The translations under genes and the position numbers were made by a program. From Moniliella sp. 'wahieum' (Eukaryota), in the NCBI GenBank assembly GCA_003971905.1, contig RSEE01000045.1:434001-498000 (forward strand): a DNA stretch of 64,000 nt. Reading direction: 5' to 3'. Within the stretch, counting starts at the first letter, position 1; the number at the start of each line of letters is the position of its first letter. Shown here piece by piece: positions 1 to 64,000 of the stretch. A model generated the notes under the pieces. That model had not been told where the DNA came from. It was given only the letters and a program-made list of their open reading frames with translations, and did not search any database.

Positions 1-1753
1 CTCGAAGCACGGGGCCATGTCGCGCCACGTCTCCAGGCAGCCGTGGTCAAACGCCGGGCAGAAAATTTAGCTCGGTCCTATGCGTCCTTGCGGGCTCGCT
101 CCAAACGTCTTCGCACCGATGGTGCGACGTTCGTCTCTACTCCCGATGCGGCCCCGGGCACAGTGGAAGCCTTCCTGCAGCCCCAACAGACTTGGCCACC
201 GACCTGGCAAGGGCTCGAGACGAGGTTCTTCGCGCCCAAAAGGCGTGCTGGGCTGCAGAGGCTAGCTACTGCGATGCAGCTCTTGCTGCACAGGGCACGG
301 GGCCTGCTATGGCCGCCTACCGCCGGTTGATCTCCCTCTCTTGTGGGGGGTGCCGGTAGAGGAGGTGGACGCGGTGGTAGGAGCATTGGGTAGCATGCTG
401 GACCACTCTGGCGAGGCACCGGCGGCCATTTGAAGCTTCCAAGCTCCCGGTTTCAAGCTATAAGATTACTCATGGGGAAAACTTGAGAATGGGGAGGGGG
501 TGGTCCTTGGTAGGGCTCGTTCCTGGTGAGAGGGATTGTGGTTGTCGAGTGTGGGATGCCGAGGTTTCCAGACTGGGAGGTCGGAGGAATTCCCCACTAA
601 CAAGAGACTGGATTGAAGGGGTTGCAATAACCCCCCCCCCCTCTGTAACAGAGCATCCATTGAAGCCGTATTCGGTCTAGATTCGAGTTCTGGCAAGAGA
701 GAGGTGGGGAGGGGGCAATGGGGATGACGTTGATCCGATCTTCGGAGGATCAGGACGATGCGGGGGAGGAGGTTGGTATAGACCAGCGATCAGATCCCCG
801 ATCTCAGATCTCACTACGCCCGTTGTCCGGAGTACAATACAATTAAAATACGGACCCCACATATTCATCACCATCACCTGCATCACCAGCGTCACCGCCA
901 CTGCTCTCTTCTCTGCGTTTGAGTGCGCCAGCCCCAAACAGCCGAATGCGTGGCTATGGCCGAACCCGGGCCGGGGGCAAAGGCGTGCGATGCTGGCCAC
1001 AGACATGACGCGTGACGATCGGTGACGATCGATGAGAGGATGGTGATCATGACGAAATGTGTGGCAGCTGTCGATGACGGTGCGATGTGACATGTGACAT
1101 GTGAGATTGGTTGCTTCGTAGGACGGCGTTGTCCGCGTGCGGCCTCAGGGCCTCAGGATCCTAGTCCCACCGCGCATCACCTCGCACCGAGGCCAACCTG
1201 GCTGCGTCCATTGCAGGCCCCGAATGGCGACGCCGTGGTCTGGCCACACCAGGTGCTAGCTACGGCACTGCACTACACCCTCTTGTACCCGTCCTTCTGT
1301 CTCTCCTCTCTTGCGGCAGCGCATGAGAGAGCCATTATATCATGGGCTCGCGTACAACATAGAAGATTGCCCGCCCGAATCTCAGCGGCATGTTGAGGCG
1401 CAGCCGCCCGTGCGTGGATGCGCTCATGCCCTCCTGCCCGCACTCCTGCCCGCACTCTTTCGCTGCCCCCGAGCCCAGCGCCCGGGGCGGAGTGCCGGTT
1501 AGCGGTTAGCGTCCGTGCCCCATGCCAGCCAGCGTGCCCACGCAGTTGTGCTCCCCCAGCACGCTCAGCCTGTGCGCACCAGCCCCGATCCACATCCCCA
1601 GCGCATGACGTAAGTCCCCCGCACACTGGCGCCCTCCTGCTTGCACCATCCGCAGCGGGCCAATATATACCCCCCCACCCCTCTTCCTCATCCGTGGGGT
1701 TTCTCTCCCCCTAATACTACCTGCCCGCACAGCCACCGCGCCAGCCCCCAACC

Positions 1754-2910
1754 ATGCGCTTCTCCCCCATCGTCCGCTCCATCCCCCCCTCCGCCGGGCA
1801 CGTCCCCCCTACCCCGGCCAAGTCTCGCGCCCCCTCATCGCGGTCGTCGCCGCCGGCGCGGCAGCAGGCTATTGGTACTACACTGAGCCTGCGCGGCAGG
1901 TGCGTCACTCTCCTCCCCCCCCGGAAAACTCTGACTAACATTGACCATGCCCCCACCCAGGCCCGCGCCCAGGCTGAGGCGGAAGCCAAGGCTCGCGAAG
2001 CCCAGTCGGCCCTGACGAATGCGTGGCAGGACACCAAGAGTGCCGTGGCACGGGATGCGTCTGCCGCGTCCGACTGGGCTTCTAGCGCGGCCTCCTCTGC
2101 TTCGGGGCGGGTGAACCAAGATGTCAAGGCGGCTGGTGCCTCGATTCAGAATGCCACTTCGTCCATTACGGACGCAGTGGGGGACAAGTGGAAAGACGCG
2201 CAGAACAAGGCAGAGGATGGGGCGGAGCAGGCTCAAAGCTCCTGGTTCTCCTTCCAGCGGGGTGCTCAGCAAAAGGCCGAGGAGTCCCAAAGAAAGCCGA
2301 GGACCAGGCCAGCTCTTTCTCCAACCGCGTTTCCAATGGCCTAGCCGCAGCCTCGGATCAGGTCACCTCCACCGCCCACGCTGCCGAGGACAAGCTCAAA
2401 TCCGCCGCGTCTGCCGCCACCAACTCGGTGCGGGGCGCGTCTGACGATGCGAAGAAACAAGCTGAGGAACAGGCTGAGAATACCAAAAGTGCCTGGTTTT
2501 CCCCTCTAGTGACGCTCAGCAGAAGGCCAAGGAGGCGCAGAGCAAGGCAGAGGCAGAGGGCCATTCACTCAAGGACAGTGTCTCCCAGGGGTGGAACACC
2601 GTTTCTTCCCACGTTACGAATGACGTGTCTGCGGCCGGGGAGACACTGAAAAATGCGGCCACGAGCGTGAAGGATACGGTTACCGGCGCTTCGACCGAAG
2701 CTCATCCACGCGCCCGGAGGAAGCAGAGAAGGCCAAGAACTCCTGGTGGTCGTGGGGACAGGATGTGAAACGACCTCCTCGGACGCCGGTACCGCAGCCA
2801 AGAACACCCTGTCTTCCGCCACGGAGCAGGCCTCAGCCACCGCCCAGGGTATTGACCAGAGCATTCACCCCGAGCAAAAGAAGAGCTCGTGGCTCCCTTG
2901 GAAAAACTAG
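1754..2910 (+). CDS. LEA-like Ala/Lys/Ser-rich repeat protein with a basic N-terminus and one hydrophobic anchor; frameshifted
   Basis: ATG at 1754 (MRFSPIVRSI...). A shifted frame gives AVVAAGAAAGYWYY before intron 1900-1960 (GTGCGT..CTAAC..CAG). Helical repeats end in SSWFS, SAWFS and NSWWSW. C-terminus KKSSWLPWKN*, TAG at 2908-2910. Confidence 0.6.
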
Positions 2911-3738
2911 GTCCGCGTTCCCCGAGACACAGTACGGTTGGTGCATTTGTATGCGGACCGTTATGATTGCCCACCGTCTCGTATAAAATGCGTACAGCAA
3001 TGGATCGATTAATCGTATCTGGGGCGTAAGGACGGCGATTGGATGTGAAGGTTCTATATACAGGTCATGTGGTTAGGTGTGTTCGCTGGGCGGGCGATGG
3101 CAAGGAGATGATATGCCACTTTCAATATAGAGAGTGAGGTTGTGCGGTGGACTCCTGTCATGGCCCTCTCACCATCGCATCCGCAGCGGTGGCGGTAATG
3201 GTCGAAGTCGACCAATGGCACTTACAGGGGCGTCGGCAAGCAGGCGCCACCGGGCCCGGCAGCGGAACGAGGAAAACAGAAGCGGGATTGAATTCGTCGC
3301 AGCACCTAAGGCTGAAGTTTGAAAGAGAGGGACTATAAGGGATCTTTTGGCCAGAAGCACGAATCTTCCACCACGGGGCTCGACAACTGGTTGAGCTGTG
3401 AACCATGCGAACCGGTCCATCTCAACTCCCAACCTCGCAGGAATCAGTTCTGGTTGATGAAATCGTCGATGACCAGGCCGCAGATATGCCGGGGGGAACG
3501 GGGCCCTGTGGCCTGAGGGCATGCCTAAGCGATGGGATGGAAGAGCGGCATATTTTGCGGTTGAAGTGGTTGCGTTTGCTGGCGGCGGGGCGTTGCTGAC
3601 CTAAGCGAGCACGGCCCCACGGGGGCCATGTGACGAACTCTGGCTGGTTATTAAACGGGGGGTTCGCCAGCGGTCCTCGCCTCAACGTCAACGTTCAACA
3701 CTTGTCGTTCCCGTTTCCTCCACGCCGCTGTCGATACA

Positions 3739-4563
3739 ATGGCCTCTGCCTTCCGCACTGCTGGGCGCAAGATCGTCGCGTACGTCGCCTCTTCCCCCCC
3801 CCATGCTCTGCTGACCCATGCCTAAGCATTGGACGCAACTATGCCGACCATGCCAAAGAGCTGGGCAACGCGGTTCCCAAGGAGCCCTTCTTCTTCCTCA
3901 AGCCCACCACCTCCTACGTCGACACTCCCGGTGTGTGGAGATCCCGCAAGGCGTCAAGGCTCATTACGAAGGTCCGTTCTTCTCCATCCCCACCCTCTGC
4001 CTCTGCCTCTGCCTCCTTCTCCTGCTTGCGCCTTGTGTGGCCAATGATCTGACCTCCTCCCAGTCGAGCTGGGCGTTGTGATTGGCAAGACGGGGCGGGA
4101 CATCCCTATGGCCAAGGCCAATGAGTACATTGGTGGGTACACCTTGGCCATCGACATGACGGCGCGCAACCTACAGGACAAGGTCAAGGCCAAGGGTCTC
4201 CCTTGGAGCGCAGCCAAGGGCTTTGACACGTTCACTCCGGTCGCTCCTTATCTGCCTGTGAGCGCCATTCCCGACCCTCACAATGTCCGTCTCTGGCTCA
4301 AGGTCAATGGGGAGACGCGCCAGGACGGTGTAAGCAAGGACATGATCTTCTCCATCCCCCGGCTTATTGAACACGTGTCTTCCATCATGACCCTCGAGGT
4401 GGGCGACTTGCTTCTCACTGGTACCCCCAAGGGGGTGGGACAGGTGAATCCCGGTGACGAGATCACCGCCGGCCTCGAGCTCCCTCAGGCACCGGGCAAA
4501 GTCCTGTCCGAACTCAAGTTCGCCGTGCAGCAGCGCCAAGGCGGCTACGTCTTTAGCGACTAA
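3739..4563 (+). CDS. FMP41: Fumarylacetoacetate hydrolase family protein (FAHD1/Fmp41-like)
   Basis: Splicing introns 3780-3826 and 3972-4063 gives MASAFRTAGRKIVAIGRNYADHAKEL...FFFLKPTTS...HYEVELGVVIGK...DMTARNLQ...PWSAAKGFDTFTP...GDLLLTGTPKGVG. One indel near 3935. Confidence 0.92.
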
Positions 4564-5195
4564 GCAGCGCCAGGGTATGTGGCGTTTCTATGCCCAACCT
4601 TCAATTGGCATTGCCCTCCCCGATCTGAAGAGAGTGGGACATCGACCGATTGATAACCATGTTAATCAGGCAACAGATGCACAAGATTGCCCTGGGTGGC
4701 GTCTGCTTCTCTTTGTTACCCTTGTAGTGTGTACATTTGTTTACAGACAACTTGCGAGTTCGGGCGTTGGGTTTCAGAGTGAGTTTGGCTTGCCACTGAC
4801 GCTGCATCTATCTCCCCGCTGTAATGCCCGGGCGGCCTCGGGACTCGGCTACGACAACCGAAGTGGTATTCCAACTTCACTGGACGCTTGAACTAAAGGG
4901 CCTGCGCCCCTGAGCCTGAGGCTTTTCCCCTTCATTCGCGAGATTGGAAGGATTCACTGACTGATAGTGGATTCGAGTCAGTACTGACACAGGGGGGGAG
5001 GGGAGTTGATTCCATTTCCCGGCATAGTCTCGAGATGAACAAAATGGCTCACTCCCAAGTCCAAGCCTATAGCCGCGCAACGCGCATGATTCCCTGATGC
5101 TCTGAACACTGTTATGGCTGCCCCTGTCGCGTATTTTGACCGAGTACGGCATGCCAGCCTCTCCATCCCGTTAGCGTAAGAGCAACACTGTAGAT

Positions 5196-6225
5196 TCACG
5201 TAGGCTTCTTGCCGTCCTTGGGCTTGGCCCGCCCCATGCTACTCGCACCTCCTTTTCATCGAGATGAACTTTGACTGCGGCGCGCAGCGCGGCGGCCTCG
5301 GCATCGGCTCGGGTTTTGAAGTTGACAAAGGCGCATTTGGACGCCTTGACCAACGTGATGCTCCGAATCGATTCCGGGCGAAGGGAAGGGGTCGTGGTGA
5401 CAAAGTAGGTCCGGATCGTATCCTCCGTCGTAGCCTCCGCCAAGCCCGAGAGGAAAAGGGACCGGATACTCTTGTCCTCCGGCGGACTGAGACCCATCTG
5501 TTCTTGGTGCCGCCCCAGCATCTTCTTGGCTGCTGGATCGTTCTTGCCAAAGTACCGATCCTTCATATTATGTCGCCCGCCATCAACCTCCTCCTTGGTC
5601 TGAGGCAGTTCGTGCAGGTAGGGACAAGCGTCCCCGCGGTTGCAGGTTCCCTTGGCAAAAAAGGAGCAAAGGTGCGGACGGTTGCGCTTGTACCCAGGAC
5701 CGGCATGGGCGCGCGCGAAAGTTCCTTCAACAACTCGTGGCCGGCACCGCGGTGCTTCGATCCAGAGATAGCGAGGGCACGTTGTCCCGGTGCCTCTAGT
5801 GCCTCCCTTCCCTCTGGAAGCGCTGCACTGCCCCCCAGCTGGTCCTCGATCCCTTGTACATAGTACTGCGTGTTGGTCGTGTTGCCCGACGGCATGGCCG
5901 TCTTCATCCCCAGCGCCGCATCGCGTACCTGCACCGGCAGCCCGTACTCCAAGTCCAGCAGACACGTCTGACACACATTCTTGATCTTTGCACAGGTCGT
6001 ACAGATCTCCGTCCGCTTTTGCCGCATCCCGGCCCCAGGCGTCCAGCGGAACATGGTAAATGTCCGCTCGCAGATCTGCACCCGCCGTCAGTTCCAATTC
6101 GCCACCACGAAGGCAGGAGAACGTACCTTGCACTCCCCACCGTCAGCCTGCTTGCTCATCCGTACATACGGGTTCGGACCCAGGCACGTCTCGCACAGAA
6201 TGGGCATGTCGGGCACATCGGTCAT
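5196..6225 (-). CDS. SLT11: Pre-mRNA splicing factor Slt11/Ecm2/RBM22 (zinc fingers, CCCH, RRM)
   Basis: [16 protein letters not shown], intron 6126-6076, [62 protein letters not shown], and RRM CAFVNF...VAWG. Several frameshifts. Confidence 0.93.
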
Positions 6226-7142
6226 CTTGCTGGAGACGATGGTGGTGGCGTCAAGTCGAGGTTGCTCCGACGATTCGCCGTCTAGTTTTTTCGTTCGAGG
6301 CCCAGGACATACCGGGAAATTGCAATTTCAATATGAGCACGTGACCGGACTCAGTTTCCGTCTGCATTCCTACGGAAGGGCGGCAATGATGCGCTGTTGT
6401 GCGGGCTATTCGACTGTACTGCAGCACATATGCGGCTTGACGTGTTGACGAAGCCAAGGTGGTTCATGATCAACAGATGGACGCCATGCCTGTGGTCCAA
6501 GAATGATTGAAGAGTATATGAGCTGTGTGTAGTGTCTGTGGAATCAAGAGAGTGTGAGAGAGAAGAAAACGAGAATATTGAAAAAGGCATAATATCAGAG
6601 AGAGCCTTCGGTGTGACGGGGGGATGGTGGAGCAGAGGGATAAGGGATGAGGGATGAGGATGTCGTCTCGCATCGCCCAGACGCGCTGAAAGGATGGCGT
6701 GCGGACATACAAAAGGGAAACAGAACTCATGCGGCATGCTGAAAACGGTGAAGATAACTAAACATGGGGTGAGAAGAGAAAGCATATATTACCTCACGTT
6801 TGGTGTGTTCATGTGGGTGCTGTTGTTGCGCCAGATTAGCCTGAAGAAGTTTCTCAGTGGAAAAAAGGCGAGATAGAGAAGCACAGGGGGTCGGGGGGGG
6901 GGAGGCGAGGGGGGATAGAGAAGAATGCACAAGGAAGAAGGATGGCCTTTCAAGAGGATGGGAAGAGACAAAGAATGAAAACAACTGACAAGCATGCTCA
7001 AACGGCCCACCCTTACTTACATCCTAAAAGAAACGTAAAAGAGGCCAAAAGGGAATAGTACTAGTAGTACTTGTAAGGCCACCGCCCTCCAATGGAAAGC
7101 ATCCTCGCAAAAAGGCATGTTGAGATCAGCACTCTCACCCCC

Positions 7143-8525
7143 TCACCAACGTCTCCATCCCGCTCGCTTCAACAACCGCTCCACCGCCGGCCCAATCACC
7201 TTCAAATCCCCTGTTTGCGCGGAGGCACGTGCCCACCGTCAAACTCAATGACCTCGCACTGTGTGGGTCACACAAGCTTGCCAGCTTGTACCCTTCATAT
7301 CGCGCCCCGTCCAGACGCCCAATCAGGTGGAGGGTCGGGACAGTGATCAGGCGTCCTGGCAACAGAAGGGAAGTTGACCTGCATTAGTCTGTGCATACTG
7401 GGCCCCGCCACGCGCAGGAAACGGACGGCTGCCACTGAGGGTATATATACGGTGAGCGAATGTAATCAAAGGGCGCATGAACTGGGCAGCACATACAGAT
7501 GAAGATGACAAATTTAGGCAACGGTCCCATTAGGTTCACATGGCCCAGGGACTCGGCCGCGGCCCGCTGAAGAAGATATCCCGCCATGACAGCGCACCCC
7601 TGGGAAAAGCAAACTGCTCCATCGTAGCTCTGCCCTTCTGGGGCTTGAGAAGCGAATGGGTTCGCCGTTTCCCACTGTGGCACACAACTTTGGACCAAAG
7701 CGGGACGGAGCCGAGAAGCAGTACGAAGTCGGGTTTGGGGCGACGCAGGCGAGTGCAGCGGCGGTGGTTCGTTATCCATGTTGGGATCGGGGCCAAAGGA
7801 TACACGCTTTTTATTGATTTGAAGCTTGCTCAGTGAGTTGCGGCTCAGGAGAGGAGGGCTGCGTTCGCGTGGAGGGGACTTGGATGAAGGGTGGTTACTT
7901 CGGTCCCATGACTGCCCCCACTCGCGCGGCTGGATTGGCTTGAGACGGTACTTTGATCTGCAAGGCCATGGTGAAACGGATGAAACATGTCCAAGGAGCG
8001 GAAATCATCCGGAGCAAGGGCGCGTCGGAAAAGGAGAAGGAGAGTCCACCAGCCAGTGGGATGGGCATGGATGTTGAGCGCGGTGGAATGAAGAGGCCAG
8101 GAGGATAGTCTTCCTCGTCGGGGTCGCCGCCATTGTGAAGCGGTCGGCAACAGGAAGAGGCGAAGCGGGCGGGGGAGTATGGAAGTGGGTGCGTGAACTG
8201 CGCGGGGCGCGGGCGGGGTGAGGAGTGCCTGGAGGTGTGCGTGAGCCTGGCGAATGGTGTGGGGGCTAGGGGTGTGGTACCATGCATGGTAGGTGTGGCG
8301 CGCGGGGGGAAAGAAGGCCTCGAGGCCGTGGTAGGGCGGTGCGGCGAGGGGGGCATCGACGTAGACGAGGTGAGGTGCGAGGCAAGTATGGCGGGCAAGC
8401 GCAGTCAGCTGGGCACGCATAATGGTGCCCGATGCGCCCTTGCCGTGCAGCGCGAGCACACGCCGCTCGGCATGCGGCGGGGGCGGGGCGAATGACGAGG
8501 CAGAGGCGGGCATGAACGGCAGCAT
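7143..8525 (-). CDS. FSH1/OVCA2-family serine hydrolase
   Basis: RVLALHGKGASGTIMRAQL, YDGAVCFSQG (nucleophile near 7600), PKFVIFI, probable intron about 7497-7437, VPTLHLIGRLD and FDGGHVPP. Ser-Asp-His triad motifs occur in order across shifted frames. Confidence 0.8.
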
Positions 8526-9560
8526 GGCGCACAGGCAGGGCACAATCTCGGGGCGTAGGAGTCTCCACAGGCCAGCGGGACGGGGGCGAAGGAGGCGGGG
8601 TTGGGAGGCTGTGGGAGAACAGAGCAAGAGCGGCAGAAGGCGGGGGGGGGGGGGAAGGCGGCGAGCAGAGGGGTGGTGGGGCGGCGGAGGCCGTGTGTGC
8701 GGTGGATACGATATACACTCTGTCGCCAATCAGCCCCTGTGTGTGCTGTGCGGCGGGGTATGTGCGGGGGCTCTGCGGTGTGCTGAGGGGAAGATGCAGA
8801 GGCGCTGGGGGGCGGTCTGCTCCGGGTGGGCTGCTGCGCAGAGCAGCTGGCGTGGGCTGGGACAGCCGAGCACTCCCGTCCGTGCCGCTTCCCTGCAAGC
8901 GTAGCCATCAGGCCCGCAGCCCCCCATCCTGCCTGCGCCGACGCACAAGTGTATTCTCCACACACTACAAGCGAGCCAACCGGTATTAAAGTGTCGTGTC
9001 CTATTTACCCCGTGCATATACTGCAGCGATCAGCGCGTGACCTGTCACCCGCTCACCCGTCACGTCGCCCCACCTCCGAAGCGGCTCTTCTTTGGGCCTT
9101 CCCTCGTCCATATGTACAGCCCACCACAGCGCCCCCGCCCCCAAGGAACAACGTTGCCATGATGAAATGGCGATGGCCGATGGCCATGATGTCGATGATG
9201 ACGGTCATGACGAGGAAAATGCCCTTGATATGACGATGCCCTGCTGTGTGGTGCCGTGCGGCGGTGCACCTCTGAGCGCTCTGTCTGAGCTCTCATCTCC
9301 ACACCATACGCATGTCTCCGTAAGCGTGTGTAAGCCGTCCTCAGTTTGCTTGCCTCTCTTCTTACGACGAACTCTGATTATAGATTTCCCGGTAACCTTA
9401 GAAGCGCACATCAGTTGCACTCCGGTTTGCCGCCAACAGCATCACGGAGGCTCGTTGATTCCTCCTTTCTGTGGTTTTGGGTGGCAATGCCACATCGAAC
9501 CCATTGCCACATCCCTTGAAGGATCACCGTACGCATCCACAAGATCCTTCTTGACAAAAA

Positions 9561-9644
9561 GGGGTCCGCCCGGGATCGAACCGAGGACCACCTCTACGAG
9601 TTAACCAACCCTAAAGAGGCATGATACCACTACACCACGAACCC
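9561..9644 (-). tRNA. tRNA-Pro(AGG) with a 12-nt intron
   Basis: Minus strand reads GGGTTCG TGGTGTAGTGGTATCATG CCTCT TT AGG G [TTGGTTAACTCG] T AGAGG TGGTC CTCGGTTCGATCCCGGG CGGACCC C, followed by a T5 terminator. Confidence 0.93.
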
Positions 9645-10379
9645 GCTGTGTCCTGCTCTTGGGCATTGTAGATCCTGCCCACTATACGATGCAAACCGGC
9701 GGTTTTCCCTGAACCTCACTTTTCATGCCCAATACGATTGCAGGGAAGGCTCTACCGACTGCCCTGGGGTGGCTGCAGAGGTGCTTGCTGTTTTTCGGCC
9801 GCACATGCAGTGTGTGTGGATGTAGGGCGTGCGGCGGCGCGACGCGGCCAAAGTGGGCGGATTCGGCGGCACGGCACAGAACTGAGCCTTCGGCGGCAGG
9901 GACCGAAGGGTGCATTCAATTTCATCTTCCGCAGTGCACCAGCGCCAGCGCTGTCTGCGCGCATCAGTGTATCAGCTCAGACTGCGTACTGAGTACGTCT
10001 CCAGACGAGCGACGAGCAGCGCTGGCGCCGCTCGTGTTCTTGCATACCGCAGACCAGGGTTCCTCTCAACGATCATCTCAAGCTTGGGCCCAGCTCCAAG
10101 CCCCCCGCTGGGTCTGGGTCGCTGCGCTCCCAGATCAGACGCGCGCGTGCTTCTGGCATGGATGGCCAGCGACCCAGACGAGCGATGATGCCAGCTGCCG
10201 ATGATCATCGGCCACGCGCGTCACGGCTGGCCACTTGCTGCGTCCAATGCGGTGCTCACGCATCGCACTGTCAGTTGCATGCATGTGTGCACGCCCGTCG
10301 CCTCGTCTTTGGCAGTTCCATCCGTCATCGACCATCCTCCCCTTCCTCCACCATCTTCGGTCGTCTCTTGCACCCCGGC

Positions 10380-13210
10380 ATGGCAAGGAGAGCACGCTAC
10401 TCCATCGACCTGTCCTACTCTGGCGCCCCCCTGGGACCAGACATTCTCCGCCCTCGGTCTTCCCGCTCTGGTGATGCCGACGAGCCTCCCGCCGCCCTAC
10501 CTTCTTCGGCCCCGCCTCCCACCTCTCCTCCCCACAACCTCCCGTATTAGAGGCCTACGACCCCAAAGCCGCAGACGATGCCTCTACCATTCCTCACTCA
10601 TGTTCTGATGCTGCACTTTCGCTTCCCTGGGGTAGCCCACCCGCGCCTGTAAACCATGCGCTGGGTTACACGTCTTCCAGCTCGGCTGACTCCCACGGTA
10701 CCTTTGGAGAAGAAGAAGAGCCCCCTCCCGCTGCTCCGCTCCGACACGTTCATCGCGGCCGCCCTAGCCGCGTCCCGCCCGCGATTTTACCTTTTGCGCC
10801 GGATGTGCAGTCGTTGCCTATTATGCCGCGCCGTGCTCGCCCACGCGCCTTCCATGGCGCTGCTCGTCCCTTCACCTTCCCTGCACCTCCCCCCCCACCC
10901 CTGCCCGGAGGGTCTCGCGACCCCAACGTGGACACCAAATTGGAATGAGCGTCGCCGACGTTCTCGCTGAGCTCAAGGGGGTGGAGGATGATGAAACGGA
11001 GGAACCTTTTGGGCACGTGGTGTCTCCAAGCTCAACCAGCTCTCCGAGCGAGACGAGGAGAGTTCGGACGCTTCACGCGACCCAGAACAGCCCCTTTCGG
11101 ACGAAGCAAAGGTATGCTCAACTTTGGTGGAGAGCGCGCCCCCTAGCGAGCCCGCCAATCTTTCTTTGCAGGGTGACACCAGTTTCCCGACCGTGACTGA
11201 GGAGACTATGCCCTCTCTTCCTCTCCCATGCGGCGGGACGGCAGTGAAGCTTGCCCTGTCCGGCCATGCCATCACAGGGCACACTTGGCTAGCCTCTGCC
11301 CGAAACAGCTCCAATCTTGAGGCTGCGCGTCCTAATTCAGACACAGACCACGGTCAACACAACGCCCATCAAGACAAAGTCCCAGATCATGCTCCAGCCC
11401 CCGACATGGACACCATCCACGCACCAACTCTTGTGAAGGAACCCCAACTGGCTGTAGCCCACGAACCTGACTCTGCATGTAATCACGGTCACCACGACGT
11501 CGTTTCTACGAACCAGCCTGCCACCGACGAAGCGGATCCCACGGAGAGTATGACCACGTTTCTGACGGACCAGATGGACCGGAGCATCGATCAGCATATG
11601 AATGCGGTTGTGAGCGCTATCCATTCGCTTGACTCGCCTTCCTCGTTGCCTCCAGAGAGCGATTTGGACTCCCCTCTATGTCCTGGTCCCACCCTTTCGG
11701 AGCTGAAGCGATTGCAGGCAATTGTCGGGGATGGCCTGCGGTCCCGGATCGTTGAACTGGTCAGTGTCTCTCACAAGTTCGATCTTCCTCCCAACGTCTT
11801 GGACGAGATCGTGGCGCGCATACAACGTGCTGCGTTGCCAAATCTAAACGCAGTGGGGCAGCAGGTGGCCGAATTGGTGCGCACAGAGGTATCCACTTTA
11901 TCACAAGAACTGGTCCAAGCTGCCGAGACCAGGCAGCCACAGCCTGTCTACCTTGCTCCTATCGACCTTGCTTCTATCCTTCAGGCTTTGTGTGACAGGC
12001 ACCTCACCCCACTCTTTACACCCTTGAAGAAACACCCCCTTACCCTTCTGGATCAAACTAAGGACTTGGAGCATCTGATGAAGAGCCTTCAGCAGTTGGA
12101 TCGCCTCCCCCAGGAACTGACTCATTCCGCTATGGAGACGAAGGATTGGCACTCCCAGATCTTGGATCAGCTCTCTCGCCTGACCCCCTCCTCCGTGCTA
12201 AATGCAAAAGAGGGGAACGAGGAGCGCATCGTACTCCAAGATCAGCTTAGGGAACAACAAACCCTGCTCAAATTGACTCGAGCTGAGTTGGCAGCTGAGC
12301 GGGATTACCCCCTCTCTTGTTGAGGATCTGGAGAAATGCCGAGCCCGCTCCACCTCCTTGGAAGCCCGGCTGGCCCAGGCCCAGTCGGAGTTGGTCTGCG
12401 AACGTGGGCGTGCACTCCAGGCGGCGGAGAGTGAGCGGGAAATGGAGCAGAAATTGCAGAAGCTCCATGTGCTTCAGGTTGCCTCGCAGGGTAAAGTAGA
12501 GCGCCTGACCCATGCATTGCAGGATGCTAGGCGCTGCACCGAGGAAGCGAAGCACGATGCCCAGTCCTCTGTCCGCACGTGGGATGAGGACCGCAGCTCT
12601 TACCAAGACGAAATCGAGGCACTGCGAGGACAGTGCAAGCACTTTGAATCCGCCGCCGAGCAAGCGAGACTCACGTCTTACTCTCTCTCTCCGCGTAGAA
12701 GAGTTACAGTCGCTTGCCTCTGAGCGCCAGCTCACTCTTTCTCACCAAGAGGGTGCCAACGACCACCTCTCTACGCGCCTTGCGCAACAAGATACCCACA
12801 TCGCACATCTCACCTCAGAACTTGCAGCTATGCGTCAAGCTTTCCCAGTACCAGTTGCCTTCTACGACCTGCACCGTTCAACATCCCCCCATCGCATATC
12901 CTTTGAACACCACACCCTCTTTGCCCTAGACTCTGCCCCGTCCAAGGTTGATGATGCCACCTCTACGACCCTTACCAACCCCGTTCCGATAAGAGAAGAG
13001 GTACGCCCCCCTCCCCTCCATTCCTTCCTCACCGCGCGGTCTGTTCTGACCCACTTGCCCAGTTCCCCCCAGCCCCCTCTTATCCCTCCCTTGAAACTGG
13101 TCCGGTTTGTTACGCCCCAGCCCTCTCCGCCCCCGTTCTCTTCCCCACCCACGTCTTCCTCCCATGACTTGTCCCAAGCGGACGAGGATGAGGATGGGTG
13201 GTGGTCGTAA
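10380..13210 (+). CDS. Large hypothetical protein, low-complexity N-terminus and long coiled-coil C-terminal half; frameshifted
   Basis: Consecutive + ORFs (MARRARYSIDLSY from 10380, then 10945, 11124-12323, 12358-12723, 12512-13210) with L/E/Q-rich heptad-like runs, ending DEDEDGWWS*. The start codon is uncertain. Confidence 0.6.
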
Positions 13211-13344
13211 ATGCTCCGCTATCTGCTGAGGGGCTGAAGTGCCTGCCAAGCCAACCAATATACCTTGAATCTTGCATGCATTGTGCCTGCTCCTGGTTGC
13301 ATGATCGATGATCGTAGTTTGGTCGCCCAACCCAGCCGCTCGTG

Positions 13345-13448
13345 GGAGTAGTGACGCAGCGGTTAGCGTGTGAGATTGCAATGAGCTCAAGTGCGGCAGC
13401 CTTGATCGCATCATCTTGAAGTCGTTGGTTCGAGTCCGACCTACTCCT
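13345..13448 (+). tRNA. tRNA-Cys(GCA) with a 31-nt intron (13382-13412)
   Basis: Acceptor stem GGAGTAG/CTACTCC, D arm ACGC..GCGT, anticodon GCA at 13378-13380, T arm GTTGG TTCGAGT CCGAC, U73 discriminator typical of Cys, then a T-run. Confidence 0.92.
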
Positions 13449-13799
13449 ATTTTGTTGCTGAAGTATACGAAGGAACGCCACATTGGGCTGTTGTTGACGC
13501 GACAGCGGACGTTGACGCTGACGTTGGGCGCTCGGGCTGAGCGTTGAGCTGACGGGGTAGAGGCAGTGGCGCCGCCAAACTAAACTGCTTGTTGTGTGCG
13601 TCCAATCACATATGATGTCACAGCCACGAATCTTGATATTGATGGTGTTCAACGTATCATGTCCGCACTCAGCGATTTCAGCTAGTAGGTACCAGGACGG
13701 ACTGGAGGGCGCACTCTCCTGAATATGCAGTGCGCCCGCAGACGCGCAAGCGCCTACGGAGGCGACCAGAAGGTCCAGTCAGGCTGTGGTTGTCGCTCG

Positions 13800-14900
13800 T
13801 GCTGACATGTTTTGTTGGCAGACCTCAACTGGTCTTCAAGCTTCAAGAGCTAGTTTCAAGCTTCAGCTCGCGCTTCCCACGCACTGTACCTGTCTCCACT
13901 TGGCAGTTGCCACGTGGGGTGCCAGGCACCCATGCCACCTCCACTCCCAGATCTGTCACAGGTGCATGTCAGCATGCCAGCCGCCAGCCCGCCCCGGGCT
14001 CAGCCTGAACTCCACAGGTCTCCCTCAGGCCCTCAGGCCTCAGGGCGCCAGATTCCAGGCCCTGGGTCGGTTACCGGTTACCTGTTGCGCATTACGCGTT
14101 CCGCGTTACGCGGTTCACGCTCGCATTCAACGTTCAGACGTTCTGGCCTTGCCATGTTATAAGCATTTACACGCGCGACACATATGCGGTGCGACCACCT
14201 ACTATACCTGCCCAGGTCACTGAGTAGTGAGTCCTGATAATTGATAGCCCCGCCAACCTCGGCCGAGATCATCGATCCTCGGCCATTGGTCACCGACCAG
14301 ACCTCTGATATCGGATCTCATCGATCTCAGACCTTCTCAGACTTGTGCTCATGCGCCCGTTCGTCGGATTTGCGCCAGTCTGCGCCACGCTGGCTCAGTG
14401 CTGAGCGATCTCACGCATCATGCATCGTTCCCAGCGCGCCTCACGCTCACCGGCCAGTACTCACCAATCACCGATCATTAACGTCATGTCCAAGTTAACT
14501 TTCGATGACTCTCAGCGCCACGCGCTTTTTGGCCATTCGCGTGTTCGCACGCACTCGGTTCATCGAATCCTGGGCTTCGATACCACACTCCCTCCATGCT
14601 GCCTCGATGCAACTGGGGCTAGTCTCAGTACCAGTACTCTCAGTCTCCGTACCCAGCCCCTCAGGACGCAGTCCAGTAACCTCAGTCTGAGTACTGAGAC
14701 TCAGTTCCTCAGCGCTCCGCCTACAAGCACACATCGCGGGGCGTCTCCGGATCCGCTTTCCACTGCCCCCACGCCCACTTTTCTCCGCCCAGCCGCTAGC
14801 CATTTGTTGTTTGCCGCTGACTAGTCACGGTGACGAGGTAAGCGCTGAGGCTCAGCCTTAGCACTAGCAGTACTGATTATCAGTTCACTATAGTAACCGA
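13800..14900. repeat. Cluster of [TNA][4-bp palindrome] micro-arrays
   Basis: TCA-agct-TCA at 13836, TCA-ggcc-TCA near 14033, TTA-ccgg-TTA at 14071, TTA-cgcg-ttc-cgcg-TTA-cgcg at 14092-14112, TGA-gtac-TGA at 14688-14697. Confidence 0.8.
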
Positions 14901-14930
14901 GCCCCATGTTCAGCGTCCCCTACGGTTTTT

Positions 14931-14936
14931 TATAAA
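14931..14936 (+). promoter_or_regulatory. TATA box of the small MGSCFS gene
   Basis: TATAAA about 90 bp upstream of ATG 15026, followed by a pyrimidine-rich tract. Confidence 0.55.
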
Positions 14937-15025
14937 GTTTCCGGGTCTCTGGTTCTGAGCTCCCCTGACCGACTTACCTCCCCCCCTCCACATCGTTGCT
15001 ACTCAATCTCACTCCATCTCGCTCA

Positions 15026-15327
15026 ATGGTGCGTCTCCCTCCCGCTGCTCGTCGCCGTATCCTATACGTGTTAACATCCCTCTTGCTTCTCCTCAGGGTT
15101 CCTGCTTCTCATCTCCGGAAAAGACCTCTAAGCCTGCGGGCCAGGAGGGCTTGACTCGTACCACCTCTTCCTACCAGGGCAGCAATGCCGATGCTACCCG
15201 CTACTCGGACCGGCCAGATCCTGCTCTGCATGATGGCCACCCCACTGTCGCGCAAGTTGCTAAGACCAACACCCTTGAGGCCCGCGTGAAGCAGGCCGAG
15301 TCTCAGAACCAGGCTCGCGCGGGCTAA
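15026..15327 (+). CDS. 77-aa protein with an N-terminal MGSCFS acylation motif; ATG-only first exon
   Basis: ATG 15026-15028, intron 15029-15096 (GTGCGT..GTTAAC..CTCCTCAG), exon 2 15097-15327 open to TAA: MGSCFSSPEKTSKPAGQEGLTRTTSSYQGSNADATRYSDRPDPALHDGHPTVAQVAKTNTLEARVKQAESQNQARAG. Confidence 0.75.
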
Positions 15328-16697
15328 CCGGGTTTCCATCCCGTGGTACCGTCTTTCACCTTTCCTGGCTCTATGGTTCCTCAATACTGTCGATTCCCTT
15401 CCAGACCTGGCCTGGTCCCCCCCCCCGCTTCCCCCTCCCCCCCCTCCACGCCCAGTTTCCCTCTATATCAACCCTCACTTTTTGAAGGGTGCTCACTCCC
15501 CTGTTCTCCTCACCCCTTCTTGTATATGTTGAGTCCCTTTTCCACTCAAACATGAGGTTACGACCACGATATTCGCCTTGTTTTTCTCGACGGGCACGCC
15601 CAACCTACCACCTTTCTAGACTTCAGTCTCTATATTCAACGGTTCTCAGGGCATACACATGGGATTTTGTTCGATGCCCGTTTCAGCCCGGTGGACTGGT
15701 GTGCGTGTGGGTTGAGCGCTCAAGTTGAGCGTTGAGCTCTGTCGTTCACCTTTTGAACAAAATGTTGACCGCGGACCGCGGTCACGGTGACGTGAGCCTG
15801 AACCGAGTGTATTGAGCACTATAGGTTTGCTACCACCAGCTGTTGGGGGGAATGATAACACCACGCACAGTTTTACTATGTTCTCGAGTGGAGAGTAGGG
15901 GCAGCTCTGTAGGACCACAGCTGAACCTCCTTGCTTCTCCGACTCACTGACTGACGGCGACTGAACACGTCCAAGCTATAGCTCACCAAAAGTCGTTCAA
16001 TTCATACATTCTTTCATCGCATAGGATCCATAGCATCAGCAGAACTTAGCCAAGAAGCGCTGCACCTACCAGGCTCACTCACTTTGGCTTGGGCAGAGGC
16101 AGTTTGTCCCAACCCAATCAAGAAGCCGATAGAGTCTCGTAGGCAGTAGATCTTCTTCATTATGAAGACCTACCGCTTTTTGGCTTCCGTTATGCTCTTC
16201 CAAACCGGCGGATGTATATAGCGCGGGTGGATATCGAGGCGCATGTTGGACATGCGAGCAATGTTAATGAGTCAATCTCCAATGATTCATGAACCTCTTC
16301 GGCCCGTTCTTCCGGCCATCAAACATGTTCTCGACAGGCAAGCATGCCATGGTGTCATTTTGGTACCCCCGCCTCCGGGCCAGCAGGAAGCCCTGGATAC
16401 CTACCGTTCCCAAGGCCGTGATCGATGATCCTGACCAGTGAGGAGGGTGTGCGCCGTTACGTAACAGGATCCACCCTGTTCCCATGCGGAGCAAGCCACT
16501 GCTCGATTGTCAGCGCGTGATCATCGATGAGAGGCACCAGGAAATATTTTAATTCCACCAACCACGAGGCCGATCCGCTTTCCGTGGCGGCGCCGTGTTC
16601 AGTTCAGTCGCCCTTGGCTGGCCATCCCATCAGCGTCTTGCGATCCGGCCATCCTGCACCCCCCCACCAGCTCCCCCCCCGCTGCGGTCCCAGTTGC

Positions 16698-18035
16698 ATG
16701 ACCGACGCTGCAACGCAGGCGGCCGTGCTGGCGTCCTTGGCGGACCTCTTGCCCTTGCTCTTGTCTCCAGACCAACCCGCCATCCCCACCGAACGCAAGG
16801 GCAGCGATCTCCGCTTTCGTCACTCCCTATTGAAGCCCGAGTATGTCGTCTGTCCTCTCCGAGTCTCTGTGATTCGAGCGACACGCACTGACCTCTACCA
16901 GCCCTACTGAGCGGGAAGAATATGTGCGCACCTCCTCCGTGCCCTCGCTGCCTCCGCGACCCGTTCCATCATTAACTGTCGCCATTACTGACCCCCTGAT
17001 GTGTAGTTACTGGGCCATACTCCCGTCTCAGCCGATCCTAAAACCAATTCTCGCATCGCCTCGCTCACCCTTGTGGCACTGTACGACTGGGGGACTGCTC
17101 TGGCAGAGTCCCTGAGCCCCGGGGATCGGAGCAGCGGAAGTTACCTTCCCCGAGCTTGCTTCGCTTGCGTTTCAGTGCCCAACTTGATCGTCTGCTCGCC
17201 GAATCGACGTTCCACTATCCCCCTACCAATGGGAAAACTGATCCAACACCACGCATCTCCATCGTACTAGAGCGAATGCTTGACAAGGAAAAAGATAATT
17301 AATGGCAAGGACAAGGAAACTCCGCTACAAACCTCCGATCATTCCCTCTCCAGTTTCCTCCAGAGCACTGACGATACTGACACCACACAGGCCAACCCCC
17401 ACTCCTACCTGTGTTGGAAGCTCCATTCCATCCGTCTTCCCTCCGAGAACAAGAACGACAAGGCCTGGTTTCCCACCATTGACGAGGCACTGCGGACCAT
17501 TTCCCCTGAGCCCGCCACCGAGGAGGCCATTACCTCCGCGAAGGATTTCTGGGACGGGTTTGATTCCGACCCCCATCCCGACGTGGACTCAACTGAACCT
17601 CCCCGGACCCCGCGCGGTCCTCCTGCCGAAGCCGATGAAGAGTATTGGGCCAAATACGAGAGCGTCGAAACAGCGCTAGGAGACCAGTCCTTCCTCCCTA
17701 AACACGGTAGCCCCACCTCCCCCATGCCCATACCCAAACTCAAAACTTTCCTCCATCTCGCCGGAAGTGAAGCCGGATCGCTGGATCCCCAGCCCCAACC
17801 TGCTATGCACCGCACCACTTCCATCTCTACGTTCCTCTCCACCAGCCCGCGGGGCGATCGGGAGAAACCACCCACCGATGCCTCACTCTCCTTCAAAGAC
17901 GAGCAAGTGGTCGCACTTAAGAGCGTCCTCCGCGGTGCTTGGGGCATGTTCCGCGGCCCAACCACTGCTCCGGACATGGAAAACCGCAAACGTCTTTTCC
18001 TTGAACTGGCTCAGAACATTGTGAACGAACCTTAA
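16698..18035 (+). CDS. Multi-exon hypothetical protein
   Basis: MTDAATQAAVLASLADLLPLLL... with GTATGT..CAG (about 16841-16901) and GTGCGC..TAG (about 16924-17006) introns, then ORF 17280-18035 containing DFWDGF and EEYWAKYESVE. Confidence 0.6.
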
Positions 18036-18282
18036 CCTCTCCCGTCTCTGTCCATTGATTGATTAATCGCATTGCACCGCTGTCCCGCATAATCGGCATC
18101 ATCGCCTGTCGCATAGCGGCTAGAAACGACCACAGTCACGTGATGGGGGCGGAACGACGCGTGGCTGCTAAGTTCCTCGCCTCTTAAACGACGATTGCGA
18201 CTGGGTGATCTACTTTGTCACATCCCTCCACCCAGTACCCACTTCGCTTCGTAGTCTTTGCCCCCCTTGCCCCCTTGTGGTA

Positions 18283-19502
18283 ATGGTCCATCTCCGGCTG
18301 AATGAGAAGGATACGCAACGCAATCCGTATATCAACTTTGTACGTGCCCTCGCCGGGGATGGGACAAGACGAGGCGACCCGGCGCCTGGAACAGATCGCA
18401 GCAGTGTACAAGCCCATCATGGCCGAGTATGGCTTTCGTCTGAACTCGCTGGAGGAGTTTCCCGTCAACCCTGAGTTTGCCGGGCGCAATTGGAATGCAG
18501 GTGAGACGATTGAGCTTGTCTTGCGTACCCGAGACGGAGGATGGGCGCCGTTTATGGCTGTGACCCACGTTATGGCCCACGAGCTCGCTCACATCCTTCA
18601 TGTAGGTCGTCCCCGCGCCTACACCACGAGTCTCTAGCTCCGCTGACCAGCCCAGATGAACCATCTCCCGGCGCATGGACGTTTAACGAGCGAGATTCAG
18701 ACTAAGGTCCGTACTCTTATTCGACAAGGCTACTTTGGCGACGGTACGTAGTATCGATTTCCTCGCTTTGGCATTTACTTTGGTCTAACTTCTCCGTTTG
18801 TATTCCTAGGCTTTTGGTCGGTATGTGACCCTCTATGCTTTCTGTGACTGAGTAGACCGATGACCTAGCTGGCGGTTTGGTAGGCAGGATACCGTCTAAA
18901 GGACCAAACGTCTGTTCCAGGGGATGCCAACCCAGAAGCGATGGTACGAGGGTACGCGAACCATGTATGTGGTGGCGCGCACCGTGGCCGGGGGCGGGGA
19001 AGGGGCGTGCGTGGCCGCGCACGAGGACGGGGCAGGGGAGCTTCCAACCCTCGACCGGCTCCCCCCCGGTCCGATGCGCCCACCAAGCCACCCCCTAAAC
19101 GCAAGAGAGGCTTCCAAGGTCCTACTCTCCGTACTGGGGCACAGACCCCGCCCACCTCCCGCCGAACCACCAAAAAGGCTCGTGCAACGTTACCAGGTAC
19201 GCACGTTCTCCTTGCTCTTTTGTTGGCGATGGTCTAGTTGATACTGAGATATATTGTAGGCAAGGGGCAGCGACTGGATGGGTCGAGCCCAGAACCACCA
19301 AAGGACACACACCCCCAGCACCCAGACCGTTGCGGGCAGAATCGAGCGCGTAGCAGCCATCGAAGCCCGTTTGCAAGCGGGGCAGGCGCAGGAGACCAGT
19401 GCCAATCCTAACCCGGCTTCCTCCGCGCATCTTACCGGTCCCTCTGTTCCGCAGCGCACGTCCGCCCGCGTACTTGAGCACGAGGTGATCGAAATTGACT
19501 AG
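18283..19502 (+). CDS. WLM-domain (Wss1-like) zinc metalloprotease
   Basis: MVHLRLNEK...NPYINF, PIMAEYGFRLNSLEEFPVNPEFAGRNWNAGETIELVLR, VMAHELAHI (HExxH), several short introns, and C-terminal VIEID resembling a SUMO-interacting motif. Confidence 0.85.
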
Positions 19503-19869
19503 GCCATCCAAACAGCCATGAAGCGCAGGGGGCCTAATCAAAAGGTTTATTGCGCTTGTAGGTTTCCAAGCCAAGTAACTATACCTCTATCGTCTTGGAT
19601 AAGAGCTTGGGAAGAACAGTCCATTTTGCTGACGGTTTAGCAAGCTAATCTCTGCGAGCATATGTATCGTGGGCTCAAATGCCTTAAACTGGATCGGATC
19701 GGCTTGTATAGATATACTACTTTTGCCTTGTATGTTGGCTTCCCTATTCTGGATCGAAGTCTGCAGAAGAGGGATGAACTATAGATTGTTGTCACCAAGA
19801 ACACTGAGAACACTTCAATGGAAGCACGCCGCTGTTAGAAAACAACCTACATGAGGAATCTGATGAGAT

Positions 19870-20085
19870 CTAGCGTCCTGATACCTGATGGTCCCCAAGG
19901 GTGAGGCAATCGCACTGGTGGCGGCATTGGTCTAAGCCCACCAGCATCGCTTGTAGAGGAACATCAAGCAGCCAGTCGCCACTAGTACTCGGGTGGGCTA
20001 GGCTGCGCAGCACGGAAACAGAGGCGAGAAAACAAAACGGAACTTTGGCCATAGCACGCGAGCCATCCGCGGTGGCTTTTCGGCC
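19870..20085 (-). repeat. Dispersed repeat family A, copy 1 (inverted relative to the others)
   Basis: Minus strand GCCACCGCGGATGGCTCGCGTG...GGCGACTGGCTGCTTGATGTTCCTCT...GCTTAGACCA...AGTGCGATTG...GGGGACCATCAGG matches 27185-27385 and 40370-40635. Confidence 0.7.
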
Positions 20086-20376
20086 TCGACTACGTAGAGA
20101 ATACCATCATGCCCATTATCGAATGTGGACAGCGCGCGGGGGGGGGCAAGTAGGTGTCAAGATGAATCAGGCTAGAGACGCCTGCTGCTGTTTTACAATC
20201 TGTGTAGCCTGTCTGCTGCGCTCGAATGGAGCGCCACAGCAAGTAACAAGTGGTACCTTACGTAATGCAGTGAAACGTTCACCGTCCGATTTTGCTGGGC
20301 CACCCAGTCGCGACGGGATGGGAATCGGGCTTGATTCTTCCACCACCACTAATCTCCCGCCGCGTCAGGACCCGCC

Positions 20377-23300
20377 ATGGCCGACTCAGCTCCCAAGAAG
20401 GACCCTTTGGTCCTTGTACGCGAGGTGATTCATGCCCGATCCGGCGTGTCCGTCTTGCAGCTCCAGGAGCTGTATGCTGCGTTTGAGGCGCAGCCCGGCG
20501 CCTTGCCCATGCTCCTTCCCAACCTGCTCCCGCTCCTCGACCAGCCCGAGCCGTTGCGGGGCTGGGTCTGAACTACATGGACCTGGCATTTTGCCGCGGA
20601 GTCCTCAAGATGGATGCTCGCCGATCCCGTGCGTGTACTTCTGCATTCTCCTTTTGTGTTCTGACTCTCTCCTGCCAGTCGCCCCGTACGTCATCGACCC
20701 CTGTCTTGTCCTATATCAACGACCCCAATCCTTCGTATGCCAAGACGGCCATTCAGTGCTTTGCCAGCGCCTATCCTTCCATCTTTCAACACTTTATCGT
20801 TGACCCGAGCCAGGTCGCGCGCTGGCCCCTCATTCACGACATTCGCAATCGGCTGCTTGTACTCTTCAACAGCCCCGCAGTCCCTACCGGCACCAAAATC
20901 GCCATTATCAAGGCTTTCCAGCGCATTGTGCTTGTCCAGATTGCCAGCGGCCCAGGAGCTTCCCCAGTGATGTGAACGTGACACACGTCCCTGCAGGACA
21001 CCCAATCCTTAACCCCGTCGATCTTGACTCGGACGCACGCCAGTTGCTTCTCCACTTGGTCCCGTTCATGTTCAGTAGCGATCAGGTGGACCTTGTTATG
21101 GCAACAATGAACACGTTGGCCATGTTGGCGCGCCATCGGCCTTCTCTGGTCGAGCTTGTGAGTCGAGCCTTGATCGATTGGACTCCCGACAAGTTCGTGG
21201 GAAGGTTGGAACAACGCTTTGTCGAAAAGGCACTTCGCACTTTGTATCGTCACATGATCCGCTTCAACGTGGGCGGAGCGGCGTTCAAAGCGCAGTTCCA
21301 GGTTGCACTCGAGGTCCAGGTTCGGCGAGAAGCCGAGGCGGAAAATGCGCTTGCACTGGCCCGCGAAGCTGAGGCCAAGCGCAAGCGTGACGAGCTGGCT
21401 GAGGAGATTGCCATGGCGGCTGGGGCCAAACGGCCCAGGACGGACCCGGAAACCAGTGCCCCTCCCCCTCCCCAGGTCGTCCCCAACGTATCGCCCGCCC
21501 AGGCCGCTCGCGCATTCCAGAGCCAGGACACGAACGAAGCCTTGGCCAATTTTGATGTTACCCAGCTCCCGCTCTCGTGGTTGTCGACCTGGTGATTGCC
21601 AATTTCCATGCTATATCCGAGGCTACGTTGGAGGAGGCCGTGTCCCGCACCCGGGCCAGTCTTTCCAGTGACACCCCGGCACCGCTTGCATTGGAGGACC
21701 CCGCCGTTGAGCTTGCCCCGCATTAGAACACTTTGAATTGGCACCACCCACTGCCTTGCCCCCCGCCCAGGCGTCTGACTTGATGAAGGGTGTTGTAGTC
21801 CGCATGACGAATATTGGTATGGACGAAGTGGCAACACGTCGCCCAGCCAAGGAGGGTGAGAGCAGGGTGTCCCTTCCCACCCTGTACTTTGGAGCTCCCT
21901 CATTTCGTTTGGCCGTACGTGGGTTATATATGCCCCTACGTCCGGGAGCGGGGCAGGACGAAGTGCAAAGGCGGGAGGCAGTACTAAAATACGCCGACCA
22001 ATTGCGTTCCGTTGTCATGCGTATGGTTTTGGAAGACCCTGAACCACGTCTTGAATTGGCCACACGCTGGTTAATGGAGGAGTGGACCTCGGACAACCAG
22101 CGGCGCCATGACGGTTTGGAGGGGAAGTACGAACCCCTGCTGGTTGAGTTGCTGGCTGGGCTGCGGCCCAAGCTCACTTCAGAATCGAAGTGGATTCTCC
22201 CTTTTATTGGAGACTTGCCTGTTCTACCCCCCTCGGCGATGGATCAGCTGGTGGCCTTGGCCAAGGACCGGTCTACTCTTCAGCTCGGGCTTCTTATCCT
22301 CCGGGAGGTGGCCGTTTCTCGCCCTCCCGTACGTCAATATGTGACAAGTCTCCTCCTTTCCCTTACTCGATCCTCCGATGAGCTCCTCCGCCGTGGAGCC
22401 ATCACCACGGTGCGTGTGTGGGTGAACAATGCCAAGCCCCCGTCCCCCCTGGAGACTGTGGTGCTTGCCTATTCCCACCAGTCCCTTGAGTGCCTTACTA
22501 TCGGCGTTAAGGCTGAAGGTGATGACACCATTATCTCTCCTCCCGAGGAGGACGACAAGGATACCACGCCCAGTGTACCTGAGCCTGAAACCAAGAATGA
22601 GGAATCATCAGCTGAAGCTTCCACCGTGAAGATGGAGGACGTGGATGGTGAGCCTAGCGCAGTTGTTCCACCCGAAGGGGCACCGGAACACGAAACACAA
22701 GCGGAAGCAGAGGTTCTCCGGATCCGCAGAGGCAATGGAGCGAGACAGATGTTCTACGCTATCTGGAGTTGACGCTTGCGTTGTGTGTCAAGGTGCCGAG
22801 CCTGCTCGATGACGTGTTTGCAACCTATGTTCACGTTCGTCCCGAGATCCAAACAGCGATGGAAACTCACATACCGGCTGATTGCCTCGATGGGTCCGCA
22901 CCACCCTGTTCTTCTAGAACTGCTTTCCCATTTCCCCGAAGGTGCTGAGGGGCTTGCGCTTACCATTTTCCAAATCATGTTTGACAAGGAAAAGTCGCCC
23001 GCCTTAGTCCAGCTTGTGGTCAAGCTCAGCCAAGAGCGCGTCTTGGATCCACGCTTTTTGCTTCCCATCTTGCCGGAACTCAAAAAAGTACGTCGTGTTT
23101 TGAATTTCTTGATCCCTTTCTGACGGTTTTTTTGTAGCCTGAGGTTCTCCGTCTGCTTCCCCGAGTGGTAAGTTTATTGGACGACGAGTCGACGGCCAGG
23201 GACAACCTTGATGTGATGAAGAAGACGCTTGAGGCGATTGTTGTTCCCCCCGAGGATTCATTTGGCCAAGTCTCGTCGAACCAGCCGCGGAAAGCACGTG

Positions 23301-23815
23301 AAGAGCATGTGACCCCGACTGAGCTCATGGGGATGCTTCATCGCAAAGAGAATGAGATCGGCAAGAAGGCCGCCGCAAGGGCGGTTCAAGTCTGCCTCAA
23401 TATGCCCGACATGTTCCGTGCCGAGGTGTTGGCAGCGACGATGAACCAAATCGTTGAGGAGCCTGTACTGCCTACCATCTTCCTTCGCACGGTCCTCATG
23501 GCAGTGGATAAGTTCCCCTCGCTCAAGGGGTATGTAAGTGGAAACCTACTCTCTCGTCTCATTACCAAGAAGGTCTGGCTTGATCCCATCCTCTGGAAGG
23601 GCTTCATCATTGCCGCCAAAAAGACGGTACCCGGCTCCTACGCCGCCCTGGCCCAGCTGCACAAGGATCAGATGCGGGAGATCGCCGCGCAAGACCCCGA
23701 GTTAAAGGAAGGATTGCGGGACTACTTCGTGAAGAAAACGGGAAACAACCCCAACCGTATGCGCCCCGTCCTGGACCTCTTGGGCCTTGATCCAGACGCG
23801 CCGGCGGCGCAATAA
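20377..23815 (+). CDS. PTA1: Symplekin/Pta1 scaffold of the mRNA 3'-processing complex
   Basis: N-terminal KIAIIKAFQRIVLVQ and MATMNTLAMLARHRP, LATRWLMEEW, and symplekin C-terminal motifs DPRFLLPILPELKK, LPTIFLRTV, LLSRLITKKVWLDPILWKGFI. Intron about 23088-23138, plus frameshifts. Confidence 0.9.
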
Positions 23816-24063
23816 TGGCGCTCAGCCTGAGCTCTGAGCCCTGCTGATGTATGACACATTGAGATATGAGACTGGACTGGAAGTGGGATTGAGAACAGTG
23901 CATCTTTTGGCAAGGATATATCAATTTGTAGTATAAGAATGCACTTGACGCCGTTTGTAGTAGGGACTGAGAGCGAAAGTAAGGCGTGCAAGCAGTTTGT
24001 AGAACGGTCGGGTGTGTTAACGCTACTAATAGTGCATAGGACAAATCTGAATGCACCCTAACT

Positions 24064-24170
24064 GACACTTTAGGGCAGTGGTTACCCCGTTCGCCTGCTA
24101 TGTGTAGCACCTTGCTCCAAGGGCCAGCGAATCCTCTCTGAGGGCGTGAGTTCGAATCTCACAGGTGTCT
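24064..24170 (+). tRNA. tRNA-Ser(GCT) with a 25-nt intron (24101-24125)
   Basis: Acceptor stem GACACTT/AGGTGTC, anticodon stem TTCGC/GCGAA, GCT at 24097-24099, long variable arm, T arm GTGAG TTCGAAT CTCAC, T-run terminator. The intron contains TAGCA, complementary to the anticodon loop. Confidence 0.9.
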
Positions 24171-24664
24171 TTTTTGCCGCGTTTCTACTTTTTGCGATTT
24201 GCACCATGCTTGCTATATACGCCTTGGGAAACCTCAAGAAGTGTGCTGGTTAGATGGGGAATGCTTAATGCAGTGGATGAAGCAATGAAGCGAAGAGCCA
24301 CTGGAGAGCTACTATAGTATTGGCTCGCGTTGTGGCCGGTACTGTAGGGAAAACGCCGGTGGCCAGGCAGGTTAAAACATCGACTCGTCCGCACTTGCGG
24401 GACACGTGCAGTCCATAACGCCGCTTACGAAGGGACGGTTGCCTTTGCAACTCGCTTTCGTTGCCAACCAGGCAAACTATTCCACTATTACACACGCTCT
24501 GCAATCCAGGCCCCCCAAATCGTTTTACGAGAGGTCATAGTGGGTCCAATCTTCATCTAAAAAATGAATCAGTTGCCGTCAACTTGAAAAGGATATACAC
24601 CCAAAAGGTGGGGTGGAGCAACTTAACGGCTGAGACGAAGACCGCGATCGCGAGCAATGAGCGA

Positions 24665-26374
24665 TTAGACCGTCTCTTTGTACACGCATGCTCCACCTGC
24701 CGGTTCTGTAAGTAGCAACGCATCGTTCAGCCCGTCTTGGTCCAACTCTGGGTGGCGTACGGCAAAGTACTCCTCGGTCAGCGCCTTGATTACGGCAGGC
24801 ACCTTGCTTCCAGGGACCAATATGACTGTGGAGCCTCCCCAGCCCGCCTGGCACAGAAATTGTCAGGATTACTTCTCAACATGAAATGGGGTCAACGGAC
24901 GTACCTGTCAAACGAGCGCCGAGAGCGCCGGCCTTGCGCGCAATCGTGGTGACCTGCTCAAGCTCAGGGCAAGAAGCCTGGTAAAAGTCGCGCATCGAGT
25001 AGTGGGATTGATTGATGAGCTCGCCCAGTTCCTTGTAGAGCGTCGCTGCATCGGCCTCTGGGATCTCGCCATTCTCCGCCCGCGACGCCGCGACTTGTAG
25101 GAGGGTAACGAAGCGGAGAGTGCGGAAGGCCTCGTCAAACACGTGCTTGGTGCGCTTGAAAAGGTCAAACTTCTCTGCCTGACAGGGAAGATGGTGAGAA
25201 ATTCTTTGGTGAATGCATCACCTTCATACCCGGTCAACGCCTCCGCCTCGGCCCGCGTCACAGGATCCTTAGGCAAGTGGGGAGAGCGCAACCGATTCGA
25301 AAAACTTGATGCGTGCACCTTCTTCGCCGGCTTCCTTGAGTGCCTCAGCCCGCTCATCCGATGCGACGTACCATAGCTTGTCAACAGAATGGAGCTGGAA
25401 GTACTCGCCCAAATACCATTAAGGGGTGTAGTTGGTAGCAGTAGGAGCGATGCCCAGGGCCTTGCCCAGCGCTCGTGTTGCCATGCGCAGCTCAGCCGTA
25501 CGGAGATTGTAATGAATCGGGCCCGACACCTTCTTATCCGAAGCGACGAGCGTGTTGGCAATCAACCACTTGTACGACTCGGTTTTTTCCGGGCCATGCG
25601 GGGCAAGAATAGGGTGGATCCAAAGGTGCGGCACAAAGCCAATGTGCAGCAAATACCCAGGCCTTCCAAAGATGGAGGCCGACTGGTCCATTCCACCGGA
25701 GCTCACACCTACCAGCCGCTCCGACTCGATAGCCACGTTGGCCATCTCTTTGCGGTCGATAAACTGGCGCACGCCCAGCGCCTCCAGAATCAAAATGCTA
25801 CTCACTGTCGTCATGGCGGCCGAACTGGACAAAACTTGACTCGGGGGGAACCGTGCCATCGACCAAGATGCTGACCCGGACAGGCTTGGGTGTCGTCGCG
25901 GCGGTCGTAGCGGCAGGCAAGTGCGGCACAAGGCCATGGAGAGCCACCTTAAAGTAGTTCGCCCAGCGGTCAGGACCAGAGTTGTGGAGCTGCACATCAG
26001 GCAGGCCTTCTTGCCAGGAAGTGGTAAAGGAAGTGCCCTCAAAACGTGGGGTGACATTGTGGAGAACGAACTCAGTCGTCTGGTTGGGTGGGTGGGGTGG
26101 TATTCTTACTCCACTCAACATGGGTCGCCATGAGGATATCCATCTCAATGGAGGCGGGCAAGACTGAAAATCCCTGGTGGTCAACATGCTCGCCAATCAT
26201 GTTGACGCGCCCAGGGGCGCGTGCGACGAAGTCGGGTTGGGTACCAAACTGGGTTTGGAAAGCTTGGCGGAGAGCGTTCCAGCGCGCCTGTTCGCGGGGA
26301 AGGCGCTCCGCCGAGTAGATGGTGCTGAGCGTGTCGTGCACAGGAATAACGTCGTCGGGGTGTTGCGAGGACAT
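24665..26374 (-). CDS. GAL1: Galactokinase (GHMP kinase)
   Basis: [86 protein letters not shown] (intron about 24904-24853), ending [13 protein letters not shown]. Multiple frameshifts. Confidence 0.92.
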
Positions 26375-26551
26375 GGAGGAGATGGGCTGAAAGCGGAGGG
26401 GGAAGGGGTTGCTGATTGGGCGAACGGGCGGCGATGATGGTCGTTGTGGAGGCGACGGGAAGGTTGCTTGGCCTGGTGCGCACCCTCAGGCCTGACCTCA
26501 TATAGGCCCTGGCGCAGGGCGCCGCGCTGTCTGATCCGTGCACTGCGCCGG

Positions 26552-26611
26552 TGTGGCATGTGGCATGTGGATGCGATGCATGATGCGCGATGCATGATGC
26601 GCGATGCATGA
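26552..26611. repeat. 7/14-bp tandem repeats upstream of GAL1
   Basis: (TGTGGCA) about x3, then (GCGATGCATGATGC) about x2.8 at 26573-26611. Confidence 0.8.
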
Positions 26612-27184
26612 ATGCACCGCGCGGGCAGTAGAGGGCAGTGCCACGCTGCTCTGGCCGGTGCAACATGCGGCGGTGCCTGAATCAGAGACACCCCGCCCCC
26701 GCCCCCACGGCGGCTGCGGGAAAAACAGATCAGCATCCGCATCCCAGCACCGGTCGTCAGCTGACCCCTCGAGGGCTGCGGGCCAGTCGATCACAAAGAC
26801 GAGAGCAGACCACAGACTGCCAGGCCTGCCTCGGGTCTCACCCGGTCACCGCCTCACCCCACATTCTCATGGCCTAGATCCATCTGCAGCCACCCACACT
26901 GCCATCCATCCAGAGATGTGTTGCTCGGCGGAAACTTACTTATTGAGTGAGACTGTGTTCCTCTCCCTTCTCTACTTAGGAGCTTCAACATGCGCAGTCA
27001 TCGTTTACGCGTCCCAGGCTCATAGTCCAAGTCATGCAGACAGTTCGATTTCTACCACCAAGGCTGGGTAATGGATGTTAGGCCACTGGTGGGGTGAACG
27101 TATTTTTGGAGGCTATGGATGCGTACCGGCAGGTGACACACGAGAGGCGACCGCAACCCAATGGAATGCTGAGAGAAAAAAGTG

Positions 27185-27385
27185 TTGGGCCACCGGGGGT
27201 GGCTCGTGCGTTGGATTCCTTCTTTCTCGCGTCTGTCTTTCATGTTCCGAAGCCAGACATGATGGCGACTGGTTGCTTGATGGGCTTCTGTACTAGGTGT
27301 TGCTGCTTGGCTTATAGACCACAGCCACCACCACCACTAAGAGTGCGATTGCTTCACACCCTCTCGAGGACCATCAGGACTCTTC
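27185..27385 (+). repeat. Dispersed repeat family A, copy 2
   Basis: GCCACCGGGGGTGGCTCGTGCG...TGGCGACTGGTTGCTTGATG...AGACCAC...AGTGCGATTG...GGACCATCAGGAC. Confidence 0.7.
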
Positions 27386-27636
27386 CATATGTTCATCGGA
27401 AGAAGGGTTCACAGACGAGACAGAATGCGACTAGAAAAAGACCAAGTACCTGGAAAGTGTCACGGGGCGACGTCTGAACCACCTTGCACACCCGCCTCCA
27501 CTTCCTTATCGTCGCTATCGCTTCTCGGCTTCTTTCCCTATCTCGTCTATCTCGACTCGTTTTCTCTGTCTCTTTCGCTATTGACTCGGATCGTCTTCCT
27601 ATCAACAAAACCCACAACTATCTTGGTTTCTCCGCT

Positions 27637-28015
27637 CGCGCTCGTCTAAAATCCAAAACACAACACATGGTTTCTCGACTCGGTTTCTCGCCTCGTTTTC
27701 GTCTCGGGTCCATTTTGCCCTTGACCCTCGTCTCGTCTCTCGCCTCGTCCCTCTCGCGCTTGGTCCGCTTTCCTTCCCTTTGACTCGTTTCCCCTTTACT
27801 CTGTAGACCTCTTGGTCTTGCCTTGTTCCCTTTCTCTTCTATAAAACTGCCTGTTCTTAGATCCAATGATGATGGCCCAAGCCGCCGACCATTCTTTCCC
27901 CTTCACCCTTCTTCTAGGCTCCACTTCTAGAAGGAACACCTCTCGCTCAGCTCGCTCGCCTCCCTCGCCCATCGGAGCACACCGCTTTCGCGTCAGCCCT
28001 ACACACGCAACCTCT
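27637..28015 (+). repeat. Dispersed repeat family B, copy 1 (LTR/TE remnant-like)
   Basis: Aligns by eye with 42008-42380. Shared blocks: AAAATCCAAAA, TTTGCCCTTGA, TTGACTCGTTTCCCCTTT, CTGTAGACCT, TTCTCTTCTATAAAAC, AAGCCGCC, CTTCTTCTAGG, TCAGCTCGCT, ATCGGAGC. Confidence 0.8.
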
Positions 28016-29489
28016 GCTCGCAGACCGCTGCACCTCGCAACCTCTGCTTGCAGACCGGCTCAGGCTCTGCTCGACGCACCGCAAAGCACCACTCACGACC
28101 CTCCTTCGTTCACGCCAGTGAGGCCTTGGACTTTGGATCTGAAACGCGTTCAGTCCTCCGTGAGTACCGTCTCCGTTGGGCAGGGAAGGTCTCCGCCTGG
28201 GAAGCCAGCCACCCCGTCACAGAACGCTCCCAAGAGCCAGTTTCCCCCTGTTCATGAAGACTCGCGAGTATTGTGCCGCCATGGCGGCCACCAAGATGTC
28301 TAAGAATTGCAAAAGCCTTACTGAGGAGTCATGTTGAAGAGGGTTCTAATCCCTCGCATGTCTCTACCATACTCTTTCGTTTCCAGAAACTTGCTACATC
28401 CAGTTAGAAGCGAATGGCGCGGGGGAAGAGCCACAACCTCCCGACCTGCTGGCGACTCCACTTACTTCCTAATTGTTGCGTTAGTAGAGCAAACAGCTCT
28501 GTTAGGCCGGTGAGCGAGCCTGATCGGCGCAGCATTTCTAGTCTGTCCACCTGCCTTAAGTTCTGTAAATGATATGACTGCAATAGTAGTAGGAGGGAAA
28601 AGAAACAAATGAAGTGACTGTAAAGAGTCTCGCTGGAGATAGTTCGTAGATGGTTCGTACATCGTTCGGCTTTCATTCATTGCTTTCGTGTTATTTTGAG
28701 TGCGGGATCCAGAGGGTGCTCGACCTATACACAGTTTTTGCCATCCCTGCAGGCGGATGAGTGTAATGCGCGTTTGGCGTAACCAACCTATATACATACC
28801 AAGTAACTTTGGTTTTCGTCGAGGGCAATATAAAGTCGGAGAGTTTTATTACCACCATCATACTAAGGTACCTCTTCTTCATCTTGTTAACTGTCTCCGC
28901 GGAAGGGTGTTGGTTGAGAGCGATGGTGTAATAAACGAGAAGAAATTGTGGCATGAGTCCCTCGACATCGAAGAGGTATTATCAACCAGCCGCGGCCTTC
29001 CAATCAGTCCCCCTGAACGTCACCAGGAGAATGCAAGTCTGCTCACTTGCCGACGTTGCTTTGCCAGAAAACATCAGATATTGGGGTCGTTACGAGTCTT
29101 GCGGCCCTCACTATAGTACTCTTACTGTCCAAAGAGGACACACTAAGGGCCACATGCGCCTCAAGTGAGGATGTTGCGCACCTGAGGCGGTCGAGTCTCC
29201 AGTATTGTAAGGATTAGGAAACATGCAATGCCGCACCCCTTTTGACGGGAAATCGCCTAGACCGCTCAGGCCACAGTAACCCCACCCTCCACTCCATATT
29301 CGTTACCTCTGCCACTGGCTTGATCTGATCTGCCGCGGTTAATCTGCCGTCATGACTTCTTGTATTCTTCTCCCTCTTGTTGTTCGCTGCATGCAGACGA
29401 TGTGACTCGTGTGGCTCCCATATATCGGTCTTGTTAATCATCATAGAGAGGTCCACCATAACACAACTTGAGTTGCACGGATGATGCTT

Positions 29490-29974
29490 ATGGCTCCTCG
29501 GCTCTGGGACAGTATGCAACTAACAGAGAATCCTTAGTGTGCTAGTTCCATCAAGGGAAGGGCGACTTACTTGAGAAGTCCGTGAATGTCCTTGATGATG
29601 CTCTTCAGATCCGCCTGAACGAGGCGATGCTGCTTAAGAGTCGATAGCCCTTGGAAGTGTTTGGACTTGATGACAATCGTGTAGAATGCCCCACAGCCTC
29701 CTGACACATCGGTAACACTCACCATCGAGGGTGAAAATTTGGCCTCCAAAATGGAGATAATTTGCTTCTCCCCCTGCGTCTGCTCCCCTCAGCCGGTGCA
29801 GCAGGCGACGATTCAACCTCAACCCCAATAGGTTCAGCGCGGCGAATGGAGGAGACGCTGAGTGGCCTTGCACCATGGGACGAGGATTCAGCCTGCAGCT
29901 GAGCCCAGCACAAAACGTGACCGAATCGCACTGCGCGTAGCCCTGACAAGCGGTACAGAAAGGCGCAGCGACAT
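29490..29974 (-). CDS. BOL3: Mitochondrial BolA-family protein (BolA3/Aim1-like)
   Basis: Arg-rich presequence MSLRLSVPLVRATRSAIRSR, core DVSGGCGAFYTIVIKSKHFQGLSTLKQHRLVQADLKSIIKDIHGL, intron 29570-29520 (GTAAGT..TAG). 3' end approximate. Confidence 0.88.
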
Positions 29975-30355
29975 ACCGAACCAGAACGGGTTGAGGTGGT
30001 GGCAATATTCGTCCTGGGACCCGCTAATGTCCGCAGCGAGAAGGTGGCGCTTGGGTAAGTGGATCATCGATGTCATTTGCCGTGACAAAATGCAATGTTG
30101 AAACCCCGGGAGGTTTACTTATCTGCATGGATGAATCCGTAGCATCCTGTAAGTACTTCGTCCTTTACATCGGCTCTCCAACCTGTGCACCCACACTGCT
30201 TTTCACAGTAGCAGGCCTCCCTTGAGCTCGATAACATCTATAAGGAGGTATTTCATCGAATGTTACAGCAGTCCAAAAGACAATTCATCCAATGTCTGGA
30301 AAGGAGGAAAGACCCCTCCATCTCTAATACCACGTACGGAATGTTCAACAGGGTG

Positions 30356-33230
30356 TTACAAGTCCTCGTGGGCCACCGACGTGGGCGTCTCGACCACATC
30401 CGAGCTGACCGTAGCCGACACAGGGGGAGTAGATGAGATAGAGGCCGCGAGCGGTTGCTCCGTAAGAATTTCCACCACCTCAGGCACCTCCGAGGCGGCC
30501 TTTGTGGCAGAAGCACCGGGGGGCGGAAGCTCCTCCGTAGCCTCAGCCGGCGCAGGCTCAGTCGGCTTGGTCGGCGTTAGATCCTCCGAGCTTGCCTCCT
30601 CCGAGGTCACGGCCGGAACCACCTCCGGTTCAGGAGTAGTCACAGGAACAATAGGGATACTCTTCTCTGCTGCGACCGCAGATGCCGATGCCACCGATGC
30701 CGTTGCGGCCTGTGCAGCGAATGACGCACTTAGTGCGGCTTCTTCCGTCCCCACAGGCTGGACAACACTTGTCGTGCCCACATGGAATTGTGGCTCTTCC
30801 GCAGCTGAGGCAGGTGTCGGCGCTTCAGCGAAGAGAGTCTTAGTGCCGAGCTCTTCCCCAGCCGTCGGCTCGGTCTCCAGGTGAGAGGTCAATCTGCTCC
30901 GCTTGGTGCTCCTTCACTTCACTTTCCACCTCTTCTGCTGCGTCGATGCGGGTAGTGGTGTCAATCTCAGGAGGTGGACCAACGTATAGGTCCTCATCCG
31001 AGTTTTCGGGAACAATCTCCTCCCATCCCAGACTCTCACGAGCTTTAGAAGCCGCATCAAGAAGAGCACGAGGAATCTGGGTCTGTATGTCCTTGGCCGC
31101 ATCTGCGATTCGTTTAAGGGCGTCGAGAGCGAGGACGTGTCGCTTTAACCCCTCTTCGGGAGAAACGACGACTCTTTCGGTTGACGGCGCAGCTCCTCAA
31201 TGCCCACGGCGCCGTACCGGCGGATTGCTTCTGCTGCAGCCGAGTAAAGAAGGCCAGTCCGCTGTTGTAGGTCTGCTACATGCATCACCACATCCGGAGC
31301 AGCCTTGTTGGGGTCCACAACATCCAAGTCAGCCTTGACAGGCTTACCACGGTAGAGGACATCCTCAATTTCGGCGCGATAGAGTTTGGCGCGCATTTGC
31401 ATGTTCAAGTCCCAGCGACCAAAGCGGGTAACCGTCTCGCTATACTTGGCCTGGGACATGAGCCGTTGCTGGAATGATGTTGCAGCATCGACAAATTGCA
31501 GGACATCATCAGCCGACTTGATTGTCGACGCCTTCTCGCCGCCTCGTCAAGTTCGGTGATCACGGACTGGAGCTCCTTGCGCAGCTGCGCACCCTCGGCC
31601 AAGAGCTTGTTTTGCTCGCGCTTAAGCCCTTGCTTGGCAATCTCCACCCTTTCCTCGACCGGACGCGGGTCTTTGGCCGAAGACAAGGCCTCAAACCGCC
31701 GCTCCAAGCGGGCAATTGCTGCACCAGCCTCGCTGTCCACAAAGTCGGCCGTAAGTGTGGCGAAACGAACAGGCAAGTCAGCAATGGTACTGTCTCGCAG
31801 ATTCACAATCCGGTCGGTCCAAGTCTTGTACGACTTGCGAATGTGCTCTGTCAGCCCCACCTCCCACAAGTTAAGACGGTCATAGGTTGTTGCCTCCTCC
31901 TCCTTACGAAGCTCCTCCTTGCGTGCCATCTCTTCTGCTTGCTCGCCCAGAATTTGAGCACGGATCTTGGCAGTCAACGATTCCAGGAACGCGGGGTCGG
32001 GCTCTTGACTCCGGGGTTGCGCCCATGTCGCAGCCTTTTCTGAGACTTGACTGTACCATCCAGAAATGAGGAGGCCGAGAGATTGCAAGCGGGTCGAGGC
32101 AATGGCCTCACGAGTGCGTAGTGCTGATTGACTCTCCCAGAGTTTCGTCCCAAGCGAACGTAGGTGGGGCAGGACATAGGTGGCGTACGTGCGAGCAATT
32201 GTGGGAAACAGACGGTGGACCAATAGCGAGTAAGTGGTTCGGGCCGCCCGCGCCAGATGTGGATGGGCATGAACCATATACGCCTTCCACCCCGCACGAG
32301 CACTCGCATCCACGTGGGAATGTACAGCAGCCACATAGTGGTGCACGTCACGCCAGTACATGTCGTTTGTATCCCAACTCAGTTTTGAGGTTACTTAGGT
32401 GCGGATCGATGGCAGCATGGAACCTAGAAGCATAAGGAGCAGCCCAAGACGAGGCTGCATTGCTAAGGTGTGCTTGAACGGGCGCCACATGGGCACGGTA
32501 GAGCCCACTGCCAGTATGGCGGATCGCCTTGGCCGCTGGAGCAGTGACACGGTATCCGGCCTGGGCAAAAGGCGTAACTGCAGCCCATATGGCGCTGCTC
32601 GTTCATCCAGCGCTTGGGCATAGGGGCCCAAATGTGGACCAAGCACCTCGCTCGTCGAAGCAAGGGTGCGGCAGAGTCCGCGAGGGTCGGCAGCATTGTA
32701 CGTGAATGAAAAGGGGTAGCGGGGCAGGTCCACAGGGACATGTAGAGGGTGTACAGGATGCCCAAGCGCAAGAGGTGGCGTATCAGACTCCTCCCGGCCC
32801 GACGCTGAGGCAGAGGTTCATATCGCGCCTGGGGCTTGGAGGCGGATGACTTGGGGGAGCGGCAGGAGGACGGAGCGCAGTGGCGGCCTGGCGATCCGCA
32901 TCTGCGGCGGGGGGGGAGTGGCGATGGCGCGGAGGATGCGACATGGCGTCGGGAACCGCAACCGGGTGAAGCGGCGGTGGTGGTCAAGCGCTCGTGCGCG
33001 CTCGCAAGTGGCTGCTGGCCGGAGACTGTCGAGTGCGAACCACTGGCGACGGTCACCGTTCATCACACTGGCCCTGCGCCTGGCTACGTCATGGGCCAGC
33101 AGCCACGTGGAAGGAACTGGGGTGATCATGTGATAGGGTTGCACTTCGGTTGCTTCTCTTCCGACTACGACTGGGGCAGAGGCGCTGGCTGATGGCTGCA
33201 GTAGGTGATTGGCACCAGCGGCACAGACCA
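30356..33230 (-). CDS. Large ER-type membrane protein with an N-terminal TM, coiled-coil middle and acidic tail ending HEDL (possibly She10-like)
   Basis: LLRLGILYTLYMSLWTCP..DPRGLC, helical ORF 31405-32361, RFGRWDL..RAKLYRAEIEDVL, final ORF ending SVAHEDL*. Start uncertain; family assignment tentative. Confidence 0.65.
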
Positions 33231-34783
33231 CCGCACGGTCCCGTCCTCATCGAATACTTCTGGCTAGTACCGATGTGGATGATCGATAAATATTGATGAG
33301 GCTGGGCCGATCTGCCAGCCCGCAGGGGAAACAAAATCTCCGTCTACAACACTTGCCGTCAAATGCCTAGCAGCCGTCAGTGTCACTTTCGCCTGCTTCA
33401 ATGGCAACGCTCGTGCTCAGCCTTTTGCGGACTTGACTTTTGAAGCCCGAGGTCTACAGATTTGCGGCCGACAAAAAAAAGGTCCACGGCTTTTTAAGTG
33501 ACGAAGGCTGCTTGCTTGCAACGCCAGAGGAGGCGTGTGGTTCCTTTTGCGTTGCCATTGCTGCTCAAGGCTTCCGTATTGAGTGAACTAAACAGAGTAC
33601 CCTGCTCATTGACGGTCGAATGTGAGCAGCGTGTATAGTCAAGGATGCACGCGACATGGTGCTTGCGCCTGGCCAACATGATAGCTTGAGCGCGATCAAC
33701 GTCGCTCTCGGAACGCATGTTTATTGCCCAGGTTAGTGCGCCCCTTGCACCTCACTGTGATTAGGCTCTCGTCTCATATAAAGGCTGGCGAGTGTATCGC
33801 CACCACCTTCCTCGTCCAGATTCTGCACTTCCTTTTTTGGCATGAGGTTTAACACTGCAATCCTACTTTCATGAAGGGAATTAAGATCACAGCGTGGTCG
33901 GTGTCACTGGGCGCCGACGACTGAGAGAACAATCGTTAGCCTCTTTCCCCCCTACCAAGCGCCCACGGGCCCACAGTCATATGTGCAAACCCCGCAGGGC
34001 AAAGGCAACCATTCTATATGATGTTGTGCTTCGTTACATTGGTCTCTTTTAGGAGTGATGGCTGCGGTGCGCAATGTTGGGAAGAGAGACCACAGCCTCT
34101 CGAGAAGGGAAGCTCTAGCCGACGGGCAACGCAACGAGCGGGTGGGGAGTTGGCTAGCGACGCTGCGCACATGGGCTCATACTTTCCGGGGAATATTAGG
34201 TGAATGGAGAGGATATGTTTCTAAAGTGAGGTGTAGAAGTAGCCGCTATGCGAGAGTCATGCGAAAAGGGTCGAGTCTTACATAGCCGAGGTACCGTCCG
34301 GGCGGTAAGAGAGGTATATATGTTGGTGCTGTCTCAACCATCGGGGAAGGAGGGTGTGATAGAGTCCTCTTCACCCCATCTGCACCCACTAGTCACTGTA
34401 GCTGCCTCTCCATCGCAATATCCAGATCCAATATAGGGGAGGCATTTCAAACAGTGAGCGTCAGGTCATACGGTGTATGTTGATATGCGGGCAACTAACC
34501 TCTCTCTACTCTCCGAGTTTTTTTGTTGTCCCCAACTCTGAACGCACTACATCTAGTCTTTAACATAGAGACGCAAACACTTATAAGCCAGTCATGCGGG
34601 TCATGGAGACCGCTGGTAGTAACCAAAGAGCACTCAGCCACAGGATAAATAATACAGAACAAAAATGCGTATGGATAGTAGGTGGGTATACCTCCGTAAT
34701 CAGGGCGATCAGCTCGTACCGCCATCACATAAGAAGCCAAGACTCAAAAGCCCACCCTTGCCTCCTCATCGCCTGCCTTCTCC

Positions 34784-35998
34784 TCAGGCATCAGATGCCG
34801 CTGTGAAGCAGCTGAACGTTCGTCCATGTGCATGACTTGGGTCTCGACCGTAAATGGGACAACGCCCATGTTGTGTCTGTGGGAGGGGTTGGACGGAAAT
34901 GGGTAATGGAACTGTTCTCACAACCCTTGATCCCCGAAGTATTTTCCAACTCAACTTGATCAGCGATGACGTGGGTGCTATATCCACCTGGATCGCCGAC
35001 AGGCCTTCCTTCGCTCTCCCACTGCCCGAGTTCGAAAAAGAGGATAGGACACCTTTCAAGTCCATGTTTCCTCCCAGCTTCAGCAGCACGAGACGGTACG
35101 CACAAATTGAGGTGCAGGCGTTGGCTAGGGAGCCGTTGATGTCGGAATAAAGCCAGTTTTTGCTAAAGAAGAGCGCATTCAGCAAATTGACGCCCAGGGC
35201 ACAGCAAAAGTAAATCAATCCGTCAGCCATGAGACGTTGCTGGACCACCTTGGTGAGCATTGTTCGTTTGCTCAGCTTGAAGTTCCAATGGGCATCCAAA
35301 AAGAATGACCCAAAGGCGAGCAATGTAATGATCGTATCGTAGACGATGTTGGTGACATAGTAGACCCAGGGAACCTCATGACCGGGCATAGCGAACACAC
35401 ACACACCATGTTAAGAGCATGAGGACGAAACCAGTTATTAAGGGCCATATTGACCGAGAGTTGGGCAGACCACAGGATAGCGACGATGACCATGATGTAT
35501 CGGTTTCGGCGCCACATTGCCCAGGTGCGCACGGAAAAAATGAAGGATGCGGAAGAAGTAATTACGCTACCAAGAAAGATGGAAGCACGACCCACATTGT
35601 AACACTCTTTGGTCGTCCAGGACTTACTCCGGACAACATGGATGTAGAGTCCCAAGCAAATTGGGGCAGTGTAACGTGCGACAATAAAGGCTGGCGTGAC
35701 GAGCCATTTGAATCCCCGTTTGTAGTACATTTGCAGTTCAGCAGGAAATGTAAGTAGGATGCTGCCATGAGGATACCAGTTAGCGCGGGTTGGGCACAAG
35801 AGAGATGAGCCGAGAGGAGTGAGCGAGGGGAGATAGAGAAGCAAATACGTACTCCCACAGCAGGAAAGCTAGGGCAGCCGAGATGTACATCCCTCGCACC
35901 AGGTCCTGCTCCAAAATGGCAGTGGGGATAAGAGGGGGCAGCTGTACCCTTACTCCGGGTGGGGCAGGCAGCAGCAATTGGGATGCGTTGTCCGCCAT
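34784..35998 (-). CDS. DUF6533-type multi-pass membrane protein
   Basis: Splicing intron about 35852-35762 gives ALAFLLWDILLTFPAELQMYY, then FIVARY, VRTWAMW, YDTIITLL, LMADGLIYF and ICAYRLVL, the typical pattern of this basidiomycete family. Confidence 0.78.
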
Positions 35999-36199
35999 GG
36001 TTGGAGGTGATGCAGGTGGTTGGAGGTGATGAAGAGAGCGAGAGCGGGAGGTGGGGATGCTGGTGCTGAGGGTTGGAAAGAGACTAAGAGCCTTGTGAAG
36101 CTATAAGGCCCAAAGGCCCAAAAGAAACGCATCGTAACGCTAACGCGAATTCTCCTCATACAGGAAACATATGTGCAGGCACAATAGAGACAATAGAGG

Positions 36200-36710
36200 C
36201 GAAATCTCGTTGAAATCGTTGATCAGTATCAGTACACCAGTACACAGCAGTAAAACGTAAAGACAGTAATCGAGTAATCGAGCTAATCCTCAACAGTTTC
36301 TCGGTTCTCAGTCAGGCTCAGCGCGCGCTCAGCCAGCCACGGAACGTGGAACGTTCAGCACGTTCAGCGGATATGTCACTAGAGCACAGTGCCCTCTCAC
36401 TCGGTACCGGGGTACCAATGAGTAACTCAATACTCAGACATACTCAGCACTCTCAGTACTGAACGTAACTCGGTTCAGACGTTCTGGCCTCAGGGAGTAC
36501 GTCTGCGTACTGAGTCGGAGTCATCAGATCTCAGACCCTGTGCGACTCAATGTTTCAGCGATCTTTCGATCATCGATCCCAACGCCTCAACGATCTCGAC
36601 GTATGCCTATGTATAGTCACCGGTCACCGCACTCACCAACTGAGTGCTCTGATCGGCAGCCTAAGTGCCTGAGCCAAGGCGTGGGTGACCGATGTGACCG
36701 GTGACCGGTT
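36200..36710. repeat. Cluster of [TNA][4-bp palindrome] micro-arrays
   Basis: TCA-gcgc-gcgc-TCA at 36318-36331, tcga-TCA-tcga at 36566-36576, TCA-ccgg-TCA at 36617-36626, TGA-ccgg-TGA-ccgg at 36695-36708. Confidence 0.8.
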
Positions 36711-39689
36711 CAAGTAGAGCCGCTCGTTAGCCGCCCTGATCCATTATACCCATTGGCGCCACACCACCACGCACCATGCATGATTAGTGAGAGACCGAGT
36801 AACGGGGTATTATGCAAGTACCAAGTACTGGATGCTTTCCTGTACTGTCGGGACTGGGTACTGGCGCCCGGACGCAGACTATGCCACCCTTTCCCCACAC
36901 CTGTCACTGCTGGAGCCCATCACTTGATCCGTTTGGATTGAGCCTTGCGCGTGCGATGGACCCATTGGTAGCGGCTCGCGCGATAGGAGTTGGAGATGAT
37001 ATATTGTGAGAGTTATCGGTGACTGGGTGGCTGGGCCCGCGTCCGGCCTTCCGCCATGCTGCGGGAGGGACAGTGGAACGGGTTGTTGGACCCGCGGCGC
37101 CGCCTCTCGGCGCAGCACATGTCCCGCCTAGCCACGTGGCATCGAAGACTGTGATACACTGATGGGCTCTGGGCCACTGGGGCCAAGAGCGCAGCTTCAA
37201 GCTGCTACGCACCAAGCTCTTGCAGCATTTCCAAAAGCGGCTACTCCTACCAATACGTACATTCCATTTTTGCTTCAAGCGTCGCCTGTCACACTAGTCA
37301 CACATTTCACACCACATGGGGCGGAGAGGCTGCTCCACACAGAACCCTATCACCAGATCACTAGCTTTCTCGCACAATGCATAATAACTTCATGCATGTC
37401 TCATGTTTCCCTAGCACTATGAGTCAGGTCCTCACTGGCGTAACTCTGTGGCACTATAGCTTTCCATTAAACTTCTAATTAAAAGCTGCCAATCTCGACC
37501 TTCTTCAAAAGATTCATCGACACACCACACCGAAGTATTTACAGAACGCCTCCATCCCCGCAAAGCCATTTCTTTGCAATCCACAAGCCACATCCTACCA
37601 CACCAGCATTCTCTCTTACATATTAATGCACACAAGCGCTATTTGAAGATGATATTATCGATCGATATCTCGATTATCCTTGCATCATGCATCATGAATC
37701 GAATCAATCACTAATCTCTTCATTGTGCAGGTAAGAATTGGCCGAACGTATACACCTTCTCGGCCCGATTTTTTCGAGTATTTTATATCTTGTCGATATA
37801 TCATGGTTTAAACCAATGGGACGAAGGTGTGCGGACGGGCACGGGCTCCCGGGTGATTCCGCCCGGGTTCCGTTCCTCGTCCGGCGGGTTCCGCTCTTCC
37901 TTCTTGTCATCCATCTGTTTACACTTCTGTCTGTCTGTCTGTCTGCGCTGCACCCGCACAGAATTTACCTTCCTTTCACCACCATCATGCATCATGGCTT
38001 CAAGTTTTTCATCCGTATCCACTTGCGCGGCATCCCCGCTTGGAGACGAATGGCGGCTGCCAGAGGGTCCAAACCAGCATCGCCGGACCTGACCTACCCT
38101 CAGGCCTCAGCCTCACCAGTGAGCTCACTGCTGAGGCTCAGCTGAGCGCGTTGAGCGATCAGTGAGCGAGATGATTCATGATCGGTGATCGATGATACAG
38201 AAGGACCGAGAAATGGCCGAAGTCCAACGATTGCTGCCGTCTTCTACCCACCAAAAAGTGTGCAACCCTACTGCTCCCCGACCTGCACGTGACGGGGGGG
38301 GCTGCGCCAACTATCGGGCATATGACAGAGTCGCGTGGACGCGTCCCTCCACCCACTTAAAATGCCCCCTACCCGTACTCACCGCCGGTGCCCCCATTGC
38401 GGCACCAACGACCACACTGGCACACGGTGCCCCTTCAATCCACTCCCACGTTTGTGCCCCCACGGCCGTCGACCTGGCTACAAGGCTGCCGCGGAGCGGT
38501 GGAGCAAGGAGAGACGTGGAAAGCAATTGGGTCTTTGCGACAAAAATAAGGTGGGGGGGGGAAGGACAAGAAGAGGGGGGGAAGACAAGAAGAGAGGGGG
38601 GACAAAGGGGATTGGTGGAAGGATGGAGTAAGGATGATCGATGGTCCAGAGGTGGCGGGCTCGATCCATGTAACGTGAATTACGACGACCCTGTCGCAGG
38701 CGGGCCCTGCCAGGGGCTCACTCAGGTTGGTGGGGTACAGTCCCTTACGTGAAAGACGGCTCACGGTAGTGTCGAGCTTGGGCTATCCGAGCGAGGAGAG
38801 AAGCCTTTGGGCGTGAAGCCGAGGCGGCTGCACGCGTGGCAAGGCTGCGTATACGCCGGCTGGAGGGTAGTAACGTGCCTGTTGAAGCCTCCGGGGCTGA
38901 GAGACGGGTAGATGCAGTGGAGCGGACAGACACTGCCAGGGCTGAGGCATGATGGCAGTGGTGTCAAAGGAACCCACGCGACATGCTGTGGTATGGAGAA
39001 CCGACGCGGCTGATGGAAGGCTCACGCGACTGGGCCGATGGAAAGTTGAAGGACGAGGTTGGATGATGAAGATGATGCAGCTACTAAGTGGAGACGAGAG
39101 GTTGCCTGTATTACTGAATCATTGGCTGGAAACGTTCAGGAGTTGGACAGGAAAGCGGGAAGGACGAGAACGGAAGGTGGGAAAGGATCCCCACCATCGA
39201 GGATGCTGACTGTTGGTTGGCCCCTTTTTAGTAACCCCCTTCTGTCTAAGCCCCATCGCACTGGGATAGATGTTGACAGAGCGAAGCAGACGAAGCTGCT
39301 ACAGAGTGCGACTTTTGGGAGCACTCGCGATCTATGATGAGCTGCAAAGCAGCCTTCAGACAGGCGTGAAGGCAAAGGGGTGACCACAAGTCTATACAAG
39401 CATCTGAAGGAAAGCAGGCAGAGAGAAGAAGGGAGATGGAGCGAGCAAGGCGTGCGCGGCCTGCGAGCGGAACTCTTTCGACCGGCTAAGCGAGAGCGTC
39501 ACCGATTCACTGAGGGGTGCAGGGGAGGCCTAGCACTACCACCCCAACGAAGCAAGCGGAGGCTGCGAAGGGACTAAGAATATCATCCGATAGCACTTCC
39601 TCGTAGTCCATGGAGAGACTACACCTAGTACAGAAAACTATGCCTCTCGCAGTGAAGCGCATTCTCAGAACACAAACACGCCACAGTCG

Positions 39690-40310
39690 CCGTCACAGTC
39701 AATTAGTCACTAGTCCCTAGTGGCTGCTTCAATGTCACATGTCACGTGTCACTAGATCACATGTCACATGTCAGATCGACTGTGGCGTCGGCGCCAACGG
39801 CCCCAGGGGTTACCGGTTAGGGATTAATGCATGTTAATGCTTAACCGGTTAGGCCGAAGGCCTAAGGCCGTTACGGTATAAACGGTGGCAATAAAAACGA
39901 CCCCCCTTTCACGGACTCCGTCTGCTTCGAGCGGCCCAGGATGCAGGATCTCATGCTAAGCTTTCATGCTTTAACGTTTAATGTTTAACGTTTAACGTTT
40001 AACCTAGAGCAGGAAGCGCTTCAAGCTTCTGAGATATAGTAACCATCCCTATAGAGTAAACACTAAGCATTAGTCACTAGTACCGAGTAAGTCACTAATG
40101 ACCTAGTGACGCTCACTAGTCACTATTGGTAACTGTGCGGGGAAATTATAAAGGGTATAATCAGTAACCGATTACGGTAACCGACAACCCTCCCTAAAAC
40201 TCAGAGCGGCCGAGGCCTGCTGAGCCAACAGGCTGGGGCTCAGCTTGAGGCCGGAGTGCCTACTGAGCCAGGCCCTGAGCGCTGAGAGTCTCAGCGGCTC
40301 AGGACCGCGC
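39690..40310. repeat. Densest cluster of [TNA][4-bp palindrome] micro-arrays
   Basis: Arrays at 39735-39777, 39810-39819, 39842-39869, 39971-40001 and 40113-40122 (written out in findings). Confidence 0.85.
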
Positions 40311-40369
40311 CAGGTCGAGCCTTCCCAGCTATACGAACCCCCAAACTGAAGCCGCGAGTGCTCGTTGTC

Positions 40370-40635
40370 GAGCCACCCGGTGGCTCGTGTGTTTGGTGGC
40401 CAAAAGGACCCTACGTCCTGAGCTCCTTAGGCCTAGGAGCTGCGTCATTTTCCTGCTTCTATCCTCCCTTTGTTCCTCAGCTACTAACGCACCTTGGTGG
40501 TGAGACCGGCTGTTTGATGTTCCTCTGTATAGGCATTGTTTTTGGTTCGTCGCTTAGACCACTGCAATATTTACCAATTAGACATCTCCACTAGTGCGAT
40601 TGTATAACCGTCGGGGACCATCCGGACTTCAGGGT
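40370..40635 (+). repeat. Dispersed repeat family A, copy 3
   Basis: GCCACCCGGTGGCTCGTGTG...GACCGGCTGTTTGATGTTCCTCTGTA...GCTTAGACCAC...AGTGCGATTG...GGGGACCATCCGGAC. Confidence 0.7.
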
Positions 40636-42007
40636 CTCATTATAGAGGAACAGCTCTTTTCGCTCATCCAGAGTGAGTACCAGTGAGCAGCGCCGGTGAT
40701 CGCCCGGCAGCACTCACTGTACTCACTATTCCCATACCCTTCGTCCTGCGTATTTCGTCAGCCACTGATGAGCGCCACTCCGCACTGTAATATGTACTCT
40801 GTAACCATCAGCGCCTTCTGAAATCGGGCTAGGCCGAAGCCCTCCTCCTTCCGTCTCGTTTCCCTACAGAACGATTCACCTCTTCGAACGTGCTTCTCAG
40901 TTGGCCCAGGATCAGTTCAGCCAATACCAAACTATTAACCATTCATCAGACAGAGGCCTATAAGGTGGCCATCAAAGCCAAAGGCGACATGTTTTCGCGA
41001 TTTTCTGCAGTACCTATTATATACATGTTATTCCCAACCGACGTTCTCATTCGACCAAAAGATCGCGAAAATGGTCGGCGAAAAGACACGAGACGCGTGT
41101 ACTACTACCCATGGATATGTTCTCCCAAAAGCATTTCTCGCGTGTCAATTCAACGAGGTGAGTGACTTGTTCTATACGGTGTTTTGTTGGATTTGCGCTA
41201 TTCATATTGGCACTCCCCTCCCCTGTCATAGGGGGCTAATCCCACAGGACCCGACAAGGAGGAAACTAAGGAGAACACCATGAGGGGAATGGGGAAAATC
41301 GTTTGAGGAGTGAAGCCACAGCGTTAGCCGTTGAAAATAAGGAAAAAGCGAAGACTAAAAAGGAGTTTTAATTGGGGGATACGACGAAAACGATGGAAGA
41401 GAACCAAGAATAGAGCATTCGTCTCTTCTTTATTTACGCACCCCATCTGTCCAGCCGCAACGCTCTACGGATGCACACTACATCAGAACGCCAGTGATAA
41501 TATTAGGAGGGCCACACTGCCAGGGAGATTCGACCCGACAACACCGCTCCCCGCCGGCAAATGACGAGGGGAGAAAAGAGGACAGAATGGATACAAGAAA
41601 GAGGAAGAGAAGAGGAGAGGAGAGGAGAGAGATGAGAGGAGAGGTGAGGAGATTTATCCACGCGTTTGGCATCAACATTTAGTTATTCCATCCTTCCATC
41701 AGGATGCTACACGATAGGAGGCGCCAGCGTGCTTCCGTTCGATTCGACTCCCCCCCCCCCCCCCCCCCTCCTGGCTCTACACGAGAGCTCCGGTGCCTCG
41801 AATCAAACCTTTTGAAGTAGTAGGTATAGTAAGCAGGAACACTTGCCCAAAGACATGTTGATCACTGGATGCAGAAGAGTTCGGGGACCACTTCGGGAGT
41901 CCGTCTCCCTGAATATAGCAGGCTATATAGCCCTTATGTGCCAGAAAATGTGGCAATCTAATTGTGGTCACCAGAATGTGGACAAGCGACACTACATCCT
42001 ACCGGCT

Positions 42008-42380
42008 TGCGCTCGACGAAAAATCCAAAAGACTATATGCATGTTTTTCCACTCGGGTTTTAGTCTCGTTTCTTGTCTAGGATCCGCTTTGCCCTTGATC
42101 CTCGCCTCGTCTCTCACTTCGAGCCTCTTGTGCTTGGTCCTCACTTTTTCTCCTTGACTCGTTTCCCCTTTCGCTGTAGACCTGTTGTTCTTTCCTTTTT
42201 TATTGTTCCCCTTCTCTTCTATAAAACCTATGCCCAATTCGGATGGCCTAAGCCGCCCACCCTTCTTTTCCTCTCACTCTTCTTCTAGGTGACTCCACTC
42301 TACAAGAACCACCTTTCCGATCAGCTCGCTTGCCCTCTTTCTTCTATCGGAGCTCCCCGCTTGCTCGTCCGACCCCTAAC
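42008..42380 (+). repeat. Dispersed repeat family B, copy 2
   Basis: Diverged match to 27637-28015. Minus-strand ORFs 27618-27866 and 41992-42237 share FIEEKGN..KGETSQ because of this DNA similarity. Confidence 0.8.
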
Positions 42381-42879
42381 GTGAACCTTGTCCTTGCAGA
42401 CACTGCCTGGCTCTGTCCGACGAACAATAATGCACCAGCATCTCTCCGGCTAGCATCCCATCGCACTGTCCACTCTTGACTCGTCCACGTTTGTAACCTT
42501 TTTTTGGTACCTTGGCATGCTCCACATGATCCCACAAATTTGGACCACTCTCTTCCTTCTCCCTTTCCTTATTAATATTGACTACGCGCATGAGACGAGG
42601 AGTGCACTCCTATTTCGGGGGTTCCCTTGACGCCGAAAAAGGACGGGACTTGGTCGGCCACGCATCCTTATCGAGGATGTTCTTGCTGCCATGCGTGTCG
42701 GCTAACGAATTGTGACTCTCCGAAGGTGAATCTCTATACTGAATACCTGTATCATCGACCGATGGGGCTTACAAGGAAACGCTGAGCCTCAACCGACCTC
42801 CCAAAGGAATCGCGAGCAGAGCAGGACCCTCTGGTACCCTTCATCCGTTCCCATATACCCAAGGCAGCGTGTGTGGCTA

Positions 42880-43300
42880 CCAATGAACGTGGTGGGCACC
42901 CGAGCGGTGAACCATATCCATTGTGACTCGGTATTTTATTCTTTCCAGATCCCAAACATCTTGCTCGCCCCGTCTTGATGGCATAGTACTCTGGCATCGT
43001 CGGAATCAAAGGGAAGAAGGGTTCTTGGGAGCGTCCCAGATACTTGGCGTTATTTTGTTGCATTCAGTTGTTTTCCAACAGTTTAAGCAGCCCCTTCTCT
43101 CTCGGGTTCCAATGGTGCACATTGCTCTCGTGTACCACCCTCCGTACGCTAACTTTGCCTCTCGTGTTCCCGAGGAGTCTTCCAACGTGTGGTCCACCTC
43201 CATTCCTGATCCTCCGAATGATCCAGGTCAGATCCCAAGGGTAATAACCTTTCTCGGGATCATCGTGAAGCTTCTGTAGTTTTGCTGAGGGCGATGACGT
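42880..43300 (-). mobile_element. Possible decayed Ty3/gypsy pol fragment
   Basis: Stop-interrupted minus-strand text WNPREKGLLKLL...LGRSQEPFFPLIPTMP...KNKI loosely resembles the pre-RT segment of basidiomycete gypsy elements as I recall it. It lies next to repeat B. Confidence 0.3.
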
Positions 43301-44526
43301 ACTTGATGAACACTGCTGTCCGTCCCCTCGGCTTGACAGCTGATCGCGCTAGGCCCCTCCGCAAATTGCCCACGGATGCATCCTTTATGCCTTGGACAAG
43401 TCCTACTCGATGTCATGTTCTGGGAAAAGGTGGTATTCGTGTACAGCGTTCAGGTGTGGCGGAATATCATGACACAAAACCAACAAGGAGTGAGCCAAAC
43501 ACTGCCGCTTTTGAGAATATTTGGCCATGCATCAGGCGACGAGAACTCCGAGCGCAATATCTGTTGCGCGTAACATTCTTTGTGAGCTGAGTATCGTCTT
43601 CGTACCACATACAATCCATCCAGCTATTCGTTGACAACATTGTAGCCAAATCTCTTGCCGAGAAGCCCGGCAGTCTGCATAAGATCCCCGAGATTGACCT
43701 TCTGGCTGCGGAACAATAAGGAGATCACAGAAGCGAAAAAAAAAAAACATCAGAGTTCCTAGTAGGCTTGAGGAGGGACAGAAGGGATCTTGGCCAAACG
43801 TACGAGTCCCCCCACCCCCGGTAGCTCAACATTCCCCCGGGCCAAAGAACCAAAGGTGACTTCTCCATATAAACCAAGAAACGTTAAGAAGGGACCAATG
43901 AAACCAGAACAAAGGGGAAGGGCCAAATAGAATTGCTGACGGTCTCCATGATCTCCCCTTTTATACAGAGAATCCCGAAGAATACGATCTGCGTTGCTTG
44001 TGTTGCCAACACCGCTTGTTAGCTCCTTTAACCGGAAAGGATATATTGCCCTGTCTCTCTTCGTTGTGTAATAATACCGTGCGATGCGGGAATGCCATCC
44101 CTCGCTGCTGTGGCTCTGGCTGCAGCAGATGATACATCACGTGACGTGCCATGCGGCGAGGCGGAGATACGGTGTTGCACCGACCTCACCCTGTCAGATC
44201 TCACCGCCTCCCCGAGACAGCATGACGCATGCGTCGCGCGCCGGCCACTGCCCCCGTGGCAGCCATCCGTTGGAAGCTGCTCGAAGCGTGGCGGGCGGCG
44301 GTACCCCGGCACGGGGGCAGTGGACTGGCCGCCACCCCGCCAGTGCTCTTCTGCCGCCGTTCGGGGCTTCCCGCACTGGGCCTTCGGCCACAGTCGATTG
44401 CACCCGCTCCTCCTTATTTCCTCCAGCGCACACGACAGCCACCGCATCCCCGTCAGTGTCACCACCTCTACCACCACCACCACCACTCTCGCACCGCGTA
44501 TACCCACACACCATCGCACTCCTATC

Positions 44527-45797
44527 ATGGTCAAGTGAGTATCCCCCCTCCCCCCCGTCTCCGCCTCCTGTGCGCGCAGCGCTGACCCGTGCTGCTCTCC
44601 AGGGAAACCAAACTCTACGACATCCTTGGTGTCGCGCCCGACGCTTCTGAGGCCGAGCTCAAGAAGGCCTACCGCAAAAAGGCCCTGTCGGCCCACCCGG
44701 ACAAGGGCGGCGACCCGGAAGCGTTTAAGGAAATCACTTCCGCCTACGATGTCCTGTCCGATTCGGAGAAGCGCGACCTGTACGACCGCTTTGGTGAGGA
44801 GGGCCTCAAGGACGGCGGCGCATGGGCGGCATGGACCCCTGACCTGTTTTCTCAGCTCTTTGGCGGTCGTGGCGGCATGTTCGGTGCTGGGTCTGGCCGT
44901 CCGCAGGGCCCGCGGAAGGGCAAGGACCTTGTGCACCGCATCAAGGTCTCGCTCGAGGAGCTGTCAATGGCAAAACGACCAAGCTTGCGCTGCAGAAGCA
45001 TGTGATTTGCAAGGCTTGCAAAGGTTTGGGTGGCAAAGAGGGTGCGGTTAAGACTTGCTCCGGCTGCCATGGCCAGGCGTCAAGTTTGTCATGCGCCAGA
45101 TGGGTCCGATGATCCAGCAGCTTCAACAGACCTGCCCCGACTGTGACGGCACGGGAGAGATCATTGATCCCAAGAACAAGTGCAAGGTGTGCAATGGCAA
45201 GATGACGCCTGAGCGCAAGGTGCTTGAGGTTCGGATTGACAAGGGTATGGAAATGGTCAACAGATCACGTTTAAGGAGGAGGCCGACCAAGCCCCGAACA
45301 CCATCCCTGGTGATGTGGTGATTGTGGTGGATGAAAAGCCTCACCCCCGCTTTAAGCGGAGGAAGAACGACCTGGTGACGGATGTGCAGATTGACCTCCT
45401 TACCGCTCTTGGTGGGGGGCAGGTCAACATCCCCCACCTCGACGACCACGCGTTGGCGATTGAGATTCGCGCGGCGAGGTGGTGAAGCCGGGGAGACTAA
45501 GGTCCTGCGTGGACAGGGTATGCCCTCTTATCGACACCACGAGATGGGCGACTTGTACGTCAAGTGTCTGTCACGTTCCCCGACTCGATCCCGGAGGACA
45601 AGATTGCCTTCTTGGAGAAGGCGCTGCCGCCTCGCGCAGCGCCGGAGAATGTGGGCAAAGACGTTGATCTCGAGCCTGTCGTGATGGAGCACATGGACGA
45701 GCGCGAAGAACGCAACGCGCGGGCAACCAATGGCGATGTGGATATGGACGAGGATGAGGATGGGGCTGGGCCGCAGGTTCAGTGTGCCCAATCCTAA
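44527..45797 (+). CDS. YDJ1: Type I Hsp40 (Ydj1/Mas5) with a CAAX box
   Basis: [13 protein letters not shown] (intron 44535-44602), HPDKGGD, G/F region, four CxxCxG zinc repeats, [11 protein letters not shown]-terminal VQCAQS*. Frameshifted. Confidence 0.95.
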
Positions 45798-46163
45798 GTC
45801 CTCCCCCGACCTGATTTGCCCTCTATTGTAGCCCTTTCCCCTTTATCCCTAACTCACAACGGGCGATGTCTATTCTTGGGATCTCGTGGCTCTCCATTGC
45901 CTCCGTCCTTCCAATCCCTTTCAATCCGGATCTGCCCCCACCTCCCCTCAATTCCCTTGTATGCATCTTCCCAGTTTCTGTACTCTTGGCATGTGACCAC
46001 CCGACGGACAATGACTAGCATCGCCCCCTTCTCACCTCTGCAACGAGGACATAGTATACTTATAGAACAGGATAGAACAGGAAGCTCACGGCAAAGTGGA
46101 TCATATTACTTGGGCGGGGGTGAGCAGAGATCAGCCCGACACGGGAGGGGGAAGCTACCCGAT

Positions 46164-46658
46164 TGATCACATAAGGGCGCGTGCCACACCCGCTCACACC
46201 CCAAGGATCGTGTTTATCCTCTGGTCGAATGCTTCGATCCGGATCGGCATCTCGGGCGTGTAGAACGGGTTGCGCATCACTGTATCCGCATACGCTTCGT
46301 AGCATCCTTGAAGCAGCGTCGGCGGCGCTGGTGCAGCACGGGCACCGGCACCGCATCCGCCCCGGGCCGCGGGGTGAATGACAAACTTGACGCCCGTCGG
46401 GTCGCCAGCAGGCCAAATCAAAGTCCGACGCTTGGAGTTGGGTCATGCCCCCGTCCCCTCCTGTCGCAGCAGCAGCAGCGTGTGTGGCGCGCGCCTTCTG
46501 CGCTGCCGCTTCGTCCGCGCAAGACGCGCCGTGATGGCGTGCACGCCATGCAATGTGCCAGCCAAGACGAGGGCGTCGTTGGATGACAGGTGCGGCTGCG
46601 GTCGCCCACCGGTGTAGATCAGCCCACCGGCCTTGTTGATGATCCAGAGTGTTGCCAT
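46164..46658 (-). CDS. TRS23: TRAPP complex subunit Trs23/TRAPPC4 (sybindin-like)
   Basis: MATLWIINKAGGLIY...LSSNDALVLAGTLHGVHAIT, PTGVKFVI, YEAYADTVMRNPFYTPEMPIRIEAFD. 3' end approximate. Confidence 0.9.
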
Positions 46659-46835
46659 GGCGCAGCGGGGGAAGGAGAGATGGTGGTAGTGGCTGGGCAG
46701 GCAGACGGCTGAGCGCTGAGTGTGGTGGAGTGGAGGCGGCGGCGAAGGGCCAAGCCAAGGCTACAACGTGGCAATGGGTCGCAGAACGAATGCGTAAGCG
46801 CCTATTGTTAAGCACACCCGGACCCTCAATCACTT

Positions 46836-46917
46836 CGGTACGTGGTGTGGTATCATGCTTCCTTTGGGTATAGCTCCCCCATGGAAGAGGTCCTCGGTTC
46901 AATCCCGGGCGTACCCC
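46836..46917 (+). tRNA. tRNA-Pro(TGG) with an intron
   Basis: CGGTACG TGGTGTGGTATCATG CTTCC TT TGG G [intron] T GGAAG AGGTC CTCGGTTCAATCCCGGG CGTACCC C, then a T-run. The first base and D-loop deviate, probably through indel errors. Confidence 0.82.
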
Positions 46918-47773
46918 TCCTTTTTGTTTTTTTTTCGGGTGCGCCACTGGAACCACACCAGGGCTTAGCAGTCACAGCCATTGCGCCCGCTGTGGGTAAT
47001 AATTGCTCACACGTCCTGCGGCTGCGAGGCTAAGCGGTTCTCGCGCCCGGCCCAGCACCGACAGCTGATGTGGGAACGGGGCGGAAGCAGCAATAAGGGA
47101 ATGTGGGACGGAGGATACACCGCCGCTGATGTCATGAAGAATGATGCGATGATACGGGTGGTTTCTATGGGCCTTGGCCGAGACGATGAGCGTGGCGGTC
47201 GACAGTCCCAAATGCGCGCTACCCCTGAACCTCCTAGGCCCCGTGCTGGGATCTGGGAACGGATCCGGGACGCATGAACCATGGGGGAGCATGGGCGGCG
47301 CTGCGGTGGAAGGGGCTGAAGATGGAGATTTCACAGCCTGCGCCCTAGTGTCATGGGGTGCGTGGCAAAGACGCGGTGAAGCGTCGCGCTGCGAGCATCT
47401 GGGATTGCCGCGCATCATGTCTATAGCAGGTCGTAGGCCGCGCCGGTGAGGGATGGGGACGAGGACAGCGGGACAGAGCTGATTGCGATCAGACAGTAAA
47501 TCTGTGCCGGGGGGCGGTGCGAAATGCGCGTCTAGTACTATTACAGTGCGGCGTGCAAAACACAGTGTGTGTCTCTATGTTGATCGGCTGACAGGGTTGG
47601 AGATGGAATCGGACCTGGGCAGATTCAATGGGCTACGTATGCTGTGGGCGAGAGGGATGCTGGTGGAGGGGACAATAAGGGGGGAAGGGTGTCGTCGCCA
47701 TAGTATACATGTGGCAAGGGGGGTGCTGCCGCGCGGCAGGGGAGGGAGATGGGAGGTGTTGGGGATATAGCGG

Positions 47774-50498
47774 CTACAGGCTGCGGCCCATGTCACGCAG
47801 GACGGTGCGCTGCTTCTGGAGCTGCATCGGCCGGAAGCCGTGGAAGGCCATGGTGAACGTGCCTCCGCCCGCGCTGAGGGCGCGCAGGCGCGACGAGTAC
47901 GCCACCAGGTTGCTTAGCGGCGCCCGCGCCAGAATCACCGACTTGTCGCCCGATTGCGACAGCGTATCCCCGGCCGCAAGCGAGGTGTGGATGAGCTCGG
48001 GGGCAGGTAGACCTGGTCCAGCGCCTTGGCCGTCCCCACCGCCCCGTCACCGCCCGCCACCTGGGCAATGTCAACCACTTCGCCCTGCTGCGCGCCCGTC
48101 AGGTCGCCCACCACTGCCCCCACCGCCCCCGAGGGGAGCGCGACGGTGACGTCCATGTAGGGCTCGAGCAGAACCGGCTCGCCCTTCTGCAGAGCAGAGC
48201 GGATGGCACGGCTGACACACGCCTGCAGCGCAGCTGGCGGTGTCATTTCCTCCCCAAACGTCTCGACGCTGTGCACACGCACCTTGACCTTCACCACCGC
48301 ACTCCCACTCAGCGGCCCACGCAGCAGAGCCGCACGCACTCCCGCCCGAAGCGCGCGTTCGACCCGTGCCACAGGAGTCAGCGTCCAGCTCATCGGCTTC
48401 GTCGGCGGGGTCTTCGCTGGTTTCGGCCAAGTTGGCATCAGTAAGATCAACCTCCACCACGTTTTCACTGCTGCGAGCGGCGGCGGCGGCCGTGGCCTCG
48501 TCTACGTCCTCGGGTTCGGGCAGCGGTTCAATCTCCACCACACACGCCGCCTTCATGGGACGCCCGCCGATCGGACGGTCGAGAGCTGAGCCTGCTGGAC
48601 CGGCTGCTGGATCGTCTCACGGTACGAAACGCGAATGTCACCCAACGAAGCACGTGCCTTGAACTCGTCGCGTAACCTGCCCCTGGCAATGTCCAGGTGC
48701 AGTTCGCCCATGCCACTCAGGGTCGACTGGCCACTGCCCGCACCGTCGCCCGAGATGGACTGGTCATCGAGCCTGAGGGAAGGATCGGTCCGTACCAACA
48801 TTGCCAAGGCCGTCTGCAAGTCCTTTTCATCCGCCTTGCCACGCGGTGCAATCGACATGCTAAACACGGGCGGCGGGATGGTGATACGGGGCAGCTCAAG
48901 GCTACGCAGCGCCATCGGAGGCGCTTGGGCGTGGGACTTCTTGGATCCTTTGACCGCCAGCGCTTGTTTCTCATCAATCAATGTGTCTCCCGTCGCTGTC
49001 TCCGACAGGCCGACCACCACGCCAATTTGACCGGCTTGCAACGAATTCACTTCCACGTAGGCATCGGCATAGGGAAGGAAGATCTTGGACATTCGTTCGC
49101 GTGTCTGGGTACGGGTGTTGAAGAGGGTGCTGGACGACAGCAGCGTGCCACTGTACACGCGCACAAACGTTTGCACACCCATCTGCGGGGTCCAAACCAC
49201 CTTGAACGCCAACAGGCTGAGATAGGGATCGGTACGGGCGACAACGAATGACTCCCGGGCAGGAGGTTGGGTCGCCACCGCATTTCGTGCAGCGCGTTTC
49301 TCTTTGGCCGACTTGGGCGCCTCGAGCAGCGGAAGGCCCGTTGCCTGCACCGGGGGACGGTCGGCGGGAGAAGGAAGAAAGTCGGCAATACCATCCAACA
49401 AGGGCTGGATGCCAATGTTGCGTGCACCCGAGCCGCAAAAAACGGGAACAATGCTGCCGGTCAACACTTGGCGCCGAATGGCCCGGCGTAGGCTCGGTTC
49501 CGACACGCCCATGCTGTCCATCTCATCTGCCATCAGCATCCTCCAGCAACTCCTCATCCACCCAGCCACCGTTTCGACCAGCGCAGCGCGCGCCTCGGAC
49601 GCCGACGCATACGCCACGTCGTCCTCGTGCAGCGGCGCACGGCTTACCACCTCCCCAGCCGGCCCAGCGAACGTCAACCGCTCCATCCGCATCACATCCA
49701 CCACTCCCGTCAGCGAGACATCCATGCCGGTCGTGGTATAATCAGGGAGGATGAGGGCAACCGGTCGTGGGTGAAGGCCTTTGGCCACAAAGGAGATGAG
49801 GCTGCGCCGCAACGAGCTACCGGGACGATCGAGCTTGTTGACAAAGAGTAGGTGGGACTTGACCCCGTACCGTTGCGCTTGCGCCCACACGCCTTCCGTT
49901 TGTGCCTCGGCGCCCTCGACACCATCGAGGATGACCACCGAGCCATCCACCACCCGCACCGCGCGCTCCACCTCAATGGTAAAATCAATGTGGCCCGGGG
50001 TGTCGACGAGACTGATCGCGGCGCGGCCGCCGCCTTCTCGCGACCAAAACACCGGACCCACGGCAGCGCTTTGGATGGTGATGCCCCTTTCGCGCTCGGC
50101 CTCGAGGAAATCGGTGATGGTGCTGCCCTTGTCCACGTCGCCGGGGGCGCCAGCGGCAGAGATGGCGCCCATGGGGCGCTGGGTCAAGTGCAAGATGCGT
50201 TCGGTGCACGTCGTTTTGCCAGCATCAATGTGGGCTATGATGCTAATGTTGCGAATCTCGTCGGGCTTTTCGATGCGCAGCTTGCGGTCTGCCACGGCCT
50301 GGGCCGGGCGGACGTGGTGAGGGCGCGGAGGGAGACAGGGACAGAGACGGCGCGAGCGCTGGGCACGCGCAGGTGGCGAGGGCGGAAGGGCGAGCACGCG
50401 CGGAGCGATGGTGGTGGTGAGGTCGGCGGCGGGGCCAGTGGGGGCCCCGCATGGCGGCGGAGGCTCACGCAGGTGGGCAGGCGCGGGAGGATGCGCAT
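47774..50498 (-). CDS. MEF2: Mitochondrial ribosome-releasing factor 2 (EF-G2mt)
   Basis: Presequence MRILPRLP.., IRNISIIAHIDAGKTT, GDVDKGSTITDFLEAERERGITIQSA, DTPGHIDF, NKLD, LSGMGELHLDI, VSYRET, LLEPYM, and ending FTMAFHGF...GRSL*. Confidence 0.9.
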
Positions 50499-50679
50499 GG
50501 AGGCAGAGACGGAAGGTGGGCTGCACTTGGTAAACAACACATCCGTTCTTCCTGCGGCGGAAGAGGCAGCCAGAACAAGCCGGCTTCAACTTTCAAACCA
50601 GCTGCCTCGACCCATCAACATCAACCCCATCAACATCATCCCCATCGACCCCACCCACACCTCGCCGCGCTTGGCTGCC

Positions 50680-52396
50680 ATGGCGGCTGCCCCCCCAGCC
50701 CAGAGCCCACCCCCTCCCGGACCCGCTGGACGGCCTCCGCGTCCAGGCACTTGCGCCCGGCGGCTTGGAAGGCTCCGACTTCTTCTCCGCCGCGCGCCGC
50801 CGCCGCCGTGCATGGCTGCGTTTGCTCCACCTCCCTGGCCCTACTACCGCCTCCCCCCTCGAACTGCCCCCCGATAGCCCCGGACCCAAGAGCCCCGTCC
50901 GCGTCAGCTCGGAACCTTCAGTGACGGTGCAACACACTGACTCCTCGTCCCGCCAGCGCGCCCCCTCTGTCTGTTCAGCGTCCTCGGCGGATGGCCCGCG
51001 CGACGGCCGCTGTGGCTCCCTGCCCCCTCACGCCGACGAGCGGCAAGTTCGACTCGACGTTCGCCGCAGCTTTGTATCGGGCTGGATCAGCGATGCCGAT
51101 CGTCCCGCACGACGGGCGCAGCTGTACGAAGTCGTGGTCTGCACCCTGCGTTCCTACCCGGCGCTGGCGTACTACCAAGGCTACCACGACCTCGTCTCTG
51201 TCGTGCTCCTGACCGTGGCGCCCGAACTGGACCAGGCGTACTGTGCCGAGCCCGACATTGAGTGGGAGGCCAGTCTGCCCGCTGGTCTTCCCCCGACGAG
51301 GCGCGGATGGCCAAGGCAGTCACTGCACGCATCACACTTCATATCCTGCGCGACCACTTGGCCACCACGTTTGCCCCCACCATGGCCCACCTCCAGCTGC
51401 TCACGCGTGCGGTCCAAACGCAGCCTGCGCTGAGCACCATCGAGCTAGCCGAGGGGCCGGGCCGGTGTTTGCCCTGTCCTGGCTGCTGACCTGCTTTGCC
51501 CATGACTTGGACTTGGCTTCGTCCCAGCGCGTCTTGGATGGCGTGCTGGCCTACGGCCCTTCCTTTGTCGTATGGCTGGCGGTGCAGATGCTCTTGGTGC
51601 GTCTGTCGCAGCTGGAGGAGACGGAGACTCCGGCCGACTGGGCCGCCTGGCATGCTGCGCTCCAACAGCTTCCTCGCGTCGTCCCCGACTGGGGCGGAAC
51701 CGATACCAGTGACACTGACACGGAGGAGCAGCCGCCCTGTCTCCCACCCGCTCCGTTTCCTCGACTCGTTTACCTCGTCGCTTAGGGACAGCCCTGCCTC
51801 GAGCCCAGGACGAAGACGGAACCTAGCACGTGCGCTGGTCGCCAAACCTTCCTCTCTCGCCTTGATCCAGTGGAGCGACCCGGCCGAATCCTTCGAAGAT
51901 CCCGATGTCACCCTGCCCGACGAGACCTTCCATCGACTCGCTTGCGTCGGCACTCGCTCTGCGCCCCCGTCTCCTCGACCGCTGTCGCAGCCCCGCCACG
52001 CCACCGCCTCGGTCGCGCTGAGCTCGTCCTTCACGCCGCCCGCGACCTGCAGTTGCGCCACCACCTGCGCTGCAAATTGAAGCCACCATGGGCGCAGCCA
52101 GCGTGCTGGTCAGCTGGGACCACACCCCGGCCCCACAGCCCCGGCACAGGAGTGGCCCCAGACCGACCAAACCGCTCTCGAGCATCTCCGCCTTCTCCCG
52201 CACACGCTCACCCCGCCTTGTGCCCCGCCTCCTTCGCCTCCCCCCTCTCCCCCTCCTCCCCCCTCTTGCCGTTGACCAAGTCTTCCCGCCTACAGCTCCC
52301 GTTCCAGGGAGAGTACCTGATGGCAGCAGCCTTGTGGCCCTGGTCGCGCTTCTGGTCCGCCTGTTCTGGTGGCGGTTCCCTACCCTGTGGATTTAG
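50680..52396 (+). CDS. TBC-domain Rab GAP (Gyp8/TBC1D20-like) with a C-terminal TM
   Basis: DERQVRLDVRRSF (R finger), YYQGYHDL (Q finger), FALSWLLTCFAHD, hydrophobic tail LVALVALLVRLFWW. Frameshifted. Confidence 0.85.
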
Positions 52397-52651
52397 ATGA
52401 TACCCCCGTCCCCCGCCCCATGATCCTATCCATAATCTTATGTCGTTCAGAGAAAGGGAGTGCAGAACTAAGAGCATTGCATGAAAGACGTTCCCCCGGC
52501 CCAAAAAAGGAAGGAAAAAAGTAGTAAGGCGAGGGGACGGTATGGCACAGGAACACGAGACACGTAGCACAACCAAGCAGCCTCTGCGTACGCCTCCGCG
52601 TACGCCTACGCCTTTGCTTTCCGCCGCCCGAGCAAGGTGGCCTTGCCCAAC

Positions 52652-54607
52652 TCAACTCAACGGTCCAGACTCATGGTCGTCGAGGTTGAGCCGAGCAAAT
52701 CGGTCAACGCCCACGTCTTCCTTTGCGCTCGTAGGTTCCACTTGGATGCGTGGGTGCGTGGATCGGGGTCGGTTCGGTCGTAGCTTGGCCTGGGCCTGAG
52801 TTTTGAGCTCCAGCGTTCGTAGTGGTCGGGTCGGTGGAACCCTTGCGCGTTGGCTCGACGGCATCTGAATCTTCCAACACATTCTCTTCCTCCTCCTCCT
52901 CTCATTTTCCTCGTTCAGCCCCAGCAGCGCCATGTCTTGCGGTGCATACCCCAAGGATTTCCGATGCGCCGCCTCCTCTTCAGCTCGGTGCAGCGCATAG
53001 GACACATCGAACGCCTCTCTCAATTGCGTCAGACCCGGACTGGGCAACGCCCGCCGCGGCCCTCGCGTGGCGGCGAGTAAAGGCGAGTCCAGCCCCGCTT
53101 CTTGGTCTCGCTCGGCAGGGATGAAGGAGTGATACTGCGCACCGAACGAATGGACGGCGCAGGCGAGCGGCCCGAGTACGTCGATACCGCCGGACTCTTA
53201 CTCAGGCGTTCCCAATTCGTCGACGCGGCGTTGCCCGGCGCTCGGTTGCACCACGGATGGGCAAGAAACTCGTCAATGGTGTACGTTTCTTGGGGTCCAC
53301 AGTGAGCAGGTGCTGGACCAAATCTTTGGCTTCCTCCGACACCTCGTCCCCCACGGAGACAGGAACTCATACTCGCCCTTGGCCACCTTGCGCATCAAGT
53401 TGGGGATGCTTTCGTCGTAAAAGGGTGGGAAGCCACAGAGAAGCGTGTACAGCACGCATCCCAAGGCCCACATGTCCACATCTTGCTGTACCGCTGGTCC
53501 CGCACAATTTCCGGCGCCGTGTACCCGGCAGTGCCACAGGGCGTGGCGGTAAACTGTTCCCAAACCACCTTGCTCAATCCAAAATCGGCCAACTTGACCC
53601 GCCCAATCCCGCCACCCCCCACGCCGTCGGTAAACACCCCTTCGTCCGCCTTTCCATCGTCATACGGCCGTGCAGCACGCTGTGCTGCCAACACAGACGG
53701 ATCGGTCGGGGTAAAGGCAATCTCGTCAAACAGCAGATTCTCGGGCTTAATTCGCGGTGGACCACCCCCTTTTCTTCGTGCAGATAGCGGATGGCATGGG
53801 CGACCTGGGTGATGACGTGGCGCGAGAGAGGTTCGGAGAGGTAGGTAAGCGCCGCAATCCGTTCAAACAGTTCGCCGCCATTCGCCCACTCGAGATGAGA
53901 AAGTAATACTCTTTGCTTTCGCCAAATCCAGCAGACGGATGATGTGGGGTGCCGCACGTTGCGCATGATCTGCACCTCTTTCAGTACCGACCCCCTGCGG
54001 CGGCGTGAGCTCGAACTTGCGCACAGCCTTGACCGCCACATCCGCCCCGCTGCGCCGGTCCCGCGCATGGTACACATGCTAAACGCCCCCTCGCCCAGCT
54101 TGGACAGAAGAATGTAGTTGACCATGCAGGCTGCAGTGAACTTGGGCAGGTTGCGCGCGCCGACGACGCGCTCGTCCTGGACCAGCTTCTCGGCTAGCTC
54201 GCGGTGGCCCGACCAGCAGGTTGGCGGGAATGCTCCAGTTGCCATTGTCGACGCGCGACACGCGGGACGAGAGGGTGGAGATGGAGGTGCGCTTGGGATC
54301 GCGCTTCTCCTCCTCGAGGGCAGCACCGCATCGGGGGCAAGGAGGTGGGGGCGCGGGGGCATCGGTCGAACGCGACTCGGGGAGCGAGTTGACAGCAGAG
54401 AGGAGCGAGGCTGGCCGACACTGCCGCGGCTGCCGCGCGTGCGGCGGACGGCGGACGAGAGTTTTTGGCGGATGGAGGAGTGGCGGCGGGTGCGGGGCTC
54501 GGGATGGGGGTCGCCGGGAGCAAGTTCGTCGCCGCTGTCGTCGCTGTCGGCGAGGGCGCTCTCGTCGCGGCGGCGTTGCGGAGGGCAAGCTTGAGGCCGC
54601 CGAGCAT
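52652..54607 (-). CDS. CAMK-group kinase, Rck2/Srk1-like
   Basis: KLGEGAFS, VAVKAVRKFEL, VLKEVQIMR, GGELFERI..LTYLSEPLSRHVITQVAHAIRYLHEEKGVVHR, DEGVF..GVGGGGIGRVKLADFGLSKVVW, TPCGTAGYTAPE, GFPPFYDESI, LREAFDVSYALHRAEEE. Confidence 0.9.
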
Positions 54608-56569
54608 GCTGGCTGGCGATGGGGTGGCGGTGAGGCAAGCGGGGGTGGGGGCGCAAGGGGCAGAGCGCAGCCCAGCCTGCCGTCGCCGACGCGACCGGCG
54701 CAGCGCTGCGCCTGCCATGCCTTCCCCCGGCGGCCAGGGTGACGTCACACACGGCGCCGTGCGGCCGCTGGCGCCGCCTGCACCCGGCGGCTCCCCCGCG
54801 GCCCAGCACCGCACTCGGCCGCTGCGGTGCTTACGTGGACCGCCCATGTCCGGCGTGCTGACGTACTGGCGACCGCTTGTAAACGTGATGTGTATCGTTG
54901 CGGGTCGGCCGGTCAGGTGACCAGCGACCGGACTAGCTGCGGTGCAGCTGAAACTGGGCTGGGTTATGGGCTGCGCAGCGCAGAGACAGGATCGCGAGAG
55001 GATAGGATAGCTGGATATAGACGAGCAGAAGCGGCCGTCTAGCGCTTCCTCGCATCATCAGTCTGGACCACGGAGCGCACTCGCGCCAAAATCCTAGGAT
55101 TTCTTCTTCTCCCGACTGGTTCTGAGATGGAATCAGAAGATGCAACTGGCTTTTGGCTGGGGAGGGGAGCAAACCGTGGGCGTGAGTGGGAGCAAGTGGC
55201 ACGGCCCTTCCTCTCGTTCCAGACTCGTGGTGTGTAACGGTCGTCTCCATTCCCCTCCTGGGTTAATTGATGGTGGTGCGGATAATGGCCAGGAACCCCA
55301 CAGCGAGTATGTGTGACAGGCGGCGGCCGAGATGGAGGTTGTATCCAGCGGAGTCACCGTCTTGTACAGGCGTTTTCTCCGCTCGATTCAACAGGTGGAG
55401 GAGGTAAAGATAGGTCAATCAGCCCCCCACAAGTAAATCTCGTCGCCACCCTACACAGTACATCTCGCCGCCGAACGCGACGGCTCCACCCTCTTCGTGC
55501 AAAGGAAGCATGGCGCAGATTGGCGCCAGTGTAGTAGAGCGAGGTAGGGTCGGAGCCATTGTCGCCCATCCGCAGTGCCGTGGTAGGCGTGGGGGATCGG
55601 TTTGAAACAGGTGCAAACCTTCTTTTATGGTTCCTTGTTTCCCTGCTGCAGAGGGGATGCCAATCAGCAGCGAGTACGAACTCCATCTCTAGCAAGCGGG
55701 CCAACAGCGCCACACATTCCGTCACAATTGCGCACGAACGCGTCCCGCTTGCCCTCGGGCCACAAATCTTCCTTGCTCATTAAAGTCAAAACGGTGATGC
55801 GGGCAGGGTAGGTGCAGATTCACCACCTCCCCCCCGTCGTCTCGTCCAACACACCCCGCTCTGTGGCGGCAGAGTCAGGGGATGCTGAATCCGCGCCAGC
55901 TGCGCAGAATCGGAGACATCGTCCTCGACCGATGTCGAGCTGGCCGTCGGCTGGTGCGGGTCAGATCGGGCTGGGAGCGTGACGAATGGCCACAATAAGG
56001 CGCACTAGCGACGCACCCATGGTCGCGGAAGGCGATTAAGGTGGATAGCGTCGAAGCTAATGCAGCGGGATGGGATCGCAGGTCAGCAGCTGGGGCTTGA
56101 GAGCTGGACTGAAGAATTAGTAGAGGGTGCACCTATGGCAGCAGTTCTCCTGCCTTTCGGTCTCACTCGGCCCGCTCTGGTCCCACTCGCCCCAAGCGGA
56201 ATGCTCGGTTGGGTTCTGCGTACCAATGCCAGGGGATGTGGTTGCAAGTTGTTCCCGATGGCTTCTGTCTCCAGAGACCAGAGAGCAGCGAGAGCGGCAT
56301 TTGGCGTGTCGACGAGAAAAAGAGATTATGCCGCTTACCCGGCCGGCAGTGCTTAATGCTTGCCGACTGTGTGGGGCGTGGTGCAAGTGCCGTAAGCCTG
56401 TGGCGCTTCCCACCTCTCAGATTGAGATCTCAGACTGGAATCTCGTATCTCCATCACAGATTCGTGGCAGCCCAAGTCCTAACAAACGCCCAAGCTTATA
56501 TAAATTGCAGTGTGTCCCTCACTCGTCACTTGCCTTCACATGTGCTCTCCCCAACTCGGCGCTTCGAGA

Positions 56570-57235
56570 GGCTGAGATGGCTCGGCTGGCTCGGGACTGC
56601 TCGGGGGCTCAGGCTGAGCGTACTGAGTGTGCACTGAGCTGAGTGCTGAGCTCAGCGCGCTCAGCGCTCACCAGTTGCTCAGTTGTATCAGGGATGCATG
56701 ATGCATGACGGTTAGAACTCAAATTGGCTTTGTTCTTCGTCCACGTAACCGCGTAACCACGTACCACCTGTCACAGTCACGTGTCACACACTAAAGTGCC
56801 CTCTAGTGCGCTCGGACCCCCATGGGGCGCAAGGCCAGTGTTATCGATTATCTCGGGCGGCTTGGACCCGGAGGGATGTACAGACAGCAGCTATGTTTTG
56901 CTCCGGCGGCGTTTGGCAACAATGGCAAGACCCTAGCCTGAGCGTACTCAGACTGAGCACGGACAGTACTGGCATGGTCGATAGTATGTGCCAAAACCAC
57001 CGGAGAGGACAGCGTACATTCTTGCCGTGTGGCATGCCGCGGCACCTTCCCAAACGCAAGCGCACACTTGCGTGTCCTGTGGTCCAAATCCTTTCTAGTC
57101 CATATTAGTCTTTTGGTGCGCACATTCGTTTAACGTTGAACGTTCAGTTGAACGTTGATGGAGAAATGCTTCAGAAGACTTGACTAGCTTTTAGATGTGG
57201 CATAAGGCATGTGACATGTGACATGTGACATGAGA
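56570..57235. repeat. Cluster of [TNA][4-bp palindrome] micro-arrays between the kinase and Amt genes
   Basis: TCA-gcgcgc-TCA-gcgc-TCA near 56652-56670, tgca-TGA-tgca-TGA at 56695-56708, TTA-acgt-TGA-acgt-TCA at 57130-57146, (catg-TGA)3-catg at 57208-57232. Confidence 0.8.
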
Positions 57236-57362
57236 GCCGTATCTAGCTGCTGCTGGCCAGGGCTCCTTTCAGTGACCTGCCGTGCCATCCAGCCACCGCC
57301 CACCGCCCATCCTGGCAACCCCCCGGCCCCACACTGGCACCTCCTGCCACCCCCCGGCAACC

Positions 57363-57389
57363 GATAAGCATACCAGCATCGTGCTTATC
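57363..57389. promoter_or_regulatory. Paired GATAAG/CTTATC elements upstream of the ammonium transporter (candidate nitrogen-regulatory GATA sites)
   Basis: GATAAG at 57363-57368 and CTTATC at 57384-57389, with further TTATC at 56841 and 56848. Fungal Amt/Mep genes are established GATA-factor targets. Confidence 0.45.
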
Positions 57390-57875
57390 TCAGATCTCAC
57401 TGTGCTCAGTGCCACTAGGTCACTCCCCCGCTTATTAGCGCTTACCTCTTCTCCTCCCCCCCCCTTGGGGGCATTTTCGCTTCGGCAGTGATATTCCTAG
57501 CAGAGTGCCAGTCTGCCCCACTTCTCTGCGTCGCTGCCCCTCTCAGATATCATTAATCATTGTCCTCGATATCGATCATCGGCCATTGTTGATACTGGTA
57601 CTACTGAGATTGGCCCTCTCCATCGGAACTGCACTCGTCTGTCTTACTACTTACTTCTCATCGATCTCAGTACATCAGTACTCGTGTACCAGCACACCAT
57701 CTTCCGCTGCAGCAGCCCAGCACGAATCCCCCGCTGAAAAAGACACCAGTAGCGAGTCAGCTATATAGGCAGCCCCCCGAGTTGTCGTCCATCCGGACGA
57801 GCCGCCTATATTATACCCCCTTGTGATCACTCTCATTTCCTTCCGGATCTTCGCCCCCCCTCCCCAATCCACTCG

Positions 57876-59357
57876 ATGGACACCATCGCTGCACCTACAA
57901 TGCAACCCTCACCCACGACGGCAACATTTCCTTCTGGGTCGACGGAACGGAGCTGGTGTCAATCTGGCGACCTGGCCTGGATGATCACCGCCTCCGCCCG
58001 GTCATGCGATGATTCCCGGTCTGGGTTACTTTTACGGTGGCCTGCTACGGCGCAAGAATGCCCTATCGATGATCTGGATGAGTGTCGCCGTCATGGCCGT
58101 CGTCTTCTTTGAATGGTTCTTCTGGGCTTCTCTCTCGCCTTCTCCCCTACCGGCAGCGGTTTCATCGGCGACCTTAAGCACTTGGCTGATCAATGTTGAT
58201 CTTCACCCTCCTCGGGCTCACCGGCCATCCCACAACTTCTCTTTTGTTTGTATCAGGCATGTTTGCCGCCATCACCCCGGTCATTGCTTGTGTGGGTTTT
58301 GCCGACCGGGCAAGATTGGGACCGATGCTGCTCTTCTCGTTTTGCTGGGCTACCATTGTGTACAACCCCATCGCTAATGCTACTTGGAACTGGCGCGTCG
58401 GCTGGTCCAACAATATGGTGGCCTCGACTTTGCCGGTGGCACGCCTGTGCACACGGCGTCGGGCGTGAGTGCGCTGGCGATCAGCATGTTCTTGGGAAAA
58501 CGAAGCGGATACGGGACGGATCGGCTGGCCTACCGTCCTTACAATGTGTCCCACGTTATCCTTGGCACCGTCTTTCTCTGGGTCGGCTGGATCGGGTTCA
58601 ATGGCGGCTCGGCCTTGGGCGCCAACCTGCGTGCGGTCCAGGCTTCGATGGTCACCATTGTGGCTGCCAGCGTGGGGGGGGTGACGTGGATGCTATGGGA
58701 TTACCGCTTGGAGCGCAAGTGGTCCGCGGTGGGTTTTGCTCGGGAGTGATTAGCGGGTTGGTGGCCATCACCCCAGGTAGCGGGTACGTCTCCACACCGT
58801 CCAGTCTGGTGTTTGGTGTGGTGGGCGCGACGGCGTGCAACTTTGGTACGGGACTCAAGACCATACTTCAGATTGACGATTCGCTCGACATTTTTGCCGC
58901 CCATGCCATTGGCGGGATTGCGGGCAACTTGTTGACCGGGTTGTTTGCCGACCAGCGGGTCGCATCCTTTGACCTATCCACTCCGATCCCCGGCGGGTGG
59001 ATCAACCACCACTACATCCAGCTCGCATACCAATTGGCCGACTCGTGCTACGGTGTAGGGTGGAGCTTTGTCGTCACATTGCTTCTGCTCTTTGTGATTG
59101 ATCGGATTCCTTATTGCCACTTCCTCCGCGTCACAGAGGAGGAAGGTTACTGGGTATCGACTTGGCTCAAGTGGGCGAAGAGGCAATGTACCAGCCCTTG
59201 GGCAGCAGAGGTACAGAACCCCCACTCTGGCATCAGTATCACCATGCCCGACTTGACCTCCAACGACCACACCAGCGGATACGAGAAGGCCATCTCACAA
59301 TACCCTGATGAATGGGTACCCGGTAACCTTTACCCTCCTATATATCTGCTTGCATGA
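57876..59357 (+). CDS. Ammonium transporter (Amt/Mep family)
   Basis: GDLAWMITASA, MIPGLGYFYGGLLRRKNALS, MFAAITP, GGLDFAGGTPVH, FLWVGWIGFNGGSA, GLVAITPGSGYV, IDDSLDIFAAHAIGG. Both pore histidines are present. Frameshifted. Confidence 0.95.
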
Positions 59358-60767
59358 GTAGTTCGGTCAATATCTGTAACTTCCCCCCATTTCCTTCGTT
59401 ACCCATTTGGGTCGGGTGGTCGCTCGTTTGCTTGGCCTGGGTCGCGCCTTAAAATTTGGCGCGTAGTCGTTCTTGTAACCTGTCCATATCTACCGTCTTC
59501 GCCTCCAGCCCCCCCCCCCCCCACCCGTCACGTGCAGGTCGGAGAGCAGTAGGGTTGTTGGCACTTTTCTTTGCACCCTCCGATATGGAAAGTAGAGATA
59601 ATACAGTGCACTACGTTTAGTGGTCGTGCTAGTACCCCGCACACCCACTGGCCACAGCGCAAACCATCCCAGCTTCCATCCCTGGACCAATCTCGCCAAA
59701 ACCAACCTTTGCCTACGATACGCACAAGGGATAGTCGGTCTGCTTTCCATCTGCCCCCAAGAAAGGCTCATAATAACGCTGATCGACTGCAGAAAACCCG
59801 TTCATTATATGAGGCTTGTTGTGCTAGAAATCCGACGGAGTATTGTGGATTCCAGCCAACAGTACGCATGCACTGGCAACGACAGGAGCGGCACGGTGTA
59901 TGGATCCGGTGGCCAAATCGAGACATCAAGCCAGAGTGCTATTAGCGGAATGGGACGTGTCAGATAGCTGACATGTGCTGAGTCATGTTCCTTGCTGTAA
60001 GCTGTCTACGACTTTTGCCCCTTTTTCCTGGAACAGATTCGCCCGCCATCTTCTCTTTTTCTCTCTCTCTATACCCTTTCACATCCAGACAGTCAACAAA
60101 GAGCATAGGGGATATCCGTCACGGCTCTCTTCCTTGTGGGCCTGTTGGTTCACCGGCACCGGCCATCCCGCCTCGCTCCCCGCATCTCGACCTGATGATG
60201 CCAGTGCCCCCACCCGCCCATTTTATCGTTGTGTTTCTCAATACAGCAACGGTTCAAAGGCTTCCAAGCTGCGAGAGGCCATGCCAACCAACCCCTCATC
60301 TCTCAGATCTCAGCCCTGACCGTGAAAAGATGCATGCACGGATGAGAAATGCCTGTGAGTAGAATTTCTACGGACTTGAATACCTATAGAAGCAGAATCC
60401 GAACTGGGGGACAAAGGCCAAGCAACATATGTGACATGGTTTCATCCAAAGACTGGAGGCGCGGTCGCAACCATTACTTGGACAGAGCATGGGGGGAGGT
60501 GCATGCAAAAGAACCATACAGTAAAGAGCAGACGAATGTTCGGTTACAAAGGATGAAATCCGTGGGTAGGTGGGCGGTGGATTTCAGCCCATGAGGCCTG
60601 GTAAACGGAGAAGTGAAAGGAAAGGGGAAAGGCCTGCTTGGGGGGGGGGGTTATGAAGAGGGGGAGAAAAGAAGCCGATACTGAATGATGACAAGGGTTA
60701 TAAAGGCTGATGCGCTTGGTCCAGATCGGAGGGAGCCAGCCAGCGCAACTGCCACTGCAGAGGCCGG

Positions 60768-62460
60768 TTAGTTGTCCGACGAAGCGTACTGGGACCTCGC
60801 ACGGATCGATGGGCCGATCTTGAAGAAGATGAATGGAATGGGAGCCATGGCGCAGCAGACAAAGGCCATCAGGGTGAACGCCCATTGGTTTTGCATCTTG
60901 TGGAACATCTGGGTACTGAAGAGAGGAACCGAGGCACCACAGAGCGAACGGGCCAAGGTCTTGGCAGCCAACGCCGAGGCGGCCTGCCGCGGGTACACGT
61001 CCACAATGTATGCGTTGGCCGCAATGTAGATGGCGACAAAGGCAAAGCCCATCGGAATCAACGCAATCATCGAACCCGACCAGTGCACATGCGGCATACT
61101 GGTCCAAGCCAAAATGAACATCGAGATTGGCAAGATCACGGCACCCACCATCATCAGGGGAAGACGGTCTTCAGGGGTGTTGTTGCGTTCCAGCCCACGC
61201 TTATGGTACCACCGCTCGTGCACGAAAAACACATAGAGGTTCGCCAACAGAATTCCTACCACCAGAGCAAGGAAGATGAGACCCACTTCACCAGCGTTGA
61301 ATCCGTGGCCCTCGTCGTACACGATCGGCAAGGCGAAGAAGAGAAGATACAGAAGAGCTGAGGGAGGGTCAGTAAGGTTGGTTGCCAACAATCCTCAAAA
61401 GCAGAAGTGGGGAAGGGGGGTTGACGTACCATACACAAGACAGAGGTAGCCCGAGAAAAGGATGATCAGCGGCTCACTGACCAACATGAGGAAAGGAATG
61501 AGCACGGACGTCCTGACGATATCGCCAATCGACCGCTTGCCCACACGCTCGTTCGCCGTCGAGTAGCGTTCGTCGCCCGTTTCCTTGCGCAGCTTCTTGG
61601 CACGCTTCTTGAGGATGACTGGGGCCAGCGTCTCGGGTGCAAAGAGACTGATAAAAAGATAATGCCCGTAAAGGCAAACAGGGTCCAGTAGATGTACCCA
61701 CCACGCCCGAGGGCTGTTGGTGCCCGTCTTGATGTAGCCACCGATCAAGGGACCAACGGAAGGACCAACGAAAATGACGGAAGAGAACATGGCCATCGGC
61801 ACACCCTTTTGCTCTGGCCTCCATACATCCGACAACGAGCCGCCCACATTGGTCATCGGGGCCGAAGCAGCCAGACCGGCAATCATACGACCGGACAAGA
61901 GCGTGGCAATGTTGGGAGCCAGCGCACACTGCATGTTGAAGATAAGTAGAGGAAGCCGCAGAGCAGGTACACAGGCTGCCGTCCAATCATCTCGGACAGC
62001 GAAGCGAAGAGCATGGGCCAAAGCCAAAGCCACAAACAAAGAGAGTGATGGTCAAGTTGATGGCTTCCATAGAGACCTTGAGCGATTTGGCAGCACCGTC
62101 CAGATCACCGGTAGGCATCGAAGAGCCAATGGCTACGTGAAACACAAGAGAGGTGAACATGGTGATGAACCATTTGCGGTTGGTCAACCAGTTCTTGGGG
62201 TTATCCGGATCCTCGGGGCCGAATTCGACGAGGAAAGGGTCGATCTGGTCTGCCTTCTCCGCATCGTCGATGCGGTCGAGGTACTCCTGGCTGACCAAAC
62301 TGCGCTCACCGTCATGGTCGAGGTCCAAGTTGGGGTTGGTGGGCTGGGGCATGCGAGCGGGGATGGGCTCCTCCTTGTTTTGCTTGAACGCCTCATCGGG
62401 GATGGAGGTGCGGTCAGATGCTACAGACGCAGGGCGCACGATGTCTTCAGTGACGGCCAT
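60768..62460 (-). CDS. MFS DHA1-family drug/polyamine:H+ antiporter
   Basis: VEFGPEDPDNPKNW, ITLFVCGFGFGP, CALAPNIATLLSGRMIAG, APMTNVGGSLSDVW, PETLAPVILKKRAKKLRKETG, PEDRLPLMMVG, YIVDVYPRQAASALAA. Intron about 61429-61339. Confidence 0.93.
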
Positions 62461-63239
62461 GCTGGGCAGGGATGGAGAAGGAGGGGAAGACGGGGATACG
62501 GGACAGGAATGGCGGAGGCGGGAGGGGGATTATATACTACGGGCCGTAGTGCGAGATGGAGCTCGGGGGGGCAGGCGGAGGGGATGCCTGAAAATGGGTG
62601 GTTCAGTTTACTAAAAGCAGACTGCTAAGCGTCCGTCGCAATAGTAGGCGGCGAGCGGCCAAACGGTGCAGATGACGAGAGATGGCAGACAAGACGGCGG
62701 GAGTGGGTGCCCCATTGGGGGCTGTGGGGATGTGCGGCAAACGATGGGCCATGATTGATCATGCATCGCCCAGGCGCTGATGCTGCGCTCAGCGCTCCCT
62801 CGTTACTCGTCACTAGTCATTCGAACCTGCAGCGGCCGAGACGAACATGCAGGTTGGATTAGATCTTGCTCTTGGCTCTGAGCGCCTTGTCATGCACCCG
62901 TCCTGTCCGCCCTGCCTCGATCAGGCAGCAGGGGACGCTGGCCCCGTGCCGCGCCTGCGCTCCGCCTGCATGCCAGTGCGGCCCCGTGCCCGTGCCCTGC
63001 GGGCCCCTGGGCCACTCGCCACGGGCCATCGGCCGTTGCTGGCACGTGAGGCAGGAGCATCGCATGGCGGCACTGCTGGCGCGTGGGCATGAGCAGCGGC
63101 GGAACGCGTCGAGTCTGATTTGATGCGTCGCTTGACCCCTGCCCCGCGCTAAGCCAGCCCCCACACCGCCCCCGTGCGGTCCCCGCAGTGGTTGTGTTAG
63201 CTGTCCCCACGGGCGTTTGAAATTGGAAGGACGGGAACG

Positions 63240-63990
63240 GTGAGCTCACCAGTGCTAGCGACTACTGACTAATGCGTCGTGCTAGTGACGAGCTAGTGAC
63301 GCATGATGTGACGCATGACGTGTGACGCGGAAGGGAGGGCCGTTGAACGTTGACGTTGATGTTGATGTGACATGCATGACATGTGCAGTGAACGTTTGAA
63401 CGCGCCTCTCGCTGCCCCCGTCCGGGATGCGAGGTGCGATGGCAGCCTCCAGCGCGTCAGCGCGTCAGCGCGTCAGCGGCCACGGGCATCGAGGGACTGC
63501 AGCCGCCTGCGCTCGCCACTGCCCCTGCGCCGGCCACGTGAGACGCATTTGTCGGGCACCTTGTCAAATGCACTGGAATATTGACGCTAGACGGTCGGAC
63601 ACCGTCGGACACCGGCCCTGACACTCCGGCAGTGCACCGCTCCCACGCCGCCGCTCGTCCAACCCATTCAGCCAACGCTTGTCCAGCAGTGTTGCGGCCA
63701 AGTGCCATTATGCATGGCGCATTATGTGGTAGCCTGAGCCTGCCTGCGAATTGGCAGGACCGAACGATGAACGTCCTGGACAATACTGAACCTTGGCGTC
63801 TGGGCATGATGCACATGATAAACCGGTAACGTTTGGCGTTCAGCCTAAGCACTCTGCCACTGTCATCCGCCACTCCAGGCCACGCACCTCCGGACCTCTC
63901 AGACTCAGATCTCGCAGACCGCTCTCAATCTCACATCTCACATCTCTCAAAGGTCAGCCTGAGGCCCGAGGGCCTGACCGGCCTGATCTG
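63240..63990. repeat. Cluster of TNA/palindrome micro-arrays upstream of the MFS gene
   Basis: TGA-acgt-TGA-cgt-TGA-tgt-TGA near 63344, TGA-catg-ca-TGA-catg near 63368, (CAGCGCGT)n near 63450-63478, TCA-gatc-tcg and TCA-catc-TCA-catc near 63905-63944. Confidence 0.7.
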
Positions 63991-64000
63991 ACGCGTCCGA

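Follow-up and report, generated by a model that had tools for sequence, protein, structure and literature searches.

Stereotyped seven-base insertions at T-any-A sites throughout the non-coding DNA of a smut-related fungus

Hairpin formation on the flanks of the excised DNA is established for hAT, Transib, MULE and RAG, and host nucleases are believed to open these hairpins before the ends are joined, with footprints left behind (PMC5499845). The footprints of Ac/Ds are palindromic copies of the flanking DNA (PMC4561436). PIF/Harbinger is the superfamily that duplicates TNA on insertion and excises precisely, and its relative mPing also uses TCA and TGA targets (PMC4561436). Among basidiomycetes, transposons with 7-bp duplications have been described, namely hAT7 from rusts and Kyakuja from Laccaria (Kojima 2025, PMC12730594). 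In rice, a simple footprint was found at only 8 of 94 excisions, and most of the others carried deletions or filler DNA (PMC4423477). The available part of PMC9942834 holds no information on the duplication that the Cryptococcus T1 element makes, and the available part of PMC8721813 gave no usable hAT target consensus. Literature searches brought up neither an account of a TNA-centred 7-bp palindromic repeat grammar nor any report of scars of this kind in Ustilaginomycotina.

The window, that is, the whole 64,000-nucleotide stretch analysed here, comes from Moniliella sp. 'wahieum' (GCA_003971905.1, contig RSEE01000045.1, positions 434,001 to 498,000). Throughout its non-coding DNA, stereotyped 7-base insertions are found at T-any-A sites. 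Read as excision footprints, they would resemble those of Ac/Ds, other hAT elements, Transib and MULE, as well as V(D)J coding joints, in that both copies of the target duplication remain and the junction palindrome is templated by the flank, which in those systems is explained by off-centre opening of the hairpin (PMC4561436, PMC5499845). Unlike flank-hairpin footprints, however, the target here spans 7 bp around a central TNA, the scar hardly varies, and the scars are dense enough to build tandem arrays, with no element found in the window. A 7-bp duplication, which we infer here from the scars alone, is common to hAT7 and Kyakuja, and the host phylum is the same; moreover, hAT7 belongs to a superfamily with the flank-hairpin chemistry proposed here. 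For neither element is a TNA-centred preference or a footprint reported in the available part of the source, which does not report either of them from Ustilaginomycotina (PMC12730594). The T-N-A target with a free middle base is shared with PIF/Harbinger and with Tourist MITEs such as mPing, but PIF/Harbinger duplicates 3 bp, excises precisely by means of complementary 3-nt 5' overhangs (PMC4561436) and leaves no flank-templated palindromes. The footprints compared between Asian and African rice likewise represent many scars across a genome, although they are heterogeneous and are not reported, in the part available, to seed tandem repeats (PMC4423477).

The pattern is statistically pronounced. 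Among the 184 10-mers of the form T.A-N4-T.A in the window, 57 have a palindromic core, compared with a mean of 7.7 +/- 2.8 and a maximum of 17 in 200 dinucleotide shuffles. Palindromic cores account for 31% of the T.A frame and for 2.3-7.5% of the other 15 of the 16 a.b frames. The recurrence of 5-mers is highest at lag 7, with a count of 331 compared with 279 one base shorter and 216 one base longer, and shows no excess at lag 4 in the window; pairs of T.A also peak at lag 7, where 184 were counted and independence would give 109 (neighbouring lags: 147 and 139). Both the enrichment over shuffled DNA and the lag-7 peak had been put forward as checks by the initial annotation of this DNA, and both came out in favour of the pattern. 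The sites that it had quoted elsewhere in the window (800-813, 1088-1104, 9986-9996, 13836, 14092, 15713, 36566 and 37681) all exist. Its tally of 12 of the 16 palindromic tetramers, with none of the all-A/T ones, had to be corrected, since 14 of the 16 serve as cores, including ATAT twice and TTAA once; AATT and TATA are absent as cores from the T.A-N4-T.A sites of the window. The period-7 rows of TRF point in the same direction, as 14 of their 26 consensus units, read by eye, rotate to T-N-A plus a 4-bp palindrome, which is true of about 2.7% of random heptamers. The intergenic ATTCACG arrays of Ustilago had been suggested to fit the same register, but on inspection of the letters, no rotation of that heptamer fits the rule.

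The elementary unit of the pattern is a 12-mer, TNACD followed by D'C' and again by TNACD, where D'C' is the reverse complement of CD. The window holds 44 matches to this rule, while block shuffles lead one to expect 0.15-0.2. When T.A..-5-mers repeated at lag 7 were collected, the spacer proved to be the reverse complement of the last two bases in 44 of 73 cases; in the same test, all other lag-7 5-mers gave 33 of 589, which is about chance. One event would convert XY-TNA-CD into XY-TNACD-D'C'-TNACD and add 7 bp, five of them as a direct copy and two as a reverse complement. The length of the mirror is fixed at 2 nt: mirrors of one base were found in 9 of 23 cases (chance 1 in 4), of three bases in 1 of 24 and of four bases in 0 of 36. 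Unrelated metagenome DNA (966 kb) served as a negative control; 15 of its 337 candidate 12-mers obey the rule, again about chance. This control consisted of 80 loci with 33-42% identity, obtained from a scan with the MEF2-like ORF and taken to be bacterial EF-G genes.

The palindromic 10-mers themselves indicate how the core arises. The middle base N of the two triplets is the same in 43 of the 57, complementary in 9 and otherwise different in 5. The 10-mer is therefore not a dyad-symmetric site, as had been claimed for it, because N repeats directly. A dyad-symmetric protein-binding site was considered separately and rejected on the same counts and on the number of cores, 14. In 34 of the 43 same-N 10-mers the core is spelled out by the flank, either as CD after it or as D'C' before it, where chance would give about 12%. 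The flank thus dictates the core, and the palindrome arises in the event itself instead of having been there beforehand as a cut site. Moreover, 14 of the 30 lag-7 loci amount to less than two full units (a run below 7), and therefore they are not 7-bp duplications of an existing palindromic heptamer. The two orientations of the scar are about equally common, as expected from the symmetry of the TNA target. Exact matches to the rule number 44, those with one base off 89 (7.6 expected) and those with two off 211 (109 expected). In a hand tally of 27 single-event loci, the base before T complements the base after A in 13, against the 25% expected.

The scars fall into a small number of classes. 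The window contains 37 exact loci, of which 28 carry the +7 form only, 4 the +8 form only, 3 the +9 form only and 2 carry two forms, so that by class there are 30 loci of +7, 5 of +8 and 4 of +9; shuffles predict 0.05 each for +8 and +9. The density, 37 exact loci per 64 kb, is high and was counted against the transposon model presented below. The direct repeat TNACD is seen at 30 loci; one extra upstream base is kept at 5, two are kept at 4, and three never. Therefore, the duplicated block does not exceed 7 bp and corresponds to NN-TNA-NN, a ceiling drawn from few loci, the 9 of the +8 and +9 classes. A duplicated block of 8 has 0 matches in the window. The TNACD repeat with 0-2 extra bases fits a 7-bp duplication from which 0-2 nt were lost on one side. 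Other products that the transposon model would lead one to expect are rare in the window, which was likewise counted against it. The double-mirror +11 product is represented by one ambiguous case among three candidates, intact survival of the two T.A-centred 7-bp copies by about 4 loci, not clearly above chance, and a 1-nt mirror with a 1-nt loss at generic sites by about 1 locus. Simple 5-bp duplications gave 8 matches, with a hand-estimated chance of about 6.

The scars are restricted to non-coding DNA and are clustered (Table 1). None of the 37 loci lies inside the 15.1 kb of Pfam-supported ORFs, though 463 of the 2645 T.A sites fall there (p ~8e-4). Clusters were observed at 36.3-40.7 kb (14 loci), 56.6-57.6 kb (8), 0.8-1.2 kb (5) and 13.3-14.1 kb (4).

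Table 1. Scar clusters, arrays and single scars in the window (positions are those of the window)
Position	Strand	Feature	Basis or remark
802-1156		Cluster of 5 loci, including a +9 scar (872-887) and a +8 scar (1143-1156)	
13302-14082		Cluster of 4 loci	First locus 30 bp upstream of tRNA gene 13345-13448
36266-38109		Cluster of 9 exact loci	Starts given: 36266, 36353, 36524, 36617, 36695, 37683, 37983, 38098
36318		Candidate double-mirror (+11) site	Within cluster 36266-38109
39692-39721		Decayed period-7 array, GTCACAG TCAATTA GTCACTA GTCCCTA GT	TRF: period 7, 4.3 copies, 76% matches
39732-39777		Composite array	TRF, lag-7 runs, direct reading
39808-39819	-	Single exact scar GGTTA-CC-GGTTA (minus strand: TAACC-GG-TAACC)	Lag-7 run of exactly 5
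39842-39870		Perfect 10-bp palindrome TAACCGGTTA (39842-39851), then three T-N-A-GGCC units	
39971-40003	+	TTA-ACGT array of 4.7 units, one mutated to ATGT	
40113-40124	+	Single exact scar TCACT-AG-TCACT	Read as TCACTAGTCACT
40276-40287	+	One-off relic TGAGC-GC-TGAGA	Last base departs from the rule
40712-40727	-	+9 variant, minus strand AGTGAGT-AC-AGTGAGT	Outside 39690-40310
56650-57561		Dense cluster of 8 loci	Upstream of ammonium-transporter ORFs (Pfam)

The region 39690-40310 illustrates arrays and single scars side by side. The four arrays from which the grammar of T-N-A plus palindrome had been read are all present when the letters are re-read, although not every unit obeys that grammar, as CGTG and ATGT are not palindromes (each lies one substitution from CATG or ACGT) and GAA is not a T-N-A triplet. 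The decayed array at the left edge is a relic of TCA-CTAG units. In the composite array, positions 39735-39777 read TCA-CATG, TCA-CGTG, TCA-CTAG, a single A, TCA-CATG, TCA-CATG and TCA-GATC, and exact scars occupy 39733-39744 and 39757-39773. Positions 39849-39870 read TTA-GGCC, GAA-GGCC and TAA-GGCC, units that differ by two substitutions in the triplet. The units of the fourth array are TTA-ACGT, TTA-ATGT, TTA-ACGT, TTA-ACGT and TTAAC, with a lag-7 run of 14 at 39983-40003. In the +9 scar at 40712-40727 the whole 7-bp NN-TNA-NN block occurs twice, with the 2-nt mirror between the copies. The view that the arrays are something other than copies of a single repeat or binding site, and that they resemble the accumulated scars of one recurrent enzymatic event, is upheld by these data, and so is the view that the event regenerates its own target, TNA, and can extend itself.

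The reading that we favour, with moderate confidence, is that a cut-and-paste transposon has inserted and excised over and over and has left the scars behind; its target duplication would be 7 bp, its flanks would be capped by hairpins and its P nucleotides would be 2 nt long. Such a transposon would duplicate a 7-bp target centred on TNA (NN-TNA-NN) and would be excised through hairpin-capped flanks, as in hAT, Transib, MULE and RAG. Each flank hairpin would be nicked 2 nt from its tip, which would leave a 4-nt 3' overhang that is self-complementary (CDD'C' at one flank, Y'X'XY at the opposite one). End joining that retains one overhang and drops the other whole would give the dominant +7 scar, and partial trimming of the second overhang would give the +8 and +9 scars. 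Because a scar holds two TNA targets, later hits would extend it, so that repeated hits on scars may build 7-bp arrays. If one of the two bases following TNA had mutated, the next hit would mirror the change, which explains neighbouring units with the same TNA and different palindromic cores. The junction nucleotides have the property by which P nucleotides are recognised, since they repeat the adjoining flank as its reverse complement (44/73 against 33/589), and a mirror of 2 nt is a typical P-nucleotide length. The transposon itself, its hairpins and the handling of the overhangs are what we infer. The excess of complementarity between the base before T and the base after A is not predicted by the transposon model and is left unexplained by it. 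The spectrum of the scars is much narrower than that of known footprints, and such uniformity could also mean that a concerted enzymatic reaction operates instead of end joining. A TNA-targeting transposon leaving footprints had been named earlier as an alternative; a transposon is indeed the best candidate, but not in the form of end residues placed between 3-bp TNA duplications, as the core matches the flank.

A search of the window for the element itself gave negative results. Pfam analysis of its 151 ORFs revealed no reverse transcriptase and no transposase domain, whether of hAT, KDZ or another type. When the window was scanned for exact inverted ends of 10 bp with duplications beside them, no convincing pair emerged, NN-TNA-NN duplications around inverted ends were limited to 2 chance-level pairs, and a candidate element-end motif occurred 9 and 8 times in the window, never as element ends. 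In a self-BLAST of the window the sole dispersed repeat pair was 27634-27994 / 42005-42369, 75% identical; it contains one 7-bp indel, which does not have the TNA structure. The closest protein relative of the MEF2-like ORF is P0001, with 86% identity, and an index search found no look-alike of the stretch in other genomes.

Cutting in which no element takes part is unlikely, but it deserves attention first among the alternatives. Here a host nuclease or a domesticated transposase-like one would act at TNA through the same hairpin-type intermediate and write the +7 units. The lack of any element or transposase found in the window is consistent with this, as are the great uniformity of the scars, with the 2-nt mirror in 44 of 73 cases and other lengths at chance, and the dense clustering of the loci in gene-flanking DNA. 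On the other hand, duplication of the block requires two staggered cuts 5-7 nt apart followed by fill-in, which is the natural signature of transposon integration, that is, of a target-site duplication, and a lone nuclease break at TNA does not leave the TNACD copy on both ends. That the host keeps a TNA-specific hairpin-forming nuclease, possibly a domesticated transposase, which adds flank-templated 7-bp units in gene-flanking DNA, is rather improbable.

Equally improbable, in our opinion, is template switching during repair or replication beside TNA, such as snap-back synthesis or polymerase-theta-like end joining, in which a nick or break would be extended by 5 nt, 2 nt of the opposite strand would be copied, and synthesis would return. 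The product can indeed be drawn as a forward-back-forward path of a polymerase, and the excess of pairing between the bases before T and after A (13/27) could be microhomology that aids the return switch. Such a path, however, requires an unexplained TNA-specific nick and does not explain the constant 2-nt mirror or the 7-nt limit of the block, and templated insertions of this kind are heterogeneous in length.

Ordinary microsatellite slippage, biased to hairpin-forming heptamers with reverse-complement symmetry, is very improbable. Some arrays do reach about 5 units, and slippage may add or remove units in arrays already formed. As the origin of the units it is already contradicted, given that 14 of the 30 loci have less than two units, that the minimal form is 5+2 and not 7+7, and that enrichment is confined to T.A-centred units and absent from the G.C, C.G and A.T frames, which are just as symmetric. 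Scarcely more than negligible is the probability that the arrays are a regulatory code, selected as sites of a dimeric DNA-binding protein, or an artefact of assembly. The position of the loci in gene-flanking DNA would suit a regulatory code, but the 14 cores have only their geometry in common, N is direct and not complementary, the core is set by the adjoining sequence, and the smooth decay series suggests neutral relics. An assembly artefact would neither avoid ORFs nor obey a flank-templated rule.

The mechanism preferred in the initial annotation was a dimeric enzyme such as topoisomerase II making a 4-nt staggered cut in the core, whose self-complementary ends rejoin to duplicate 7 bp. 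Trapped topoisomerase II can leave a staggered break that is filled in and rejoined to a short tandem duplication, expected to be 2-4 bp long. It is true that the cores are 4-bp palindromes and that the unit regenerates its target. The palindrome is nevertheless absent before the event, since the flank templates it (34/43), filling in a 4-nt stagger would duplicate 4 bp and not 5+2, lag 4 is without excess, the direct N deprives the 10-mer of dyad symmetry, and nearly half of the loci (14/30) fall short of two units; topoisomerase II duplications, unlike the scars described here, have no mirrored part and no TNA requirement. This mechanism is therefore extremely improbable. A PIF/Harbinger-type footprint, in which the copies of a 3-bp TNA duplication would enclose two bases left over from each inverted transposon end, is just as remote: TNA is the target duplication of that superfamily and leftover ends would also give TNA-palindrome-TNA, but the core follows the flank (34/43) and no fixed transposon end, there are 14 different cores, the duplicated block measures 5-7 bp, and excision of mPing is precise, via 3-nt overhangs, in the available part of PMC4561436.

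If the transposon reading is true, the genome would be a natural record of thousands of excisions, all resolved nearly alike, from which the target NN-TNA-NN, the 2-nt offset of hairpin opening and the end-joining choice of a fungal lineage could be read without experiment. It would also show concretely how tandem 7-bp arrays can develop out of single excision scars, so that the birth of microsatellites becomes testable by comparison of strains. A visible part of gene-flanking DNA would then be scar-derived, which bears on promoter evolution and on motif-finding; the palindromes of the scars mimic binding sites, and therefore they matter for motif-finding in such genomes. If no element is responsible, the scars would point to an undescribed site-specific DNA-writing activity. 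Should a host nuclease be the agent, the cell would possess an inbuilt source of repeat variation close to promoters and, with it, an undescribed means of creating microsatellites de novo.

Two of the checks proposed in the initial annotation, a count of palindromic cores against shuffled DNA and an autocorrelation of T-N-A triplets (TNA; N, middle base) at lag 7, came out in favor of the pattern it had described, in which TNA alternates in register with a 4-bp palindrome. The core, i.e., the four bases between two TNA, was palindromic in 57 of the 184 T.A-N4-T.A 10-mers of the window, against a mean of 7.7 ± 2.8 and a maximum of 17 in 200 dinucleotide-preserving shuffles. The effect is confined to the T.A frame, in which 31% of cores were palindromic; the remaining 15 a.b frames gave 2.3-7.5%. 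Recurrences of 5-mers peaked at lag 7 (331), as did T.A pairs (184, vs 147 at lag 6, 139 at lag 8 and 109 expected), and 14 of 26 period-7 rows reported by TRF, with consensus units read by hand, rotated to T-N-A plus a palindromic tetramer. The four arrays quoted in the annotation and the eight further sites named there are all present in the sequence. Some details required correction: CGTG and ATGT, listed among the units, are not palindromes, GAA is not a TNA, and the palindromic tetramers serving as cores number 14 of a possible 16 (not 12), including ATAT twice and TTAA once, the all-A/T cores having been reported as missing.

The 10-mer had also been regarded as dyad-symmetric. A true palindrome needs complementary N in the two triplets, but in the palindromic-core 10-mers N was identical in 43, complementary in only 9 and otherwise related in 5; therefore, the 10-mer is no dyad. 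The core depends on its flank: in 34 of the 43 same-N 10-mers (chance ~12%), either the second TNA was followed by the core's first two bases or the first TNA was preceded by its last two. Therefore, the elementary object is a 12-mer, TNACD-D'C'-TNACD, where CD are the two bases after TNA and D'C' is their reverse complement. Among the T.A..-5-mers recurring at lag 7 on both strands (n = 73), the D'C' spacer was exact in 44, and the same spacer occurred in 33 of 589 other lag-7 5-mers (5.6%, about chance). Each of the other 15 classes of first and third base held 0-4 matches to the 12-mer, shuffles gave an expectation of 0.15-0.2 rule-conforming 12-mers, and in 966 kb of unrelated metagenome DNA the spacer followed the rule in 15 of 337 cases. 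The mirror is fixed at 2 nt (44/73), as lengths of 1, 3, and 4 nt were found in 9/23 (chance 1 in 4), 1/24, and 0/36, respectively. The first copy needs both T and A, and the few variants without one of them look like later substitutions.

Such 12-mers are referred to here as +7 scars. Two longer forms occur, in which the second copy retains one (+8; Y-TNACD, D'C', Y-TNACD) or two (+9; XY-TNACD, D'C', XY-TNACD) more upstream bases, XY being the two bases before TNA. Of the 37 scar loci of the window (overlapping scars merged), 28 show +7, 4 show +8 and 3 show +9 as their sole form, and the other 2 combine two forms; shuffles gave an expectation of 0.05 for each of +8 and +9. In both longer forms the T of TNA lies invariably 5 nt from the mirror point, and a scan of the window for a duplicated block of 8 nt returned no matches. 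Therefore, the mirror point is fixed 2 nt beyond TNA, and the other boundary varies up to a maximum of 2 nt before it. At its largest, the duplicated block is the symmetric 7-bp target NN-TNA-NN.

In 30 conforming lag-7 loci, identity runs measured 5 nt (seven loci), 6 (seven), 7 (eight), 8 (one) and 9 (three), with one locus each at 10, 13, 14, and 18 nt. Because of the runs of 5-6 nt, 14 of the 30 loci hold fewer than two full units, which slippage or plain tandem duplication of an existing heptamer cannot yield. Arrays would instead grow by repeated events at TNAs within an existing scar. The same TNA may be followed by different palindromic cores, as in TCA-CATG beside TCA-CTAG, probably because a base change at either of the two positions following TNA would be mirrored, creating a new core, once that TNA is hit again. 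An 8-bp array, CAGCGCGT x 3.6, is an iterated +8 variant (Y-TNACD plus the 2-nt mirror); thus, variants too can seed arrays. The 10-bp-period repeat TTAATGCATG-TTAATGC, which lies between two scars, fitted neither the 5+2 rule nor the +8 and +9 variants.

The earlier view of accumulated scars left by one enzyme that regenerates its target is supported. The symmetric 7-bp block with its flank-templated mirror is proposed to be the expected remnant of cut-and-paste transposon excision, a reading to which we give about an even chance. The transposon would make a 7-bp target-site duplication and leave hairpin-capped donor flanks. Nicking of the hairpins 2 nt from the tip would produce self-complementary 4-nt 3' overhangs, CDD'C' and Y'X'XY (primes, complements). 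If one were kept and the other removed whole, the dominant +7 scar would result in either orientation; the two orientations are about equally common. Trimming of the second overhang by only 3 or 2 nt would give +8 or +9, and retention of both would give +11, of which one ambiguous case was seen. Excerpts from the literature show flank hairpins for hAT, Transib, MULE, and RAG, which host nucleases are believed to open before they are joined with footprints (PMC5499845), and describe palindromic copies of the flank as Ac/Ds footprints (PMC4561436). For basidiomycetes, part of another account (PMC12730594) lists elements with 7-bp duplications, namely hAT7 from rust fungi and Kyakuja from Laccaria.

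Several points count against a transposon. No transposase domain was found among the window ORFs with Pfam, and a scan of the window found no inverted-end element with matching duplication. Published footprints, as far as these are excerpted here, are far more varied than the present scars; in rice, a simple footprint was left by only 8 of 94 excisions (PMC4423477). Both 7-bp copies are perfectly kept at ~4 loci, not clearly over chance. In a hand tally, 13 of the 27 loci with a single event (25% expected) had complementary bases immediately before T and after A, and ~5 had a fully symmetric 7-mer; this excess could reflect a preferred target, microhomology, or more than one repair route leading to the same product. 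The sole dispersed repeat pair revealed no ancestral unscarred state, its lone 7-bp indel being of another kind. Therefore, two rivals are retained: an element-free nuclease writing the scars through the same hairpin chemistry, which we consider unlikely, and a template-switching polymerase path, slightly less likely again. The chemistry offered in the initial annotation is not supported, as a 4-nt stagger within the palindrome presupposes a palindrome that the event itself creates and would predict a 4-bp duplication. A footprint of end residues of a PIF/Harbinger-type transposon conflicts with the flank-templated core, with the duplicated block of 5-7 bp, and with the precise excision of that superfamily, as excerpted.

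The finding lies in a gene-poor stretch with zero Pfam matches among the ORFs tested, no codon-position GC contrast in its ORFs and a GC content of ~0.51, vs 0.55-0.67 in the rest of the window. Ordinary genes identified by Pfam lie on either side (FAA hydrolase, RBM22-like, symplekin, galactokinase, DnaJ, RabGAP, a kinase, an ammonium transporter, and an MFS transporter). The source of the window is a fungus of the Ustilaginomycotina. A mitochondrial EF-G2/MEF2 homologue shares 49-53% identity with proteins of Ustilago, Sporisorium, Pseudozyma, Tilletia, and Malassezia, and 86% with one further protein. The tRNA genes include two with introns (Rfam) and one tRNA-Leu (ARAGORN); a fourth copy, which resembles a tRNA, shares 79% identity with the tRNA-Leu, and has a T run after it, is embedded in a 303-aa ORF, and that ORF is therefore probably no gene. 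Scars occur upstream of two of these four. The dispersed repeat pair shows no coding signal and could represent a solo LTR or some old non-coding element. A 40-bp block (C run, E-box-like GTCACGTG and 25 further bases), found in two unrelated gene-flanking regions, could be a regulatory element common to both or part of some small repeat.

Coordinates of features in the window
Feature	Position	Strand	Remark
TNA arrays (finding)	39690..40310
TCA-CATG beside TCA-CTAG	39735-39755
10-bp-period repeat	39825-39841
8-bp array	63450-63478
Possible +11 product	36318
Gene-poor stretch	33000-44000		11 kb
EF-G2/MEF2 ORF	48556-50592	-	679 aa
tRNA gene	13345-13448	+
tRNA gene	24064-24170	+
tRNA gene	9561-9644	-
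tRNA-like copy	~46842-46925	+
ORF with tRNA-like copy	46063-46971
Scar upstream of tRNA	13302		at 30 bp
Scar upstream of tRNA	46708		at ~135 bp
Dispersed repeat pair	27634-27994; 42005-42369	same orientation	~360-400 bp, 75% identical
40-bp block	59518-59557; 38263-38301	opposite	95% identical
AGAGG-type microsatellite	41572-41652		purine-rich; unrelated to TNA rule
19-C run	41750-41768		unrelated to TNA rule

Pfam-supported ORFs cover 15.1 kb and contain 463 of the 2645 T.A sites; none of the 37 scar loci falls within them (p ~8e-4 for this absence), consistent with selection against +7 frameshifts. Scars cluster strongly at 36.3-40.7 kb (14 loci), 56.6-57.6 kb (8), 0.8-1.2 kb (5), and 13.3-14.1 kb (4), and are absent from other stretches, e.g., 28-36 kb and 40.8-44 kb, both without Pfam matches; local re-insertion and open-chromatin preference would fit this clustering alike. 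When one or two of the nine constraints of the 12-mer were relaxed, the 44 exact matches (0.2 expected) were joined by 89 forms with one deviation, against 7.6 expected, and by 211 with two, against 109 expected, a decay series that suggests long-continued activity and neutral erosion.

A full-text literature search returned no account of a TNA heptamer grammar, nor of such scars in Ustilaginomycotina, and the Ustilago ATTCACG arrays named in the initial annotation as sharing the register have no rotation to T-N-A plus a palindromic tetramer. The general kind of product, a P-nucleotide footprint, is already known; what is new is the TNA-centered 7-bp target, the near-invariant scar, and the scale on which it acts as a source of heptamer arrays.
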